Part shown: positions 1 to 56,027 of the stretch, one piece after another | How positions within the stretch are numbered: the first letter of the stretch is position 1 | Layout of the letters: the number at the start of each line of letters is the position of its first letter | Source of the DNA: a virus | Taxonomy: Duplodnaviria; Caudoviricetes | Virus record (IMG/VR): IMGVR_UViG_3300037258_000287 | Coordinates: 1 to 56,027 of that record | DNA length: 56,027 nucleotides | Strand: one strand, 5' to 3' | Program-made: the position numbers and the translations under genes | Notes under the pieces: generated by a model | The model's input: the letters and a program-made list of their open reading frames with translations, nothing else | The model's database searches: none | Told to the model about the DNA's origin: nothing

Positions 1-127
1 CGCCTCCTGCTTCCGGCGTCTTTGTCGCTGACCTCGGGGTAACGTACGCGGGCCTCGGAGACCTCGAAAAGGTGAATAGCGTGACGGCCGCCGGGCAGTA
101 TAGCGTCAACGCCTCAACCGGCGTCTA
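1..127 (+). repeat. Terminal overlap identical to 55901-56027 (assembly circularity)
   Basis: Base-for-base identity; falls inside the tail tube gene, whose frame continues across the junction. Confidence 0.95.
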
Positions 128-440
128 CACCTTCTTTTCCGCCGATGCCTCAGCCGCGGTGCTCATCAGCTATTCCTACACCACGACGGCCGGCGCGACT
201 TATCAGAATAACAACCAGGTGCAAGGCTACAGCCCGCAAATCGAGCTGTACGCGGTGGAAGATTATTCCAAAGCCCAGAACGCATCCGGCTCGCCTTCAG
301 TCGTCCATCTCTACGCCTGCAAGATCGGCAAAGTCACGTTCCCCTACAAGCGCACCGACTACAAGATGGTCGATATCGAGGGGCAGTATTTTGCAAGCGC
401 CAATGGCCGGGTTGTCGACTTCTACGCTGCCAACGGTTAA
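1..440 (+). CDS. Tail tube protein, 3' part (gene starts at 55543)
   Basis: ORF 72..440 is in frame with ATG 55543 across the junction (265 aa total); lies between tail terminator and tail chaperones. Confidence 0.8.
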   Translation, partial: PPASGVFVADLGVTYAGLGDLEKVNSVTAAGQYSVNASTGVYTFFSADASAAVLISYSYTTTAGATYQNNNQVQGYSPQIELYAVEDYSKAQNASGSPSVVHLYACKIGKVTFPYKRTDYKMVDIEGQYFASANGRVVDFYAANG

Positions 441-472
441 AGGGCAGCTTTCAAACTTTCAGGGGGCATTGA

Positions 473-856
473 ATGCAGGCAGAGATACTCAAAACAGAAT
501 CGCTCACCATTGACGGCGTCGACGTCGATGTCGAGACCGTCAAGGTGGGCAACCAGACGTTCCGCATCGGGCAACTCTCAGTTGGCCAGGTGCAAGCGAT
601 CATTGGCGGGGGCGCGGCGAGAGCGGCCGGGGGGTTCGATCCCACCACCGAAACCATCGCCCAATCGATCGAGGAAGCGCTGGAACCGAAGGACCGCGAA
701 AACCGGGACGCCACCACGGCTCGTATCGCAAAGCTGCGCCTTCCGGCCTACAATGCGCTCCACGCAGCGGTGGTCAAACTCGCCGGCCTCAAGAGTGCGA
801 CGGGGGAAGCCGGGGCGGCAGCGGGATCGACTTCAAATACCTCCGCGGCCGCCTGA
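473..856 (+). CDS. Tail assembly chaperone (gpG-like)
   Basis: Between tube and tape measure genes; slippery G GGG GAA near 3' end. Confidence 0.75.
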   Translation: MQAEILKTESLTIDGVDVDVETVKVGNQTFRIGQLSVGQVQAIIGGGAARAAGGFDPTTETIAQSIEEALEPKDRENRDATTARIAKLRLPAYNALHAAVVKLAGLKSATGEAGAAAGSTSNTSAAA

Positions 857-1149
857 TCAATTCGGGCTTCTGTTCCGGGCTCACGGTCAACCGCGTGAGG
901 TTTGCGCGAGCCATAGAGCAGTGGGAATTCTGGGAAAAGATCTGTCCTCCCATGCCTGAGATCGTAGCCGCATTCGCCGGCTGGGAACCGCCTCACGGGG
1001 CAGTGTCTCAATCAACCGAAGAGCAGATTGTCGCTGCCCGAGCCATGGGCGGCGCCGTACTGCCCTCATCCCACCTGCCGGAATTCATCCGCGCAGACCT
1101 TGCAGCGCGCCGACAGGCCGCTAATCCAAACCCTGACATCTCAGCCTGA
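802..1149 (+). CDS. Tail chaperone -1 frameshift extension (gpGT-like)
   Basis: GGGGGAA at 802-808; the -1 frame is open from there to 1149 (GSRGGSGIDFKYLRGRLINSG...WEFWEKICPP). Confidence 0.7.
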   Translation, partial: GGSRGGSGIDFKYLRGRLINSGFCSGLTVNRVRFARAIEQWEFWEKICPPMPEIVAAFAGWEPPHGAVSQSTEEQIVAARAMGGAVLPSSHLPEFIRADLAARRQAANPNPDISA

Positions 1150-1171
1150 AAGATCGAACGAATAGATTCGT

Positions 1172-4114
1172 ATGCCCGATAATGACGGAACAATTCGCGT
1201 AGGCACGCAAGTCGATACGTCCGGGCTGAAGGCTGGCTCATCCGAATCGAAGGCCATCACCAACGAACTGCTCGCTGACCTTAAGGCGCAATATGCCCAG
1301 GCCACGGCGGCGGTAAAGCAGGCCACTGCAAACATGGCCGAAGCCACGGCCTACATGGGGCAGTCGGCGCGGGCCGGGGTAACCGAAGCAGTAGCGGCGC
1401 TGAAGACTTACGAGCAGGAACTGCTCACCGCACAGCTAGCCCAGTCCCAAGTCAAAGCGTCGATGGATCTGGCGGTGACCGCTGCGCAAGCTGAGTCTGC
1501 CAGCCTCAATGAGTCTGCGGCAGCGGCCGGGAAGGACGCTGCGGCATCCCTTGAAGACGCCGTCGCTTCGGATCAACTGGCCTACAGCAAGCAAAGAGCA
1601 TCTCTAGCTGCGCGGGCACTCACCCAGGAGATCGGCGGCCCGATGTCCTTCGTTATCGGGCGCGTCGCAGGCGAAAGTGCCGCACTTGGGACGATCCTGG
1701 AAGCGGCATTTCCCGCCGTCGCCGCTGTGGCGTTGGGCGAGGTTCTATTCGAGGTAGCGGGGAAAGTAGAGGCACTGTACGACCGGTTCGTCCTGCTCAA
1801 GGAGATCGAAGAGGAAGTTGCAGCCATCGGAGAGCGTCTCGCCAAAGACACCCAGCGCGTGTGGGATGAGGTAGACAAGTCGATTGAAAAGCGCCTTCGC
1901 GATGAAGGAAAGTACGTTCAGGCCGCGCAGCACGCATTGACCGCCGTTTCTGCCAAGCCCATCGACCTCTCAAATATTCTCAAGACCGAAGAGATTGAGA
2001 AGAAGTTAAAGGACCTTCCGCACCAAGTCCAGGAGGATCTAAAAAAGGCTTTTGGAGGCGGCGTTGAACCCTACCAACTCGGGGAAAAACTGGAGTTCAT
2101 TAATCAGAAGCTCAAGGCTATCGACGAAGAGTCGCAGAAGGTAAAGCAGTCCTTCCAGTCACCGCCTGTTGCGCTTGGCGGATCGCCTGCCGCATCCCTT
2201 GGCGCAGCGAGCCCGCAAACCGAGAATGTCGCAACGAAGATGCTCGACGCGCAGCGGGCCATCTACAATGGCCTGCGAATTGACCTGGAGGCGCGGCAGA
2301 AGGAATATGCCCAACAGATCATCACGGGCAACGCCGATGTAGTGAAGGCCCACGCTGAAGAAGTCACCAAGGCCCAGGAAGCCGCGCGCAAGGCTCAGGC
2401 CGCTGAGCGAGCCATCGAAGAGGGAATACGCAAGGCCGATGAAGAAGCCCTCGCAGACCTGAAGGCCAGCCATCAACTCACCACGCAGGAAGAGATTACG
2501 TTCTGGCAGGAGCGTCTGGCCGATGAATCGCAATACTCCGATAGGGTCCGAGAAATCAAGCGGGCACTGGGGCGCGACTACCAGGAAATAGACCGGCAGG
2601 CTTACGCGCAGCGAGAGAAGGACGCGCGGGAGGGTGCTACCCGGCTTCTCGAAATTATCAACGAGGAAGCGAACGCAGCGCAGGAGACAGGCGGCAAGGC
2701 GGGAGAGCTTTCCTACCTCCAGGATGAGGCGCAGAAGCTGGCTGAGTCGCTCGTCGGTGGCGCGCAGGAAGCGGTTGCGGCCTACGACCGCGTAATGAAG
2801 CAGATTCCGGTAGTGACTCGGGAAGCGGCGGCGGAAGCCCAGCGCAACTTAAAAACCTCGGTAGACGAAATGTACGAGACCTGGGTGGGGTCGGGCAAGC
2901 GAACCATCGAGGAAATTACGGCGTTCTGGCAGGGAGTCCAGCGCACCTACTCAAAGAACGAAGCCCTGGTAAAAGAGTCCATCAAAAGGATAGCCGAAGA
3001 GCAGCAGAAGGCTATAGAACAGGCCCAAAAGCTTGCCAACCTGCGAATCAAAGGGCAAGAGGAAACTCAGGTTGGCGGCCTCGAACAGCAGCGCGCCGTC
3101 GTTGAGCGGGGAGCCGCACTCAATCCCGCATCGCAAACGACCGCCGGACGCGTCGCCGAAATGGAAGCAATGCGGCAGATTGACAAGCAGGAGTCTGATG
3201 CGAGAATTGCCGCTGAAGATCAGACCCTGAAGCAATTGGTGGAGTTCTATAAACAGAATTCCTCCGAGTACCAAGCCGAGCTGAGCAAGATGGCCACGGC
3301 CGCGACGTCTGGCGATCTTGTGGCCGTCGACGCCGCGCAGAAGCGCCTAAATGAGATGGTCGCGATTTACAAGCGCGACACTGCCGCGTATCAGGCCGAG
3401 CTGAACAAACGGAATCAACTAACGCAGCAGGCCGATCTGAAGCAGTATCAGGACACGACCAGGATTATCCAGGCGCAGCAGCAGGAGTGGAACTCGTTCT
3501 TCAACACCTTCAATAACGGTTTCACTCAAGCGATCAACAAGGCTCTCACCGGGCAGCAGAGCTTTGGAAAATCGATGCAGCAGCTCTACAACCAACTGGT
3601 AGAGCAGGCGATCACCTACGAAGCCAAAAAGTACCTGCTCGAACTTGAAGGCTTCCTGAAAAAGAAGATCCTCGGGACGCAGGTGGCGGCGGCGATGACG
3701 GCTTCGAATGTGGCGCAGGCGCAGAGCTATGCAGGCCTCGCTGCCACCACGGAATTTACATTTGCGCTTGCCGATTCCGCGGGCGATTTACCATATGCAA
3801 CCGCCATGGCCGGGGCCGCGCTTGGGATCGCGGAAAGTTACGCCAGCCTCGCGGCCTTCGAGCAGGGTACGAGCTACGTTCCCAACACCGGCATTGCCTT
3901 AGTTCACCAGGGCGAGCGAATCTCCTCAGCAGCCGACAACAAAAAGATCACGGAAGCCCTTTCCGGCGGTGGATCGAGCACACGCGGAGACACCAACTAC
4001 ACCCTGCACTACTCTCCCCAGTATCACGGCTCGACTCCCCCACCGAATCAACAAGCAGACGCCGCTCATATGCTGCGGCTCACACGGCAAGCTACCCTCG
4101 GACTCCACACTTAA
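1172..4114 (+). CDS. Tape measure protein
   Basis: 980 aa, Ala/Glu/Gln-rich helical; C-terminal FEQGTSYVPNTGIALVHQGERI motif; position after chaperones. Confidence 0.9.
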   Translation: MPDNDGTIRVGTQVDTSGLKAGSSESKAITNELLADLKAQYAQATAAVKQATANMAEATAYMGQSARAGVTEAVAALKTYEQELLTAQLAQSQVKASMDLAVTAAQAESASLNESAAAAGKDAAASLEDAVASDQLAYSKQRASLAARALTQEIGGPMSFVIGRVAGESAALGTILEAAFPAVAAVALGEVLFEVAGKVEALYDRFVLLKEIEEEVAAIGERLAKDTQRVWDEVDKSIEKRLRDEGKYVQAAQHALTAVSAKPIDLSNILKTEEIEKKLKDLPHQVQEDLKKAFGGGVEPYQLGEKLEFINQKLKAIDEESQKVKQSFQSPPVALGGSPAASLGAASPQTENVATKMLDAQRAIYNGLRIDLEARQKEYAQQIITGNADVVKAHAEEVTKAQEAARKAQAAERAIEEGIRKADEEALADLKASHQLTTQEEITFWQERLADESQYSDRVREIKRALGRDYQEIDRQAYAQREKDAREGATRLLEIINEEANAAQETGGKAGELSYLQDEAQKLAESLVGGAQEAVAAYDRVMKQIPVVTREAAAEAQRNLKTSVDEMYETWVGSGKRTIEEITAFWQGVQRTYSKNEALVKESIKRIAEEQQKAIEQAQKLANLRIKGQEETQVGGLEQQRAVVERGAALNPASQTTAGRVAEMEAMRQIDKQESDARIAAEDQTLKQLVEFYKQNSSEYQAELSKMATAATSGDLVAVDAAQKRLNEMVAIYKRDTAAYQAELNKRNQLTQQADLKQYQDTTRIIQAQQQEWNSFFNTFNNGFTQAINKALTGQQSFGKSMQQLYNQLVEQAITYEAKKYLLELEGFLKKKILGTQVAAAMTASNVAQAQSYAGLAATTEFTFALADSAGDLPYATAMAGAALGIAESYASLAAFEQGTSYVPNTGIALVHQGERISSAADNKKITEALSGGGSSTRGDTNYTLHYSPQYHGSTPPPNQQADAAHMLRLTRQATLGLHT

Positions 4115-4755
4115 TGAAACCGTTTTATCAGCGGGATGGAATCACAATTTACTGCGGAGACTCTCTGGAATTGGTGGATGAGTTGCGGGGGGGGGCTGAC
4201 CTCTTGCTTTCGGACCCTCCCTACGGCATCGGGTTTGATACCGATTACACGCGATTCGTCAATGCGCGCAGCGTGTGTCCGGGTAAGACCTACCCGCCAG
4301 TGCATGGCGACGGCGTGGCGTTCGATCCCTCTCCCTGGCTTGACTTCCCCAAAGTCGCGCTGTTTGGCGCTAACTGCTTTTTCAATCGTCTGCCGGCCGG
4401 CAGGCTGATCGTCTGGGACAAGCGCTTTGCAAGTGGGAAGGCGTTCCGCGCCGATGCCGAGATTGCCTGGATGAAGGGCGGATACGGCATCTACATTTAT
4501 GCCGAGACCGCGCAGGGATTCGTCCGTAAGGAACCGGCGCAGCATCCCACCCAAAAGCCAGTGGGCCTGATGCGATTTTGCATTGAAAAGGCGCGGCCAA
4601 AGAAGGGGATTTTAGATCCCTACATGGGCAGCGGATCAACCCTGGTCGCAGCGCATCAGCTCGGCATCCCGGCAGTTGGTATCGAGATCGAAGCCCGCTA
4701 CTGCGAAATTGCAGCCCAGCGCCTGGAGCAATCCGCGAGCAGGAAAGCTGCATGA
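4114..4755 (+). CDS. N4-C/N6-A DNA methyltransferase (beta class)
   Basis: DPPY, HPTQKP and LDPYMGSGST motifs in beta order. Confidence 0.9.
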   Translation: MKPFYQRDGITIYCGDSLELVDELRGGADLLLSDPPYGIGFDTDYTRFVNARSVCPGKTYPPVHGDGVAFDPSPWLDFPKVALFGANCFFNRLPAGRLIVWDKRFASGKAFRADAEIAWMKGGYGIYIYAETAQGFVRKEPAQHPTQKPVGLMRFCIEKARPKKGILDPYMGSGSTLVAAHQLGIPAVGIEIEARYCEIAAQRLEQSASRKAA

Positions 4756-5684
4756 GAGCCGTAATCAATGGCGCGGGAAACAATGTCGCTTCCGCCTACA
4801 TCAACTGGGTTTCCCGGCGGCAAACCATCTTTCCGGCGGATCTCTATCTGATCGGCTACCCGGAAGATCCGCAAGCTCTGTGGTTGACCAACTGGCAGGC
4901 GCCGCTCAACTGGAAGCCCTGGGGCACATTCTACCCGGCAACCATTTCGCGGGGGACGGTCACCACGAAAATAGGGCTCGATGTCCAGACGCTCGATATC
5001 ACCTGGACTCCGAAAGTAACTCCCTACCGGCAATCGATAGCTGCGGCAAATGCTCAGACTCGTCTCGCAGCAGGCTACTACGACAACCTGCCGGTAAGAG
5101 TGTGGAGCGTGTACATGCCTTCACCGGGAGATGCGAACACGTTTGGAGCATCGGAGCTTTTCGGCGGAAGGCTGGGGAAAGCAAACTCAGATAGGGGCGC
5201 GGTGAAGTGGAACGCATCGTCATTTTTGGATGTGATTTCGCAGAATGTGCCGACGAACCTTATCGAGGTGTTGAACACTGGCGCGGCGTATGCGGGCGCT
5301 TCCCCACCGGCGGGCTTCAGCAGCATTCCGCAGTTCAACGTGATCGCAGGCAGTTCGCCGAACGTGCTGGTTTTGGATGCTCCCGGCAACGGCGACATCC
5401 CAGCGCATCATATCTTCGGCACTAACGTCTTGCAGCATGGGTTCGTGGCGTTCAATTACGGGACAAACTCAACGCTCGGCGGGGTGTGGTCTGCAATCCA
5501 GCAGAATATTCAGGTGACCATCGGCAGCACAAATTACAACCAGGTGGTGCTGTACGCGCCGCTCCCGTGGGTGCCGACGCCGGGTGTCGATACCTGTTAT
5601 ATCAGCGCGGCGAGCCCGATCAACGCTTCAGACGGGGAGTATTTCGGCTTTCCCTATGTCCCAAGTCCCCTTACCAGCGCGTGA
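4752..5684 (+). CDS. Baseplate hub-like protein (DUF2163/GTA-type)
   Basis: KIGLDVQTLDI segment and C-terminal FGFPYVPSP; precedes NlpC/P60 and tail tip. Confidence 0.7.
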   Translation: MRAVINGAGNNVASAYINWVSRRQTIFPADLYLIGYPEDPQALWLTNWQAPLNWKPWGTFYPATISRGTVTTKIGLDVQTLDITWTPKVTPYRQSIAAANAQTRLAAGYYDNLPVRVWSVYMPSPGDANTFGASELFGGRLGKANSDRGAVKWNASSFLDVISQNVPTNLIEVLNTGAAYAGASPPAGFSSIPQFNVIAGSSPNVLVLDAPGNGDIPAHHIFGTNVLQHGFVAFNYGTNSTLGGVWSAIQQNIQVTIGSTNYNQVVLYAPLPWVPTPGVDTCYISAASPINASDGEYFGFPYVPSPLTSA

Positions 5685-5730
5685 AGTACTCCATCGCCGA
5701 AACCGGCGGTAAAGGCCTGCATCGCCAGAT

Positions 5731-6600
5731 TTAGCGAGCCTGCCCCGTCTTTTCTGGCGATGCCTCCAGGATCGCTGACATAAGCGCTTGACGTTTGAGC
5801 GGCGGCATACCGGCAAGCCGGGCCTTCCACCGGGCCTTCATCTTTTTCATTTTCTCGCGCTCCCGGAAATTCTCCCCAAGATACCGGTAGTCGTGAAGTT
5901 CCACCGGCTTGGGATAGTTGTACCAGAGGCACTCCGTGGCGCGCTTGTTGCCCCGCGTCGTCACCTCGAATTGCAGCAAGTTCCAGCCCGGCAGGCCGTC
6001 GCGGTACATCTGGGAGTCGTAGCCCGAAATCATCACGCGAGCCTTCATCTTCCGGATGACTCGCAATAAATGGCGATGATCCCGATCGGGCATTTCATAT
6101 TCGTATAGCCGGCAGGTCCGCGTGCTCATCAAGTAGGGCGGGTCGCAGTAGACCAGCTCGGTTCCCCGGAAGTCGTAGGACTCCAGGAACTCGATGCCAT
6201 CGCCGCGCTTGATGGTGAGCGATCGCGGATCCAGCATCGCCGGAAATACCGGGCGCCGCCGGCGCGTATCCCCAGAAACGTCGATTCTGCCGGCGGCATC
6301 GCCGGAAATGGAGAGCGCGGCCGTAATCGCCGCGGATGGCGAGGCCACCAGGTTGGGACTCCATCCGTGCGAGATGCGGGAAAACGCCGCTGCAGGATCG
6401 ATCTTTCCGGCGAGTAGCGATCGCCATTCGTGGATTACCTCGGAAGACAGGTCGATGCCGATCGTCTTTTCGGCTGCGCGCTTCAACCGCAATATCGAGC
6501 CACTCCCCAGGAAGGGTTCGATGTAAATATCGTGCGGCGGCATGAGGTTGATTAGCCGCCAATAAGTACCGCACCAGCTCTTTCCGCCCGGATAAACCAT
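5731..6600 (-). CDS. DNA adenine methyltransferase (Dam/D12-like, alpha class) with internal insertion
   Basis: YPGGK, EPFLGSGS and DPPY motifs; about 65-aa low-complexity insert; basic C-terminal extension. Confidence 0.9.
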   Translation of the reverse strand: MVYPGGKSWCGTYWRLINLMPPHDIYIEPFLGSGSILRLKRAAEKTIGIDLSSEVIHEWRSLLAGKIDPAAAFSRISHGWSPNLVASPSAAITAALSISGDAAGRIDVSGDTRRRRPVFPAMLDPRSLTIKRGDGIEFLESYDFRGTELVYCDPPYLMSTRTCRLYEYEMPDRDHRHLLRVIRKMKARVMISGYDSQMYRDGLPGWNLLQFEVTTRGNKRATECLWYNYPKPVELHDYRYLGENFREREKMKKMKARWKARLAGMPPLKRQALMSAILEASPEKTGQAR

Positions 6601-7219
6601 GGATCCACTATCGCCAGAATCGGCGAGGCTGTCAAGCGCGCTCGGATCCGGTATCGCCGAAGATGGCGTGCCGGCCTCGAGGTCCGCGCGTCCGATGCCG
6701 GAATCTCTCTCCGCGCCTGCAGAATGTATCGCCGAAAATGGCGCGCCGGCCTCGAGGTGCGCACTTGTTACCGAGGCGCGCTCATGGGTTGGGACTCCCT
6801 ACCGTCGCCGCGCCATGGTGAAGGGAGCAGGGGCAGACTGCGCGTCGTTTTTGCTGGGCTGCCTTACTAATTCCGGCCTCGTATCAATCGCAGACGCCCG
6901 CGACGAGCTGCGCCACGTTTTCTCGGACGACTGGTTCGCGCATGCGAAAGACGAACAATACAAGCTGCGAGTGCTGCGCCATGCGGAACTGCTCTGCGAA
7001 TCGGTAGCCTACCGGACATCGGAAATTCAACCGGGGAACTTGCTGCTCATAAAGACTTCGGGATCGCAGCGGTATAACCACGGAGGAATTGTAGTTGCAT
7101 GGCCGCGCATCGTGCATGCCGTGCATCCGTGTGTCGAGGAAGTGGACGCTTCGCGGCATCCGATGTGGGCAGGTAAGCAGCTCGCAGTGTTCGACCCGTT
7201 CAGGCGGCAACATCCCTGA
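6599..7219 (+). CDS. NlpC/P60 tail peptidase (start may be 6695)
   Basis: ARSWVGTPY...GADCASF...HGGIV...IVHA motifs. Confidence 0.88.
   Translation: MDPLSPESARLSSALGSGIAEDGVPASRSARPMPESLSAPAECIAENGAPASRCALVTEARSWVGTPYRRRAMVKGAGADCASFLLGCLTNSGLVSIADARDELRHVFSDDWFAHAKDEQYKLRVLRHAELLCESVAYRTSEIQPGNLLLIKTSGSQRYNHGGIVVAWPRIVHAVHPCVEEVDASRHPMWAGKQLAVFDPFRRQHP
6607..6635 (-). promoter_or_regulatory. Sigma70 promoter of the MTase (leaderless)
   Basis: Minus strand TTGACA-17 bp-GATAGT, then 6 nt to the ATG at 6600. Confidence 0.75.
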
Positions 7220-7523
7220 CGGGCAGGATCTTCCCCGCTGGCCGTACCATCAGCTTGCGTCTGCCCGGCCTGAGTTGGAAGCTGGCAGATTTGATCACAA
7301 ATACAGGGCGGGGCCACGGGTTTAGTCCTGGTTCCAACTCCGTGTACCAGATTCTCACCTTACCCCGAGCGTCGGAAAATTCGTAGACGGCCTCTTTCGA
7401 CAGAGGGATAAAGCGGTACTGTCCTCGGGACGGTCGCACCCTGACGGCGACGAGCGGCTCATCAAATATCAGGCCGTCGCGCTGCCTCTCGATCGTTACC
7501 CCAAGGTCCTGGAACTTTTGCAT
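7200..7523 (-). CDS. Hypothetical protein, antisense insert in tail operon
   Basis: 107-aa ORF filling the gap between NlpC and tail tip. Confidence 0.45.
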   Translation of the reverse strand: MQKFQDLGVTIERQRDGLIFDEPLVAVRVRPSRGQYRFIPLSKEAVYEFSDARGKVRIWYTELEPGLNPWPRPVFVIKSASFQLRPGRRKLMVRPAGKILPVRDVAA

Positions 7524-7528
7524 ATCTC

Positions 7529-10500
7529 ATGTTAGGCGCAAAGTCGCAGTCTTCCATTCGCCCGATAGCCCTGGGTGCAACAGTCCAAAGCTCGACCTAT
7601 GGGCAAACGATCCCGCTTATCTATGGAAGATGTCTGGGCGCAATTTACCTGACCTGGAATGCGAACTTACGGCAGGGCAGCAGCACAAAGAAGCTGAAGA
7701 AAATCCTCACCCTCGGGAAAAAGGGCGGACCCTCGTACGTTCAAAACACGACGCTGTTGTTGGGCCACAATCCCATCGCCGCAGCGCTGCAATTCTGGAT
7801 CAACCAGAATCAGCAACTGCCGCTCAATTTCACGAGCGTTTCTTCGACGCACGCGGCGGGCTCGGCTTCCTCGATCACAGTCTCGGACTCGAATTTCTAC
7901 CGCATCTTGGGGGTGACGCTCACCGCCTCTTATAGCGAGACGTTCAACGATTATGGAAGCCAGGGAAGCCGGACAGTTTCAGGGACGTACGAAATTCCGC
8001 TCTGGAACACGGCATACAACGGGCCGGACCCAACAGCTTCATCCGGCATCCGCTATTTCCCCTACACGTACTACTGGCTGCCGGGGTCCGGCGCAACGAT
8101 TCAGATTCCCAACTGCGCACTGGGACTGATCGGCGGGCAATTCAACATCTACTATGCCCAGCTCGACCCCGGCGGATCCTCGCAGTATTCCAAAAACAAC
8201 GGCAACACCGATGTGCCGATAGCCTCGCTGCGGCTGACCTTCGAACCAGTGCTGGGAGATGGCCCGGAATATTCGGGCTACACCTCGCAGCAGATTCTGT
8301 ACCCCCACTACGCCGGGATGGGCAGCCCTGACCTCGACATGGGAGCCTCGGACACCATGCCGGTGATCGTGCCTGAAGTGCTGGGCTCCTTTCCGGTTTA
8401 TGCGACAGGCGACGCAGACCACGCGGACATGGCCGAGGACATCTTCAAGGCCGGACCCACACAAGCAGGCTTCGGCAGCGAGAATCCATACTCTGAAATC
8501 CAGCATGGCCTCGGATGCTGCGATTACCCCGGCTGCATCCAGACCAAGATTGCGAACTCGGCATCCAGCTTTTCACAGGCGACTTACGATCTGCCGAACA
8601 CTGCCGGTAATCCGCTGGTGGTGGCTGCTCAGATGGGCTCGGGCTCTCTTTCGATCTCAAGCAGCAATGGCGAGACCTGGACCTCGGTTATCAGCGGGTC
8701 AGGCTATGCAGTGTGGCGCACGATTGCGAACGGAGGAAGCGGCGCGCTGAACCAGATCACTATCTCTCCAGCGGGGGCCGGGACTCTCATTCTGATGGAG
8801 CCGGCGGGCGTCGACACGTACGACACCGCGGCCTCATTGAGCGCTACGACATCATTTGGCAACCAGACCAATGTGCCGTTTTCGACCTCGGGAGTGCAGA
8901 CGCGGCCCGAATATTCGCTGGGCATCGTGATCTATCCGCAGTCGAACCCCGCACTCCCGGTTTCCCCTCAGTGGAACAGCCAGGTGAGCATTGCAAACCT
9001 CGGCATCTCGGTTCAGTGCCGCACGACGTTCGTTCCCAATAGCTTCAATTTCCCGGTTCAGATGCCGGCAGGATCTGGGCCTCTCGCGTGGGATGCGTGC
9101 GTGATCGCGTTCTCTTGCTCCCAGCCCCCAGCGTACGCGAAGCCCCTCGGCAACATCCTGGAGCCTACGACGCTTGCCCTGACGTGGGCGCAGGACCGGG
9201 CAAACGGCCTGTACGGCAGCTACTTTATCGACTCGCAGAAGACGGCCTCGGATATTCTCACCGACCTCTGCCAGGCGATGAATTGCGCACCGGTGTGGGC
9301 GGGCTTTCAGTTGCAGCTCATCCCCATGAGCGAAGTTTCAGCAGTAGGCAACGGAGCAACGTACATCGCGCCCACCGCGGCGGGCCCCATCGTCAATCTG
9401 CGGGAGGAAGACTTCATTTTCGCGGCAGGCGACGCGCCGGTGTCGCTGGAACGCACTCCGCAGCCGATGATTCCCAATCTGCTGCAAGTCCAGCATCCCA
9501 ACCGCGCCTCAGAGTATAACGACGTGCTGGTGTCGCAGCCCGAAACCGCGTCGATTGCGCTGCTCGGGCCGAGGAAGGCGTCGCCCAAACAACTGCGCAT
9601 GATCCAGGATGTAGCGATTTCTCGCATGATCTTGGGCATCATGATCCAGCGGGCGAACTACCTGCGGAACGTCTACAAGTTCAAATTGAACGCGAGATGG
9701 AAACCCCTGCTGCCGATGGACCTGATCACCATCCCGCTATCAGCGACGATGCCGAATCCCGGCGGCATCCCGACCACCACGATAACCGTCCCGTTGCGGC
9801 TCACCTCCATCGCAGAGGACGACAAATACAATCTCGATTGCCAGGCGGAGCCCTTTATTTACGGCTGCTCGGCTCCCGTCCCGGTATCGATCACCAACCC
9901 GACGCCGAATATCCCGCAAGTGGGAGCATCACCGGGCAGTGTGAATACGCCGGTTTTTCTCGAGCCCGTGCCCCGTTTGGCAGGCACATCGGTTGCTCAG
10001 CTCTGGATGGCAGTCTCGGCGGCCAGCACAGTCTATGGCGGGTGCCTCGTCTATCTCTCGACAGACGGCGGCAACTCCTACAACCAGGTGGCGACGATCC
10101 AGGGCAATGCGATCACCGGCTACACGGTGGGCGATTGGCCGGCGCATGCGGACCCGGACACCACCAATAACTTGAGCGTCGATTTGACCGAATCAAACGG
10201 CGTGCTGTCGAGCTATCAGACCGCAGACCGTGACAATTTCGTCTATCCCTGCTACGTCGCAGGAGGCGTTACAGCCTGCCCGTACGAGCTGATGACGTAC
10301 AACACGGCGACGCTCACCGCGACGTCGAAATACACCCTCGAAGCCACAGGATCAGGAAACGAATTGCGGCGGGCAGTGTTCGGCGCGCCGGCAGCTTTGA
10401 ACGGCGTCGACCATCCGAACAACTCGCGATTCGCTTTCCTCGGGCCGCAGGGACCAGGGCTAGCGAAATTGACCATGGACCCGCTGTGGATTGGCAAGAC

Positions 10501-10972
10501 GCTGTACTTCAAATTTCTGGCCTACAACAATCTGCTGGGCGCGCCGCAGTCGCTTTCCGCTGCCACGGCTTACACGTACACGCCCGTGGGGACGGCAGCC
10601 GCGCAGAACCCCAACATTCAGAACTACACGCAGTCGCCGGCAAACGCCCTGACGAATCCGACCTCGACAACTATCGTGATGGCGGCCGTCACCGAGCAAT
10701 TTCCGTCGAGCACGGCTGCTTACCAGGGCAGAAGTTTCACGATCACCGCGCCGTCTACGCCCACGACTTACTACGTTTTCATCCTCGATCCCGGCTATAT
10801 CGGAGATGCGGCGGGAACGCCCTTCACTTCGGTCTGCAGTACGTCGCAGGCGGACGCTGGCCAGCCGGGATACATCTACATCGGTTCGATTGTGGCTGAG
10901 CCGGCCGGCGGGGGAACCATTGTTACGCCGGGGGGATGGCCACCGCCTCAGCTTTTCCTGGTGGGTCCGTAA
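7529..10972 (+). CDS. Tail tip / central fibre (host specificity) protein
   Basis: 1147 aa; STYGQTIPLIYG N-terminus, YGGCLVYLSTDGG and IGKTLYFKFLAYN motifs. Confidence 0.85.
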   Translation: MLGAKSQSSIRPIALGATVQSSTYGQTIPLIYGRCLGAIYLTWNANLRQGSSTKKLKKILTLGKKGGPSYVQNTTLLLGHNPIAAALQFWINQNQQLPLNFTSVSSTHAAGSASSITVSDSNFYRILGVTLTASYSETFNDYGSQGSRTVSGTYEIPLWNTAYNGPDPTASSGIRYFPYTYYWLPGSGATIQIPNCALGLIGGQFNIYYAQLDPGGSSQYSKNNGNTDVPIASLRLTFEPVLGDGPEYSGYTSQQILYPHYAGMGSPDLDMGASDTMPVIVPEVLGSFPVYATGDADHADMAEDIFKAGPTQAGFGSENPYSEIQHGLGCCDYPGCIQTKIANSASSFSQATYDLPNTAGNPLVVAAQMGSGSLSISSSNGETWTSVISGSGYAVWRTIANGGSGALNQITISPAGAGTLILMEPAGVDTYDTAASLSATTSFGNQTNVPFSTSGVQTRPEYSLGIVIYPQSNPALPVSPQWNSQVSIANLGISVQCRTTFVPNSFNFPVQMPAGSGPLAWDACVIAFSCSQPPAYAKPLGNILEPTTLALTWAQDRANGLYGSYFIDSQKTASDILTDLCQAMNCAPVWAGFQLQLIPMSEVSAVGNGATYIAPTAAGPIVNLREEDFIFAAGDAPVSLERTPQPMIPNLLQVQHPNRASEYNDVLVSQPETASIALLGPRKASPKQLRMIQDVAISRMILGIMIQRANYLRNVYKFKLNARWKPLLPMDLITIPLSATMPNPGGIPTTTITVPLRLTSIAEDDKYNLDCQAEPFIYGCSAPVPVSITNPTPNIPQVGASPGSVNTPVFLEPVPRLAGTSVAQLWMAVSAASTVYGGCLVYLSTDGGNSYNQVATIQGNAITGYTVGDWPAHADPDTTNNLSVDLTESNGVLSSYQTADRDNFVYPCYVAGGVTACPYELMTYNTATLTATSKYTLEATGSGNELRRAVFGAPAALNGVDHPNNSRFAFLGPQGPGLAKLTMDPLWIGKTLYFKFLAYNNLLGAPQSLSAATAYTYTPVGTAAAQNPNIQNYTQSPANALTNPTSTTIVMAAVTEQFPSSTAAYQGRSFTITAPSTPTTYYVFILDPGYIGDAAGTPFTSVCSTSQADAGQPGYIYIGSIVAEPAGGGTIVTPGGWPPPQLFLVGP

Positions 10973-12358
10973 ATGTCGCAGATCCCGAGCATCATCTACC
11001 TGAACAGCGGAACGCCTGCCCCTCCCTCGGGGTACGTGAACGTGAAGCCCCAGGCAGACTCGAACAACCCGGAAAACGTATCGTTCTACCTGCCCCTCGC
11101 GCAAGGCAGCGGCATCAATTTCTCGATTGCGGCCGGCATCCTCACCATTTCAGCCTCAGCGGCCGGCGGCGGAGTGAATGCGCAGACCGGAAACTACACC
11201 GCGGTTGCAGGCGATTCCGGCAAGCTGATCTCTTTCAACTCGGGTAGCGCTGTTGCCCTGCTGCTGCCCTCTTCCCCTCCGTCCGCCACTTGGTGGATTG
11301 CAGTGCAGGACATCGGGGCCGGGGTGTTGACCGTCAATCGCAACAGCCTGGATATCGACGGGGCAGCCTCGAATGTCACGGTGAATCAGAACCAGGGATT
11401 GCTGATCTTCACCGATGGGACGAACTACTTCACGATGCGGGGCCTCGGAAGCGGGGGAGGAAGTGGGACTGTCACCAGCGTGGCGCTCACGGTTCCTTCG
11501 TGGCTCACGGTCTCAGGGTCGCCGATCACCACCAGCGGGACGCTCGCAATTACCGGGACCAGCGAATCAGGCAATGAATTTTTGGCGAGTCCAAATGGAT
11601 CGGCCGGCGCAATGACGCCGCGGGCTATCGTGCCTGCCGATCTGCCAGTCGCGACGACGTCGGCGCTGGGAGTCGTGAAGCCGGACGGCATAACCGTTGA
11701 TGTGAGCGCGGGGCTAATCTCGGTACCCACGGCTACCAGCTCTTCGCTCGGTATCGTTCAGCCTGACAATTCCAGCATCGTAATCAGCGGGGGTGTACTG
11801 TCGCTGAGTGGTGGAGTAGGGGGAGGCGGCGCGCTGACGCGTTTGTCTCAGACGATCCTCGCGAGCCCAGCGGCCACTATCACCTTTTCTTCCATCCCAT
11901 CCGGATACACGGATTTGATCCTGGTGGTGCAATGCAAAAGCTCAACCACTTCGGGAACGTCGACGCGGCTCCAGATCCGGATGAACGGCGACAGCGCGAA
12001 CGATTATTTCCTCGTCTACATCAATTCCAACGGATCAGTCGCATCAGGCACGAATATTAGCGGTGACGAGTCGTCGATTAACCTTGGGTGGCCCAACAGC
12101 GCATCTTCCAACTTCGATAGCAGGCAGGCCGGCGCGGCCGAGTTCGTTTTCCCGTATTACGCGAACACGTCATGGTGGAAGCACGTCCTTTCTCCCTGGT
12201 TCGGTTACGCCACAATCGCCTCACCTTTTGCGTTTATCGGCGCACCTGTGGCCGCTCAATGGAAGGCTACCTCGGCCATTTCTTCCATCGTGCTGACTTT
12301 CTCTGACGCCTCGAACTTTACGGTGCCTTCTATCTTCACTCTCTACGGCCGACAATAA
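10973..12358 (+). CDS. Tail fibre / receptor-binding protein
   Basis: Gly/Ser/Thr-rich; GTVTSVAL motif; two ATTS.LG.V.PD repeats; C-terminal ITFSSIPSGYTDL domain. Confidence 0.8.
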   Translation: MSQIPSIIYLNSGTPAPPSGYVNVKPQADSNNPENVSFYLPLAQGSGINFSIAAGILTISASAAGGGVNAQTGNYTAVAGDSGKLISFNSGSAVALLLPSSPPSATWWIAVQDIGAGVLTVNRNSLDIDGAASNVTVNQNQGLLIFTDGTNYFTMRGLGSGGGSGTVTSVALTVPSWLTVSGSPITTSGTLAITGTSESGNEFLASPNGSAGAMTPRAIVPADLPVATTSALGVVKPDGITVDVSAGLISVPTATSSSLGIVQPDNSSIVISGGVLSLSGGVGGGGALTRLSQTILASPAATITFSSIPSGYTDLILVVQCKSSTTSGTSTRLQIRMNGDSANDYFLVYINSNGSVASGTNISGDESSINLGWPNSASSNFDSRQAGAAEFVFPYYANTSWWKHVLSPWFGYATIASPFAFIGAPVAAQWKATSAISSIVLTFSDASNFTVPSIFTLYGRQ

Positions 12359-12363
12359 TCCCC

Positions 12364-14172
12364 ATGTCCCAGCGCACCTTTCCGACCTCGATTAAAGGCC
12401 TGACTTACACCGTAGTAAAAAGGCCTGCCTACGCAACGATTCTGCAATCGGCTGGATCCGGACAAGAGGTGCGGATCCCCCAGCGGGCGAACCCGATCTG
12501 GGAGTGGACGTTCATTTGGGACTACATCTACAACAACTGGCCGGGGCCTAACAACACCATGGCCTACGCGCCGTGGACGGACCTGCAGACCTTCATCGGC
12601 TTTTTCATGGCGCGGCTCGGGCAGGCGTCCAGCTATCTGTACACCGACCCTGACGATAATGCCGTGGGGCCGGGACTGCTCTCTACCTCATGGCAAAGGC
12701 TGACTCCATACGCCATCAACACGCTGGGCAACATCCTCGATAGCAATAACCACTGGCAGCAAGTCGTAGTGCCGGGGACATCGGGCAGCTCGGTACCAGG
12801 AAGTTGGAACTCATCCGGAGGCACCACCACGGATGGCGGTGTGACGTGGCTCGATATGGGGCACTACGCTTTTGGATTTCCGAATCCACAAGCGCTGCTG
12901 CAGGTCGTTGATGACGGAGTGGGCAATTACTACGCGTTGCTCCAAAGAAATATGGGCGGGCAATCGGGCTGGGAAGACATCACGGACCTGAACCCCGGAC
13001 CCTCTGGCCTCTCTCTCTACGCGGCCGGCGCCCTGCTCTCTCCCGGCGAATCTCCCGGCAATTACGTGGTCGGGGGGCCGGGCCTTGCCCTCCCTGGCGT
13101 CGCATCGTCAGGACTGTGGGCGCTGATCATCAACGCGCTGTGGCCTGCGAACTATCAGCCGCTCAGCTCAATCATTGTCGATACCAATGGCAATTTGCAG
13201 CAGGCGGGCGGAGGATTCGGCTACACCGGTTCAACCGTCCCGGTGTGGAACCAGACCGTAGGAGGGACCACTGCCGATAACGGCGTGACCTGGACGAACC
13301 TCGGGTACAATCCGGGGCCGGGCGTGATGAGCGCGGCGTTCTCTTATTACTTCCGGGTCCGGACCAGCGAAGATTCGCAGGACTACGAAAAGTTCATGGC
13401 GCAACTGTGGACCGTGGGCGGAAGCGGTTCGAAGAACGGCTCGGGCATGTTCAAAGTGATCAGCGCTTTTCCTTCGCAGCAGCCGGCCGCGCGCTTCTTT
13501 GGCTACCCCTCTCTCACTGGAATCACCACCGGAGGCTCCGTTGCATGGCCTCAGACTTCCATCCTGGTCATCCTGGGAGACCTCGCCATCGGGATGTGGA
13601 TCAAGATTCCCACTGGTGCAGTCGCCTACCCGACGACAGGTGCAACCTTCCTGATTGGGGCATGGCAAAACATCACCGGCGGAGAAAATATCGCGTACTC
13701 GCTCACCATCGCAGGCGCGGCAGGAGCCTGGAATATCTACTACGAGCACTTGAGTGGCACGGACTCTTTCACTTTTCCATGCTCAATTCCAAATGACACC
13801 TGGGTATATGTGGGGATCACCCGCGCCAGTGTTCCCAAGACGGTCACCTGTTATGTGGGAGACGGGGCAACGCTGCGGAGTTGCGGCAGCTTCACCTACA
13901 CGGATGCGCCGACAGCGGGAACCGGCGCGTATGCCTGCAATGTGGCGCTCAACTACCTGGGGAGTCCGCGCGGGCCGGTCACCATCCAGGAGCACTATGT
14001 CGCATCACGGCAATGGTCAGCATCCGATCACATTTCAGCGATGAAGGGTAGCCCGCCAAGTTATGAGCTGCAGCTCGCCTGCTCGATGGGCAACACACCG
14101 GAAATCGACTACTCGCCCAATGCCTTTTCGGGGGCGGTAGTCGGGACGCTACTCGTGGGCGGGCACGACTGA
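12364..14172 (+). CDS. Evolved distal tail protein (DUF2460-like) with inserted modules and C-terminal LamG-like domain
   Basis: SGQEVRI, FFMARLGQ, YLYTDPDDN and YYFRVR motifs; two GGTT.D.GVTW modules; terminal beta-sandwich. Confidence 0.7.
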   Translation: MSQRTFPTSIKGLTYTVVKRPAYATILQSAGSGQEVRIPQRANPIWEWTFIWDYIYNNWPGPNNTMAYAPWTDLQTFIGFFMARLGQASSYLYTDPDDNAVGPGLLSTSWQRLTPYAINTLGNILDSNNHWQQVVVPGTSGSSVPGSWNSSGGTTTDGGVTWLDMGHYAFGFPNPQALLQVVDDGVGNYYALLQRNMGGQSGWEDITDLNPGPSGLSLYAAGALLSPGESPGNYVVGGPGLALPGVASSGLWALIINALWPANYQPLSSIIVDTNGNLQQAGGGFGYTGSTVPVWNQTVGGTTADNGVTWTNLGYNPGPGVMSAAFSYYFRVRTSEDSQDYEKFMAQLWTVGGSGSKNGSGMFKVISAFPSQQPAARFFGYPSLTGITTGGSVAWPQTSILVILGDLAIGMWIKIPTGAVAYPTTGATFLIGAWQNITGGENIAYSLTIAGAAGAWNIYYEHLSGTDSFTFPCSIPNDTWVYVGITRASVPKTVTCYVGDGATLRSCGSFTYTDAPTAGTGAYACNVALNYLGSPRGPVTIQEHYVASRQWSASDHISAMKGSPPSYELQLACSMGNTPEIDYSPNAFSGAVVGTLLVGGHD

Positions 14173-14253
14173 CAGACTTCTGCAAAAACGCGCTGACTGC
14201 CTCGGGCCGGCGCAAATATCAACCCCTACACCCAAACTCACAAAGGAATATTC

Positions 14254-14616
14254 ATGAGCATCAAAACAGCATTCACCACCGCCTGGAAAGACTTGAAGAG
14301 CGTGCTTTCGAAGGCCGACGCATGGCTCACCAAGGAAGAGCCCGCGATTCAGAAAGCCGTGACAACCGGCTCCGCAATCATTGAGGCGGCCGTACCGGCA
14401 TCGACCAGCATTGTCACGAGCTTCGACAACATCGAAGAGTCCCTGATGGGTGAAATCGCCGCGGCTGTCCATGCAACGAGCGGTGCGGCAAACGCCTCTT
14501 CCGCTCCGGTAGCCGTAACCTTCAGCGCGGAGGCCTCAGCCGCAATCAAGTCGATTGTCGCCACGCTTTCGACTCATCCGGCGGTTGTAGCAGCCACGTC
14601 CACCACAGCGAGCTAA
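14254..14616 (+). CDS. Hypothetical Ala-rich protein (lysis region)
   Basis: AAGGA RBS; 120-aa ORF. Confidence 0.65.
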   Translation: MSIKTAFTTAWKDLKSVLSKADAWLTKEEPAIQKAVTTGSAIIEAAVPASTSIVTSFDNIEESLMGEIAAAVHATSGAANASSAPVAVTFSAEASAAIKSIVATLSTHPAVVAATSTTAS

Positions 14617-14618
14617 CG

Positions 14619-14831
14619 ATGACGTCGGGCTGCGTTCTCGATCGGATTTTGGTGTTTGCGGCGCTCGCAATGGTGCTGCTTTTCATGGTTGGCCTCGTGG
14701 CGTTCAAGGGGTGCACAGCCAGCGATCCGATTATTATGCAGCTCGGCACCATTGCAACCGGGCTATCGGGGGCGCTTTGCGGACTCGCTCGCAATGCCCC
14801 TGAAGGCTCACAAGGGCAGAAACAACCATGA
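14619..14831 (+). CDS. Putative holin (2 TM)
   Basis: 70 aa, two hydrophobic segments, upstream of endolysin. Confidence 0.55.
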   Translation: MTSGCVLDRILVFAALAMVLLFMVGLVAFKGCTASDPIIMQLGTIATGLSGALCGLARNAPEGSQGQKQP

Positions 14832-15553
14832 TTTTTCGACTGTTCCTTTATTTGGCGATGCTCTCTGTGGCCGCTTTTTTCGGCGCTGGGGCGTGGCTCT
14901 GCTACGAAACCTGGACCACAGAGCATGAGATTGCAGACTCGGTGCAAGCTGTGGCCGATGCCGCGGCCGCGCTGCCGGGAGTGGCCGACACGCACCTTGC
15001 CGCCCTCGAGGAAAAGGTGGATGCCGTGACCGCCATCGCGCGCACCCTGGCCGGGAATGCAGACAAGAGAACCGGGCAAGCGCTCGACATCGTGGCTACC
15101 GCGGAATCGGACAGCCGCAACCTACTGGACCTCAAGCTGACAGACTTCAACTCGCAGCTCACCTCGGCGAATAAGACGCTTGGCGCCGCCGCGGATGGAA
15201 TCAACTTCCTGACGAGCAAGTATGCCGAGCTGCCGGACCAGGTCTCAGGCAGTCGGGAATTTAAGTCGTACGTGGCGAATGGGCTAGGGCTGCTTGCCGC
15301 GGCGAAGCTGACCGCCGGGCAGACCGAAAAGACCATGGCCGCTATCGACCTGGCAACGCCCCACATCCTCGCCAACGTCGACGCGTTCACTGCCTCCGGA
15401 GTTCAGGCCTCCCAGAAAACGACGCTTGTCATGAGCAATTTCGCGGTGGCAACCAAGCCCCTGCCTACTTGGATGAGGATCGGCCTAGCTGTGGCGCCCC
15501 CGGCAGCTCAAGCTCTGGCAGGCGCCGCCACAGCATGGACCCTCATTCACTAA
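14828..15553 (+). CDS. Membrane-anchored coiled-coil protein (spanin-like?)
   Basis: N-terminal TM, long helical body, hydrophobic C-terminus, in lysis cassette. Confidence 0.45.
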   Translation: MIFRLFLYLAMLSVAAFFGAGAWLCYETWTTEHEIADSVQAVADAAAALPGVADTHLAALEEKVDAVTAIARTLAGNADKRTGQALDIVATAESDSRNLLDLKLTDFNSQLTSANKTLGAAADGINFLTSKYAELPDQVSGSREFKSYVANGLGLLAAAKLTAGQTEKTMAAIDLATPHILANVDAFTASGVQASQKTTLVMSNFAVATKPLPTWMRIGLAVAPPAAQALAGAATAWTLIH

Positions 15554-15559
15554 CTTTCC

Positions 15560-15994
15560 ATGATCTACAACATCTCGCCCGCCGGCCTCGCCCTCATCAA
15601 GCAGTTCGAGGGGCTGCGGCTCACCTCATACCAGGACTCGGTTGGAGTCTGGACTATCGGCTATGGATCGACGCTCGGAGTCCATGCCGGGATGACGATC
15701 ACGCAGGAACAGGCGGACGCCCGGCTATCGATCGATGTCCAGACCGCCGTGCAATGCGTCAACCGCAAGGTAGGCCCGGCGCTAACTCAAAACCAGTTTG
15801 ATGCGTTGGTTTCGTTCGTCTTCAACCTCGGCTGCGGCGCCTTCTCGGGTTCGACACTTCTGCGTCTACTCAACGCTGGTGATGCTGGGGCGGCTGCGCA
15901 TCAATTCCCTGCCTGGTGCCATGCCGGCAAGGAAGTTCTGGCGGGCCTCGTAATGCGCCGCGCCGCTGAACAAAAGCTCTTTCTCGCAGTTTAA
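15560..15994 (+). CDS. Endolysin, GH24 lysozyme
   Basis: FEG...YQDSVGVWTIGYG (E-D-T triad), QNQFDALVSFVFNLG, GLVMRRAAE. Confidence 0.95.
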   Translation: MIYNISPAGLALIKQFEGLRLTSYQDSVGVWTIGYGSTLGVHAGMTITQEQADARLSIDVQTAVQCVNRKVGPALTQNQFDALVSFVFNLGCGAFSGSTLLRLLNAGDAGAAAHQFPAWCHAGKEVLAGLVMRRAAEQKLFLAV

Positions 15995-16024
15995 CCCTCT
16001 CGATTTTTCCAAAGGAGACATTCC

Positions 16025-16492
16025 ATGCAGTACACTCGCGCCCGTTTCTGCGGGCTCAGCGCCCTTGTGCTTTTGCTTGCTACCTGCGCGCTGCTTTTCG
16101 CCCAAGCGATCACGCCGCGGCCATTTCGCCCCTCGGGAGTCAATGGCACGTGGGCCGTGATGGATTACGCGCTCACCACATCGGCGGTCAATCTCGCAAA
16201 CCTCACGGCATCTTCAACCATCGCCCCGCCTCCGCCGAATACGACTGTCTTCCTCTGCGGCGGAGATATCAACGCATCCGCCGGCACATCGGCAACGGTC
16301 ACCATCCAGGACGGCACAGGCGGGTATTTCTGGAACGGCATCGTTCCGTTGTCGACCACGCAGGCTTCGAGCACCAATATTCCGCTGGGAACCGGCGGCT
16401 CACCGGTAGCTTGCCGACCCTTCCCCGCCGGCATCGTAGTCAGCGCCAGCTCGGGCAGCACTTTCACTTTCTCGGGATGGGGGGTGTACTAA
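16025..16492 (+). CDS. Signal-peptide-bearing beta-sandwich protein
   Basis: AAGGAG RBS; Sec-like leader ending LLFAQ; beta-rich body. Confidence 0.65.
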   Translation: MQYTRARFCGLSALVLLLATCALLFAQAITPRPFRPSGVNGTWAVMDYALTTSAVNLANLTASSTIAPPPPNTTVFLCGGDINASAGTSATVTIQDGTGGYFWNGIVPLSTTQASSTNIPLGTGGSPVACRPFPAGIVVSASSGSTFTFSGWGVY

Positions 16493-16493
16493 C

Positions 16494-17894
16494 GTGCGAA
16501 CTCTCTTTCTCGGCTCTCTTTTGTGGCTCGCCAGCACTTTTGGCTGCGGGCATGTAGCGTTTGCTCAGTGCACGGGATGCGGCGGTGGGGGTGGCGGCGG
16601 CATGGTTTACCCTGGCGCCGGGGTGGCCAATTCCTCCGGGAGCGCGTGGAATACCTCGTACGCGGTTGGCACTGGAGCCAACAACCTCCCGCAGTTGAAT
16701 GGCAGCGGACTGCTGCTGCCGACCATCCTGCCGCTGCCTGGCGTCTCGACTCTTGGAGCCGTGTTTCAGCAGAACTGCGACACCGACAGCCCGCATGAGT
16801 TTCTCGTATCCATCAACGCCGATGGAAGCTCAAGCTGCGAAAACCCCACGCAGTTCAACGGCGTTGCAGTGCCTGCCAGCATCTTGATGGGGACTAATCC
16901 CAGCTCCCAGCCCATTGCCGCAACCGCTCATCTGGTGTCCGTCCCTCTCGCCTGCGTTGCAGCGTCGGCATCAGGATCGTCCTATACCTGCTCGACCTCG
17001 CCCACCTTTGTGCCTGCATCGGGTGACACGATCTGGTTCAAGGCAGATGTGGCGAGCACTGGCGCGGCGACCTTGAATGTGAATAGCAGCTCGGCCATTT
17101 CGATCAAAAAGCAAGGCGGAGGAACGGCGCTCGTAGCCAACGATCTGCTCGCCCACACCATTACGCAACTGACCTATGACGGGACGAATTGGCAGATGCA
17201 GGGGCAGACGGGAAATGCGTCCGGGGCGACACCCAACTTCTACCCCGGCGCTTACTCTGGGGCATCGGCGACCGCTGGCTACGGACCTGTCTATGCGATC
17301 ACGACGCCTCCGTCAACCGGATGGAGTTGGTTCAATCAGAACTCCGCGACCATCGACGCGACCGGTGGGTACCTCTACCTTGATTCGGCGACGGCCCTCT
17401 CGGGCAGTAATCTCGTGGGCAGGGTGATGACGGCGCCATCGACACCCTACAGCGTCGTGGCGCTGCTGATGCCAGATGTATTTATCAACACGTCGGCCAA
17501 TGGCACATACGCCGGGTACGGGATTTGCTTCTCTGATGGCACCAAGTTCGTTACTTTTAGAGCTAATAATGAAGAATTCACAGGGGGTGTGATTAACGGG
17601 GACACGACGGATTTCGATAAGTGGACCAATGCTACAACCTTCAGCGCGGACTACACGCTACAGACTTACCTACCATCATCATGGACGGCCCGGGGCCTTG
17701 CTATATGGATGAAGCTGACCGATGACGGTACAAACCTTTCCGCCTACCGATCGATCGATGGACAGCACTGGATTCAGTATGGGTCTAACCAGTCGCGCAC
17801 AGGGTTCATGACGGGCGGCCCAACCGAGATAGGATTTTTTGTTTATTCCCAAAGCCAGCGCGCCGCGGTGTCGCTGCTGTCGTGGACCTATTAG
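16494..17894 (+). CDS. Signal-peptide-bearing fibre-like protein with C-terminal ConA/lectin-like domain
   Basis: Leader ending AFAQ; FKADVASTGAATLNVN...YDGTNWQ fibre-type segment; lower-GC C-terminal domain. Confidence 0.65.
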   Translation: MRTLFLGSLLWLASTFGCGHVAFAQCTGCGGGGGGGMVYPGAGVANSSGSAWNTSYAVGTGANNLPQLNGSGLLLPTILPLPGVSTLGAVFQQNCDTDSPHEFLVSINADGSSSCENPTQFNGVAVPASILMGTNPSSQPIAATAHLVSVPLACVAASASGSSYTCSTSPTFVPASGDTIWFKADVASTGAATLNVNSSSAISIKKQGGGTALVANDLLAHTITQLTYDGTNWQMQGQTGNASGATPNFYPGAYSGASATAGYGPVYAITTPPSTGWSWFNQNSATIDATGGYLYLDSATALSGSNLVGRVMTAPSTPYSVVALLMPDVFINTSANGTYAGYGICFSDGTKFVTFRANNEEFTGGVINGDTTDFDKWTNATTFSADYTLQTYLPSSWTARGLAIWMKLTDDGTNLSAYRSIDGQHWIQYGSNQSRTGFMTGGPTEIGFFVYSQSQRAAVSLLSWTY

Positions 17895-19373
17895 ATTACG
17901 ACACCCGATAACGAGGGATACTCGGGACCGGGGCCGATTTCGATCGGTACAGCGGCGGGCGACAACTCGCGCAATTCCGTCAATAACTCCGAATCAGCGA
18001 TCACACCGGCGAACGTTTCAACCCTGAAGAAACTCGGCTCGTACCTCATGGATGGCCCGATAATGGGCCAACCGTTGTATGTTCCCGGAGTGACAGTTGG
18101 AAGCTTGGCTTACAACCTGATCCTGGTCGGCACCCTGAACAATACGATTTACGCGTTCAACGCTGATAATCCTTCCCAGTTGCCAACCTGGCAACTTAAT
18201 TTCGGAGCAACATGGGCCAGTCCGTTTTCGGTGAACTGCTGCTACTCGAACAACATCGGAATCTTGTCGACGATGGCGACTGACGGCACCTATCTGTACC
18301 TGGTGACGGTGAACGACACCCCCACCTACACCTTGCGCAAAGTCTCCCTGGCGACGGGGTTGCAAGTAGCATCAGCCACCATCAGCGGCAGCGTCACCGG
18401 TACGGGGGCTGGCACAGTCGGCGGCGAAACGGACACGACATCTGGATCCAGCCTGTTATTCAACGCGGCGTTCCAAACGCAGCGCGCGGCTTTAACCCTC
18501 GCAAACGGGAATGTCTACCTGGGCTTCGGCGCGGGGGACGAGTCCAAGGTTTGGCATGGGTGGATCATGTCGTACGACACGGCAAGCTTGACGCAACAGG
18601 CTATCTGGTGCTCGACACCGAACGGCAACGGGGGGGGCGCATGGAACGTCCAGGGGTTCGCGGTCGATGGCTCAGGCAACATCTACGCTTCTACCGGAAA
18701 CGGATCATGGGACGGGTCGACCAGCTTCTCGCAGTCGGTCCTAAAATTCAATTCCTCGCTGGTGATGGAGGATTGGTTTACTCCCTCAAACGAGTCAACG
18801 AGCAGCGCGGCGGACGCCGACCTTTCATCCGGTTCCGTGATGCTGATTCCCAGCACCTCGCTCCTCACGCTCGGCTCGAAGGACGGCCGCGTGTGGGTGA
18901 TCGACACCGGCAACATGGGACATCTACAAGGGAGCGGCGCAGCTCCCCAAGTGTTCAACTCGGCAACGGTGACGGAGGGCAGCGGGACGGGCGTCTTTGG
19001 CGGGGCTTTCTTCCAGTCGAACGGATATTTCCCTATCGCGTCGCAGTCTATGAACGGGTTCGCCTTCAGCGGGTCGACCTACACGACGGCGGCTTTCGCT
19101 TCGACGTCTCCCAGCTTCGCTCAGGTAGCCTTGACCGGAACGTCCAACGGCGGATCGAACCCGATACTCTGGGCTGTAACCATCGATTCCTCTGGTTTTT
19201 CGACGGAGAGGCAAGCGACGCTCCGGGCGCTGAACCCAGCAACGCTCGCACAGTACTGGGCCACGGATGGAAGCTACGGAGCCTACAGCAAATTCGCACC
19301 TCCCACCGTCGCGAATGGGCGCGTTTACGTCCCAACGTTTGGAGGGAGTCTGCTGGCGTTCGGGCTGCCGTAG
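17895..19373 (+). CDS. PQQ-like beta-propeller protein; start unresolved (first ATG 18048)
   Basis: DGPIMGQPLYVPGV, QRAALTLANGNVY, HGWIMSYD, DADLSSG and SKFAPPTVANGRVYV motifs; frame open back to the TAG at 17892. Confidence 0.75.
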   Translation: MTTPDNEGYSGPGPISIGTAAGDNSRNSVNNSESAITPANVSTLKKLGSYLMDGPIMGQPLYVPGVTVGSLAYNLILVGTLNNTIYAFNADNPSQLPTWQLNFGATWASPFSVNCCYSNNIGILSTMATDGTYLYLVTVNDTPTYTLRKVSLATGLQVASATISGSVTGTGAGTVGGETDTTSGSSLLFNAAFQTQRAALTLANGNVYLGFGAGDESKVWHGWIMSYDTASLTQQAIWCSTPNGNGGGAWNVQGFAVDGSGNIYASTGNGSWDGSTSFSQSVLKFNSSLVMEDWFTPSNESTSSAADADLSSGSVMLIPSTSLLTLGSKDGRVWVIDTGNMGHLQGSGAAPQVFNSATVTEGSGTGVFGGAFFQSNGYFPIASQSMNGFAFSGSTYTTAAFASTSPSFAQVALTGTSNGGSNPILWAVTIDSSGFSTERQATLRALNPATLAQYWATDGSYGAYSKFAPPTVANGRVYVPTFGGSLLAFGLP

Positions 19374-19471
19374 TTTTGGCCCTTGCGCTTCTCTGTTCGG
19401 TGCGCTATCGTGTTCTTTCCATCGCGTTCAGTTAGGCGCGATGGATGATCTGCCCTGTAGGGTAGATTCTC

Positions 19472-19645
19472 ATGGAAGCCCCGCACCCCACTCCCACAGT
19501 GCCGATGCTGTTGCTTCAGCAGATCACGGAGTTGATGCGCAGCTCTGGGGCAAATCAGACCGAGGCGAAATGCGCACTCAAAGCCGCTATCGCTATGGTT
19601 CCCGAGATGGGGCTGAAAGAGAAGCCCTTTGCCGTCCTCGGCTAG
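19472..19645 (+). CDS. Small hypothetical protein (57 aa)
   Basis: MEAPHPTPTVPMLLLQQITELMRSSG...; directly preceded by a 20-bp palindrome. Confidence 0.4.
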   Translation: MEAPHPTPTVPMLLLQQITELMRSSGANQTEAKCALKAAIAMVPEMGLKEKPFAVLG

Positions 19646-19753
19646 ACACGGCTCCCTGCTTCTTTCCTGAGTCTGCGGATAGCAGGGCTGCCGTGAGTCC
19701 GAGCCCCAATTCGTGGCTTTTGCACCACAGATTGCAGGCCAAAAAATAACCCA

Positions 19754-19766
19754 TAAGTTATTGATT
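19754..19766 (-). promoter_or_regulatory. IHF-consensus site
   Basis: AATCAATAACTTA matches WATCAANNNNTTR in an AT-rich intergenic patch. Confidence 0.45.
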
Positions 19767-19825
19767 CTTCGTTCAGGCCTTTTTGGGCCTTCCGCCTAAC
19801 TTCCCAACCTCCGCTGCGCAATGTG

Positions 19826-20122
19826 TCAGCAGACAGGAATTTTCATCGCGCGCATGCGGGTCTCGTAGTCTTCCTGCAACCCGGAGAGACGTTGCTCCTC
19901 AAGTACCAGTTGGCCGATCTTCGACAGGTCGAGATACTCCTGAAGGATCGAGTCCTTACAAACCTCGTCGAAGTCCGGCTTTCGGTCGATAGCCTCCGCC
20001 AGCCTCCTTAAGGCTGATGCGACTTGTTTCACTCGCTCGACGGTCCACAGGCGCTTTTCCACCACGTCGCGATGCTCCATCACGAGCCTGCCGATGGTGG
20101 CGTACTGTTCTTCTGTGCTCAT
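19826..20122 (-). CDS. Hypothetical coiled-coil protein
   Basis: 98 aa; TACACT box 8 nt before ATG. Confidence 0.55.
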   Translation of the reverse strand: MSTEEQYATIGRLVMEHRDVVEKRLWTVERVKQVASALRRLAEAIDRKPDFDEVCKDSILQEYLDLSKIGQLVLEEQRLSGLQEDYETRMRAMKIPVC

Positions 20123-20213
20123 CGCGCTTCAGTGTATCGCAGGCCGGAGCCGTAGCTTCCTTCCTCTCTTGCCTTACGCCGGGCTTCAGCCAACATCGCC
20201 ACCACTCTGCGCC

Positions 20214-20738
20214 TTACTGAACTTCGAAGCAGTACAGATCCAAAACCGAGCCGCGAAGCGAGATGGCGTATTCTCCCGGCGCAAGCGTGTTTTGCGGCGT
20301 TATGACGTAGGACCGAACGCCATACTCTGCAAAGCGAAGCGGCACAGCGCCTTCGTCTAACGTGGACTCAGCAGCCGCGCCCAAAAGAGTGCCGTGCGCC
20401 CGAGTCATGACAAACTCTCTGTGGCTTTTCGATGCCTTGAGAATCTTCAGCTCAAATCGAGACGCCGGGTCCATCGGAGACCTGCCGTTCACGATCAGCC
20501 GGGCATCCGATGGGACGCGCACGGGGGAGTGTCCGTGCTGTATCTCGGCAATCATCTTCACCGACGCGTAACCCGGCAACGCTCTGGTTTTTGCGTGGAA
20601 GGTGACGGACTGGCGCTCAAGAGGAATCAGTTTTCCTAAGGGATCAAGGGCAAAGAAGCTGCCGATATACTGGGGCTCGTCTTGCGCAACCGCCGTCGAT
20701 AACGAGAGAAGCGCTGCTATGAGAATTGTCGTTTTCAT
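20214..20738 (-). CDS. Secreted protein (lysogeny-side cargo)
   Basis: MKTTILIAALLSLSTAVAQD leader; C-terminal LAPGEYA motif. Confidence 0.65.
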   Translation of the reverse strand: MKTTILIAALLSLSTAVAQDEPQYIGSFFALDPLGKLIPLERQSVTFHAKTRALPGYASVKMIAEIQHGHSPVRVPSDARLIVNGRSPMDPASRFELKILKASKSHREFVMTRAHGTLLGAAAESTLDEGAVPLRFAEYGVRSYVITPQNTLAPGEYAISLRGSVLDLYCFEVQ

Positions 20739-20770
20739 GCCCTGCTGTTTACGCCTGCCCGAACACCATT

Positions 20771-20944
20771 TCAACCAGTCCGATCGGACTCAGTAGTACC
20801 CGCGTCCTTCGTCCCCCACCTTGCCCGAGCGGCCCGCTGCGCAAGTTCTTTCCGCGCCTCTGGCGTCAGATTCTTCCTGCTGTTCTTCCCGCCTATTGCG
20901 CCAATCGCGCGCACATCCACCAAAACCTTTTTCTTGCGAGCCAT
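20771..20944 (-). CDS. Small basic DNA-binding protein (G..GGK...LTPE.R.E.A..AA.ARW type)
   Basis: GAIGGKNSRKNLTPEARKELAQRAARARW; divergent from early operon. Confidence 0.7.
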   Translation of the reverse strand: MARKKKVLVDVRAIGAIGGKNSRKNLTPEARKELAQRAARARWGTKDAGTTESDRTG

Positions 20945-21002
20945 GATCGCTAACCATTGTACATGCAAAGTTGCCGTGCACTGTTTTTCATACAGATTTC
21001 GC

Positions 21003-21032
21003 TTGACTATATGCACAGCCGCTGTTCATAAT
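21003..21032 (+). promoter_or_regulatory. Early rightward promoter with palindromic operator
   Basis: TTGACT-18 bp-CATAAT; ATGCACAGC-C-GCTGTTCAT palindrome at 21011-21029; TAAGGAG RBS downstream. Confidence 0.7.
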
Positions 21033-21061
21033 GGAAGAGTACTAAGGAGCCGACAAACACA

Positions 21062-21400
21062 ATGTCTACCGCCACTAAAATCCCTACATCAATCTGCCCC
21101 GCATGTGGTGCCTTCGACCCGGAAACAAACTTCGTCGATGCCCCGATGCGCTGCCCTGCAACCGGTTATCAGCAGGGTGCAGGCTATCGCTGCGAAGCTT
21201 GCGGCGAAATCTCAGAGGGGGAAGACTGGGACAAGCTGGCAGGCCAGATCTGCTGCGAATGCGGCATGGTAGGCACCCGTAATTGCGTGTGCCCGCACGA
21301 TCCCGCGTATGACGAGTACATGCGGCGGCGCAAACCCGTGCTGCCCGAGCTGCCGGCAGGCTTCAAGTTCATCACGGTCATTCAGAAGGAGGTGGCGTAA
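21062..21400 (+). CDS. Cys-rich zinc-finger protein
   Basis: Three CxxCG motifs; strong RBS. Confidence 0.7.
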   Translation: MSTATKIPTSICPACGAFDPETNFVDAPMRCPATGYQQGAGYRCEACGEISEGEDWDKLAGQICCECGMVGTRNCVCPHDPAYDEYMRRRKPVLPELPAGFKFITVIQKEVA

Positions 21401-21401
21401 C

Positions 21402-21680
21402 ATGGAACGCTTTCGGTTGAACCAATGGCGCGTCAAAGTCGACGGCGAGGATCAGGCAATCTTCACCACGCGCAATTGCAGCGCAGAAGAAGCAATGGCC
21501 ATTGCGGTCGCCATGTATGGCAAGGGCGTAACGGAACTCGAAGACGAGGACTTCATCCGGCAGGATCTGACCCACGCACAACTGCACGTTGCGGACCCTA
21601 AGTATTGCGCTCTTTGCGGCTCGTACGCCGATAGCCACGACGAGAAATGCTCGGCAGCGCCGAAAGAGGAGGTGGCGTAA
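21402..21680 (+). CDS. Hypothetical protein
   Basis: AGGAGGT RBS; C-terminal CALCG...H...C. Confidence 0.65.
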   Translation: MERFRLNQWRVKVDGEDQAIFTTRNCSAEEAMAIAVAMYGKGVTELEDEDFIRQDLTHAQLHVADPKYCALCGSYADSHDEKCSAAPKEEVA

Positions 21681-21937
21681 CATGGCCGGCCTCTCTACCA
21701 TCCAGGCGCTGTTCATTGCGCTCATGCTCTACGTGCTGGCAGGCGGCGACCATCAGGACCCGCACACGCAGCACTATTTTTCTCACGAGGTGCACTCATG
21801 CCGGTAACGTACTCTCAATTCCGCGAGCTGGTCCGGACTGCTGATGGACCGTTCGGTTATCTGTTTTTCGGCATGCAGATGGTGTGCGATCCCATCATCT
21901 ACGTTGCGGTTCAATTCGGCGGCGATTGGAGCCGAGT

Positions 21938-22144
21938 GTGAATATTAAACAGCCCACGGTTCGAAAGATCAATGACCATCTCTGGTGCGGACAGCATTAT
22001 TGCTACGTGGACCTGCCCGACGGCCGCCGACTGCGCATCAGCCGCGCCCGGACACGAAAGGGCGTACTGGAAGGCCGCGTGATCATCGGCAGCGAGAAAG
22101 ATTGGGAAGTCATCCCGCCAACTGCGCGGATCGAGTTATCGTGA
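21938..22144 (+). CDS. Hypothetical protein
   Basis: GGAG RBS, GTG start. Confidence 0.5.
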   Translation: MNIKQPTVRKINDHLWCGQHYCYVDLPDGRRLRISRARTRKGVLEGRVIIGSEKDWEVIPPTARIELS

Positions 22145-22163
22145 GGCCCGAGGTTCAAAAGTT

Positions 22164-22397
22164 ATGGCAAAGCGAAAATCTGAATCTGAAAAAAGGGCGG
22201 CCGAGACTGAGCGCAACCTTCACCGGCTGCGCGATGCAGTGGAGAAAGAAGCCCTCGCTATCGCCTACAGGTTTGGTGACATCGACAACACTATGGTCAC
22301 CATGGCGGATCAACTGAAGGACGATGTGGATCGATGGATTGCGGAAGTCCGGGAGTACATAGAGGAAGCAGTCCGCGACGATCATTGGAGATTTTGA
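22164..22397 (+). CDS. Hypothetical helical protein
   Basis: GAGG RBS; 77 aa. Confidence 0.55.
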   Translation: MAKRKSESEKRAAETERNLHRLRDAVEKEALAIAYRFGDIDNTMVTMADQLKDDVDRWIAEVREYIEEAVRDDHWRF

Positions 22398-22552
22398 CCT
22401 TGGGCGCTTGCTGTGTCTTCACTTCCTTCACACGGCAGCAGGCGGCCCCGGCAGGTCTGAGGGGTAGGAGGGCAACTGTAGTTCCGCTCCTGGACGGTGG
22501 CGGATGGGGCTCTTCTATTCCCTCGGGCCTGATCGAAAGGATTTTGAAAATT

Positions 22553-22873
22553 ATGATCTCTCGTTGCCCAGTCCGAAAAGTTCGCGTGAGTCTGCGGAAA
22601 GGCCAGATCGTAGACGATGCCTACCGCGCCTTCATCAGCCGGCAAGCTTGCGTGTGCTGCGGATCGCAGAAGTGGATCGAGTGCGCGCACGTCGGATCAC
22701 GCGGCCTCGGACAGAAGTGCAGCGATTACGAAACCTTACCTCTTTGCCCTGCTCACCATGTGCAGGGTCCGGAGTCTCACCACGCACTCGGCAAAAGATT
22801 CTGGCTGGTGTGGGGTCTCAACCGATCTGCGCTCATTGCGCAGTTCAACCGACTTTACGCACGCGGGCGTTAA
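22553..22873 (+). CDS. DUF968/Ref-like HNH-type nuclease
   Basis: CVCCG...AHV...GLGQKCSDYETLPLCPAHH motif. Confidence 0.75.
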   Translation: MISRCPVRKVRVSLRKGQIVDDAYRAFISRQACVCCGSQKWIECAHVGSRGLGQKCSDYETLPLCPAHHVQGPESHHALGKRFWLVWGLNRSALIAQFNRLYARGR

Positions 22874-22893
22874 CCGCAAAGGAGAAAGACGCG

Positions 22894-23700
22894 ATGGCAG
22901 TTCTCAAACTGAAACTCGACGAGCCGGTAAAGGCGATGCTCAAATACGCGACCGGAAAATTCAAAGCGGAGGGCAGCCGCTGGCAGGGGTCGGAACCCAC
23001 GCTGATGTTCACCCTCACAGGCGGCGACATACCAGCAGTTTGCAACGCACCTGAGGCAATTCTCTCGCTGCCCCTCGATGCCGATCAGATGTTTTCTGAT
23101 TGCGGCGTGCGCAAGGGGACGCTGTTCAGCATCTGCAAGCGCAAAACTCAGCAGGGCGCGGAATATCACGAAGTGCGCAAGGTTGGCGGCCCGCAAGAAC
23201 CTCCATCAGTTCCGCAGGGCGCATCAGCCAGGGCGAACTACAGCAACGGCCACGATATGACGGCTGTGCTCGAAGCCTCGATCCAGCACGCCAAGATTGC
23301 CAAGCAGCCCGATGCTTTCGAAGCCTTACCTACTGAGTATGCGCAGCGAGTGAACCCTTCCGGAGTGACACCCGCCGCGCAACCCGGACCCACTCTCGTA
23401 AGTGCCGAGCAGCCCAAGGATACCGCAGTCGATACCATCCGCCATACCGGCCTCAGCCAGTTGTTCGCCGGCGCGGGCATCGCCGTAATCGACGCCTACA
23501 TCGCCATGCGGGATTACGCCATCAGTAAAGATCTCGACCTGGTCGACATCAAGAACAAGGGCATCAATCTCCAGGACTTGATTTCAACGGCCGTCATCCA
23601 CACCCAGCGCATGGCCGAACTCGAATGCAAGTTCATGGAGAAAGCCGCAGTCGCGATGAACCGAGTGCAGAACAACGGCGGTGTCCAATGGCGGCAATAG
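22894..23700 (+). CDS. Hypothetical early protein (possible recombination/ssDNA role)
   Basis: AAGGAG RBS; 268 aa; function inferred from position only. Confidence 0.5.
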   Translation: MAVLKLKLDEPVKAMLKYATGKFKAEGSRWQGSEPTLMFTLTGGDIPAVCNAPEAILSLPLDADQMFSDCGVRKGTLFSICKRKTQQGAEYHEVRKVGGPQEPPSVPQGASARANYSNGHDMTAVLEASIQHAKIAKQPDAFEALPTEYAQRVNPSGVTPAAQPGPTLVSAEQPKDTAVDTIRHTGLSQLFAGAGIAVIDAYIAMRDYAISKDLDLVDIKNKGINLQDLISTAVIHTQRMAELECKFMEKAAVAMNRVQNNGGVQWRQ

Positions 23701-24023
23701 CCTTCACTCAACAGGACGGGGCGGACTATACCGCCCCTGCCATCGAACCCGTCTGGGACGATGAACCCGGCTACCAAGATCATCTGCAGATCACCCGCGA
23801 ACTCGACGAGCTGCGGGAAGACAACGCCCGGCTCACCGCGCAGCTCGCCCGCGCACACCAGATCCTGCGGGCCATCAAACGCATCGAACCAAAGCCCGCC
23901 AGATGCGAAGGCTTCGAGGATGACGCCGCCGCAAATCTCGCCTCAGCTTACGCGCAAGCACACGCCAACATCCGGACGCGAGTCGATCTCTACCTCGCAA
24001 CTTGCAGGGAGGCGCAATCGTGA
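23688..24023 (+). CDS. Hypothetical coiled-coil protein
   Basis: Overlaps upstream stop. Confidence 0.5.
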   Translation: MAAIAFTQQDGADYTAPAIEPVWDDEPGYQDHLQITRELDELREDNARLTAQLARAHQILRAIKRIEPKPARCEGFEDDAAANLASAYAQAHANIRTRVDLYLATCREAQS

Positions 24024-24168
24024 CCCTACGCAAGCTCTTCGACGGCCGCCGGCAGTCCGGACGCCTCTACCGCATCACGAAGCGCGTCACCAGAACGCCG
24101 GCCGGCAAGCGGAAGACAACCTGGCGCGTCGAGCAGGTGACCGCCACGCCGAAAGGAACCACCATCCA

Positions 24169-24441
24169 ATGACGCGATCCATGCACTTTCACCCGGGCCC
24201 ACTCGCCATATCGAGCGAGCGCGGCCGACCAGGTCCGGAAGTCCTCACCCCGTCTCAGGCTGCGATCGTCGAGCAGCTCGCCCGCGGCAAATCGACACTT
24301 GAAGCATCGAAGGCGCTCGGCATCAGCGTCCACACCTTGCGATTCCAGCTAAATTTGACCTACCGCCGGGCGCAGGTATCTCACCGTGGAGAGCTGATAC
24401 TGTGGGCGCTGGGGCATGGCTTTGGAAAGGGGGCCGTATGA
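24169..24441 (+). CDS. LuxR-type HTH regulator
   Basis: LTPSQAAIVEQLARGKSTLEASKALGISVHTL motif. Confidence 0.75.
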   Translation: MTRSMHFHPGPLAISSERGRPGPEVLTPSQAAIVEQLARGKSTLEASKALGISVHTLRFQLNLTYRRAQVSHRGELILWALGHGFGKGAV

Positions 24442-24767
24442 TCCGCATTTTGATTTGGGGAGGCGCACGCGCATGACCTGGCTAGTCTTCGGATTCGTCG
24501 CCACGGCATTCCTCGCCGTGTTTCTGTTCTTTGTCTTCGCGGGCGACTGGGTGTTTGGCAAGATCCGCAGGCGCGCCACTCTTCGCCGGCTTCGCGATCG
24601 GGGGTTACTGTGATGGAGGCATTCGCCGTTATCTTCGTCATGACGTTCGCCATCCGTGGCCTGCTCGCCTTCATCGGAGACCTGAACCTCTACCGCGCCC
24701 AGCAGCGCCGTGTCGATCGGGCGCTCGCCCGCCGGCGCCAACCCGGTAAATAATCGTATTTTCGCCA

Positions 24768-24796
24768 TTGACAATAATCCAGCAAACCGCTATGAT
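24768..24796 (+). promoter_or_regulatory. Sigma70 promoter
   Basis: TTGACA-17 bp-TATGAT in an AT-rich gap. Confidence 0.75.
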
Positions 24797-24850
24797 GGTT
24801 ATGTAAGAAAGAACTGACGCCGGCAGTAACCGGCAGAAAAGAGCAAAGCA

Positions 24851-25177
24851 ATGACAACGATCACAGGTAACACCTTCCCGGTCAAAGATCAACTCAAGGC
24901 CCTCGGTGCGCGCTGGAACCCCGACGCGAAAGGCTGGATGGTCTCTGACGACAAGGCCGATGTGGCCCGCAAACTCGTCGCGGGCGCTTCTACCGCCCCC
25001 AGGCAGGCGACCGGCAAGCCCCACTTTCACAAATGCCACGAATGCGGCGCGCCCAGCCGCGGATACTATCGCTGCTATGAATGCTCACTTGAGTATCGCG
25101 ATGGCGGCTCACGCGCGAACGGTGGCATGTCGTACTACGACAAAAACGGCCGTTTTGTGCTCGGCGATGACGACTAG
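24851..25177 (+). CDS. Hypothetical protein (DUF5710-like N-terminus plus Zn finger)
   Basis: GNTFPVKDQLKALGARWNPDAKGW; CHECG...CYEC. Confidence 0.65.
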   Translation: MTTITGNTFPVKDQLKALGARWNPDAKGWMVSDDKADVARKLVAGASTAPRQATGKPHFHKCHECGAPSRGYYRCYECSLEYRDGGSRANGGMSYYDKNGRFVLGDDD

Positions 25178-25283
25178 CCTAGCCTCCCTGATGAGCCGTG
25201 CGACGGCGAAACCCGCTCATGCGGGTCGGAGGATTCCAATCTACCCCGGCGCGCTCCGGTAAGAGCGCGGAAAGAGAACCAAA

Positions 25284-25727
25284 ATGGCAAACGACAATCC
25301 AAAGCTCACGATTACCCTGACCGGAAAACCTCCGGTCAAAATCACCAAAGACGAATGGCCTATAGTAGCGTCGGCCGAAGACAAACATTACGACAATCAG
25401 CACGAATTCCAGGCCAATCGCACGGCCACATGGAAGCTGATCGTCCGGCAACACAAGGACGGCCGCACGATCGTATATGGCATCTACAGCTATAGCAGTC
25501 AGTACCAGGGGGAAAGCGGCTCCGACATCAGAGGCGGTGAGCTTATCGCCGTCGAAGGATCCTCGGAGGAGGAGATCGGCGAGACCGACGGAATCATCGC
25601 CGCAATCCAGCGGGTAGGCGAAGACATGGAACAGCGCGTCCCGGATAACGGCGTGTGGGGAAAGGGCTATTTCCCCCGGCTGGTCCATGAGTGCATAGCG
25701 GACCTCCCCGCCGTGGAGCTGACATAG
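25284..25727 (+). CDS. Hypothetical phage protein
   Basis: 147 aa; ITLTGKPPVKITKDEWP...VRQHKDGRTIVYG. Confidence 0.65.
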   Translation: MANDNPKLTITLTGKPPVKITKDEWPIVASAEDKHYDNQHEFQANRTATWKLIVRQHKDGRTIVYGIYSYSSQYQGESGSDIRGGELIAVEGSSEEEIGETDGIIAAIQRVGEDMEQRVPDNGVWGKGYFPRLVHECIADLPAVELT

Positions 25728-25728
25728 G

Positions 25729-26217
25729 GTGATCGACCTTACAGATAAACGCTTCATTCGGCTACAGGTGATCGAGATAGCGCCAGAAAGGAGTTCATCT
25801 GGCGCTATCCGTTGGGTCTGCCAATGTGACTGCGGAAACCGGGTCACGGTTGATACCACCGACCTTCGGAGAGCTAAGACCATGAGCTGCGGATGTGCAA
25901 GACGAAACCCATTGACAACGCGTGAACAGATATTACTCAAGACACTAATGCGCGAGCCTGTAGGTCGTCCCGTGGTGAGGCGAGCCAAGTCCAAGATTGA
26001 TCGGCGGTCGATTGTGAGGCGTGATTTGTCCGGTAAAACATTCGGAAGGCTGTCGGTGAAGAGGCTTGACCATCGAGACCAATACCGGAAAGACTTTTGG
26101 TATTGCGTGTGCCTGTGCAAGAGGTCCCGTATCGTAAGGGGGGGCGCACTCTTATCAGGGCGCGCCGTATCGTGTGGGTGTAGGGGATGTAAGTCCGACG
26201 CGGGGAAAAACAAATGA
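25729..26217 (+). CDS. Zn-binding repeat protein of AP2/HNH endonuclease type, no nuclease domain
   Basis: Two DL..K.F.RL.V...W.C.C.C...SCGC repeats. Confidence 0.7.
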   Translation: MIDLTDKRFIRLQVIEIAPERSSSGAIRWVCQCDCGNRVTVDTTDLRRAKTMSCGCARRNPLTTREQILLKTLMREPVGRPVVRRAKSKIDRRSIVRRDLSGKTFGRLSVKRLDHRDQYRKDFWYCVCLCKRSRIVRGGALLSGRAVSCGCRGCKSDAGKNK

Positions 26218-26297
26218 GTTAGCCGACTGTGGAGTGACGCTGAGCCAGGATCATATCTCTTGGCCAATGCGCCCGCACAGCCGGGTACGATATCCAA

Positions 26298-26456
26298 ATG
26301 CAGACTGATAATATTACCCGCATCCGCCGCGCTGCCAGCCTCGCCCGCAAGACCAAATCCGGGGGCCGTAACGGAGGCCGTCCTATCAATCCCGATCGCT
26401 GCCACTGCGGGAAGATGACGCGGCTTCGTGCCGAGCAACGCGGGCATCGCTGCTGA
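26298..26456 (+). CDS. Small basic GGRP/Cys-His protein (52 aa)
   Basis: MQTDNITRIRRAASLARKTKSGGRNGGRPINPDRCHCGKMTRLRAEQRGHRC. Confidence 0.55.
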   Translation: MQTDNITRIRRAASLARKTKSGGRNGGRPINPDRCHCGKMTRLRAEQRGHRC

Positions 26457-26499
26457 CCGCCGGCCGTAAATGAAACGCTCATCCCGACTAAGGGAGCAG

Positions 26500-27150
26500 A
26501 TGGACAAGCAGCTCACCGCCGCAATCTACGCCCGCGTCTCGACCAAAGACAAAGGGCAGGACACCGAGAACCAACTCTCGCAGCTCCGGAAGTATGCCGC
26601 GAAACAGGAATGGGAGACCGTCGAGTTTATCGACCATGCCAGCGGAAAGCATGCGGACCGCGACGGCCTCACCAAACTCTTCGAAGCAGCGAGCCGGCGG
26701 GAGATCGATGTGGTGTTGGTTTGGGCTCTTGACCGTTTCACCCGGCAGGGCATCTTTGAGACGTTCGAACACATCGCCAAGCTCTCAAAGTATGGCGTGA
26801 GCTTCGAGAGTTTGACTGAGCCTCAGTTCCGGACCACCGGCGCCACTGGGGAGCTGATGCTGGCGATTGCAGCCTGGATCGCGAAGCAGGAACGCATCCG
26901 GATCAGCGAGCGCACCAAGGCCGGCCTGGCTACCGCACGGGCTAAGGGAAAGATTCTCGGCCGTCCGCGGATAGTGTTCCGCATCGACCTCGCCGAACAG
27001 ATGCGCGCCGCGGGCAAGAGTTGGCGGGCTATCTCTCGAGAACTCGGCATCCCCCACGCGACTATCCGGAAAGCACTTTCGGAGCGGAAAGCATCCCTAA
27101 AACCCGCGAAAAGGGGTGTGCAGAAAACCCCATCGAAACCCCGCCGCTAA
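26500..27150 (+). CDS. Small serine recombinase (resolvase/invertase)
   Basis: YARVST catalytic Ser, LDRFTR, ERIRISERTKAGL...G..LGRP, C-terminal HTH; alternative start 26470. Confidence 0.93.
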   Translation: MDKQLTAAIYARVSTKDKGQDTENQLSQLRKYAAKQEWETVEFIDHASGKHADRDGLTKLFEAASRREIDVVLVWALDRFTRQGIFETFEHIAKLSKYGVSFESLTEPQFRTTGATGELMLAIAAWIAKQERIRISERTKAGLATARAKGKILGRPRIVFRIDLAEQMRAAGKSWRAISRELGIPHATIRKALSERKASLKPAKRGVQKTPSKPRR

Positions 27151-27189
27151 AGTGTTGCAAACAAAACACGGGATTTAGCCTGTTTTGGG

Positions 27190-27215
27190 GTGCGGCGAAC
27201 GGTCGTTTGTCGCAC
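27190..27215. promoter_or_regulatory. Putative res/inv crossover site
   Basis: GTGCGGCGAACG-GT-CGTTTGTCGCAC: 12-bp arms (10/12 match) around a 2-bp core, 40 bp after the recombinase stop. Confidence 0.5.
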
Positions 27216-27371
27216 AGTTCCTACCTGGCTAGGAATTGCGGGACGGCTAGTTCTCCGGTAAGCTGCAGCTCGAAGCTGTTCATCGTCCCTGCCCCTATTC
27301 TCGCCCGCTGCGCGCGTCCCCCACGCTACAAAATGCGACACGCCAGCGCGATATTGGGCACAATGAGACGC

Positions 27372-27596
27372 ATGAGCCAGCGCGACCACGGGAAACCAGA
27401 GATCGGCGAACTTCAGTTTAAGCCGGAGACTCAGTACCTCACCGCTGAAGGCTATCCGCTAGGCACAACCTGCTGGTATGTGATAGCCGAGGTGAACGGC
27501 GCGCGGAAGTACTGCTGTGGAGACACGCCGGGAGATGCGTTGCGGGCCGCTGGCGATTTTTTCGACCAAGAGAACAAAAGGTTGGCCTCGGCATGA
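27372..27596 (+). CDS. Hypothetical protein
   Basis: CACAAT box 7 nt before ATG; GDTPGDAL motif. Confidence 0.45.
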   Translation: MSQRDHGKPEIGELQFKPETQYLTAEGYPLGTTCWYVIAEVNGARKYCCGDTPGDALRAAGDFFDQENKRLASA

Positions 27597-27850
27597 GCGC
27601 GGATCGGTCTTTGCGAATAGTTGCGGCTGCCGTCAAAGTGGGAGACGTCGTCTACGAGGGAAAGCGGCACTGCGAAATCATCGCGCGGATCGTTCAGGAA
27701 GGAATCGCCCAGCGCGTGACGCAGGAGCAACAAGGCTTCGTCGCGAGTGACGGGAAGTTTTATAGTCGATTCCACTCCGGGGCGATAGCAGCGCTTGCTG
27801 GCCAGACCCCGACGTGGAGGAAAGCTCTTCTCAGCGAGGATCTCTGGTAG
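27593..27850 (+). CDS. Conserved-type phage hypothetical protein
   Basis: IVAAAVK...RH...QGFV.SDGKFYSR...A..AGQ...LLSEDLW pattern. Confidence 0.7.
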   Translation: MSADRSLRIVAAAVKVGDVVYEGKRHCEIIARIVQEGIAQRVTQEQQGFVASDGKFYSRFHSGAIAALAGQTPTWRKALLSEDLW

Positions 27851-28020
27851 CCGGTGGACCATTTCCCTGACATCACGAAAATGGTATGGGAATGGGAAAG
27901 AGCACGCGGCCCAGCGATCGCGCCTCGCCGTTTTCGGTGATTCCGGATCCGCTGGTGTCGCACGGGGGGGCCGGCCGGCGGGCAGGCCTTCACCCGCGCC
28001 CTATTCCTACCGCTAAGAAG

Positions 28021-28159
28021 CCTGCCTGCCTGCCTGCCGCCCTTTTCTTATTCATTATTTCTCCTGTTATTTCATATAAGGAAGCGCCCGCGAAATCTGC
28101 CTTGGAAGGCATGTGAAATCTGCCCTGGAGGGTAGATAAAACTGCCGTGGAGGGCAGAT
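28021..28159. repeat. Candidate replication origin or operator array
   Basis: (CCTG)4, AT-rich 28043-28080, then three 20-bp palindromes at 28095, 28118 and 28140. Confidence 0.55.
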
Positions 28160-28287
28160 GCGACAAGCCGGATTTCCGCCGTAATACAGACCTTAATGTT
28201 GAAGTTATGGAAGTACCGGTATCGGACCCACCCTACAAAAGTGTAGTTACTTGAGCCATAGTACAGTCGGCTTTTACGCTCGAAAGC

Positions 28288-29259
28288 ATGCAATTCGAGC
28301 AACTGCTGAGCGATTTTCAAGAGGCCTACATGCCGCGCCTGGCCGCGCCGACCCGAGCGAAGTACACCTCACTCATCCGGCAACACATCAGGCCCAAGTT
28401 CGCGGATATGGAAGTCGATGCCATCACCACCAAAGTGCTCGACATCTGGCTGAACAGTAAGAACGATCGGCTATCGTGGGCAGCCCGCGCCGACTTGCGC
28501 AACCTCATGTCGTCGATCTTCACCCGGGCGGAAAAGTACGGGACATGGGAAGGCAAGAATCCGGCGCGATATGCCAACCCCGGCCGGCGGGCGCCGAAAT
28601 ATGAGCACTGCAAGCTGACGGTAGAGCAGACGAAGACGCTACTCGCTCACCTGCCCGACGATGTCCGGCTCATCTGTATGGTGGCGCTGTTCTCCGGGCT
28701 GCGAATGAGTGAAGTGATGGGCTTGTGCTGGAAGCATGTGGACTTCTCGCGTGGCCTCTTTCTCATCCGGCAGCGCTACTGGCGCGGAGACATCGGACCC
28801 ACCAAGTCCGAGACATCGGCGCGCGATATTCCATTCGGCGACTTGCGGGAACTGCTGCTGGCGTTGAAACCCGAGGGCAACGTAGACGAGCGCTTCTGTT
28901 TCTCGGTCGAGACGCACGGTTTCGGAGCCGGCCGCGGCGGAGCTTACCGCGAGACCGGACAGACGCGCGATGATCGCTCAATTCACCAGCACTTCCTGCG
29001 TCCCGCGGCGGAAAAGCTGAACATTTATCGCAAAGGCTTTGGCTTTCATGCGTTCAGACGTGAAGCAATCACGGCCGTAGACGAAATATTGGGCTCAATT
29101 CAGGCAATGAAGTTCGCAGGGCACAGTAGTTTAAACGTCACCAGCCGCTACGGGCTCAAAGATCATGCCAAACAGGATCAGGCAGTTAGAAAACTCCAGA
29201 AACCGTATTCGTCTTTGCTTCGCCCTCGAACGAAAAATGTTACTACCAAGCCGAAGTGA
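28288..29259 (+). CDS. int: Tyrosine integrase
   Basis: SGLRMSE (R), TKS (K), HAFRR, GH and SRY catalytic residues; adjacent attP. Confidence 0.93.
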   Translation: MQFEQLLSDFQEAYMPRLAAPTRAKYTSLIRQHIRPKFADMEVDAITTKVLDIWLNSKNDRLSWAARADLRNLMSSIFTRAEKYGTWEGKNPARYANPGRRAPKYEHCKLTVEQTKTLLAHLPDDVRLICMVALFSGLRMSEVMGLCWKHVDFSRGLFLIRQRYWRGDIGPTKSETSARDIPFGDLRELLLALKPEGNVDERFCFSVETHGFGAGRGGAYRETGQTRDDRSIHQHFLRPAAEKLNIYRKGFGFHAFRREAITAVDEILGSIQAMKFAGHSSLNVTSRYGLKDHAKQDQAVRKLQKPYSSLLRPRTKNVTTKPK

Positions 29260-29387
29260 GGTGTGTTAAAGTGCAGAACGTACCCGAAAGAACGTGGATG
29301 CGTCAGGCGAGCCCCAAACCGACCGTAAGACTTCTGTCAAGCGTGTTGTGTGTGATTGCCGGTCTTTTTTTCGTGAGGGGGATGATA

Positions 29388-29434
29388 CCTTCACACGGAA
29401 GAGGTCCGGGGTTCGAGTCCCTGCGCGCCCACCA
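29388..29434 (+). other. attP core: 3' half of tRNA-Val(CAC)
   Basis: CC-TTCACAC-GGAAG-AGGTC-CGGGG-TTCGAGT-CCCTG-CGCGCCC-ACCA; 5' acceptor strand and D arm absent. Confidence 0.88.
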
Positions 29435-29748
29435 CTCCCACACGGCAGAGCAGTCAGCCCGCAAGAACTTCCGCGTACCATACGCGCCCACAGTGTCTAA
29501 GCGGCCACCTCCGACTGTCCTTGGCGTTTCTGCTGAGGAGGACTTTGGACGGTTGACCTCAACAAAAACGCAATTTCAAACGAAGGCGGCCACGAACAGC
29601 AAGTGGCACACCACGGAGTCTAACGCACTCCCCGCTTTCGTAGCAAGTTCGCATTTCTGGGGTTAGTTCTCCTTTTCCCAAGTGATGCGGAATAGTAGGG
29701 CGACTGACCGTCCACAGTCGCTCGGCTCTATAAGCGGAGCTTATTAAG

Positions 29749-30117
29749 ATGGACAGGCCGCAGTTACATTCCCTCCCGCAACCAATCCCCCCATTTTGCG
29801 CAGGTGCGCACCAACGCAGTGGAGACACCGCCTCAGAATCCTACGAGGTTCTCTTGCGCGATGCCCACTCTCCCGAAGAACAGCTCGCCCTGGCATGTGT
29901 GCTTGAGTTGACCGCGCAGGCGAAACCGCCGCGGCGGACCGTGCCACTCGCGGCCGTCATCGATGAACTCGTCGATATCCACAACCTCGATCAGTGGACG
30001 GCCCGGTACGCGCTCGCGATGCTCGACAAGCGTAAGGCTTTGCGTCTGGTGGGAGACGGCTCCGGCGATGTGCAGGTGTCGATCGGCGCCGTGCGTCTCG
30101 CGGAGGTGCTCAGTTAA
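29749..30117 (+). CDS. Hypothetical protein
   Basis: GGAG RBS; first gene after attP. Confidence 0.5.
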   Translation: MDRPQLHSLPQPIPPFCAGAHQRSGDTASESYEVLLRDAHSPEEQLALACVLELTAQAKPPRRTVPLAAVIDELVDIHNLDQWTARYALAMLDKRKALRLVGDGSGDVQVSIGAVRLAEVLS

Positions 30118-30338
30118 TGGCGGCCGGATCGACAGTCCCCAGCCCAATTTTGGGTCATCTTCTTGAGGTAGAGAAACACTTACTAAAGCTGCATGCGGAA
30201 ATTATAGCGGAGGAAGCCCCATCAGGAGCTGACAGCCTCCCTGAAATGGAACGCGAGTTGGAGTCGATTAACGATCTAGAAGCCGTGCGCCGAATGATGC
30301 GCCGAATCATCGCGATAGAAAGCGCGGCGCGGCGATGA
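30117..30338 (+). CDS. Hypothetical helical protein
   Basis: GGAGG RBS; TAATG and ATGA coupling with neighbours. Confidence 0.6.
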   Translation: MAAGSTVPSPILGHLLEVEKHLLKLHAEIIAEEAPSGADSLPEMERELESINDLEAVRRMMRRIIAIESAARR

Positions 30339-31786
30339 AGAGATCGAGGGAAGTCCCAGCGGCGGAGCAGGAAGAATACGGTCAGGAACGGCTTAACTTC
30401 GACCCGCAGAAGCCGGCAGAAATGCCCAAGGCTTGGACTACGACGCCGCACGAGTTCTTCCGCAAATTCCTCCGCGGTTGCGATTCCATTGGGTTGATAC
30501 GGCTTGCGGGCCACGTGTTGGACAACACGCTTGGCGGTCAGTTTGACCCGCGGATTTACGGCCGCGAAACCGAGGGCTTTAACAAAAAGAACCTACGGCC
30601 CAACTGCGTACCGCTCACTGGCGCCGAGATGGAAGAGATCACCGGCCAAACGGAGAGCGGCGTTGCAAAGGTCGTCGCACTGGGGCAGTCATTGGGCGTG
30701 GTCCGATCAGAGCGCAAATTCGGCAAGCTATGGTACTTCATCGACTGGGATTCGGTAAGCAAGATGGAAGCGTCCGAGCCGCGGAAGGTGGCGCCAAAGC
30801 CCGAGACCACGAATATCCCCCACGACATTCCCCATGGTATGCCGATGGTGACCGTACCGGGCTCGAGCGAAGCAATCCCGCTTTCAGCCGCGTGTCCCTC
30901 GGGCGAGGCATGTTGTCTGGTGGCCAAATATTCCGGACCGCCATGCAGTGGAAATGCAGGTTTGGTTGAAAAGATAACCACTTGCATGACCGAATCTGCC
31001 GAGCAGGGCAGATTTATCCCTGCTAACTTGCAGCCAATCACTGCAAAATCCCTGCGTGAGGCAATCGACAAGGTGCAGTTCCGGCGCGGCGGCATTGATT
31101 ATAATCAACTGCCCGTGGAGGCAATCTCCCTGACCGGCCGGACGCTCGACATCACACTCGCGCCGTCACCTGGTGCGCGGTCCCAAGACTGGCTCGTCAA
31201 TCAGCGTGACCATGACCTGATAGCCGAGGAAGTTGTGCGAGCCTCCGGTGCCTCATCGCCGAATCCGTCGAGCGGGCATAGTGGGAACGTAGTGGGGAAC
31301 GTAGTGGGGAATTCCGGGGTGGAAGCAGCCGACCGCCTCACACTTGCTGATATCACACGCAAGCTGAACGAAAGACTGCGCCCCAAATTCGGCTCGAAAG
31401 TTCCGCCGTCAGTCGCGAACGGCGTCTATCAGCTCATCCAGACCGAGGCCGCGTGGTCCTGCCTCAACGCCTGCATATCGCGGCGGCAGAACCACATCAA
31501 GTCCTGGAACGTGCTCATAAAAGGACCGGAAGGCAAAGGTATCGCGCATGAAGCTGCAGAAGCCTATGCCGACGAGCTGGCCGCGTTCCCCCCGCCGGCG
31601 CCGCGCAACCATCGTGAACCGCGCTGGGCAAACGAGGGGATGTGGGCAGCGGACAAAGCCCACTGGGATGAGCTGAGCGCCGAGCAGAAAGACTTTTACC
31701 GCGGCATGTTCGAGGATGCGCCGCGAAACGATCTATCCCGGAAAGCCGCGCTGCCCGTTGCGCGTGACAACCGGACCGGAGGGTGA
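30335..31786 (+). CDS. Putative replication initiator
   Basis: 483 aa; N-terminal winged-helix-like segment; internal tandem repeats at 31279-31315. Confidence 0.55.
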   Translation: MKRSREVPAAEQEEYGQERLNFDPQKPAEMPKAWTTTPHEFFRKFLRGCDSIGLIRLAGHVLDNTLGGQFDPRIYGRETEGFNKKNLRPNCVPLTGAEMEEITGQTESGVAKVVALGQSLGVVRSERKFGKLWYFIDWDSVSKMEASEPRKVAPKPETTNIPHDIPHGMPMVTVPGSSEAIPLSAACPSGEACCLVAKYSGPPCSGNAGLVEKITTCMTESAEQGRFIPANLQPITAKSLREAIDKVQFRRGGIDYNQLPVEAISLTGRTLDITLAPSPGARSQDWLVNQRDHDLIAEEVVRASGASSPNPSSGHSGNVVGNVVGNSGVEAADRLTLADITRKLNERLRPKFGSKVPPSVANGVYQLIQTEAAWSCLNACISRRQNHIKSWNVLIKGPEGKGIAHEAAEAYADELAAFPPPAPRNHREPRWANEGMWAADKAHWDELSAEQKDFYRGMFEDAPRNDLSRKAALPVARDNRTGG

Positions 31787-32159
31787 TGCGGGAAGTACGG
31801 GATAGGGCCACGGAGCTACGCCGCACGTAGCGATTTCGGAATGGTGAAGGGAGGGCAAGTTGAGAGACAGAATTATCGCGGACGTTCGGGGCTGCACGAC
31901 GCCACAGGCGCGCACGGCAGCACTCATGAAAGGAATCGCGATGGGCACTCGCGACGCGGTGACAAACGGCGGCAACAGCGGGTATGCGACCTGGGTAAAT
32001 GAGCTGCAAGCCGACGCGGAGCTGTACACCTATGCGCTTCTAGCCCCAGGTTTGCAAACCGCAGGAGAGCAGAAGGAAACGGCAGGCGCTGCCGGATAGC
32101 GCTGGGGAAAAAAGTAAAGGCCCCGCGTTCTAAGCGCGAGGCCGGAAAGCTTTACGAAG

Positions 32160-32384
32160 ATGGGATCAGAGACAATCGTACACGACGCGAAACCGAGCGT
32201 CAAGACTGCGGGCGTGCCCAAGCACGGAATTCCGGGCACGGTGTGCTTTATAGGCGAAGGATTCTCCTACCGCATCCACTGTCGGTGTGGCTGGGAGAGC
32301 ACCGAGCAACCAGTACTCGCCATCCCTGCCCAAGAGTTCGACGCGCACATGATGGATGTCGAGCGGGAGGCCGCGCGTGGCTAA
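32160..32384 (+). CDS. Small Zn-binding protein
   Basis: HCRCGW...FDAH motif. Confidence 0.55.
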   Translation: MGSETIVHDAKPSVKTAGVPKHGIPGTVCFIGEGFSYRIHCRCGWESTEQPVLAIPAQEFDAHMMDVEREAARG

Positions 32385-32634
32385 GCCCGTCCGCAAGTGG
32401 GATGCGCTCGATATCGAGGCTGCGCTGGAATCGCTGCTCGAAGCGTTCGCTCAAGAATTCTACGGTGTCCCGTGGGCGGCAATCAAGGATCCAGACGCGA
32501 GGCGCGTAACTGGTGCTTTCGCGTCCAACATGATCGCTCTCGGGAAGGCCTGTGCGCCGGTTCCGTATCGTCTCACGGAGAAGGGTAAGTTATTTGCCCA
32601 CGTACACAAACAACGGGAGGCCGCGCGTGGCTAG
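32377..32634 (+). CDS. Hypothetical protein
   Basis: GGAGG RBS and GTG start within junction repeat. Confidence 0.55.
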   Translation: MAKPVRKWDALDIEAALESLLEAFAQEFYGVPWAAIKDPDARRVTGAFASNMIALGKACAPVPYRLTEKGKLFAHVHKQREAARG

Positions 32635-33004
32635 TCACGTTCAGATGTGCAGTCAGTTCACGGATGACGCAGAGTTGCGCCTTGAGAAGGTAGTCTGCCT
32701 TGCTCTGCAACCCTACCTCGCGCTCTCTGACGACGCCACCTACATGCTTGAGGACGTCGAACGCCTCGTCCGGGAAACCGGCATCGCCGTAGAGTTCGAC
32801 GAGGATGATGACCTTGAAGAAGAGGACTGGATTTTCGAGCTACTCATGGCGCGCGGCTTTAACGGATGGTTTATCGAAGTGGCCCACGCAAAGAGCGGGT
32901 GGGGCCTCTACAATTCCCGATGGTTCTACGCCGATACCGTTGATGAGGCCCTAGCCAAAGCGCTGGCTTATACGGAATGGCCGCAAGAAAAAGTGAGCGC
33001 ATGA
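32627..33004 (+). CDS. Hypothetical acidic protein
   Basis: GGAGG RBS and GTG start within junction repeat. Confidence 0.6.
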   Translation: MASHVQMCSQFTDDAELRLEKVVCLALQPYLALSDDATYMLEDVERLVRETGIAVEFDEDDDLEEEDWIFELLMARGFNGWFIEVAHAKSGWGLYNSRWFYADTVDEALAKALAYTEWPQEKVSA

Positions 33005-33683
33005 ACAGCCACACCTACGCCCACGGCCCCGCCTACGATGCTGAGCCCGCCGAAGGCCCTTGCCAGTGCTGCCGCGATTCGTGCTCTGACGGCTGCCGGT
33101 GTAAATCGAAGGTGTCCGCATGAAGCCGCGCTACATCGAAGCCGCGTTCTGGGCGGTGCTCGCGTTAGCGCTCGCGGCTGGCGCGTGCGGGTACGTTGCG
33201 TTTGTGCGTGGGGGTGGAAGGTGAGCAACGTCCTGCCAGCCTGCGATATGCAGGGAAATGTTGAGCAGGCACACACCCGTTTCGGCGAGTTGCTCCACGA
33301 TCTTGCGTCGGCTGCGATGGCTGTAACCCACCACGATATCGACGAGGCTGAACCCGAGGCACGACATGAGATTGCTGCGATGGAACGGCGCTTTCGCCCA
33401 ATATTGTGTTCTTACCTCGCTTCGATGAGGAGGCGAAAGCAATGAGCGTAGCCCACGACGACGACTTCCTGCGGCGGCAACCTGCGAAGCTTCAGCCGCC
33501 GACGCCGCAACCGCTGCCCGCCGAGCTGCACGGGTTACGCGCTGCCCACGCCATGGGATACGCGTGCCGAGAGCGCGGATTTCATCACGTCCCGACGCCG
33601 CTCGAAATCACGGCAAGCCTGCGCGACTGGGCCTGGGATCTCGGGTGGCGCGAGGCTGAGTGGCTGGCGGGGAGGAAACGCGC

Positions 33684-34352
33684 ATGATCGACGTACGCTT
33701 CGTTCCTATCGAAAAGTGGCCGGGCAAGGACCGCCCCTCGACCGGAAACCGCAACGCGCCATTTCGCGCCAAATATGCGGCGACGCTTGACCTGCTCGAG
33801 TCGGAGCTAAACGAACTTCACGCGAAGGACATCACTATTCAGGCGTTCTTCGCAAGGCAGGAAATCCGCAACGACGGCTGGCCGTATTCGAGCGCAAAGC
33901 CGCGCTACCCCGGCGTTATCGTAGGTTTCCGGCGGCATTTCCGGCAGTGGAATTCCAAGACCAGCAGCTACCGAGAGTGGAAAGAGGAAATGTCCTTCCC
34001 CTGCGATACCTTCTGTTCGTGGGAAGACAACATCCGGGCCATCGCGCTAGCGCTTGAAGCGCTGCGGAAGATCGACCGGTACGGCGTGACGCAAGCGGGC
34101 GAGCAGTATAAGGGCTGGGCACGATTGCCGGAAGCTGCGCCGGCGGAAGAGATGACGCGGGAAATGGCAGCGATTTACATCGCGGGCTATTCGGCCGTGC
34201 CCAAAGACTACATCCTCGCCGGCACAACGCAACTCAATGACGCATATCGTAAAGCCGCCGGCATACTCCATCCCGACAATCAGCAGACCGGAAACCACGA
34301 AGCTTTCGTGCGGCTCCAAAAGGCCAAGCAAATATTGGAGGCCAAAGTCTGA
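33684..34352 (+). CDS. Phage J-domain protein
   Basis: C-terminal AYRKAAGILHPD...GNHEAFVRLQKA; NIRAIALALEALRKIDRYGV. Confidence 0.85.
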   Translation: MIDVRFVPIEKWPGKDRPSTGNRNAPFRAKYAATLDLLESELNELHAKDITIQAFFARQEIRNDGWPYSSAKPRYPGVIVGFRRHFRQWNSKTSSYREWKEEMSFPCDTFCSWEDNIRAIALALEALRKIDRYGVTQAGEQYKGWARLPEAAPAEEMTREMAAIYIAGYSAVPKDYILAGTTQLNDAYRKAAGILHPDNQQTGNHEAFVRLQKAKQILEAKV

Positions 34353-35527
34353 TGTCAGTGAGCCGAGTTTACGCCGTGGCCATGACGCGGCGCGATGTCC
34401 AGGACGCGATACGGCTGCTGCGTCTTTTGCGCGAACATCTTTCGTCTGCCATCCATAGCGTGACGATCAACGGGGAAATGCGGCAGATGCCCGGCCAAAC
34501 CAGAAAAGAGCTACGCGAGCTGCAAGAGTCTGTCATCCAAGATTTGCGTGACATCAGGACGGCTAAGCGTCTTGAAAACGACCTGATGATCGCGATGCAC
34601 GCCGAGGTTGACGCATGAACGACACTGCCCGCATCGCGTTCACGTCTCCCAGCGAGACGCCCGACCAGTGGGATAGCGATCTCGATTGGTTTTGTGAAAT
34701 GACCGAGGACGCTGCCCGCATCGTGAAGGAAGTCCGCAAGTTGCCACGAGAGGCCCACGCTAGAGTCTGGCGGCTGCGGATAATCGCAGCGGCCGCTAAA
34801 GCTATTGCGCGGACCTGCGACCGGGTCATAGCGGAGGCAGATGGACTCACTCGCAAGGTGGCTGATGTGGAGTTTGAGCGATGAGCACATTCAACGGCGG
34901 CGCGCTTCCCGAAGACGTTCAGGACGGCGCGCAGATCATCCTCGGCTTCGTGATTGACCTCTTCACGATCGGCGCCAAGTCGGAGTTCACGAGGGAAGAA
35001 ATCCTCGTGATCCTAAACATGGTAAAGAATGACCCCGAACTGTTTGACGACGACACTATCCTCTTTCACGAATCGGTCGGGGCCGACACGGAGTTCCCGC
35101 GATGAAGCGCGACATCCTAGAGGTAACCGTGGCCTCGTGCATAGCGGAGACAACGCGCTCGCTCACCCCGCAAGTCAAAGGCAAGGACACGGATGGCGGG
35201 TCGCAGTTGATGAGCTTCGAGCCGCGCCAACGCCGCGTCATCAACGCGTGCGCTGAGGCCATCGTCGAGCGACTGTTGAGTATGGGCGTGCTGAAAGGGG
35301 TGAAGTAGATGCGCAAATACCAAGTGGAAGTTACCGTCTCTTGCGCGGGCGTTATCTACGTCGAAGCCGATTCCGAAGACAAAGCCCGCGAACTCGTGGA
35401 TAAGGCCATGCCCGATGTGAGTTTCTTCGGCTGCGATGTTGACGGTGACGAGTTTGACTCCACGAACGCCTTCGTAACAGTTGATGGGATCAGCATCGAC
35501 GACAGGCCCGAGGAACCGGAGGAATGA
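34352..35527 (+). CDS. Run of five small coupled hypothetical genes (34352, 34615, 34881, 35102, 35309)
   Basis: Stop/start overlaps or abutments with RBSs. Confidence 0.55.
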
Positions 35528-36134
35528 TGGCGCTGCTGAAAGGGGTGAAGTGATGCGAACGAAAACCGCGGTTCACGTGAAGCGGCCCGGTCCGCTCGAC
35601 TGGAACCCGGCATGGAGTTCACCTTGGCGTCTGAGGAGCGCGGAAGTACCCGCAACACTGCTCGCTCTGCTTTTCGCTCTGCCCCTCGCCTCGGAAATGG
35701 TCTTGCAGCAGATCCCCTGTCCTTTAGACCCGATAGGCGAAGGCGTTATTACCGGAATTGCGTCGGTGAACGGTGTATCGCAGCAAGCCTGCTTCACTAT
35801 TGCGCCACCGCCGGTGAAGCCGCCGTTCAACCTCTACCAGGCGTTGGCTCAGGGGCAGGGCATCTATATTTCTCAGCTTCCAAATGGAAAGGTGAAACTG
35901 ATAGCGAATGCAGCCGAGGTTCCGTTCCTCGGTCTGCAGAACACGTACAGCGGGGCGTTTAATGACTTCTCAGCGTCGCAGATATTCTTGCCCGGCAGCC
36001 GCGGCGCACCGCAACCGAACTGCGTGCAGGCGCTCGAAGGGACGGCCTGGTACACGCCGGGCAGCGCAACGTTCGGCGGAGTGTTTCAGGTTTGCCAGAA
36101 TCAGAGCGGAGTCTTTGCATGGGTGACACATTGA
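35481..36134 (+). CDS. Fibre-like or exported hypothetical protein (start likely 35553 or later)
   Basis: Hydrophobic LLALLFALPLA segment, then a beta-rich Cys-containing domain. Confidence 0.5.
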   Translation: MMGSASTTGPRNRRNDGAAERGEVMRTKTAVHVKRPGPLDWNPAWSSPWRLRSAEVPATLLALLFALPLASEMVLQQIPCPLDPIGEGVITGIASVNGVSQQACFTIAPPPVKPPFNLYQALAQGQGIYISQLPNGKVKLIANAAEVPFLGLQNTYSGAFNDFSASQIFLPGSRGAPQPNCVQALEGTAWYTPGSATFGGVFQVCQNQSGVFAWVTH

Positions 36135-36381
36135 GTGACGCGGCCGAAGCGTTGGGACGCTGCTACGCAGCACGCGGGTATCTTGTGGTCGGATCGAACA
36201 GGCGATTACCCACAGGCCATATTCTTCGGAACGTGGATATAGACGGCGCACCTTGCGAAATGCCTCTTCGAGTGGTTGCTGAGACCACCAGGGAAGATTG
36301 CCAGGCGCAGTTAGACCTTTGGGGAAATGGTTACCAGGTTCACCGCTCATGGTCCTACTTCTACCGCGTGGAGTCTGACTG

Positions 36382-37011
36382 ATGAAAGCACAGGAAGTCT
36401 ACGAAGGGAGCGACGGCAAGGTGACGACACTGTACTATGCCCACCTTATCCAGCGCGGCGGGGAACTGGGAACCGTTGCGATGAATCTGTTTCGCGCGCA
36501 GAAGTGCAGCGCACGCGCGAAAGTCTACCGTGGCGGCATTCGTGGGCGCGGCTCATTCAAAAGCATGGCGTACGAGCGGAAGTCCTGGTCTATGGGGTTG
36601 CTGTGCGATGCGCTCGCCACAAACGCGGAAACGCTGGGCATCGCCTGGGGATGGAAAGAAGATCCTCACACGCCATTCGGCAACGAGCCCTCGTGGGTGC
36701 TGTACGTTGAGTTGCCCGAGGGCATGCCGGCCTACACCAAAGACGGGAATAAGATGTTCAGTAACACCCATTTCAAGACCGAAAACGAGGCGTGGAACTC
36801 GATCCTTCGCAGCGTCGAGGCCTTCATCAGCCTGTCCGCGTCTTCACTCATCAGGGCGCGGGCGGATCTACAAAAGGCCGAGAAATACGCGGCGGATGCC
36901 GTTGTCGAGTACATGACAGCAAAAAGGAATTACGAAAGGCGCATGGCTGAGCTGATCAACGGTCCTACCGCCCCGCCCCCAGCTCCCATGCCAACAGATC
37001 GTCAGGAGTAA
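36382..37011 (+). CDS. Hypothetical protein, possibly chimeric
   Basis: GGAG RBS; NLFRAQKCSARAKVYRGG...WGWKED...WVLYVELP domain. Confidence 0.6.
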   Translation: MKAQEVYEGSDGKVTTLYYAHLIQRGGELGTVAMNLFRAQKCSARAKVYRGGIRGRGSFKSMAYERKSWSMGLLCDALATNAETLGIAWGWKEDPHTPFGNEPSWVLYVELPEGMPAYTKDGNKMFSNTHFKTENEAWNSILRSVEAFISLSASSLIRARADLQKAEKYAADAVVEYMTAKRNYERRMAELINGPTAPPPAPMPTDRQE

Positions 37012-37198
37012 CCCGCAGCGCAAGGCAAAGCTGCACCATCAGCGCCACAGACAATCCCGGCGCTTGCCCTCCTTCAATGACGCCGATATAAGACCGGGCA
37101 ACTCCACACTCAGCAGCAAGCTTACGCTGCGTCATCTGCAGTTCTGCCCGGCGCATCACGATCCTGCGCCCCAAACGGTTGAGCACAGCTTGTCCCAT
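36965..37198 (-). CDS. XRE-family HTH regulator
   Basis: LGRRIVMRRAELQMTQRKLAAECGVARSYIGVIEGG...VTPDDLL. Confidence 0.85.
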   Translation of the reverse strand: MGQAVLNRLGRRIVMRRAELQMTQRKLAAECGVARSYIGVIEGGQAPGLSVALMVQLCLALRVTPDDLLAWELGAGR

Positions 37199-37284
37199 GA
37201 CTGACGGCCTCCCAGAGCGGTTAAATGCCATTGTCAGAGCGCAGCCCCTTGCGTTATTAGACTTGGCACACCACAATCGTATCA

Positions 37285-37803
37285 ATGCGGACCACTTCAG
37301 CGGTAATACGTAGTCAGATTGCCGTTCTTTTTGCCGATATTGTGCCTGCGATAGCCCGCAGCATAATGCGAAACCTTCCCAGGTCCTTCGAGCGGGAAGA
37401 TTTGGAGCAGGTGGGCAGGCTGGCGTTGCTCGAAGCCGCGCCGCGGATCGAAGCCTTTGCCCGGAAACGGGTCGAGGGAGCCATGCGGGATAGCGCACGG
37501 TTTCAGAGGTACCGGGAGACGCAGCACGCGAGCTTGTCCGGCTTAAAAAAACAGCCGTCTGTTTTAATAGACAGCCGGACACCCCTGGAAATTTTAATCG
37601 ACGATGAAAAGCAGGCCGGCCTGCAGGCCCACATCTGTTCGCTACCTGCGGACCAGGCGCGCGTCATCTCAGAGCGCATGTCAGGCCGCAAGAGGCAAAA
37701 GGGCAGACCATCCCGTGCCGAAGCAGCAGCTCGGGCGGCCGACATCGCGATAGAAGGCGAGGCTGTGGGTGCGCTGAGGGTTTTGCTGGCGCGGGCGGCA
37801 TAG
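37285..37803 (+). CDS. Degenerate sigma70-like factor (FliA-like region 2)
   Basis: IARSIMRNLPRSFEREDLEQVGRLALLEAA...FARKRVEGAMRD; region-4-like LPADQARVI. Confidence 0.65.
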   Translation: MRTTSAVIRSQIAVLFADIVPAIARSIMRNLPRSFEREDLEQVGRLALLEAAPRIEAFARKRVEGAMRDSARFQRYRETQHASLSGLKKQPSVLIDSRTPLEILIDDEKQAGLQAHICSLPADQARVISERMSGRKRQKGRPSRAEAAARAADIAIEGEAVGALRVLLARAA

Positions 37804-37805
37804 GC

Positions 37806-38207
37806 TTGCTACTCGTAGTCTGCATTGACATGGTCGACCCCACGCTAACCGGCATGGGGGATGGCAGAATCAAGGAATTTGAGGATCTTGCCGCTGATCT
37901 GAAACGGCGTCAGATGCCGCTGCCCGTACGATGCTCCGCGCGAGCCGATCTGCTGCTGAAGGCCGGGGAAGCTTGCATTGCCGGCGGCATTACCGGCCCG
38001 ATCCTCAGTTTGGGAGAGTTCAGATACCAATCTCTTCCAGCGGATCACAGACTACAGAGACTATCGGGGTACATCTGGCCCGGCGGCGACCCGTGCGAAC
38101 TCGTCGAGGACGCCGCGGTACCCGCCAACGTTCTCAGGTTCCAGCTCACCTGCATGCGAAATTGGGATCTGAAAAGCGTTGACCTGCAGAGACGAAGAAT
38201 GGGTTGA
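37806..38207 (+). CDS. Divergent stand-alone paralog of a capsid protein subdomain
   Basis: Ungapped alignment to MCP segment TMTPDG...RLASY, 14/77 identities by hand. Confidence 0.55.
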   Translation: MLLVVCIDMVDPTLTGMGDGRIKEFEDLAADLKRRQMPLPVRCSARADLLLKAGEACIAGGITGPILSLGEFRYQSLPADHRLQRLSGYIWPGGDPCELVEDAAVPANVLRFQLTCMRNWDLKSVDLQRRRMG

Positions 38208-38450
38208 TCGATGACTGTAATCATGTGGATCTGCGGAAAATGCCGCGTCACGAACACAGGCGAACGCTGCCCGAAATGCAGACTGTGACCGCAAAGGCGG
38301 GCTGATGATCCCGACGATTGAGGCGATGGACCCGGAGTTTGAAGCCGCGAAACAGAGGCTGCGAGAATACGTGAAGGCCTATCCCGATCAGGCCATGATC
38401 GCTATTTACGGCCTGTACCTCTAAACTGTATTTCGCGCGATAATCGCAGC

Positions 38451-38837
38451 ATGAACCGCCGCGCCTTCTTCGTTGCCACCCTATCCGCCATCTTTGGAAG
38501 GAAGCGTTTCACGGCGTGGCTCAGAACCCGCGGCGCCGACTACTATTCCATCCGGTGGCCTGTGCATGCCCGCAGTTGGGAATTTGGCGTCCATTGCCAA
38601 GAGGCGCTGAACCATTACATGCCGTTTTCGCAAGCCTTCCTGACGAACATTGCGATGCCAATCACCGAAGTGACTGAGGTGCGGATTGATGGCATGCGCC
38701 TCGAACCGGGCCAGTTTTCGGAATCACCCGGCAGGGTGCTCGCCTTTCCCGCGGCAGCAGCGTCGGACGATGTGAGCATCAGCTACAGCTACGGCCCGAT
38801 TCCCGCGGGTTACGGCAAGACGCCGCGCGCTGCATGA
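38451..38837 (+). CDS. Twin-arginine-leader chimera of capsid C-terminus and neck/tube-like segments
   Basis: MNRRAFF leader; 13/38 ungapped identities to MCP C-terminus; further matches to adaptor and tube. Confidence 0.75.
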   Translation: MNRRAFFVATLSAIFGRKRFTAWLRTRGADYYSIRWPVHARSWEFGVHCQEALNHYMPFSQAFLTNIAMPITEVTEVRIDGMRLEPGQFSESPGRVLAFPAAAASDDVSISYSYGPIPAGYGKTPRAA

Positions 38838-39034
38838 CCCGGCGCGGCTTCCTCACCCTACCCCTAGCGGCAAAGGCCCAACAGCAGGCAGACGCCGAAA
38901 AGATTGCCGAGATGGAGGCGGCACTTAAGTTCCTGTGGGACGGCTACCACGTGCAACCCACGGCCATCTACACCCCTGAAGGCCGCATCACCAAAGACGG
39001 TATCGATCCGTGGGGCACGTTTCCCGAGCCTTAA
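38834..39034 (+). CDS. Twin-arginine-leader mini-protein carrying a capsid helix
   Basis: MTRRGFL leader; 11/23 ungapped identities to MCP IVEWDAALKYFWDTYKTGIDRIY. Confidence 0.78.
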   Translation: MTRRGFLTLPLAAKAQQQADAEKIAEMEAALKFLWDGYHVQPTAIYTPEGRITKDGIDPWGTFPEP

Positions 39035-39055
39035 AAACGCGCGATAATCTCGGCT

Positions 39056-39406
39056 GTGCTCAAGGTTGGAAAGTGCGCAAAGTGTCACGGGCTGATGCCG
39101 CTCACGACCCATCACATCATTCCGCGGTCCAAAGGCGGGAAGGGCCTTCCGAATAATACCGTTCTGGTATGTCGCCCCTGCCACGACGAGCTAGATATCG
39201 AAGCTGGCGTGCGGCAGATCCGCAAGGGACCTAAGATGCCCGGCCTTCCTCGGCGGCGGATGCAGTGCCATTCCTGCAATAACACTATCCGAAAGGACGA
39301 ATGGCGAAATGGTCATAGGCTTTGCAGGCCGTGTCAGTGGAAGAAAGAGCGCGCAACATGGGACCGGCTCAAACAGATGCTCGTTGAGGCAGAAGAGCGG
39401 CTCTGA
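39056..39406 (+). CDS. HNH endonuclease
   Basis: CAKC...HHIIPRSKGG...N...VCRPCH plus a second Zn finger. Confidence 0.85.
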   Translation: MLKVGKCAKCHGLMPLTTHHIIPRSKGGKGLPNNTVLVCRPCHDELDIEAGVRQIRKGPKMPGLPRRRMQCHSCNNTIRKDEWRNGHRLCRPCQWKKERATWDRLKQMLVEAEERL

Positions 39407-39464
39407 TCGCGGCGCGGCCCGGCCTCAGAAAATTAAATAAATCGCTCATCACGACTAAGGTGGT

Positions 39465-40118
39465 GTGCGCGAGCCCGACGTCCCCGTAACCCTCGAAGAA
39501 AAACCGCCCTCCGACCCGCCATCTATCCCGCCCGAAACCTCCGAACACGAGCTGGCGCACACGGAAACCTCGATCACAGACTATGCCAGGCTCTGCGTCA
39601 AGGCGGCGCAAGATGACGGCTACAAGGAAATAGGTACGGTCCACAACGTATCTTTCTCCGAAGCCTACCAGCCAGTCCCCGAACCCTCACCGCCTGCCAA
39701 ACCCGCCGGGCCTCCGCTTCTCTCTCAAGAGGAATACGACGCCAAGCGCGCCGCGCGGAACGTCGAGCAACTCATCCGCAAAGAGCAAGCCCGTCTTACC
39801 CCTCTTGCCCGCCGCGCCTTCCTCTGCGCACTGCACGAAGCCTGCACAAAAGACATTGCATCGCTTGACGAATCGTACCGCCGGGCGCTGGCGAAGAAAG
39901 AAGAGCTGCTCGCCAAAGCCCGATCGGAAGCATCGCCGGAAAAGGTGAGTCCGGATCCGGATGCATCGCCGGAAACGGCGGGGCTGCAGTCTGCCGGCCT
40001 GCCCGCTATCGACGTGGATGAATCACTCGCGCCCGGCACAGTAGAGTTTCGCGGGCCACGCGGCGCAGGCAAGATCACCGACCTTGTGCCCATTCCACTT
40101 ACTGCGGAGGAACTGTGA
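39465..40118 (+). CDS. Hypothetical Pro-rich protein
   Basis: 217-aa ORF; contains two copies of the 18-bp palindrome. Confidence 0.55.
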   Translation: MREPDVPVTLEEKPPSDPPSIPPETSEHELAHTETSITDYARLCVKAAQDDGYKEIGTVHNVSFSEAYQPVPEPSPPAKPAGPPLLSQEEYDAKRAARNVEQLIRKEQARLTPLARRAFLCALHEACTKDIASLDESYRRALAKKEELLAKARSEASPEKVSPDPDASPETAGLQSAGLPAIDVDESLAPGTVEFRGPRGAGKITDLVPIPLTAEEL

Positions 40119-40416
40119 GTCAATCGAGCCATTGGCCGTTTGCTATCTGGTATGCGATCTGCGTATTGGGCCTGATCGTGAAGGCGATGCAGGTCGACAA
40201 GGAAGAGGTGACACTAGCCCAGTTCATCGGGCACCTCGTCGTTGACATCGGAGGTCAGACGCTGGTTATCGCGTGGGCAGCCGGATGGAGGTTTTGGTAG
40301 ATGGCCGTGGAAGTCACCCTGCGAAGCGATGGCCACTGGTGGCGATGGAACGGCCTCAAGTGGATCGGCCCCTACGCCACAAAAGCAGAGGCTGAGAAAG
40401 GATCGTAGGAACCCGC

Positions 40417-40674
40417 ATGCCCTTAACTCGATACCGTTGCTTCAAGGAAGTTGAGGCGATGAAGATCGTCAGAATCGATGCGCTCTGCTCACTATCGACC
40501 GGCCCCAACACGCCTGTGGCTGCGCTGATTGGGGAAGACGGAACACAGGTGACCGTCACCGAGGATTGGTTTAACCGCTTCAGACCCGGCCCCGGCGGCT
40601 ACGTTGTATACAGCGATGGCTACCGGTCCTTCTCACCCGCCAAAGCTTTCGAGGAAGGCTACACCAAAATCTGA
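40417..40674 (+). CDS. Conserved-type small phage protein
   Basis: RYRCFKEVEAMKI...GGYVVYSDGYRSFSPAKAFEEGY. Confidence 0.7.
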   Translation: MPLTRYRCFKEVEAMKIVRIDALCSLSTGPNTPVAALIGEDGTQVTVTEDWFNRFRPGPGGYVVYSDGYRSFSPAKAFEEGYTKI

Positions 40675-41102
40675 TGGCCGCTAAAGTGACCCCCATGAAG
40701 CGCCCTGCCTCCTTGACTCCCGAGGAAATCGACGAGCTCGCCATCCTGCACGAAAAGCTCGGACCGATGCGGAAGCGGCAGGAACAGTTGAAAGAGAAAA
40801 ACGAAGCCGCCAATCCCAAGCTCAAGACGGACCCCAACGCGACGATGATCCTCGAAGGCAAACACTACCTGATCGACGTGAGCAAGCGCGGCCCGGAGAC
40901 CAAAGTCGCCGGCATTGAGAAGATTTACAAATTGCTCGGGTTAAAGGCGTTCTTCGAATTCGTCAAGCGCTGCCAGGTGACGCAAAAGGCCCTCGATGCA
41001 TCACTTCCCGCCGGCACAGACCGCGAACTGTTCCTTGTAACTGCGCAGACTGGCCACAGAAACTACTCAGTTACACGTAAATTCACCGGCGAGACCGCAT
41101 GA
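40674..41102 (+). CDS. Hypothetical protein
   Basis: Coupled ORF, 142 aa. Confidence 0.6.
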   Translation: MAAKVTPMKRPASLTPEEIDELAILHEKLGPMRKRQEQLKEKNEAANPKLKTDPNATMILEGKHYLIDVSKRGPETKVAGIEKIYKLLGLKAFFEFVKRCQVTQKALDASLPAGTDRELFLVTAQTGHRNYSVTRKFTGETA

Positions 41103-41373
41103 GCGTGCGGATCGAAGCGCTAAAAATAACGCGGGTGGTGAGCATATCGGCTCAGTCCTTGACCGAGGAACACGAGTATTTTCCCGGATGCACCGCTGTG
41201 CTGATAGAGGACGGAAAGATGTGGACGCTGAACTCCCGACGCGAGAAAACCTACTCACGGCCACTGGAAGGACTGCGCGGAATTTCTCTTTGCGCAGTGG
41301 AATATCAGGGCTGGGCACCCGGTTCAGAGCACGGCAAAGTCAGGACAGTCGACGCGGCGGAAAGGTGGCTCGA

Positions 41374-41748
41374 TTGAACCGCATCCAGCTAACCCGGCGG
41401 GAAGTCGACATGATCCAAGGCGTGCTCGACGGCAAATGCAACAAGGACATCGCCACAGCCTGCGGCATCACCGAGAACACAGCGAAGGTCTACCTATCTC
41501 GCCTCTTCGGAAAAGTGGGTGCGCGATCGCGCTGGGAGCTGATGGAATGGGGCCGCGCATGGGCTGAGGCTGAGCGCCGCGTGCAGGCCCAATACCGCGA
41601 GCTGCATCCCGATGCCCTGGAGACTATCCCTACGTTGCAGATCCGCGAGGTTACGGAGTTCGAAGTCATCAAAGCTCTGATCCAAAAGACCGTACTCGGT
41701 ACCGAGCAGCGCGCCGAACTGGCAGTCTCGCTCTTGAGGGACGCGTAG
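41374..41748 (+). CDS. LuxR-type HTH regulator
   Basis: LTRREVDMIQGVLDGKCNKDIATACGITENTAKVYLSRLFGKVGARSR; TTG start. Confidence 0.85.
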   Translation: MNRIQLTRREVDMIQGVLDGKCNKDIATACGITENTAKVYLSRLFGKVGARSRWELMEWGRAWAEAERRVQAQYRELHPDALETIPTLQIREVTEFEVIKALIQKTVLGTEQRAELAVSLLRDA

Positions 41749-42544
41749 TAAATGAACCACGCCTCCATCGAACTGCTTACCGAATTTGTCCCGACGCCCA
41801 CGCTGCACGCTGCCTGCTCGCACGACTGCGGTAATTTCGTGAGGATGGCATGCCCTCCGACGGATATAATGCCGCTCGAAGCCTCGTTGCAGAATTTCCT
41901 GATGCAGGTGCGAAACGCGGGCTGGAATATCGGCCTCATGGGAAACGCCTGCCCGGCGCACGTGAAGAAAATGCAGGATGCGCAGCCGCGCGTGATAGCG
42001 CCATCGAACGGCAATCTGATTTTGAAGCCTCACTAAGGAGAGAAAAGACTTATATGTTTTCAACGCAAATGACAGAGAGAATCGGCGGTGAAACGCACCC
42101 GACCCGCACCCATGAAACGCTGGACGCCGCGGTGAAGTACGCACAGCAGCGATCATCCGAAAAGCAGTGCGAGATTTCGGTGCGCGACCAGTTCGGCACC
42201 GTGCTGCACGTGTTCGAAGCCGGCGAGGACAAGATGGTGCACTACCCGGAAGTGTGCCAGGAAGTCGGGCAACTCACGCAGTAGGCGAGTTAACCAAGGA
42301 GATCACGAAAATCGCGGCTGAAAAATAAATATCGAGAAATCCTGAAAAATTTCTGACGCCAGCCTGTATACTCCTTTCGAACATTGCGCTGCACCTGGGC
42401 GCTGATCTGCTAATTGAAACCTCCTACACGGGGCGCACCTTTCCACGGGGTGCGCCCTGTACACCCGTCCGGAACGGGTGGTGCTCGCCGTGAAGGGGCG
42501 AGGGTAAACAAGACTAACCCCGGTCACCGATCCCAACGCCACAC

Positions 42545-43045
42545 GTGTCTCTTGTCATCCCAGCCCGCGATTCACGCGACCGGATAGCCGTCGTAGGCCC
42601 GGACGGTGAGGTCATTCTCTGGGCAGATTACTCGCAAGCACAGGACCTTATGAAGCGCGGCGAAGTCTTAGCCGTGCGCTCGAAACATGGGAAGGGCCGC
42701 ATCAAATGCCTCGCGATAGTTGAGCGTCTGACAGCCATACCGCAGAAGCCGACACCCTTGCGCCAGCACGGCACGGCAGGCGATTCGCACACTAATTTAC
42801 GGGAGTGCCGCTGCGGAGAATGCAAGGAAAACGGCTCACCGGTTAAACGGCACCTGAACCGATCCACCAACCCACCCGGAGTATGGACGATTGACGCGCT
42901 ACCCCGCTGGGGCAAGAAAGATTGGAAGACGCGGGCGCTGTTCCGCCGTCCCCTGCTCGAAGCCATCTACGGACGGGAGCACGTCGAAAAGTGCTTGAAT
43001 CCCCCGCGCCCCTCCCCGTCGCCGTCCCGTTCGAAGGCCGCATAG
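42545..43045 (+). CDS. Hypothetical protein
   Basis: 166 aa, after a structured intergenic region. Confidence 0.55.
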   Translation: MSLVIPARDSRDRIAVVGPDGEVILWADYSQAQDLMKRGEVLAVRSKHGKGRIKCLAIVERLTAIPQKPTPLRQHGTAGDSHTNLRECRCGECKENGSPVKRHLNRSTNPPGVWTIDALPRWGKKDWKTRALFRRPLLEAIYGREHVEKCLNPPRPSPSPSRSKAA

Positions 43046-43317
43046 CGCGCACCACACCGGACCCGGCGCACGATGCGCTCGAGAAATTGAGCCTCGAGGA
43101 CGTAGCGCGAATTGTGGCGATGTTCGCCGGCGCCCTGACTTCGCAGCAGACGCAAGTGCTCGTGATGAGGTACTGGCACGATCGCACCTTCGAAGAGATT
43201 GGCGAACTGGTCGGCATTTCGTTGGGCGCAGCGTACCGCATTCACCGTGCAGCGCTTGAATCCTTGCGCAAGCGGATGGAACTGGCGGGCATACGCCGCG
43301 TGGCCGATGTCATATGA
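42922..43317 (+). CDS. Sigma70 region-4 HTH protein (start uncertain)
   Basis: LTSQQTQVLVMRYWHDRTFEEIGELVGISLGAAYRIHRAALESLR. Confidence 0.8.
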   Translation: MEDAGAVPPSPARSHLRTGARRKVLESPAPLPVAVPFEGRIARTTPDPAHDALEKLSLEDVARIVAMFAGALTSQQTQVLVMRYWHDRTFEEIGELVGISLGAAYRIHRAALESLRKRMELAGIRRVADVI

Positions 43318-44084
43318 AGGGCTACTGCGATCTTCCGGGAGCCTGCCATTTACCGAAAAACGGAATGAAACTTGAGTGCGTCATCACCTGCGTGAACCAC
43401 GCGGACTTTCTTGCCCACACGATTCCGCTGAACAAGCACTGCTTTGACCGGATCGTAGTGGTATCGGCTCCCGAAGATCGGGACACCCCGAGGATTTGCG
43501 ACTACTGGCAGGTCGAATGTTGCCAGACGGACGCGTTCAACTCGCGATGGGGCGAATTCAAAAAGGGCTGCGGAATCAATGCCGGCCTGGCAGCTCTTTC
43601 GCTCGATGATTGGGTTTGCCACCTCGACGCCGACATCGCGCTGCCTCCCAATTCGCGGTTTGCCCTTGAGCACGCGGACCTTGACCCGTCGATGATCTAC
43701 GGGATTGACCGGGTCGATTGCAAATCCTACACCGACTGGCAGCGGTTCATCGGCAACCCGGTTCGTAATGTCGACGGCGCCGGATGGTTCATCCATACGA
43801 CGCACAGCCCTTTCAAGCTCTCAACCAGGGTGAAATTCGGGCCTGACGGTGGCTACGTTCCGATCGGGTTCTTTCAGTTGTGGCACCCGAAAACTTCCGG
43901 CATGTCCCGGTATCTTGAAGGCCACAATGACGCAGGGCGGGAAGATTCGATGTTCCCGGCACAGTGGCCACGCAGCAAACGGGGATTCATCCCGGAGGTC
44001 ACCGCCTACCATCTTGAGAGCGAGGATGCTCCCATGGCGGCAAACTGGCAGGGACGCAAGACCAAACCTTTTCAAATCGGATGA
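43314..44084 (+). CDS. GT-A fold (family 2-like) glycosyltransferase (start may be 43365)
   Basis: VITCVNHADFL, INAGL, HLDAD (DxD), IGFFQLW. Confidence 0.7.
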   Translation: MKGYCDLPGACHLPKNGMKLECVITCVNHADFLAHTIPLNKHCFDRIVVVSAPEDRDTPRICDYWQVECCQTDAFNSRWGEFKKGCGINAGLAALSLDDWVCHLDADIALPPNSRFALEHADLDPSMIYGIDRVDCKSYTDWQRFIGNPVRNVDGAGWFIHTTHSPFKLSTRVKFGPDGGYVPIGFFQLWHPKTSGMSRYLEGHNDAGREDSMFPAQWPRSKRGFIPEVTAYHLESEDAPMAANWQGRKTKPFQIG

Positions 44085-44194
44085 CTCCTTTATGCCGGAT
44101 GTCTGGATTCTCGAAGATGAAAACACCGACTGGATCGGCTCCCTGCATCACCCGAAAAAACAGCGTCTAACTACACTCCACTCAGGTACTCGCC

Positions 44195-44374
44195 ATGACC
44201 CCCTCAAGCGCAGTCGGAATCCCGGAGCAGCTCGCCGATGTTCGGGCGCGGACTACAACGCTTGAGCATGGACAAGACCGGATCGAAAAGAAAATAGACC
44301 GGCTCGAAGCATGGGTTGTCGCCGCACTGGGCGGCATCGCGCTGCAACTGTTGGTCGTCATCCTGAAGGGATAA
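44195..44374 (+). CDS. Small coiled-coil plus TM protein (XhlA/holin-like)
   Basis: RIEKKIDRLEAWVVAALGGIALQLLVVILKG. Confidence 0.5.
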   Translation: MTPSSAVGIPEQLADVRARTTTLEHGQDRIEKKIDRLEAWVVAALGGIALQLLVVILKG

Positions 44375-44808
44375 TCCCGTGGCCATCGAGTGCTCGGACC
44401 TTAGACAGCGCTACATCCTGCGGCTGGTGGACCGGCTGCGGGAAGGCCTGCCCATTTCGACCGCCGGCCTCGACGAGCAGGAGGAAGCCCGCGAACTCCT
44501 GGCCAGCGAATCAATCGAAATTCCGGCCGAGACCTGGGGCGACCTGGCATTACACCACCGGCGCATCGCGAAATCCGCTTAGCCCTGCAAAGGACTGTAT
44601 GAAGAAGCCCGCCCCAAAGAAAATCGCTCAGTGCATCCGCCCCGTCACCCAGTCCGATGCGGACCAGCAGTTATCGGTGATCGAGGACGTGCGCATCCAG
44701 ATCATCACCAAGAAAAAGGAACTGCTCGAAATCGAGCACAGGCTCTGGCTGTATGAGCGCGGCCTCCAGGAGATGCAGGCCGAACTCCGGAAAGCAGCCT
44801 AGCCCTTT

Positions 44809-45444
44809 GTGGAATTTCTCTGGACCGCGCAGCGCGAGGAAGCTGCCCTGCTTGTCGCTCAAGACGAGCTTACCGACGAGCAGATTGCCAAGCGAGTGGG
44901 CGTCACCCGCAACGGCGCAGTAGCGCGATGGAAAGCTACCCCGGCATTCCGCGTCCGCGTCAATGAGCACGTACGGGAATGGGCGCAGAGGTTCCGCGAA
45001 GAGGGGCTATGCGTCAAAGAGCGGCGCGTCAGATCGCTCGTCGATGATTTCGCGGCCACTGAATTAATACTCTCCGAACGCGGTGAGCAGCTTGCGGACT
45101 TCGGGGGGGGATGCTCGACAGGCTTCATCTGCCGCGACTACAAGGGGAAAGACGCAACCCAGGAAGTCTTCTTCTTCGACGCTGCCCTAATGCGAGAGCG
45201 CCGGGCTATCCGGGAGCAGATTGCCCAGGAACTGGGCGACGTCGTCACCAAGCACGAACACACCGGCAAGAACGGTGCGCCGATCGACGTAACAGTAAAT
45301 GCCAGGGAGTTGCTCACTAGCCGAATCGCTAGCATCGCTGAGCGAAGAGGAACGGGACGAAGCGATATCCAGCCTGACGGACGAACAGGCGGCGAGGATT
45401 CTGTACGACTGGCGGGGGACGTTCGCCCGGCAGAACCAGCTTGA
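44809..45444 (+). CDS. terS: Terminase small subunit
   Basis: N-terminal HTH (LTDEQIAKRVGVTR...W); KHEHTGKNGAPI motif; overlaps terL by 146 bp. Confidence 0.8.
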   Translation: MEFLWTAQREEAALLVAQDELTDEQIAKRVGVTRNGAVARWKATPAFRVRVNEHVREWAQRFREEGLCVKERRVRSLVDDFAATELILSERGEQLADFGGGCSTGFICRDYKGKDATQEVFFFDAALMRERRAIREQIAQELGDVVTKHEHTGKNGAPIDVTVNARELLTSRIASIAERRGTGRSDIQPDGRTGGEDSVRLAGDVRPAEPA

Positions 45445-46636
45445 GCCTCCGGGAGACTGGCGCAACTGGCTGATTCTCGCGGGCCGAGGGTTCGGTAAAA
45501 CTCGCACCGGCGCCGAATTTGTTCGTGAGCAAGTAGAGCTACGTAAGGCCCGGCGAATCGCGTTCATCGGCCACACCGTAGCCGACGTCCGAAAAGTGAT
45601 GATCGAGGGGGAAAGCGGGCTGCTCGCCTGCTACCCCCCGGGAGAGGGTCCGGTCTACAAGCCTTCGGAACGATCGGTCGAGTGGTCAAACGGAGCAATC
45701 GGGACGACGTACTCGGGCGATTCTCCAGACCAGCTCCGTGGCCCGCAGCACGATCTCTACTGGTGCGACGAGCCTGCAAAGTTCGCCTATCTCCAGGACT
45801 GCTGGGATAACCTGCAGTTCGGCCTGAGACTGGGGAACGCTCCCCGCGGCGTCCTGACCACGACACCCAAGCCTCTGGCGCTCATTCGCCAGCTCGTGAG
45901 GGATCAGCCGGCCACGGTCGTTACCCGCGGCTCGACGTACGACAATGCGTCGAATCTGCCGGCGGCAACCTTAGCTGAGTTCCGCAAGAAATATGAGGGA
46001 ACGCGGCTCGGCAGGCAAGAGCTGTTTGCCGAGATTCTCGACGACGCTCCGGGCGCACTGTGGAAACGGCAATCGTTTGATGGCCACCGCGTCAAGGAAG
46101 CGCCGGAACTAACGCGAGTTGTGGTGGCGGTCGACCCGGCGGTTACCGACACCGAGCACTCGGACGAAAGCGGAATAGTGGCGGCCGGCCGCGGCATCGA
46201 TGGCCACGCGTACATCCTTGACGACTGGTCGCTTAGATCGTCGCCGGGCGAGTGGGCGAAAAAAGCGATCGAGCTTTACAAGCATCGCCGCGCCGATATC
46301 ATCATCGCCGAAGTGAACAAGGGCGGCGACTTGGTCATCTCGACCATTCGGGTGGTAGACCCTAACGCCCCGGTGCGGAAGACGCGGGCCACTCAGGGCA
46401 AAGTGCTGAGAGCTGAACCGGTCGCGGCTCTCTATGAGCAAGGCCGCGTGCACCACGTCGGGAACTTCGACGCTCTCGAAGATCAGATGTGCATGTTCAC
46501 TACGGGAGCATATGTGGGGCCGGGCTCTCCGGACCGCGCGGACGCTGCGGTATATGCGATTACGGATTTGATTTTGGACGCGCCTGGCGAGGGGCTACTC
46601 GAATACTACAGGCGCATGAACGAAAAGAAAGACTGA
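45299..46636 (+). CDS. terL: Terminase large subunit
   Basis: Walker A AGRGFGKT, Walker B YWCDE, TTTP motif, nuclease VAVDP...SPDRADA. Confidence 0.96.
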   Translation: MPGSCSLAESLASLSEEERDEAISSLTDEQAARILYDWRGTFARQNQLEPPGDWRNWLILAGRGFGKTRTGAEFVREQVELRKARRIAFIGHTVADVRKVMIEGESGLLACYPPGEGPVYKPSERSVEWSNGAIGTTYSGDSPDQLRGPQHDLYWCDEPAKFAYLQDCWDNLQFGLRLGNAPRGVLTTTPKPLALIRQLVRDQPATVVTRGSTYDNASNLPAATLAEFRKKYEGTRLGRQELFAEILDDAPGALWKRQSFDGHRVKEAPELTRVVVAVDPAVTDTEHSDESGIVAAGRGIDGHAYILDDWSLRSSPGEWAKKAIELYKHRRADIIIAEVNKGGDLVISTIRVVDPNAPVRKTRATQGKVLRAEPVAALYEQGRVHHVGNFDALEDQMCMFTTGAYVGPGSPDRADAAVYAITDLILDAPGEGLLEYYRRMNEKKD

Positions 46637-46651
46637 CAGGGGGATTTTTCA

Positions 46652-46864
46652 ATGTTTGCGCAGGGATTCCGCGAGCTGCTAGGACAGCTTTTTCAGATCG
46701 TTGCCGCATTTCTGCGGTTGACGCTGCCGGAAGTGCTGATCGTCGGAGGTCTAGGCGTGGGCGTCTGGGCTGCCTTTATCTATTCGCCGATCGCTGGCCG
46801 GTGCGCGCTGGCGCTCATGATGCTCATGCTCGGCGTTAGCGCCGCGGGGAGAAAAGGCGCTTAG
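46652..46864 (+). CDS. Small membrane protein
   Basis: Two hydrophobic segments, between terL and portal. Confidence 0.6.
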   Translation: MFAQGFRELLGQLFQIVAAFLRLTLPEVLIVGGLGVGVWAAFIYSPIAGRCALALMMLMLGVSAAGRKGA

Positions 46865-47069
46865 ATGGAAATTCTCGGCATCGCTTTGTCATTCTGCGCA
46901 GCCTTGGCAATCGCGGCATATTCCGTGGTGCGCGCCAAGTGACCATGACCTTGAGAATTCACCAGCCGGATGTAGCCGTGGCCATCGTCAGGCTACTTTC
47001 AGACGTCCGTACAAATTCGGGGTGGCATGATCGTCATCCATAACTCACTCAGCTAAGGAAAAACACACC

Positions 47070-47699
47070 ATGAAGAAACTGCTATCCCTGTTCCTTGTTT
47101 CGTTGGCGCTCACCGTCTGCGCTTCTGCGCAGGTCGCCGTCGGCACTCCGTGCACCATCAATAACCCCGGCTCGGGAACTCCGCTTGTCACCTACGCCGG
47201 CATCCTTTACTGGTGCAACGATTCGACCCTGCTCTGGTCGCAGTTCTTCCCGAGCCCGGCGCTTTCGGTGTCCGACGCCGCTTTGCAGGCGAATACAGGT
47301 TTCGGAAGTTCTCCACAGCGCATTGCCCACGCTCAGTATAGTTTCGCCGTAGACGGCGGCGCGGTTGGAACAATCACCCCGGCACACAACTTCAGCCTGC
47401 CAGCCAACGCGGTCATTACCAACGTCGTTATCAACTCGACTACGGCGGTGACGAGCGGCGGATCGGCAACGGTTGCCTTGGGAACCACTGCGGGCTCGAC
47501 CGCTTCGGCATTCGTGGCCGCGACGGCCAAGGCCTCATTTTCTATAAATGCGTTCGTTCAGGGCGTGCCGGTGCCTCAGACATCATCGACGTTTGTGAAG
47601 ATGTCGGCCGCTGGGCAACTGCAAGTCACGGTCGCAACTGCGGCGCTCACCGCGGGGGTGATAGAGGTTTACGTTTTCTATTACGTGTCGGGCACCTAA
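47070..47699 (+). CDS. Capsid decoration/spike-like protein with Sec signal peptide
   Basis: MKKLLSLFLVSLALTVCASAQ leader; YSFAVDGGAVG...LPANAVI...TAVTSGGSATVALG...LTAGVIEVYV domain. Confidence 0.6.
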   Translation: MKKLLSLFLVSLALTVCASAQVAVGTPCTINNPGSGTPLVTYAGILYWCNDSTLLWSQFFPSPALSVSDAALQANTGFGSSPQRIAHAQYSFAVDGGAVGTITPAHNFSLPANAVITNVVINSTTAVTSGGSATVALGTTAGSTASAFVAATAKASFSINAFVQGVPVPQTSSTFVKMSAAGQLQVTVATAALTAGVIEVYVFYYVSGT

Positions 47700-47795
47700 G
47701 CCGGCTGGCCAGCATCGACCGTTCAGGCGATATGCGCCGGCGTTCCCCGCTATTTCCGTCGATGCTGGATCCGCGATTCCCCGTTGCGTAGACCA

Positions 47796-49274
47796 ATGTT
47801 CGCCGATCTCCTACATAAAGCGCTCGCCCTTCCCTCTGGCGGCACGGAAAGTCCCATCGATCCGGGATCGGTGCAACTCCGGGTCGGGGCAACGGTCCGG
47901 GACTGGATTGCCAGCGTAAAGCCTGATGCCTGGTTTGGACCGAACCAGCCCTACCGTCCCGAAGCGCCGAAGTCGACACTCCCGCGAGTTTTCGATTATC
48001 CGTTCGGCGCCAACCTCTTTTATCAGCCCCGCAGCGAGCAGAAGGGGCCATCGTTCGAGCAGCTCCGAAACCTGTCGTACAACTACGACGTTCTCCGGTC
48101 TTGCATCGAGCGGCGTAAGCAGCCCATCCTCGCTCGCGAGCTGATCTTCAAGGTAAAGAAGAAGCCGGGCGAAAAGAAACGCGATTTCCGGGAGCGGTCG
48201 GACAACGATCCGCGCGTCGCGTACCTGACGGAGTTCTTCAAGTCGCCGGACAGAGAGCACGATTTTCAGGCGTGGCTCTGGATGGTTCTCGAAGAGTTGC
48301 TGGTCACCGACGCGCTGGCAATCTGGCCAGTCCGCGTGCAAGGCCAGGTGCAGGCTCTAAAGCTGATCGACGGAGCCACGATCAAGCCTTTGCACACGAC
48401 GGAAGGTTGGCGCCCTGTTCCTCCGGACCCCGCTTATCAACAGATCGTCAAGGGCATGCCGGCTCTCGACATGACGACGGACCAGCTCCTCTACATGCCG
48501 AGGAACTGCAGGGTAAACCGGTTCTATGGCTACCCGCCGGTAGAGCAGTTGATCATCACCACGAACACGGCGATCAACCGGCAAATTTCCCAACTGTGCT
48601 GGTACACCGAGGGCAACGTCCCCGAAGCGCTGGTGCAAGTGCCGGACACCTGGACTCCCGACCAGATTGAGCGCATGCAGACGCAGTTCGACGGCATGCT
48701 CGCCGGCAACCTCGCCGCAAAGCGCCGCATCACATTCGTGCCCGGGGGCGGCAAGGTCGACTTCGTTCGAGAGAAAGTCCTCACCGGCGATACGGACGTC
48801 TGGCTATCGCGCATCACCTGCGCCATTCTCGGAGTCAGCCCGCAGCCCTTCACCGAGCGCATGAACCGCGCGACGGGCGAACAGGCGGCGGCAACCGAGA
48901 CAGAGAAAGCGGACGCCCCCACGCTCAAGTGGATCAGGAATCGTATCACTGCGATTGTCCAGGGGCCGATGGGCTTCAAGGATATCGAGGCAGCATGGGA
49001 CTCGGACGAAGACTCCGACCGTCTCAAGCAGGCGCAGATCGAAGATATCCAGATCCGTAACGGATCGCGCTCGGTAGACGAATCGCGGGAAGACGATGGG
49101 CTCGACGCTGCAGGAATCGGGCCGTACTACGCAACAGCTACCGGGCCGATCTTCTTTTCAGATATCGACGCCGGCCGGCAGGCAGGCCTGCAGAATTCCC
49201 AGCTCCAGCCGGGCAACCAGCGCCAATTACCGGCGCCACAGAAACAAGACGAGGAAGAGGAAGTTACCGCATGA
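47796..49274 (+). CDS. Portal protein
   Basis: LIDGATIKP, AYQQIVKG, YGYPPVEQ, YTEGNVP motifs; position. Confidence 0.92.
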   Translation: MFADLLHKALALPSGGTESPIDPGSVQLRVGATVRDWIASVKPDAWFGPNQPYRPEAPKSTLPRVFDYPFGANLFYQPRSEQKGPSFEQLRNLSYNYDVLRSCIERRKQPILARELIFKVKKKPGEKKRDFRERSDNDPRVAYLTEFFKSPDREHDFQAWLWMVLEELLVTDALAIWPVRVQGQVQALKLIDGATIKPLHTTEGWRPVPPDPAYQQIVKGMPALDMTTDQLLYMPRNCRVNRFYGYPPVEQLIITTNTAINRQISQLCWYTEGNVPEALVQVPDTWTPDQIERMQTQFDGMLAGNLAAKRRITFVPGGGKVDFVREKVLTGDTDVWLSRITCAILGVSPQPFTERMNRATGEQAAATETEKADAPTLKWIRNRITAIVQGPMGFKDIEAAWDSDEDSDRLKQAQIEDIQIRNGSRSVDESREDDGLDAAGIGPYYATATGPIFFSDIDAGRQAGLQNSQLQPGNQRQLPAPQKQDEEEEVTA

Positions 49275-49816
49275 CCCCTACACGACGCCGCGCAACCGCG
49301 TCCCAGCCCGATGATCCCGAGGCCGCCACCCAGGAACAGGTAACCGAAGAGGTCAAGTCCGAAGGGGCTACCTCTGGCGACGCCGTCCCTGCGAAGCCCG
49401 AATCGGCCGCGGCTTCCGACCCGGACCAGGCTCCGGTAGCCCCGCAGTCCCCGCCAGAAAAGGAAGAAACCATGACCCCCACTCCGAAGCAAGCCGCCGG
49501 CATAGCGACTGCCCCACTGCCGATCACCGCGAACGACAAAATCAAGGCCCTGCGCGCACGCCTCAAAGCCGCCCGCGCAGAGCAGGAAGCGGCCGAGAAG
49601 GACCGCGCCGTGGCGAAGCAGGCCCATGATGAGGCGCGCAAGCTCGAGGTCGAAGTCCGCAAAACCAACCTTGCAGCAAGTCAGGAGGTAGCCCGCACGC
49701 GCAGCGCCTACGAGTCCGCCCATGATCGCGTGGACGTCAAGGTCAGGATGGCGAACCAGCTAGCCGGCGAACTCGCCTCGCTTGGCGGTACGGAAAAAGA
49801 CCCCCCCGCGAAATAG
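49271..49816 (+). CDS. Hypothetical disordered/coiled-coil head-module protein
   Basis: Coupled to portal stop. Confidence 0.6.
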   Translation: MTPTRRRATASQPDDPEAATQEQVTEEVKSEGATSGDAVPAKPESAAASDPDQAPVAPQSPPEKEETMTPTPKQAAGIATAPLPITANDKIKALRARLKAARAEQEAAEKDRAVAKQAHDEARKLEVEVRKTNLAASQEVARTRSAYESAHDRVDVKVRMANQLAGELASLGGTEKDPPAK

Positions 49817-49837
49817 CGGCGAGGGCAGGAGCCGACC

Positions 49838-51754
49838 ATGGCAAAGTTCAAACGATTCGCCCCTATCACGAAGGTCGACGCCGAAAAGCGCGAAGTGTGG
49901 GGCATCCTCGCCGAAGAAGCGGTCGATAAATCGAATGAGATTTTCGACTACGACAAATCGAAGCCCTACTTTCAGAAGTGGAACGGTGAGTTTCAAAAGC
50001 TGACCTGTCAGCTTGATGAGCCGAGCCTCGGTAACCTGCGCGAGATGCACGGCAAGACGGCGGCCGGCAAGTTCACCGCCATGCAGTACGACGATACGGA
50101 CAAATGCATCAGCGTCTGCGCAAAGGTCGTCGACGATGCCGCATGGAAGAAGGTAGCCGAGGGCGTCTACACCGGATTCTCGATCGGTGGCGACTACGTC
50201 GAAACGTTTGCGGACCCGGTCATCAAAGGAGCCAAGCGCTACGTCGCCAACCCTCGCGAAGGGTCACTCGTCGACAATCCGTGCATGTACGGCGCAACCT
50301 TTGAAGTCAGGAAGGCGGACGGCGAGACCGAACTGCGGAAGTTCGTCGGGACCGATCAACTCGCCAAGCTCACCGCCCAGGTGTCCCGTCTGCAGAAGAC
50401 TGTCGAGGGCGCGCTACGGAAAGACGCCAAGACCAAGAAAGTCGCCGGGCACGATCTCCCGGCCAGCGCCTTCCTTATTGTCGGAGACCCGGATAAAACG
50501 GACACCTGGAATCTGCCCGTCGACTTCCCAACCGAGGAAGAATCGAAATCGCACGTGCAGAACGCCATGGCGCGGTTCAACCAGACCGAAGGGCACTCTC
50601 CGGAGGTTGCCAAAAAGCTCATCGCGCACGCCAAGAAACTCGGCATCGACTGCTCGAACTTCGCCGAAGAGTACGTGAAGGCAGCGTTCCCGAACGCCCT
50701 AGCGAAACGCGCAGCCGAGAACAAACTACAGAAAAGCATGTGGGACGTCGGACGCCTCGCGGACGCCCTCTGCACGCTGGCCTGGATGGAGCAGGGTCTC
50801 TCGGACGAAGCGGTCTACGAAGACGACGATTCACCCATTCCCGCCAAGCTCCGCGAACTGCTGCTTCCTCTCCGCCAGATCCTGCTCGACCTGGTCGCAG
50901 AAGAATCGGCCGAGTTGCTGCGTATCGAGGAAGCCAAAGCGGAAGCCGGCAAAGCGGCCGGCGCCGACCAAACCCTAAACAAACGAAAGGAGGTGGTCCC
51001 AATGACCACTCAATCACTTCAGAAGAGCCTGGAAGCAGGCACAGCAACGCCCGAGGAAGTCAAAAAAGCTGCCTCCCTGATCAAGAAACAAGCCTCCCAC
51101 ATCGAAAAGCTCGAAAAGGCCCATGAGAAGATGTCCGACGCCCACGACAAGATGGGCGAGCACATCGAGGGCATGAAAGACTGCATGGGCATGTCGAAAG
51201 CCGCGGACGGCGACCACATGAAGGGCCACATGCAGGGTCTCGCCAAGAACCATGTGACCCTCGGCGACTCGATGGACGACGCGGCCGGTTACCTCGAAGA
51301 CATGAAGGAAGAAGCCGAGAGCGTCGACGACCAGGGCACGCAAGGTCCGGCAAAGTTCGCCGTGGCGCGCCTCGAAAAGCGGCTGAAGCGCGAACACGCA
51401 CGGGAAATCGCGAAGCTCCAGGAAGGGCAGAACGATCTCACTAAACTGCTCACCAAGTTCATCGAGGTGCAGACTGGAATCGCCGATCCTCCCGCCCGCA
51501 CGCCGGCGCGCACCGCCGTAACGGTCGAGAAGACGGCGGACGGAGGCACCGGTGTCGGCGCCATCATTACACCCGGCGCTGGAGCCCCCGCGGCGGCTGC
51601 TGCTACCGAGCTAAATAAGTTCGTCGACGCGTCCGGCATGCCGAATCCCGACTTTGTCGACACCCCCGAAGCCCGCGGCACAGCCTTCGCCAAGGCAGCG
51701 AAAGCGATCCCGATGGAACGTGGGAACCCCTTCCCCAGCAACAAGGCCGCCTAG
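49838..51754 (+). CDS. Prohead protease fused to scaffold
   Basis: GNLREMH, GVYTGFSIGG, EGSLVDNP motifs; coiled-coil C-terminus; internal start at 51002. Confidence 0.85.
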   Translation: MAKFKRFAPITKVDAEKREVWGILAEEAVDKSNEIFDYDKSKPYFQKWNGEFQKLTCQLDEPSLGNLREMHGKTAAGKFTAMQYDDTDKCISVCAKVVDDAAWKKVAEGVYTGFSIGGDYVETFADPVIKGAKRYVANPREGSLVDNPCMYGATFEVRKADGETELRKFVGTDQLAKLTAQVSRLQKTVEGALRKDAKTKKVAGHDLPASAFLIVGDPDKTDTWNLPVDFPTEEESKSHVQNAMARFNQTEGHSPEVAKKLIAHAKKLGIDCSNFAEEYVKAAFPNALAKRAAENKLQKSMWDVGRLADALCTLAWMEQGLSDEAVYEDDDSPIPAKLRELLLPLRQILLDLVAEESAELLRIEEAKAEAGKAAGADQTLNKRKEVVPMTTQSLQKSLEAGTATPEEVKKAASLIKKQASHIEKLEKAHEKMSDAHDKMGEHIEGMKDCMGMSKAADGDHMKGHMQGLAKNHVTLGDSMDDAAGYLEDMKEEAESVDDQGTQGPAKFAVARLEKRLKREHAREIAKLQEGQNDLTKLLTKFIEVQTGIADPPARTPARTAVTVEKTADGGTGVGAIITPGAGAPAAAAATELNKFVDASGMPNPDFVDTPEARGTAFAKAAKAIPMERGNPFPSNKAA

Positions 51755-51797
51755 ACTCATCAGCCCACAATCACCCGCTTAGCAGCGAATAGACACG

Positions 51798-51831
51798 AGC
51801 CCCTTCCGGGAAACCGGCAAGGGGCTTTTTT
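51798..51831 (+). terminator. Intrinsic terminator-like hairpin upstream of capsid gene
   Basis: AGCCCCTT-CCGG-GAAA-CCGG-C-AAGGGGCT followed by a T run. Confidence 0.65.
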
Positions 51832-51865
51832 ATTGGCCGCGGCAAACCAGGAGAACACCACCCCC

Positions 51866-53350
51866 ATGCACGATCTCATTCAGCAAACACTCGAACGCCT
51901 CAACCAGGTGACTGGGCTTGCCAAGGCCGGTATCACCACCGGAACCGGGCTGGTCTACTACGACCTCGAAGCCGAGGCCAAACGTCAGTACCCTGTCATC
52001 GCCCCCATCCGGAAACGCATGCCGCGTATCGGAAAAAAGGAGGCCGGACAAGGCCTCGCGGTCCACTGGAACTACATCTCAAACCCCAACACTCAGGGCG
52101 TCCTCGCTATGGTTGGGCAGGGGCAGCGCGGCGGCCAGATCACTCCCACGGTGGTCTCGAAGCTCGCAACCTACGTAGGGATCGGCCTCGAAAACGTGGT
52201 GACGTGGGAAGCCGAGTACGCAGGCGAAGGGTACGACGACATTCGCGCCCAGGCGCAGCGCATGACGCTCGACTCGCTCATCCTCGCCGAAGAGCCGCAG
52301 CTCCTGTGGGGCAACGCCTCTCTTTCCTTTGGCACTACCCCGACCCCGGCCGGCACGCAAGCCACGGTGACCGGCGGATCACTCGCGAACGGAACCTATT
52401 ACCTCTATTGCGTGGCGCTCACCCTGCAGGGCTACAATTACGCGCTGCTACAGAGCCCCGTCGCAGTCGTCCCCGTCGTGACCCGCACCAACGCGGGCGT
52501 CAATTCCACCACCACCATCAACGGAGGAGTGGCGCAGATCTCCGCGGCATCGACCGGAGTCACCACCACCGGCTCGAACAACGCCATCAACGCGACCGTT
52601 ACGGCCGTCAAAGGCGCGGCCGGCTATGCCTGGTTCGTCGGATCTTCCGCCGGCGCCGGCAATGCCTTCCTGTACGCCGTCACCAGCCTGAACCTCGTGA
52701 CTATCCTCTCGCAGCCCGTCACCGGCCAGCTCGCAAACTACGCAGGGTCGACCACCGACTACAGCGCCAACCCGCTGGCCTTCGATGGCCTCGTCACTCA
52801 GCTCTGCGAAGCGAATGGCTATTTCAATTCGCTGAACGGCGCGACCATGACGCCCGATGGCGCAAACGGCATCGTCGAGTGGGACGCAGCTCTCAAGTAT
52901 TTCTGGGACACCTACAAGACCGGCATCGACCGCATTTATTGCGGCTCCCAGATCATCCGCGACGCGACTCGCGCCGTAGCCACCGGCTCGGGCAATGCGG
53001 CCATGCGCATCAACCTGCAGAACGACACCGATTCGCTCGGCAATCTGACCGGCTCCATGCGGCTTGCGTCGTACACCAACAAATTCGCTTACAACGGCGC
53101 GATGGATATTCCGATCGAAATCCATCCGAACATGCCGGACGGGCACGTTTTCTTCGATCTCGAGAAAAACCCCTATCCGACCGCCGATATCCCGCTCGCC
53201 CGCGCCGTCCGGACCCGCCGCGATTACTTCATGGTGGTGTGGCCGATCGTCGATCGCACCTGGCAGAACGGGTGCTACGCCGACGAAGTGCTGCAGGTCT
53301 ACGTGCCGTACGGCATGGGCCTGATCTCTAACATCGGACCCGGCATCTAA
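51866..53350 (+). CDS. Major capsid protein with internal beta-sandwich insertion
   Basis: AGGAG RBS; YYDLEAEAK..YPV..PIRKRMPRI, EEPQLLWGN and FDGL motifs; position after scaffold. Confidence 0.9.
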   Translation: MHDLIQQTLERLNQVTGLAKAGITTGTGLVYYDLEAEAKRQYPVIAPIRKRMPRIGKKEAGQGLAVHWNYISNPNTQGVLAMVGQGQRGGQITPTVVSKLATYVGIGLENVVTWEAEYAGEGYDDIRAQAQRMTLDSLILAEEPQLLWGNASLSFGTTPTPAGTQATVTGGSLANGTYYLYCVALTLQGYNYALLQSPVAVVPVVTRTNAGVNSTTTINGGVAQISAASTGVTTTGSNNAINATVTAVKGAAGYAWFVGSSAGAGNAFLYAVTSLNLVTILSQPVTGQLANYAGSTTDYSANPLAFDGLVTQLCEANGYFNSLNGATMTPDGANGIVEWDAALKYFWDTYKTGIDRIYCGSQIIRDATRAVATGSGNAAMRINLQNDTDSLGNLTGSMRLASYTNKFAYNGAMDIPIEIHPNMPDGHVFFDLEKNPYPTADIPLARAVRTRRDYFMVVWPIVDRTWQNGCYADEVLQVYVPYGMGLISNIGPGI

Positions 53351-53497
53351 GCGGGGGTTTTGACCTCGCGCGGCGGGATGCGCGCAAACCATTCCGCCGC
53401 GCGTCGCGCCGTCCCCCACTCTGAAGGCGGCGCGGCGAGGGCGCCGGCCACCTGAAGCCCCCCAGGCGGCGCCCTCGAACTTTTCAGCCTGACCCCT

Positions 53498-54418
53498 ATG
53501 GCCTCTCCTGTCATCGCGAACTTTACGCCTGCTTCCGCCGTTGCAGGCGGAGCGGGCTTTACCCTGACAATAAACGGGCAGAATTTTGACAGTGCAGCGG
53601 CGGTGTACTGGGGTTCAACCGCCCTTACAACGACCTTCGTAAATTCGGGGCAGCTCACCGCGGCAGTCACTTCCGGACTCATCGCCAATCCCGGCGTGGT
53701 GCAGCTCACGGTGCTGTCTCTCGGGATCGTTTCCGGAACTGGGGGCGCGCCCTCCATCTTCGCTATTCCCTCGCCTCCGAACGCGATAGACCTTGCAACG
53801 CTCTCTCAGGTGAAGGGCTACCTGTACACGGTCCAGGGGACACCGGCGGATGACTACGTTTTACAGTGGCTCACCACGTCGGCAAGCCAGTATCTGCTGA
53901 GCCAGACGCACCGGGCGTCGCTGAACTCGGTTTCGACGCAGACCGAGCCCTACAACGGCACCGGACAGCCTCAGATCACAACCCGCGAGTTTCCCATCAC
54001 CGCGGTGCAGTCGGTAGTGATCAACGGATATAGCGTGCCGGCGACCCCGACGACAGGGCCGCAAGCATACTTGCAACCCGGCTGGGCGATCGGCTTGAAT
54101 GGCACCAGCATCGTGCTATCGAGCGGCGGCACTGGATCCTGGTACCCCGGCTATGGCGTGCCCTCGGTATTCCCGCGGGGCATCCTGAACGTGGTCATCA
54201 GCTATTCGGCGGGCTACGACGGGATTCCCTTCGATATCAACGAAGCCTGCGTGCAGTTGATTGGGCAGAACTACAAACGCCGCGGGTGGATCGACGAAGC
54301 ATCACGGGCGTTCGCAGCCGGCGGCGGCCAGACCACCTATCGCAACTGGGACGCGCCAACACAAGTCCGCAAGGTGATCAACGATTACTCGCGACGCTGG
54401 GGCGCGGGTGGCGCGTAG
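53498..54418 (+). CDS. Head-tail adaptor with N-terminal IPT/TIG domain
   Basis: PVIANFTPASAVAGGAGFTLTINGQNF...TTFVNSGQLTA, then DLATLSQVKGYL...ISYSAGYDGIPFDINEAC. Confidence 0.82.
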   Translation: MASPVIANFTPASAVAGGAGFTLTINGQNFDSAAAVYWGSTALTTTFVNSGQLTAAVTSGLIANPGVVQLTVLSLGIVSGTGGAPSIFAIPSPPNAIDLATLSQVKGYLYTVQGTPADDYVLQWLTTSASQYLLSQTHRASLNSVSTQTEPYNGTGQPQITTREFPITAVQSVVINGYSVPATPTTGPQAYLQPGWAIGLNGTSIVLSSGGTGSWYPGYGVPSVFPRGILNVVISYSAGYDGIPFDINEACVQLIGQNYKRRGWIDEASRAFAAGGGQTTYRNWDAPTQVRKVINDYSRRWGAGGA

Positions 54419-54946
54419 ATGCTCGAATTCACGGTTGAGAGTGACGCGAACGAAGCCTTTGCGCGCAAGACCACGGCTATCTATGACGCGCTGTTCGAAA
54501 AGACGAACGAAGCCGCGGCAATGCTCGCCGATGGCATCAGAGAAAAGCTGTCCGGGCCGGTGCTGAAAACCGTTTCCGGCAAGGCTCTCGGCAGCGTGCA
54601 CGTGCTGGCCGCGGCGCTCGATGGCGACACCATAACGGCGTACGTCGAAGCCGGCGGACCGGACGCCCCGTATCTCGTCGTCCAGGAATACGGGGGCCGT
54701 GCGGCCTACGACATTCTGCCGGTGAACAAAAAGGCGCTCGCCTTTCCCGGCGGAGCGTTCAACCCGGAGACGATCTCTTTTTCGAAAGCCTCGGCACTGG
54801 GGGAAATGGTGATTGTCAAGCGAGTCCATCACCCGCCGCTTCCGGAGCGCAGTTTCGCCCGCACCACCGTTGATGAAATGCGTAGCGAAATTGTCGCGAT
54901 GCTCGAAGGCGCCGGCGGGCAAGACGCGCAAGTAGGCGTGCTGTGA
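54419..54946 (+). CDS. Neck / tail completion protein (HK97 gp10-like)
   Basis: KLSGPVLK..SG, QEYGG, HPPLPERSF motifs. Confidence 0.75.
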   Translation: MLEFTVESDANEAFARKTTAIYDALFEKTNEAAAMLADGIREKLSGPVLKTVSGKALGSVHVLAAALDGDTITAYVEAGGPDAPYLVVQEYGGRAAYDILPVNKKALAFPGGAFNPETISFSKASALGEMVIVKRVHHPPLPERSFARTTVDEMRSEIVAMLEGAGGQDAQVGVL

Positions 54947-55055
54947 ACCAAGAGGACAAGAGGCAGCCCCTCTTATTCGACCATCGCGGCAACCCGATTG
55001 AGAAGCCGAGGCCGGCCGTTGGATTCGTAGCGCCGCAGCCTCGCAAGAAGAACCA

Positions 55056-55514
55056 GTGAACTATCCCGACGAGACGATCTACCAGGCGCTGTTCGACCTG
55101 CTCGACTCGACCCTACTTCAAGGCGCGAGGGCATGGCAGACCAGCTCCCGGAAGTGGCAGACCTGGGAGAACGCGAGCGTGCCGAATCAGCCGGCGCTTT
55201 TCATCCGCGAGGGCAACCAGCAGGCGGACCAGGATACGGCGTTTGGGTTGACGCGTTGGAAGCTCCGCGCTACGGCCTGGATCTACTGCCAGCATCCGAG
55301 CGATCAGGGCAGCATCCCGTCGACGCTCATCAACAATCTGCTCTCAGCAGTCAAATTGACGCTGAACCCGTACCCGAGCGACAGGCCGCAGACACTCGGG
55401 GGCCTCGTCGCCAACTGCTATATCGAAGGCCGAATTCTCGTCGACGAAGGCCTTGCGCCGATGGACACCCAATCCATCGTGGTCATTCCGATTTCCATTC
55501 TGACGGGCGACTGA
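55056..55514 (+). CDS. Tail terminator-like protein
   Basis: 152 aa before the tube gene; QTLGGLVANCYI motif. Confidence 0.72.
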   Translation: MNYPDETIYQALFDLLDSTLLQGARAWQTSSRKWQTWENASVPNQPALFIREGNQQADQDTAFGLTRWKLRATAWIYCQHPSDQGSIPSTLINNLLSAVKLTLNPYPSDRPQTLGGLVANCYIEGRILVDEGLAPMDTQSIVVIPISILTGD

Positions 55515-55542
55515 CCCGCATTCACAAAAGGAGTTTTTTCTC

Positions 55543-56027
55543 ATGGCCGCACCCACCACCGGCGGAACGCCCTATATTCAATTCGGCAGCGCGCTGCTGT
55601 ACCTCAATCCGAACGGGGGAAACCTCGCGACGAACCCGACCCCGACCAAACCCTACACGATCCAGAATTTCGAGGTCGACCAGTCGGGAGACCTGAAGGA
55701 CCTGCGCGGGCAGAGCCAGTATCCCGACGACACGGCCCGCTCCGACATCAAGTCCAGCTTCAAATTCTCTATCGGACGCACGGATTACTTCCTCCTGAAC
55801 CAGAACGTGTGGGCGGACACCACTGTGTCAGGGGGCACCTCAATTTCTCCCAACGAGGCGCACACTGTGCCTGCGTCTTCGGTCTATACCGTCACGATCA
55901 CGCCTCCTGCTTCCGGCGTCTTTGTCGCTGACCTCGGGGTAACGTACGCGGGCCTCGGAGACCTCGAAAAGGTGAATAGCGTGACGGCCGCCGGGCAGTA
56001 TAGCGTCAACGCCTCAACCGGCGTCTA
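55543..56027 (+). CDS. Tail tube protein, 5' part (continues at 1..440)
   Basis: AGGAG RBS; IQFGSALLY...DLKDLRGQSQYPDD; open to window end. Confidence 0.8.
   Translation, partial: MAAPTTGGTPYIQFGSALLYLNPNGGNLATNPTPTKPYTIQNFEVDQSGDLKDLRGQSQYPDDTARSDIKSSFKFSIGRTDYFLLNQNVWADTTVSGGTSISPNEAHTVPASSVYTVTITPPASGVFVADLGVTYAGLGDLEKVNSVTAAGQYSVNASTGV

What the first reader, a model, noticed from the sequence alone, without database searches (positions are those of the whole stretch)
37806..39034. Cluster of three capsid-derived mini-genes: candidate virion-protein decoy or assembly-interference system
Seen: three neighbouring accessory ORFs about 13 kb from the capsid gene each align without gaps to part of the C-terminal third of this phage's MCP. 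Two start with twin-arginine leaders. They lie downstream of a divergent XRE/sigma-like pair. All are far diverged from the MCP yet remain open and keep its aromatic/Pro/Gly positions, which argues against recent duplication debris. Established: some bacterial defences are triggered by capsid proteins (CapRelSJ46, Lit), and satellites and prophages can block rival virion assembly. Inference: these genes are decoys for capsid sensors, dominant-negative inhibitors of related phages, or exported mimics. I know of no described system with this layout.
Basis: partly seen in the sequence, partly recalled or inferred. Interest (0 to 1): 0.92.

Follow-up and report, generated by a model that had tools for sequence, protein, structure and literature searches.

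The report
Capsid-fragment mini-genes with twin-arginine leaders
Two small neighbouring genes of a temperate soil phage are each built from a short piece of a capsid-protein gene joined to an export-like leader; this is a rare, real curiosity whose function has not been tested.

Summary
Partly confirmed. The window is a complete temperate phage genome. Its major capsid protein (MCP) gene is at 51833-53350.

- **ORF2 (38451-38837):** residues 29-68 are homologous to the last ~43 residues of the MCP family (HMM E 1e-15 to 1e-16, hhalign 3e-15).
- **ORF3 (38834-39034):** residues 19-47 match MCP 342-370 (hhalign 2.8e-6).
- **ORF1:** not established (window-wide E 4.5).
- **Leaders:** ORF2 and ORF3 are the only 2 of 1937 ORFs in the window that start with RR-x-F-[FL]. 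They overlap by ATGA and look coding.
- **Origin:** ORF2's capsid piece is closer to foreign MCPs (22/40) than to the resident one (13/40). It is followed by a stretch weakly like the head-tail adaptor. This points to captured foreign head-gene DNA.
- **Rarity:** the searches found one homologue, P0004, which keeps leader, capsid motif and adaptor-like motif (E 5e-18).

No evidence bears on a decoy or assembly-interference function. My reading is exapted capsid-gene fragments forming small leader-bearing accessory proteins. Neutral debris and a capsid mimic remain open.

The parts
36965..37228 (-). XRE-type repressor-like gene. The ORF is open up to 37582. The likely start gives about 88 aa (my reading of the translation).
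   Evidence: HTH_31 E 8.7e-7, HTH_3 E 1.2e-6 and phrog_4 repressor E 1e-7. It is divergent from the + strand genes.
37285..37803 (+). First + strand gene after the switch, with only weak likeness to sigma-70 region 2.
   Evidence: Sigma70_r2 E 0.0071, 16.6 bits against a cut-off of 24. phrog_32691 E 0.049.
37806..38207 (+). ORF1, 133 aa, TTG start. Only residues 8-31 (37827-37898) weakly resemble MCP about 333-356. Its coding status is uncertain.
   Evidence: rank 5 of 1694 pieces, E 4.5. There is no self-hit among called proteins of 73-233 aa. Codon log-odds is 0.024, between the coding and off-frame values. The Atlas recognition value is low.
38211..38424 (+). The gap between ORF1 and ORF2 holds two mini-ORFs: 38211-38288 (25 aa, CxxC...CxxC) and 38305-38424 (39 aa).
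   Evidence: Read from the sequence. Only sub-threshold hits. The 39-aa ORF has coding-like codon use (0.357).
38434..38445 (+). First copy of the exact 12-nt direct repeat CGCGCGATAATC, 5 nt before ORF2's ATG.
   Evidence: It occurs exactly twice in the window. With its twin at 39038 it brackets ORF2 plus ORF3.
38451..38837 (+). ORF2, 128 aa (P0002).
- Leader: residues 1-17 (38451-38501).
- MCP C-terminal block: residues 29-68 (38535-38654).
- Adaptor-like stretch: residues 63-97 (38637-38741).
   Evidence: Searches support the MCP block. One search supports the adaptor-like stretch: 5.5 bits, 0 of 2000 shuffles, rank 2 in the window, E 1.4. One search gives the homologue P0004. GC3 is 0.72 and codon log-odds 0.141.
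38834..39034 (+). ORF3, 66 aa (P0028). Its ATG overlaps ORF2's TGA (ATGA).
- Leader: residues 1-16 (38834-38881).
- MCP 342-370-like helix plus strand: residues 19-47 (38888-38974).
   Evidence: GC3 is 0.73 and codon log-odds 0.299. It is present as a called protein in the collection.
39038..39049 (+). Second copy of the 12-nt repeat, 6 nt before the HNH gene's GTG.
39056..39406 (+). HNH endonuclease gene directly after ORF3.
   Evidence: PF01844 E 3.9e-9 and phrog_7370 E 2.2e-11.
51833..53350 (+). Resident major capsid protein gene (P0001, 505 aa), the reference for the fragments.
   Evidence: phrog_13692 E 1e-93. It lies between the protease/scaffold gene and the adaptor gene. Relatives in Arthrobacter phages Sonali and Mufasa8 are annotated 'major capsid protein' (96% coverage, E 1e-10). 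The top Foldseek hits are HK97-type capsids but none is significant.
53498..54418 (+). Head-tail adaptor gene with an N-terminal IPT/TIG domain. It is the gene after the MCP gene and the reference for ORF2's second stretch.
   Evidence: phrog_442 E 3.5e-16. TIG E 2.2e-10. BLASTP of ORF2 against it gives E 0.007.

Best explanation
ORF2 and ORF3 are a translationally coupled pair of small accessory genes. They lie in the region next to the immunity switch of a temperate soil phage.

**What each one is (shown).** Each is a chimera.
- A short N-terminal twin-arginine plus hydrophobic leader comes first.
- A piece descended from a capsid gene of this MCP family follows.
- In ORF2 that piece is the last ~43 residues, the best-conserved block of the family. 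A stretch resembling the middle of the head-tail adaptor, the gene that follows the capsid gene, comes after it.
- In ORF3 the piece is the helix plus strand at MCP 342-370.

**Where the pieces came from (inferred).**
- They were captured from another phage's head module by illegitimate recombination.
- They were trimmed by deletions; one in-frame deletion could have joined the capsid 3' end to the adaptor.
- They were then exapted.

**What they do (inferred).**
- ORF2 is under selection as a protein, because a distant homologue keeps the same three parts.
- The leader sends or tethers the proteins to the cell envelope. It looks more like a signal peptide than a membrane anchor.
- There they most likely serve an accessory role such as superinfection exclusion.
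- The capsid-derived block acts as a small folded or binding element rather than taking part in capsid assembly.

ORF1 is probably not part of this.
For: **Capsid ancestry.** (statistics in the observation check).

**Foreign origin.**
- ORF2's 40 aligned columns are identical to other MCPs at 20-22 of 40, but to the resident MCP at only 13 of 40.
- tblastn gives 46.7% identity to Brevundimonas phage MCPs against 36% to the resident MCP.
- No DNA repeat links the cluster to the MCP gene among the 13 direct-repeat families found.

**Adaptor-like stretch.**
- ORF2 63-97 matches adaptor HMM 97-131: 0 of 2000 shuffles, best non-self piece of 1694, E 1.4.
- P0004 hits the same HMM positions, reached by 3 of 2000 shuffles.
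- The best non-self phmmer hit of ORF2 69-128 is an adaptor in L011.
- As a lead only, the Atlas's own low-confidence model has 'head completion protein' clusters as nearest structures (TM 0.56).

**Selection.**
- P0004 (110 aa) aligns over 109 residues at E 5e-18, with leader, capsid motif and adaptor-like motif all kept.
- ORF2 and P0004 agree at 7 of 12 MCP-conserved columns against 5 of 28 variable ones (Fisher one-sided p 0.016).

**Leaders.**
- 2 of 1937 ORFs in the window carry the motif, and they are exactly these two.
- ORF2 is the only RR-plus-hydrophobic ORF that is not antisense inside a larger gene.

**Coding look.**
- GC3 is 0.72 and 0.73.
- Codon log-odds are 0.141 and 0.299. 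In-frame windows give 0.25 +/- 0.1 and the off-frame maximum is -0.01.
- The two ORFs overlap by ATGA.
- Both were called as genes.

**Context.**
- The phage has an integrase, an XRE repressor and an HNH gene.
- The role of prophage accessory genes beside the immunity region is from my own knowledge.
Against: - The family has only two known members among the collections searched. ORF3 and ORF1 have none. Selection therefore rests on a single pair.
- P0004 comes from a database of called proteins, so broken copies would not have been seen.
- The Tat profile models did not match (PF10518 and TIGR01409: no rows at E up to 10).
- The hydrophobic cores are short: 12 residues in ORF2 and 9 in ORF3. 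ORF2 lacks an AxA site.
- The adaptor likeness is weak (5.5 bits) and was not reproduced by Foldseek on my own low-confidence model.
- Structure models of ORF2 and the MCP are poor (pLDDT 57.8 and 51.6).
- No promoter or terminator consensus sets the pair apart.
- There are no expression data.
Confidence: 0.45

Rival explanations
1. Neutral debris. The ORFs are decaying leftovers of foreign head-module DNA that landed in a non-essential region. They are open by chance or only recently, may be transcribed with the early operon, and have no function of their own.
For: - The ORFs are near-orphans: ORF1 and ORF3 have no homologue, and ORF2 has one.
- The fragments are short (29-43 residues) and not collinear: MCP 459-503 lies upstream of MCP 342-370.
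- ORF1 was not found as a called protein.
- None of 36 related metagenome loci and neither Brevundimonas phage hit shows such fragments. All 36 matches are ordinary MCP C-termini. Polewnik has a single MCP match.
- Folds are of low confidence.
Against: - P0004 keeps an open frame and all three parts at 31-34% identity.
- Agreement is enriched at MCP-conserved columns (p 0.016).
- Both ORF2 and ORF3 carry the same rare leader motif (2 of 1937).
- The ATGA overlap and coding-like codon use also argue against decay.
Confidence: 0.3
2. Cytoplasmic capsid mimic. The proteins present the conserved capsid block in one of two ways. They soak up a host sensor that detects capsid protein, or they poison capsid assembly of related rival phages. 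This would resemble the gag-derived restriction factors of mammals.
For: - ORF2 carries the most conserved block of the family and keeps 10 of 12 conserved columns.
- The block resembles rival-lineage MCPs more than the resident MCP, whose own C-terminus is atypical (22/40 against 13/40). A poison that spares its owner would look like this.
- Capsid proteins are known triggers of several defence systems (passages of PMC13728456 seen).
- Gag-derived factors that block related viruses exist in mammals (passages of PMC6361761 seen).
Against: - The leader is the best-conserved part of ORF2 and P0004. It argues for export or membrane targeting, whereas sensing and assembly are cytoplasmic.
- The fragments cover under 10% of the capsid protein.
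- There is no hit to known defence families.
- No such phage-encoded capsid-fragment decoy turned up in my four literature searches.
Confidence: 0.15
3. Homing-endonuclease baggage. This concerns origin only and does not exclude the other readings. The HNH gene once sat beside a capsid gene in another phage and carried flanking capsid and adaptor pieces with it when it moved to this site.
For: - An HNH gene follows ORF3 directly.
- One related contig (L009) has a GIY-YIG endonuclease immediately after its MCP gene.
- Homing endonuclease genes often sit near capsid genes: 31% of T5orf172 neighbourhoods (passages of PMC10448857 seen).
- An exact 12-nt repeat brackets ORF2 plus ORF3 and precedes the HNH start.
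Against: - The window's HNH has no homologue in any of the 36 related MCP loci or in viral contigs.
- The order of the pieces does not fit simple flanks.
- P0004 shows that the ORF2 architecture is old. Its contig could not be read, so it is unknown whether an endonuclease lies beside it.
Confidence: 0.12

Closest known systems
Major capsid protein family phrog_13692. Relatives are annotated as MCP in Arthrobacter phages Sonali and Mufasa8, and occur in Brevundimonas phages Polewnik and Strzyga.
   Same: ORF2 29-68 and ORF3 19-47 are homologous to two short blocks of this family.
   Different: They cover 43 and 29 of about 505 residues. They carry foreign N-terminal leaders and other tails. 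They lie 13 kb from the head module, so they cannot form a capsid fold.
Twin-arginine (Tat) signal peptides
   Same: N-terminal RR-x-F-[FL] followed by a hydrophobic stretch. ORF2 has basic residues after the core, and ORF3 has an A-K-A motif (sequence).
   Different: The leaders are very short, with 12- and 9-residue cores. The profile models PF10518 and TIGR01409 do not match. Export is untested and the host is unknown.
Capsid- or gag-derived restriction factors of mammals (Fv1, sheep enJSRV Gag), as described in PMC6361761 (passages)
   Same: A partial capsid-type gene from a lineage other than the target, kept by a resident genome. Conceptually this is the nearest precedent for a capsid-fragment antiviral.
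   Different: Those factors retain most of Gag, act in the cytoplasm, and have shown activity. Here the fragments are tiny, carry leaders, sit in a phage, and have no shown activity.
Prophage superinfection-exclusion and moron genes near the immunity region. P22 SieA and the Ltp lipoprotein appear in the listings. Their general placement is recalled.
   Same: Small envelope-targeted accessory proteins of temperate phages, often orphans, encoded beside the repressor region.
   Different: There is no sequence relation. None is known to me to be made from capsid-gene pieces, and exclusion is untested here.
Homing-endonuclease neighbourhoods and 'HEG islands' (PMC10448857; abstract and passages)
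   Same: An HNH gene lies beside sequences of capsid-gene origin.
   Different: In HEG islands the endonucleases flank intact, near-identical essential genes. Here they flank diverged fragments at an ectopic site, and the HNH has no relative beside MCP genes.

Membership tests
MCP family (phrog_13692) | Significant profile match to the family | tested here: met
   ORF2: E 1.2e-15 to 1.4e-16 window-wide, hhalign 3.1e-15. ORF3: E 8.5e-4 to 1.9e-3 window-wide, hhalign 2.8e-6.
MCP family (phrog_13692) | The same match for ORF1 | tested here: inconclusive
   0 of 2000 shuffles with the 30-sequence HMM, but 60 of 1000 with the 10-sequence HMM. Rank 5 of 1694, E 4.5.
MCP family (phrog_13692) | Coverage of the whole capsid fold (about 500 residues) | tested here: not met
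   Matches span HMM 477-515 (ORF2) and 353-381 (ORF3) only. These are fragments, not members.
Tat signal peptide | Twin-arginine consensus (RR-x-F-L/F) near the N-terminus, followed by a hydrophobic core | tested here: met
   MNRRAFFVATLSAIFG in ORF2 and MTRRGFLTLPLAA in ORF3. These are 2 of 1937 ORFs in the window. ORF3's core falls below my hydrophobicity filter.
Tat signal peptide | Match to the curated profile models (PF10518, TIGR01409) | tested here: not met
   No row for ORF2, ORF3 or P0004 at E up to 10. HMMER's filters may drop such short, weak matches.
Tat signal peptide | Tat-dependent export and cleavage | not testable with these tools
   No signal-peptide predictor or experiment was available, and the host is unknown.
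Head-tail adaptor (phrog_442) | Profile match of ORF2's C-terminal half | tested here: inconclusive
   5.5 bits, 0 of 2000 shuffles, rank 2 of 1694 but E 1.4. P0004 hits the same positions, reached by 3 of 2000 shuffles. BLASTP against the resident adaptor gives E 0.007. Foldseek on my model found nothing.
Known anti-phage defence families (PADLOC-DB) | Profile match | tested here: not met
   0 families for ORF1, ORF2 and ORF3 at E up to 0.1.
Capsid-sensor decoy or dominant-negative capsid fragment | Binds a capsid sensor or capsid protein and changes the outcome of infection | not testable with these tools
   Needs expression and plating or pull-down assays.
Homing-endonuclease cassette with carried flanks | Relatives of the same endonuclease sit beside the MCP gene in related phages | tested here: not met
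   0 of 36 related loci hold a homologue of the window's HNH. 1 of 36 (L009) has an unrelated GIY-YIG gene after its MCP gene.

The most novel reading that the evidence does not exclude
ORF2 and ORF3 are a phage-encoded capsid-mimic weapon. They would be mini-proteins exapted from a rival lineage's capsid and adaptor genes, more like rival capsids than like the owner's diverged capsid. They would block related superinfecting phages or blunt a capsid-sensing host defence. The twin-arginine leader would either localise them or drag a bound partner to the Tat machinery. This would be a bacterial-virus counterpart of gag-derived restriction factors.
Probability: 0.12. Interest if true: 0.85.

Novelty: new variant of a known kind. 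Interest (0 to 1): 0.42.

Why it matters
- **If functional.** The pair would show that phages can recycle small pieces of structural genes into leader-bearing accessory proteins. This is a route of gene birth that is rarely documented.
- **If it acts through capsid mimicry.** It would add a new kind of player to phage-phage and phage-defence conflicts, which currently centre on capsid sensing.
- **If it is debris.** It still gives a clean example of foreign head-gene fragments lodged in the early region of a temperate phage, and shows how such fragments can look like genes.

The motif pair (RR leader plus the capsid C-terminal block) is a simple search key for finding more members.

Tried and rejected
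**Searches for more homologues**
- ORF2 in viral contigs gave one locus (L002), a tail-fibre protein sharing a short GPIPAGYG stretch. I judged it chance.
- P0004 was not found in viral contigs or metagenome contigs.
- The neighbouring genes 37285-37803 and 39465-40118, ORF3 and the HNH gene have no relatives in viral contigs.
- The ORF2+P0004 alignment found nothing in genome contigs or viral contigs.
- ORF3 against phages gave only a chance-level hit (E 0.8), and ORF1 gave none.

**Structure and binding**
- PDB sequence searches with the MCP gave nothing useful.
- The MCP model was poor (pLDDT 51.6). Foldseek on it found no significant match: 0 at E <= 0.001 among 225 listed, with HK97-type capsids among the top rows at E 0.04-1.
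- The ORF2 model was poor (pLDDT 57.8). Foldseek against BFVD found 0 at E <= 0.001 among 30.
- Complex prediction of MCP with ORF2 returned 'no answer' (score 0.00). This is no evidence either way.
- The Atlas search for ORF1 gave a low recognition value and unrelated clusters.

**Expression and natural variants**
- The look-up of sequencing runs listed no RNA holder, which says nothing about expression.
- Laid contigs showed no natural variant lacking the cassette.

**Ideas rejected**
- *Silent cassettes that donate variant sequence to the capsid gene by gene conversion.* There is no DNA-level similarity to the MCP gene, and protein identity is only 33-41%.
- *An invertase- or shufflon-type swap of the capsid C-terminus.* The fragments are 13 kb away and in direct orientation.
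- *A recent duplication of the resident MCP gene.* argues against it.
- *ORF2's leader as a diverged MCP or adaptor segment.* I found no support beyond a weak BLAST alignment.
- *The 12-nt repeat as a general promoter motif.* It has only two exact copies, and the count with up to 2 mismatches is at chance (9 found against 9.9 expected).

**Limits**
- I did not use the look-up of encoding contigs, which was stated closed. P0004's 2,847-nt contig therefore could not be read.
- I did not ask for supplements of papers. They might list capsid-adjacent endonuclease cases relevant to the origin rival.
Full report
**What the window is.** The window is a complete virus record of 56,027 bases with a 127-base terminal repeat.
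- The phage is temperate. It has a tyrosine integrase at 28288-29259, a serine resolvase/invertase at 26470-27150 and an XRE repressor on the minus strand at 36965-37228.
- The packaging and head module is the large terminase (45299-46636), portal (47784-49274), a 638-aa protease/scaffold-like protein (49838-51754), a 505-aa protein (51833-53350) and a head-tail adaptor (53498-54418).
- The 505-aa protein matches phrog_13692 at E 1e-93. Pfam and PDB sequence searches say nothing about it.
- I take it as the major capsid protein for two reasons. The first is its position in the module. The second is that full-length relatives in Arthrobacter phages Sonali and Mufasa8 are annotated as major capsid protein (96% coverage, E 1e-10).
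- My structure model was poor (pLDDT 51.6). Foldseek gave no significant match, although HK97-type capsids head the list.

**The observation: ORF2.**
- Residues 24-68 align to MCP 459-502 (BLASTP E 5e-10).
- The same block hits phrog_13692 (E 3.5e-8) and a 10-sequence MCP alignment by hhalign (E 3.1e-15).
- I translated the window in six frames into 1694 stop-to-stop pieces and scanned them with an MCP profile. The ORF2 piece is the best non-self hit, at E 1.4e-16 with the 10-sequence profile and 1.2e-15 with a 30-sequence profile.

**The observation: ORF3.** Residues 19-47 align to MCP 342-370 (BLASTP E 5e-5; hhalign E 2.8e-6). ORF3 is the next best piece (E 0.0019 and 8.5e-4). No shuffle of either ORF reached its score, in 1000 and in 2000 trials.

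**The observation: background.** An all-against-all comparison of 535 pieces against the 1694 shows the MCP-ORF2 pair as one of very few intragenomic matches.

**ORF1.**
- BLASTP finds nothing.
- hhalign gives E 0.027 with probability 1.8.
- The 10-sequence profile is matched by 60 of 1000 shuffles.
- With the 30-sequence profile, residues 8-31 hit the MCP stretch just before and overlapping the one ORF3 matches. No shuffle of 2000 reaches that score.
- In the six-frame scan it is only fifth of 1694, at E 4.5.
- The best gapless segment is reached by 2 of 300 shuffles.
- Its best phmmer hits among the fetched loci are MCPs at the corresponding place, at E 0.05-7.
- The other 102 residues show nothing.
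- ORF1 also has no self-hit among called proteins of 73-233 aa. Its codon use is intermediate.
- I treat it as possibly a more decayed piece of the same capsid gene, but not established.

**The leaders.** ORF2 starts MNRRAFF and ORF3 starts MTRRGFL.
- Of 1937 start-codon ORFs of 40 aa or more in six frames, exactly these two begin with RR-x-F-[FLIV] within the first residues. In the related loci the rate is 7 of 9384.
- With a hydrophobicity filter, ORF2 is the only hit that is not antisense inside a larger gene. ORF3's core is too short to pass.
- The curated Tat models did not match.
- The cores are short, at 12 and 9 residues, which fits a signal peptide better than a membrane span. Whether they are exported cannot be told here.

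**Origin.**
- ORF2's 40 aligned columns are identical to other MCP lineages at 20-22 positions, but to the resident MCP at only 13. tblastn gives 46.7% identity to the Brevundimonas phage MCPs.
- No DNA repeat links the cluster to the capsid gene.
- The piece is therefore not a copy of the resident gene. ORF3 gives no such contrast: 12 of 29 both to the resident MCP and to a foreign one.
- After the capsid block, ORF2 63-97 weakly matches the middle of the head-tail adaptor family. The score is 5.5 bits with 0 of 2000 shuffles. It is the best non-self piece in the window, but at E 1.4.
- P0004 hits the same profile positions.
- The adaptor is the gene that follows the capsid gene. A single in-frame deletion in captured capsid-adaptor DNA would therefore produce this layout. 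This step is inference.
- The Atlas's own low-confidence model of ORF2 has 'head completion protein' clusters as nearest structures (TM 0.56). My own model did not reproduce this.

**Rarity.**
- The exhaustive representative search returned 25 non-self hits. By their coordinates, and by the 12 sequences I read, 24 are capsid proteins or contig-cut capsid C-termini. One, P0004 (110 aa, a singleton from a 2,847-nt contig), is a true ORF2 homologue.
- Near-length searches with ORF2 and with the ORF2+P0004 profile found only these two.
- A metagenome scan with the pair's motifs gave 36 loci. All 36 are ordinary capsid genes.
- Genome contigs and viral contigs gave nothing.

**Conservation.**
- P0004 aligns over 109 residues at E 5e-18, with leader, capsid motif and adaptor-like motif all kept.
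- ORF2 and P0004 agree at 7 of 12 MCP-conserved columns against 5 of 28 variable ones (p 0.016).
- This is modest evidence that capsid-type constraints persist. Independent borrowing from capsid genes could mimic it.

**Gene-likeness and reality.**
- GC at codon positions and codon log-odds are coding-like for ORF2 (0.141) and ORF3 (0.299). In-frame windows give 0.25 +/- 0.1 and the off-frame maximum is about -0.01.
- The ORF3 ATG overlaps the ORF2 stop.
- An exact 12-nt repeat, found only twice in the window, sits 5-6 nt before the ORF2 and HNH starts and brackets the pair.
- Another assembler's contig is identical across the region. A second soil study holds identical short contigs, including one across the ORF2 start.

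**How it most likely works.**
- *Shown:* two coupled small ORFs with a shared rare leader motif and capsid-derived blocks, one of them conserved in a second sequence.
- *Inferred:* capture of foreign head-module DNA, trimming and exaptation; targeting to the envelope by the leader; and an accessory role there. Superinfection exclusion is my best guess, from the position beside the immunity switch.
- I put this reading at 0.45.
- Neutral debris stands at 0.30. The family is tiny, and ORF1 and ORF3 are orphans.
The greater likeness to rival capsids is suggestive, but the conserved leader argues against a cytoplasmic role.
- An origin as homing-endonuclease baggage is possible (0.12) and does not exclude the others. 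One relative, L009, has a GIY-YIG gene right after its capsid gene. However, the window's HNH has no relative in the 36 loci.

**Comparison and novelty.**
- The ORFs are fragments of the capsid family, not members of it.
- They meet the Tat motif but not the Tat profile models.
- They match no known defence family.
- Four literature searches and the passages I read turned up no phage gene made of a capsid fragment behind a twin-arginine leader.
- The nearest concept is gag-derived restriction in mammals (PMC6361761, passages).
- I rate the finding a new variant of a known kind, namely phage accessory orphans born from recycled gene pieces. Interest is moderate because function is wholly untested.

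**Limits.**
- The host is unknown.
- No expression data exist.
- Both structure models are poor.
- One homologue carries the whole selection argument, and its contig could not be read.

Noticed in passing
window 38434-38445 and 39038-39049: The exact 12-nt direct repeat CGCGCGATAATC occurs only twice in the window. It lies 5-6 nt before the starts of ORF2 and the HNH gene, and brackets ORF2 plus ORF3 (604 nt apart). It could be an insertion scar, a duplicated upstream region or a regulatory site.
   Followed up: partly
window 26470-27150; 5731-6600 (-); 6222-6289 and 47710-47777: A serine resolvase/invertase gene (Resolvase E 9.5e-40) is present. A 68-nt inverted repeat (84% complementary) has one arm inside a lone minus-strand ORF among + strand tail genes and the other just before the portal gene. 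Short protein-level matches link 6.1-6.6 kb with 47.3-48.1 kb. Whether a segment inverts was not examined.
   Followed up: no
window 38211-38288 and 38305-38424: There are two mini-ORFs between ORF1 and ORF2. One is a 25-aa CxxC...CxxC zinc-ribbon-like peptide. The other is a 39-aa ORF with strongly coding-like codon use (0.357). Both have only sub-threshold family hits.
   Followed up: partly
L009 862-1521: In a related metagenome contig, a GIY-YIG-type endonuclease gene lies about 70 nt after the capsid gene's stop.
   Followed up: partly
L005 6405-8372, L015 6330-8375, L025 2025-4040: Some relatives' capsid reading frames run about 80 residues past the family's usual C-terminus. The profile ends at residue 572 of 656, 597 of 682 and 591 of 672. 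P0014 shows a similar tail.
   Followed up: no
window 53498-54418: The head-tail adaptor carries an N-terminal IPT/TIG (Ig-like) domain (E 2.2e-10) that most relatives' adaptors lack.
   Followed up: no
window 1-127 and 55901-56027: A 127-nt identical terminal repeat is present, and the ORF at the right end continues at the left end. The record is a circularly closed or terminally redundant complete genome.
   Followed up: yes
window 51833-53350, residues 459-503: The resident capsid protein's C-terminal block departs from the family consensus. In the alignment ORF2 matches other MCP lineages at 20-22 of 40 columns but the resident MCP at only 13.
   Followed up: partly

What the first reader, a model, noticed from the sequence alone, without database searches (positions are those of the whole stretch)
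38451..38837. Tat-leader protein stitched from capsid, adaptor and tail-tube segments
After MNRRAFF, DYYSIRWPVHARSWEFGVHCQEALNHYMPFSQAFLTNI matches the MCP end DYFMVVWPIVDRTWQNGCYADEVLQVYVPYGMGLISNI (13/38, no gaps; both preceded by RTR). Next, MPITEVTEVRIDG matches adaptor FPITAVQSVVING (7/13). Then VLAFPAAAASDDVSISYSY matches tube VYTFFSADASAAVLISYSY (11/19; both preceded by GQ.S). One 128-aa protein therefore displays pieces of up to three virion proteins, in genome order. Inference: a multi-epitope mimic, possibly condensed from a related phage's head-tail operon.
Basis: partly seen in the sequence, partly recalled or inferred. Interest (0 to 1): 0.9.

Follow-up and report, generated by a model that had tools for sequence, protein, structure and literature searches.

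The report
Small phage gene built from capsid fragments
A small gene in a soil phage is assembled from the tail end of a capsid-protein gene plus a short piece resembling the head-tail adaptor, behind an export-like leader, and its neighbour carries another capsid piece; the claimed tail-tube piece is not supported.

Summary
ORF 38451-38837 (128 aa) exists in a complete 56-kb temperate phage genome and looks coding. Residues 24-68 are truly homologous to the C-terminus of the SU10/HK97-type major capsid protein (MCP): BLASTP E 5e-10, phrog_13692 E 3.5e-8, 0 of 1000 shuffles. Colinearity with MCPs starts at residue 6, so the "Tat leader" overlies MCP-derived sequence. Residues 62-118 resemble the central beta motif of gp6-like head-tail adaptors (custom HMM 8.2 bits, 0 of 5000 shuffles; top non-self hit in the six-frame window, E only 0.37). 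The tail-tube match is within noise (rank 4, E 4.2), and the adaptor motif VxVSYxAGY explains it about as well.

New here:
- The next ORF (38834-39034, ATGA overlap) has a similar RR leader plus a different MCP segment (16.4 bits, 0 of 5000 shuffles).
- One homologue (P0006, about 34% identity) shares leader, MCP block and adaptor motif.
- A 17-nt motif abuts the start codons of this ORF and of the HNH endonuclease gene downstream.

No Tat profile matches. Structure and complex predictions were uninformative.

Best reading: an exapted chimeric gene from an MCP-adaptor junction fragment of another phage lineage. Function is unknown, possibly envelope-targeted.

The parts
38434..38450 (+). 17-nt motif CGCGCGATAATCGCAGC ending at the start codon of the ORF; contains a -10-like GATAAT 6 nt before the ATG
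   Evidence: Only two exact copies of the 12-mer in the window, both ending at or 1 nt before a start codon. The promoter or leaderless-start reading is inferred.
38451..38837 (+). Target ORF, P0001, 128 aa
   Evidence: GC3 0.72, like confident genes. First start codon after the upstream stop. Its stop overlaps the next start (ATGA).
38451..38519 (+). Residues 1-23: RR-AFFVATLSAIFG-RKR leader-like segment
   Evidence: Conserved with P0006 (0 of 5000 shuffles) and similar to the ORF2 leader (7 of 5000). No Tat profile hit. Residues 6-23 still align ungapped to MCP 'FFTKTLPYPLSNVPNTVQ'.
38520..38654 (+). Residues 24-68: homologue of the last ~45 residues of SU10/HK97-type major capsid proteins
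   Evidence: 7 of 8 family-invariant MCP residues kept.
38655..38804 (+). Residues 69-118: shortened head-tail-adaptor-like beta region (MPITEVTEVRIDG ... SPG ... VSISYSYGPIP)
   Evidence: Adaptor HMM. tblastn hits of P0001 and P0006 fall in adaptor genes of L011 and L040. Moderate support only.
38736..38795 (+). Residues 96-115: the claimed tail-tube piece
   Evidence: Not above genome-wide noise. Equally explained by the adaptor VxVSYxAGY motif. Absent from P0006.
38834..39034 (+). ORF2 (P0030), 66 aa: MTRRGFLTLPLAAKA leader, then residues 19-47 homologous to an internal MCP segment (own MCP near aa 344-369)
   Evidence: MCP HMM 16.4 bits, 0 of 5000 shuffles. E 5.2e-4 in the six-frame window. 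tblastn hits at the same place within or beside the MCP match of the loci listed, best E 5e-5.
39038..39054 (+). Second copy of the 17-nt motif (15/17 identical), 1 nt before the HNH start codon
39056..39406 (+). HNH endonuclease gene
   Evidence: PF01844 E 3.9e-9, phrog_7370 E 2.2e-11.
51833..53350 (+). Resident major capsid protein gene (P0002); aa 459-502 (53207-53338) is the counterpart of P0001 residues 24-68; 52862-52939 is the counterpart of the ORF2 piece
   Evidence: phrog_13692 E 9.9e-94. SU10_MCP link..
53498..54418 (+). Resident head-tail adaptor gene (P0003; TIG domain plus phrog_442)
   Evidence: Motif FPITAVQSV at 53990.
55543..56027 (+). Tail tube gene, 5' part (continues after the 127-nt terminal repeat to 440; 265 aa)

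Best explanation
ORF 38451-38837 is a real small gene of chimeric origin. A fragment spanning the junction of two neighbouring virion genes was captured in the early/regulatory region of this temperate phage. The fragment comprised the last ~63 codons of an SU10/HK97-type MCP gene and the central beta-hairpin part of a gp6-like head-tail adaptor gene. It came from a phage lineage other than the resident one. The sequence between the MCP end and the adaptor middle was lost, which fused the two in frame (inferred).

The first ~23 residues are still colinear with MCP sequence. They have been remodelled into an RR-hydrophobic-basic segment. That segment is shared with the overlapping downstream ORF2, which carries a different MCP segment, and with the only known homologue, P0006.

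The pair P0001-ORF2 and the adjacent HNH endonuclease gene are each preceded by the same 17-nt motif. This suggests common control, possibly leaderless transcripts (inferred).

Most likely mode of action (inferred, low certainty): the leader takes the protein to or across the inner membrane by a Tat-type route. There the capsid- and adaptor-derived part acts as a small accessory protein in phage-phage or phage-host interplay. The tail-tube segment is not a separate component.
For: Gene-like:
- GC3 0.72.
- ATGA overlap with ORF2.
- The 17-nt motif ends at its start codon, and 1 nt before that of the Pfam-supported HNH gene; only 2 exact 12-mers occur in 56 kb.

MCP origin:
-.
- 26 phmmer hits at E <= 1e-3 in 1.84 billion representatives: P0001 itself, P0006, and 24 whose match ends at or near the C-terminus of MCP-family proteins or fragments.
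- Ungapped colinearity from residue 6, 27/63 identical to a prophage MCP.
- 7 of 8 MCP-invariant residues kept.

Not a recent self-duplication: the resident MCP ranks 104 of 108 in identity to the fragment (25%, against 39% for the best).

Adaptor part.

Conserved architecture: leader, MCP block and adaptor-like block are each similar between P0001 and P0006, with 0 of 5000 shuffles each (alignment).

Neighbour ORF2: an RR leader plus a second MCP segment. These two are the only plus-strand ORFs in the window that start M-x-RR-x-F-[FL].

P0002 is a capsid protein: SU10_MCP hit in 1 of 10 family members (E 2.5e-5), and Atlas structural rows with TM 0.67-0.81 by row (0.48-0.52 by query) to clusters in which 50-89% of members carry SU10_MCP.
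Against: - The family has only two members. The genomic context and DNA of P0006 could not be obtained, so selection (dN/dS) was not measured.
- The adaptor similarity is short, and its genome-wide E-value is only 0.37. Pfam and PHROG adaptor profiles do not hit.
- No Tat-signal profile matches. There is no clear AxA site in P0001, and the hydrophobic stretch is only 12 residues.
- The AlphaFold model is poor (pLDDT 52.7), as is the Atlas model (0.44).
- No Shine-Dalgarno sequence, although most genes of this phage lack one.
- No sigma-70-like promoter was found by the scan.
- Function is entirely inferred.
Confidence: 0.5

Rival explanations
1. Non-functional debris. The region holds decaying scraps of a foreign head module left by illegitimate recombination, perhaps dragged along with the adjacent HNH homing endonuclease. 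The ORFs are open by chance and make no useful product.
For: - The pieces are out of order: MCP end, adaptor, then an earlier MCP segment.
- ORF2 and P0001 are orphans in 5.8 billion clusters.
- MCP 3' ends are demonstrably duplicated as non-coding repeats in other members of this MCP family: 4 of 117 loci, and 7 copies in L105.
- A GIY-YIG-like endonuclease ORF (recognised by eye, not profile-tested) sits directly after the MCP in L009.
- An HNH gene lies 220 nt downstream.
Against: - P0006 keeps the same three-block architecture at ~34% identity with an open frame and in-frame indels only. By my estimate, two open frames of 110-128 codons at 59% GC after that much neutral divergence have odds of about 4e-4.
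- MCP-invariant residues are retained.
- GC3 is coding-like.
- The start-proximal motif is shared with a bona fide gene.
- No homologue of this HNH lies near an MCP in the 120 loci.
Confidence: 0.25
2. The whole protein is a diverged, truncated paralogue of a head-tail adaptor or head completion protein. The MCP likeness of residues 24-68 is secondary (gene conversion or convergence).
For: - BLASTP aligns residues 4-84 with adaptor residues 95-180 (E 0.007).
- tblastn puts residues 26-97 on Microbacterium phage adaptors, 11 of 14 records but at E 1-9.
- The Atlas structural best row is a head completion protein cluster, TM 0.56 over residues 16-127, from a model with pLDDT 0.44.
- The spacing of 'ATLSAI' and 'PITEV' equals that of 'LTTLANV' and 'YPVSAV' in the L006 adaptor (by eye).
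Against: - The MCP match is stronger by many orders of magnitude and extends colinearly to residue 6.
- Pfam Phage_connect_1, HCP and phrog_442 do not hit.
- The adaptor HMM gives only 0.4 bits in residues 39-57.
- The Foldseek search of my own model found nothing at E <= 0.001.
Confidence: 0.08
3. One reading: a three-part display of MCP, adaptor and tail-tube epitopes in genome order, acting as a multi-epitope mimic condensed from a head-tail operon.
For: The counts are right. The tube motif vYTfaaaDanakvlisYtyt is conserved in the tube family and matches residues 96-115 (5.2 bits, 3 of 3000 shuffles).
Against: - The tube hit ranks 4th among non-self six-frame pieces, E 4.2.
- BLASTP finds nothing.
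- P0006 lacks the segment.
- The adaptor motif explains the same residues.
- No other head-tail family leaves a trace in 35-42.5 kb.
- No binding or mimicry was shown.
Confidence: 0.05

Closest known systems
C-terminus of SU10-type (HK97-fold) major capsid proteins, PHROG family phrog_13692
   Same: Residues 6-68 are colinear with the last ~63 residues, and 7 of 8 invariant residues are kept.
   Different: Only about 13% of the MCP is present. The N-terminal part is remodelled to an RR-hydrophobic segment. It is fused to non-MCP sequence and lies in the early region, 13 kb from the head genes.
gp6-like head-tail adaptors / head completion proteins (Pfam Phage_connect_1 PF05135, HCP PF24163; phrog_442)
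   Same: The motif order PIxxVxxVxIDG ... SPG ... VxISYxxG..P matches the central beta region of adaptors of this phage family.
   Different: About 25 residues shorter between the motifs. It lacks the flanking helices. Curated profiles do not match.
Orphan 3'-end modules beside polymorphic toxin genes (rhs/cdiA orphans; recalled), and the MCP-3'-end repeat arrays seen here in prophage loci L092, L100, L105, L110
   Same: A short 3' piece of a main gene is copied elsewhere and can serve as a recombination handle.
   Different: Those copies are near-identical, mostly non-coding and adjacent to the MCP. P0001 is old (25-39% identity), translated in frame with other sequence, and far from the MCP.
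Twin-arginine (Tat) signal peptides
   Same: Polar residue-RR-x-F-F/L, a short moderately hydrophobic h-region and a basic c-region. The consensus and the 'Sec-avoidance' idea are recalled, not from a call.
   Different: No match to PF10518 or the NCBIfam Tat models. RR sits at positions 3-4. There is no AxA in P0001. The segment is derived from MCP coding sequence.
Capsid-derived interference proteins of phage satellites (for example MCP-homologous Ccm of cf-PICIs; recalled)
   Same: Capsid-gene-derived sequence used outside the helper's own head module.
   Different: Those are full HK97-fold proteins acting in the cytoplasm. Here there are only fragments, with a leader, and no evidence of action on capsids.

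Membership tests
SU10/HK97-type major capsid protein (phrog_13692) | Profile match over most of the ~490-position family model | tested here: not met
   Only profile positions 451-490 of 491, and 433-472 of 474 of my HMM.
SU10/HK97-type major capsid protein (phrog_13692) | Conserved C-terminal residues (Y, W-P, R, G, Y, L, P of alignment A2) | tested here: met
   7 of 8 invariant and 4 of 4 nearly invariant positions are identical in P0001.
gp6-like head-tail adaptor (PF05135 / PF24163 / phrog_442) | Match to the curated family profiles | tested here: not met
   No hit at E <= 1 in Pfam or PHROGs.
gp6-like head-tail adaptor (PF05135 / PF24163 / phrog_442) | Central beta motif PIxxVxxVxIDG followed by VxVxYxAGY..P | tested here: inconclusive
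   Custom HMM 8.2 bits, 0 of 5000 shuffles. Sub-motifs: 4 of 3000 and 12 of 3000 shuffles. Genome-wide E 0.37.
gp6-like head-tail adaptor (PF05135 / PF24163 / phrog_442) | N- and C-terminal helices flanking the hairpin | tested here: not met
   The HMM aligns only positions 65-107 of 204, plus 0.4 bits at 184-202. The protein ends 10 residues after the second motif.
Tat signal peptide | Twin-arginine motif followed by two hydrophobic residues near the N-terminus | tested here: met
   N-R-R-A-F-F at residues 2-7. D-R-R-G-F-F in P0006. T-R-R-G-F-L in ORF2.
Tat signal peptide | Match to curated Tat-signal profiles (PF10518; NCBIfam Tat model) | tested here: not met
   No hit at E <= 10, with whole proteins or N-terminal peptides. 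HMMER filters may drop such short hits.
Tat signal peptide | Signal peptidase site (small residues at -3/-1) and Tat-dependent export | not testable with these tools
   IFG-R in P0001, VGA-K in P0006 and AKA-Q in ORF2, read by eye. No SignalP/TatP was available.
Tail tube protein (phrog_8234) | Profile or pairwise similarity above chance | tested here: not met
   BLASTP none at E <= 100. Tube HMM rank 4 non-self, E 4.2.
Free-standing homing endonuclease cassette | Endonuclease gene adjacent, and flanks homologous to its target gene | tested here: inconclusive
   An HNH gene lies 220 nt downstream with the same upstream motif. No homologue of this HNH lies next to an MCP in 120 loci.

The most novel reading that the evidence does not exclude
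P0001 and ORF2 form a two-gene set of leader-bearing proteins built from conserved A-domain pieces of a capsid protein (plus an adaptor hairpin). A temperate phage keeps them as capsid mimics: membrane-tethered or exported decoys that interfere with assembly of competing phages of the same capsid family, or with a host sensor of capsid protein. Its own capsid C-terminus has diverged from the mimic (rank 104 of 108).
Probability: 0.12. Interest if true: 0.8.

Novelty: new variant of a known kind. Interest (0 to 1): 0.5.

Why it matters
Phage genomes are mosaics, but new genes are rarely caught being made from pieces of essential virion genes.

Here two adjacent small genes each reuse a different conserved segment of the capsid protein behind a similar export-like leader. 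One of them has a distant homologue with the same build. If they are functional, this shows a route by which structural-gene scraps become accessory proteins, and it gives a candidate capsid mimic to test.

If they are debris, the locus still documents how capsid 3' ends are copied around. The arrays of capsid 3'-end repeats with toxin/immunity-like cassettes found in related prophages show the same thing.

Tried and rejected
- Close relatives: none found. Megablast of 36-42 kb against phages gave nothing. Five viral-contig scans (alignment A1, P0006, ORF2 and two neighbour genes) gave no relative. The genome-contig scan with A1 gave none.
- Word-indexed protein search: P0001 found only itself among 11 candidates. 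The A1 profile found only P0001 and P0006 among 201. ORF2 found only itself.
- Metagenome scan: 36 loci, all with the match inside query residues 26-99. Of the three running past residue 68 (L009, L022, L024), I inspected L009 and L024. Both are MCP 3' ends read through the stop.
- tblastn over 120 loci: no second P0001-like gene within about 10 kb of an MCP.
- PDB sequence search: nothing meaningful for P0001 (best E 0.25) or for the MCP.
- AlphaFold of the MCP with 10 sequences: pLDDT 51.6, C-terminus unresolved. AlphaFold of P0001: pLDDT 52.7. Foldseek against BFVD: 0 matches at E <= 0.001.
- Complex prediction of P0001 (residues 17-128) with ORF2 (residues 17-66): no verdict, score 0.00.
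- Sequencing runs: no RNA holder is listed. One run is the probable source. A second soil run holds identical low-depth pieces. No variants were seen, so no pN/pS could be computed.
- ORF 37806-38207 gave weak tblastn hits inside MCP genes (best E 0.014), but the MCP HMM did not confirm them. Dropped.
- The read-through match past the resident MCP stop codon is meaningless sequence.
- Literature: two full-text searches, of which I saw the listings and abstract starts only. Neither showed a paper on capsid-fragment proteins with Tat leaders. No paper was read.

Full report
**What the window is.** The window is a complete viral contig of 56,027 bases with a 127-nt direct terminal repeat, and CheckV completeness is given as 100. 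It is a temperate tailed phage.
- Recombination genes: tyrosine integrase at 28288-29259 and a serine invertase-like gene at 26470-27150.
- Head and tail genes: small and large terminase at 44809 and 45299, portal at 47784, a protease-like protein at 49838, capsid protein at 51833-53350, head-tail adaptor at 53498-54418, and a tail tube gene from 55543 that runs across the terminal repeat to 440. The 980-aa ORF 1172-4114 is read as the tape measure by size and position only (no PHROG hit). Sources.
- P0002 is a capsid protein of the SU10/HK97 kind. One of 10 family members hits Pfam SU10_MCP (E 2.5e-5). The ESM Atlas model aligns to three clusters in which 50-89% of members carry SU10_MCP, with TM 0.67-0.81 by row and 0.48-0.52 by query.
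- The MCP family is common in prophages of Hyphomicrobiales and Acidobacteriota: 229 confirmed stretches, of which 80 loci were kept. No tRNA genes were found.

**The ORF.**
- GC at codon positions is 0.57/0.54/0.72, like confident genes.
- It starts at the first start codon after the upstream stop.
- It lies 26 nt after a short upstream ORF. Its stop overlaps the ATG of a 66-codon ORF, 38834-39034, here called ORF2.
- An HNH endonuclease gene follows at 39056-39406. Sigma-factor-like genes lie at 37285 (weak: Sigma70_r2 E 0.0071, below the Pfam cut-off) and 41188.
- Most genes of this phage lack a Shine-Dalgarno sequence, so its absence here says nothing.

**Capsid piece.** This is real.
- BLASTP of P0001 against the resident MCP gives 16/45 identities for residues 24-68 against MCP 459-502, E 5e-10.
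- phrog_13692 matches at its last 40 positions, E 3.5e-8.
- Smith-Waterman z is 18.6, with 0 of 1000 shuffles reaching the score.
- An HMM of 117 MCPs scanned over all 1469 six-frame pieces of the window gives E 6.9e-15.
- phmmer against 1.84 billion representatives found 26 proteins at E <= 1e-3. They are P0001 itself, P0006 (below), and 24 whose match ends at or near the C-terminus of MCP-family proteins or fragments.
- In a Brevundimonas phage the match is the end of the 512-aa protein between the portal region and the head-tail connector.
- Against a Stellaceae prophage MCP the alignment runs ungapped from residue 6, with 27/63 identities. So the hydrophobic "leader" overlies the MCP stretch LFFxxxLPYP.
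- Seven of eight family-invariant MCP residues are kept.
- The fragment is not a recent copy of the resident gene. Over about 69 aligned residues the resident MCP is 25% identical and ranks 104 of 108. The best, Methylobacterium and Stellaceae prophage MCPs, reach 39%.

**Adaptor piece.** Support is moderate.
- Pairwise it is weak: 18 of 1000 shuffles reach the score.
- tblastn of both P0001 and P0006 lands on the motif YPVxAVxxxTVDG of adaptor genes in loci L011 and L040.
- An HMM of the adaptor family (23 aligned rows; 18 hit ORFs in the loci) aligns P0001 residues 62-102 to positions 65-107: 8.2 bits, 0 of 5000 shuffles. It aligns P0006 to the same positions: 5.3 bits for the C-terminal segment, 0 of 5000 shuffles.
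- In the six-frame window scan the P0001 piece is the top non-self hit, but E is only 0.37.
- The adaptor consensus shows a colinear pattern: PIxxVxxVxIDG, SPG, then VxVSYxAGYxxxP. P0001 has this pattern with about 25 residues missing between the motifs.
- The second motif scores 7.1 bits, with 12 of 3000 shuffles reaching it.
- Curated Pfam and PHROG adaptor profiles do not hit.

**Tube piece.** This is not supported.
- BLASTP finds nothing at E <= 100.
- A tube-only HMM gives 5.2 bits, with 3 of 3000 shuffles reaching it.
- In the six-frame scan it ranks fourth among non-self pieces, E 4.2.
- P0006 has no such segment.
- The adaptor motif covers the same residues.
- HMMs or single-sequence profiles of 13 other structural genes, including TerL, portal, protease, two head-tail proteins and the putative tape measure, find nothing in 35-42.5 kb (best E 0.34).

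**A second capsid fragment next door.** ORF2 begins MTRRGFLTLPLAAKA.
- Its residues 19-47 match MCP HMM positions 312-340, near aa 344-369 of the resident MCP: 16.4 bits, 0 of 5000 shuffles. In the whole six-frame window E is 5.2e-4.
- tblastn hits fall at the same place within or beside the MCP match of the loci listed, best E 5e-5.
- P0001 and ORF2 are the only plus-strand ORFs in the window that start M-x-RR-x-F-[FL].
- Their leaders are similar at the protein level (7 of 5000 shuffles) and in DNA (13/16).

**A homologue.** P0006 is 110 aa and comes from a 2.8-kb assembly contig.
- It is the only other family member.
- Its leader, MCP-like block and adaptor-like block are each similar to those of P0001, with 0 of 5000 shuffles each and in-frame indels only.
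- This argues for a maintained gene rather than debris. Its DNA and context could not be obtained.

**Start-proximal motif.** CGCGCGATAATC occurs exactly twice in the window. One copy ends 6 nt before the P0001 ATG and the other 7 nt before the HNH GTG. The repeat extends to 17 nt with 15/17 identities. It contains GATAAT at the distance expected for a -10 box of a leaderless transcript. That reading is inferred, and the sigma-70 scan found no promoter.

**Leader.** The sequence has a polar residue, RR, two aromatic residues, 12 mostly uncharged residues and then RKR. This fits the recalled Tat pattern, including a basic c-region. However, no Tat profile matches, and export was not tested.

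**Structure and binding.** All attempts were uninformative.

**Reading.** The best-supported account is a chimeric gene exapted from a captured MCP-adaptor junction fragment of another phage lineage. It has a remodelled N-terminus and is paired with a second leader-plus-MCP-fragment gene. Function is unknown. I lean towards an envelope-targeted accessory protein, at low certainty.
- The main rival is recombination debris. It gains some weight from the capsid 3'-end repeat arrays seen in related prophages.

Noticed in passing
L105:3546-11599 (also L110, L092, L100): In 4 of 117 prophage loci of this MCP family the last ~96 nt of the MCP gene recur downstream on the same strand. L105 has 7 copies at 69-100% identity, spaced 1.26-1.87 kb. 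The repeats separate cassettes that encode proteins with a shared N-terminus (MTRLPRILYAVPQLPHVHLEIAKAI...) and variable C-termini, followed by DUF2019 proteins. A Tle1-like phospholipase gene lies on the other strand. It looks like an orphan-module array of a polymorphic toxin/immunity locus anchored on the capsid gene's 3' end.
   Followed up: partly
L009:862-1521: An ORF with a GIY-YIG-like N-terminus (recognised by eye, not profile-tested) lies directly after the MCP stop codon in a metagenome contig.
   Followed up: no
window 6222-6289 and 47710-47777: A 68-nt inverted repeat, 84% complementary, with arms 41 kb apart. One arm is inside the minus-strand DNA methyltransferase gene (5731-6600). 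The other lies just upstream of the portal gene.
   Followed up: no
window 39809-39824: A third copy (15/16 nt) of the leader-coding DNA CCGCCGCGCCTTC(T/C)TC lies in frame inside ORF 39465-40118, giving an internal RRAFL.
   Followed up: no
window 53498-53716 and 55543-440: The adaptor carries an N-terminal IPT/TIG domain (E 2.2e-10). An iterated search seeded with the tube protein drifted into four adaptor ORFs, which suggests a shared Ig-like domain between tube insertion and adaptor N-terminus.
   Followed up: no
window 37285-37803 and 41188-41748: Two sigma-factor-like or LuxR/GerE-type regulator genes flank the region (Sigma70_r2 E 0.0071; GerE E 1.8e-13). This hints at phage-specific promoters.
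   Followed up: no

Follow-up and report, generated by a model that had tools for sequence, protein, structure and literature searches.

A 66-residue phage protein that carries a predicted capsid-derived helix–loop–strand segment and its coupled upstream partner

P0002, a 66-residue open reading frame of a temperate phage from soil, appears to be a real protein-coding gene of the rare, accessory kind, and the helix–loop–strand of its core descends from the major capsid protein (MCP) of the phage's own HK97-fold family. Together with two relatives, P0004 and P0129, it would make up a new phage protein family of capsid origin, with very few members. A tentative role can be proposed, with a probability of roughly 40%, according to which P0002 is a cytoplasmic mimic of an MCP element, encoded by a real accessory gene coupled to its upstream neighbour P0003, and modulates capsid assembly.

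The window, that is, the whole stretch of 56,027 bases that was analysed, is an entire IMG/VR record bounded by direct terminal repeats and rated 100% complete. It derives from a soil metagenome, and short identical pieces of the phage were found also in a second soil study. The presence of an integrase, a serine recombinase and a repressor-like gene (Table 1) identifies the phage as temperate. P0003 and P0002 belong to the early rightward operon, where they occupy a variable slot adjoining the immunity region. Directly upstream of P0003 lies a 39-aa ORF (38305-38424) that matched no family and whose log-odds of 0.52 is the highest coding signal in the region. Two further observations concern the ends of the record: one gene spans them (55543-56025 and 3-440), and an identical peptide is read from the terminal repeat at 55963-56025 and 63-125. 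In the head module, the portion of the 638-aa protein that follows its protease-like residues is probably a fused scaffold.

Table 1. Positions of the features discussed, numbered from the first base of the window.
Feature	Positions	Strand	Remarks
Serine recombinase	26470-27150		
Tyrosine integrase	28288-29259		
Repressor-like HTH gene	36965-37582	-	
Sigma-factor-like gene, early region	37285-37803		Weak Sigma70_r2 match, E 0.007
Direct repeat, copy 1	38434..38450	+	CGCGCGATAATC + 5 nt; ends at P0003 start codon
P0003	38451..38837	+	128 aa, upstream partner; starts MNRRAFF
MCP C-terminal hairpin segment in P0003, aa 24-67	38520..38651	+	Family HMM; phrog_13692, E 3.5e-8
P0002	38834..39034	+	66 aa; stop codon included
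P0002 N-terminal extension, aa 1-21	38834..38896	+	TRRGFL, then 9 uncharged residues, then AKA
P0002 MCP-derived segment, aa 21-49 (helix, loop, strand)	38894..38980	+	MCP-family HMM positions 331-359
P0002 conserved non-MCP-like tail, aa 48-60	38975..39013	+	PEGxxTKDGxxxW; shared with P0129
Direct repeat, copy 2	39038..39054	+	Just past P0002 stop, just before HNH start
HNH endonuclease gene	39056..39406	+	Pfam HNH, E 3.9e-9
Sigma-factor-like gene, early region	41188-41748		phrog_3282 sigma factor match, E 6.3e-7
TerS	44809-45444	+	
TerL	45299-46636	+	
Portal	47784-49274	+	
Protease–scaffold fusion (scaffold part probable)	49838-51754	+	638 aa; first ~164 residues match head-maturation protease
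Major capsid protein, HK97 fold	51833..53350	+	Probable start ATG 51866
MCP segment matched by P0002	52862..52948	+	Model helix 337-350, strand 356-359
MCP segment matched by P0003	53207..53335	+	Model strands 446-458, 465-478, 485-488
Head-tail adaptor	53498-54418	+	

An earlier note on this DNA, made from the letters alone, had singled out P0002 as a Tat-leader peptide carrying a single capsid helix. The ORF itself is real and its translation is exactly the one quoted there, and its ATG indeed lies on the TGA of P0003, forming an ATGA overlap. The codon usage of P0002 is the phage's own. When log-odds were trained on 14 confident genes, whose range was 0.15-0.60, P0002 scored 0.44 per codon (0.50 in the core and 0.42 in the leader), within that range and above every one of the 192 wrong-frame ORFs of 50-130 codons that served as a control (mean -0.35, maximum 0.25). 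The two frames that overlap P0002 gave -0.18 and -0.45, and its GC3 is 0.73; the corresponding log-odds for P0003 is 0.20. It is this codon usage, together with the existence of a homologue, P0129, which shares also the part of P0002 that does not resemble the MCP, that leads to the view of P0002 as a real and rare accessory gene.

The identity of the resident MCP was established from its match to phrog_13692 (E 9.9e-94), its 24-28% identity with annotated major capsid proteins of Arthrobacter phages and an AlphaFold model (pLDDT 86.9) for which Foldseek returned the SPO1, SU10 and HK97 capsids with probability 1.00. In this model, whose residues are counted from the ATG at 51866, the spine helix and the later helices of the HK97 fold are separated by a beta-rich insertion of some 140 residues (approximately 160-300). 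The stretch resembling P0002 comes after this insertion and before a second helix (361-373), and the order of the elements suggests that, of the two A-domain helices in the HK97 fold, helix 337-350 is the first. The stretch resembling P0003 comprises the long hairpin formed by strands 446-458 and 465-478 plus the last strand.

The comparison over 23 residues between P0002 and the resident MCP on which the earlier note was based holds when repeated by eye, with 11/23 identities. BLASTP aligned the two proteins with 12/26 identities and a pairwise E of 5e-5, and in a tblastn search of the MCP against the whole window P0002 was matched at E 0.087, ranking below several low-complexity matches. Taken alone, this pairwise match would be borderline. 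With a profile of the MCP family it becomes significant. This profile was built from 119 of the 120 best MCP homologues listed, one partial protein of 401 aa being left out, and it was run against the 3673 stop-to-stop frames of at least 25 aa present in this phage (G0), in a 24.7-kb fragment of a close relative (G1) and in an 86-kb relative (G2, or G002). Besides the three MCPs, exactly four frames were matched at E below 0.01, and the next-best one had an E of 0.25. P0002 was aligned to profile positions 331-359 of 491 (E 7.6e-5) and P0003, which the earlier note had also taken to carry an MCP piece, to positions 446-489 (E 3e-12); the other two frames belong to G2 and are P0004, a helix piece (E 2e-4), and P0126, a C-terminal piece (E 1.6e-4). 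With two such matches per phage, each of the two MCP segments thus has a small ORF of its own in this phage and in G2 alike. The family profile, P0004 and P0129 make the likeness of P0002 to the capsid protein solid, and it is more than chance.

The description of this likeness as a single capsid helix was half right: a segment derived from the MCP is present, but it covers the helix plus the strand that follows it. P0002 retains the helix positions that are at least 90% conserved across the 119 MCPs (E, L, the invariant W and D). It had also been suggested that the segment be compared with the MCPs of other phages, and it does prove modestly closer to some of them, with 14/23 identities to several distant members against the 11/23 to the resident MCP and a median of 10/23 over the 119 MCPs; over residues 11-52, P0002 is 40% identical to the MCP in locus L135. 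Similarly, the identity of the piece in P0003 is 46.7% with the C-terminus of the MCP in two Brevundimonas phages and 36% with that of the resident MCP. Because both segments are closer to other MCPs than to the resident one, the pieces are old or foreign and did not arise by recent copying of the resident gene. They are as diverged from every MCP as MCPs are from one another, and their frames are still open. As the identity of P0002 to its own MCP (11/23) is set against a median of 10/23, there is no sign that the resident capsid has escaped P0002.

When compared with the phrog_13692 MCPs (those of the Brevundimonas phages Strzyga and Polewnik and of the Arthrobacter phages Sonali and Mufasa8), residues 21-49 of P0002 correspond to the helix–strand 337-359 and residues 24-67 of P0003 are homologous to the C-terminal hairpin, yet the two small proteins keep only about 30-45 of some 500 residues. 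P0002 lacks the N-arm, the E-loop, the spine helix and the A-domain sheet; the full HK97 MCP fold is absent, the HMM aligning with the 29 positions given above and with no others of the 491, and phrog_13692 itself gives no match to P0002. P0002 does not belong to phrog_13692 and is unable to build a capsid subunit. The AlphaFold model of P0002 (pLDDT 70.3 overall, 75-82 over residues 21-60 and below 50 for residues 1-7) consists of one helix, residues 9-37, followed by three short strands, so that the predicted order of helix and then strand is the same as in the MCP model; the PEGxxTKDGxxxW tail is predicted as two short strands. Foldseek found 0 matches to this model in BFVD at E 0.001, and the ESM Atlas gave no usable feature match for P0002 or P0003.

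Relatives of P0002 are few. A HMMER scan of 1.84 billion representatives yielded four proteins including P0002 itself, and the only credible homologue among them was P0129, a 53-aa metagenomic protein (E 7.5e-4). P0129 starts three residues ahead of the aligned core and is identical to P0002 at 17 of 39 positions over residues 22-60 (pairwise E 1e-13), the tail PEGxxTKDGxxxW included. The other two matches, P0127 and P0128, are proteins in which LPYLWNG units are repeated, and they were judged spurious. An absence of homologues in related phages had been named beforehand as evidence that would count against the gene; such a homologue was found in P0004, which shares with P0002 11/22 identities (E 4e-7) and a VQP motif that is absent from MCPs. 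The core E-AAL-x-[FY]-[LF]-W-x-x-Y-x-V-x-P is present throughout the family and the tail in two of its three members, which are mutually as diverged as MCPs are; this tail is specific to the small-protein family and unrelated to the MCP.

Further searches did not enlarge the family. Word-seeded searches of 5.8 billion clusters returned only the query itself, both for P0002 (1/1 candidate) and for P0004 (1/8 candidates), and tblastn of P0002 against 50,697 phage records gave only a chance-level match (E 0.8) in a 298-aa Caulobacter phage protein. A DNA pattern for the VQP motif retrieved only the known relative in viral contigs and nothing (0) in metagenome contigs. A second pattern, W..Y.V.P...Y.PEG, pointed to one doubtful 110-aa ORF in L129; its five planctomycete matches all belong to one unrelated enzyme family of about 430 aa and were discarded. 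Viral scans with P0129 found none, and one with the P0002+P0129 alignment found only an MCP, that of L135. A match to P0003 in L003 was likewise rejected, being short, placed inside a giant fibre-like protein and a product of the search pattern itself. A narrow search of the full-text literature found no description of small ORFs made of capsid fragments or of Tat-led capsid pieces.

The label of Tat leader was not borne out for P0002. The leader MTRRGFLTLPLAAKAQ is present as written in the earlier note, and it contains the Tat core S/T-R-R-x-F-L (T2-R3-R4-G5-F6-L7), so that P0002 shares with the Tat signal peptides of TIGR01409 and PF10518 the residues T-R-R-G-F-L at positions 2-7 and possibly an AKA site: the AKA at residues 13-15 could be a putative cleavage site. 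The caution expressed there about a short hydrophobic region was nevertheless well placed, since GFLTLPLAA provides only nine uncharged residues before K14, where Tat signals have about 12 or more, and the whole signal would total 15 residues; for this reason, P0002 was excluded from the leader scan. TIGR01409 and PF10518 gave no match to P0002 or P0003 at E up to 10, the leader is absent from P0129 and P0004 (the N-terminus of the latter being unrelated), and the predicted helix 9-37 runs uninterrupted through the supposed cleavage site. The export of P0002 itself is thus graded as unlikely, with a small though real chance.

These data bear on a wider proposal, in which the RR leader would send both P0002 and P0003 to the Tat system or the membrane, there to serve in lysogenic conversion or superinfection exclusion, their capsid origin being merely historical. 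Such a destination would agree with the Tat core and the possible cleavage site of P0002, with the start of P0003, where MNRRAFF is followed by 12 uncharged residues, and with P0126, which, if started at its ATG, has an RR motif (SRRGFLGVLGAAAAATYL) and scores just under the TIGR01409 cut-off (16.2 vs 16.7) and below that of PF10518 (18.3 vs 22.7). The location points in the same direction: in lambdoid phages, genes for lysogenic conversion and superinfection exclusion typically lie beside the immunity region, as this pair does, and in a sister contig this slot includes a gene for a 240-aa protein that bears a Sec-type signal. Against it stand the nine-residue hydrophobic region, the lack of Tat-model matches, the leaderless P0129 and P0004 and the continuous helix. 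Moreover, 66 codons ahead of the RR motif the frame of P0126 offers a GTG start that follows a GAGGAG, and this start would make the motif internal. Outside the cytoplasm, there is no evident target for a piece of capsid. Envelope targeting is therefore viewed as an improbable explanation that still deserves some weight. The TRRGFL extension would rather be a lineage-specific add-on, for which a weakly membrane-affine or neutral character is likelier than a working Tat signal.

The surroundings of the pair raise a different question, namely whether P0003 and P0002 might be functionless, scrambled leftovers of a foreign head module, brought with or beside the HNH gene. The two genes are directly upstream of this endonuclease gene, which looks foreign because of its codon log-odds of -0.08, atypical for the phage, and they are flanked by a direct repeat. 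The 12-nt CGCGCGATAATC has only two exact copies in the window (88% identity between the full 17-nt repeats), and each of them ends 5-6 nt ahead of a start codon, that of P0003 or that of the HNH gene. The GATAAT within the repeat occupies positions -12 to -7 from the P0003 ATG and could be the -10 box of a leaderless transcript or, equally, a recombination joint. No Shine-Dalgarno sequence precedes P0003 or P0002, a further point for the debris interpretation, and no sigma-70-like promoter or terminator was found within the cassette. A -1 frameshift joining P0003 to P0002 was considered and dropped, as inspection by eye of 38690-38837 revealed no slippery heptamer. Debris would also account for the absence of the pair from the closest sister contig and for the reversed order of the two pieces with respect to the MCP, and the literature describes homing-endonuclease genes as clustering near capsid and other essential genes, where they mark the boundaries of exchange (PMC10448857).

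Several observations are difficult to reconcile with debris. P0002 has the codon usage of the phage and surpasses any wrong-frame ORF, and P0129 conserves the part that is not MCP-like too. The pieces are as diverged as MCPs, yet their frames remain open and the conserved residues of the family are kept. Both ORF types are intact in G2, whose record contains no relative of this HNH gene; nor was any relative of it detected in the 80 loci flanking MCP genes (0/80), in G1, in 29 TerL loci or, at E 1e-5, in 50,697 phage records. Debris of this kind is consequently held to be unlikely, without being negligible.

The portion of P0003 beyond its MCP piece gave no significant relatives: tblastn matches to genes annotated as head-tail adaptors had E values of at least 1, the comparison with DUF2460 an E of 0.19 and phmmer E values of at least 0.18, the Atlas neighbours were non-significant and the pLDDT of its model was 0.44. 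A complex prediction for P0003 (21-128) with P0002 (17-66), run without controls, gave no answer (score 0.00).

The distribution of these genes is patchy. Among 20 further viral records with this MCP family, extra MCP pieces of the P0002 or P0003 type were found in G2 only; the remaining 19 records, four of them at least 90% complete, have none. One record has an additional match of an unrelated kind, a short one to MCP positions 26-53, right where its contig ends (G013:C1:33361-33444); it may represent a second MCP-like gene truncated there. The closest relative reached is a 58-kb metagenome contig (80% identity in TerL and 86% in the MCP) that is syntenic on both sides of the slot. There, between the sigma-like gene and the homologue of a 217-aa ORF, different and unrelated genes are found (L100 3680-5040), a 206-aa ORF and the 240-aa ORF with the Sec-type signal mentioned above, and HNH, P0003 and P0002 are all missing. 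The MCP profile matched MCP genes alone among 5730 frames of the 29 TerL-flanking loci. In G2, P0004 and P0126 lie 15 kb apart in the late region, the former adjoining a head-morphogenesis gene and the latter about 3.3 kb downstream of the MCP gene. Taken with the distribution, these differing contexts characterize the P0002- and P0003-like genes as patchy, movable accessory genes. A large ORF beside P0004 (L008 3-1097, minus strand), similar to RNA ligases and 2H phosphoesterases (phrog_755, E 1.2e-7), belongs to a stretch of roughly 9.6 kb that separates portal from protease there and is missing from this phage.

The tentatively preferred reading, that of P0002 as a cytoplasmic mimic of an MCP element, would operate as follows. 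P0002 would be translated by coupling to P0003, the bearer of the MCP C-terminal hairpin, and would remain in the cytoplasm, where its core (residues 22-60) may form a small alpha-plus-beta unit composed of the MCP-descended helix–loop–strand and the family-specific tail. By mimicking the MCP element, it could bind the MCP subunits of this capsid family, or a partner of the MCP, and thereby modulate or block capsid assembly, possibly that of competing related phages. Mimicry acting on assembly is the mode of action that we infer, being the simplest functional reading of a protein that keeps the conserved residues of the helix and whose partner copies another MCP element. Weighing against it are the size of the family, with three members only, the 19 of 20 other records of the MCP family that lack such pieces and the different genomic contexts of the genes in the two phages; a purely cytoplasmic location also fails to account for the recurrence of the RR-x-F motif in P0003 and P0126. 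A more elaborate version, in which P0003 and P0002 would make up a two-gene "capsid-mimic" cassette, each protein being built from highly conserved MCP pieces, that poisons or redirects capsid assembly in competing phages with related MCPs, with the RR motif holding the pieces at the membrane or translocon, is regarded as quite improbable.

Lastly, the MCP-like pieces might serve as decoys that occupy capsid-recognising sensors of host defence and thereby blunt abortive infection. Short MCP segments can be sensed by the host, as in the case of the T4 Gol peptide with Lit, and the segments copied here count among the best-conserved of the MCP family. A mimic of the trigger would, however, be expected to trigger the sensor; in addition, the genes are absent from most phages of the MCP family, PADLOC 2.0 assigned 0 families to P0002, P0003, P0004, P0126 and P0129 at E up to 0.1, and the cassette proteins matched no known anti-defence family. 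A decoy is accordingly rated as very improbable.

The mimicry proposed for P0002 has a parallel in SaPI1 CpmB, which mimics the C-terminal helix of the helper phage scaffolding protein and in this way engages the capsid protein. Both are small proteins with a helix homologous to that of a morphogenetic protein, with the difference that CpmB copies a scaffold and belongs to a satellite, whereas P0002 copies the MCP and belongs to the phage itself. A second parallel is offered by small prophage proteins that block virion (tail) assembly of invading phages and are paired with a second gene (PMC10884400, PMC11364771). The Tab/anti-Tab and Tai/Ati systems described there resemble P0003/P0002 in being small accessory genes of temperate elements, arranged as a two-gene unit and with assembly as the proposed target; the two-gene layout of P0003/P0002 and their place beside the immunity region both bring these systems to mind. 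Tab and Tai act on tail assembly, whereas P0002 would act on the capsid, and their abstracts do not describe them as pieces of structural proteins, unlike P0002 and P0003. PADLOC found no sequence relation of the cassette to systems of the Tab/Tai type.

Small phage ORFs are often functionally obscure, and in P0002 and P0003 the origin can be read, as pieces of a capsid protein; in-frame, conserved pieces of this protein live on as separate genes in at least two phages. A practical lesson is that an RR-x-F-L start is insufficient for calling a Tat signal. If mimicry is true, these small proteins would form a new class, either weapons of one phage against another or regulators of assembly, and would offer a ready peptide with which to probe an interface of the HK97 fold, and if the two-gene capsid-mimic cassette is true, it would be the capsid counterpart of the tail-assembly blockers Tab and Tai. 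Should these proteins be inert, they would provide a clean example of fragments of a structural gene seeding new phage genes.
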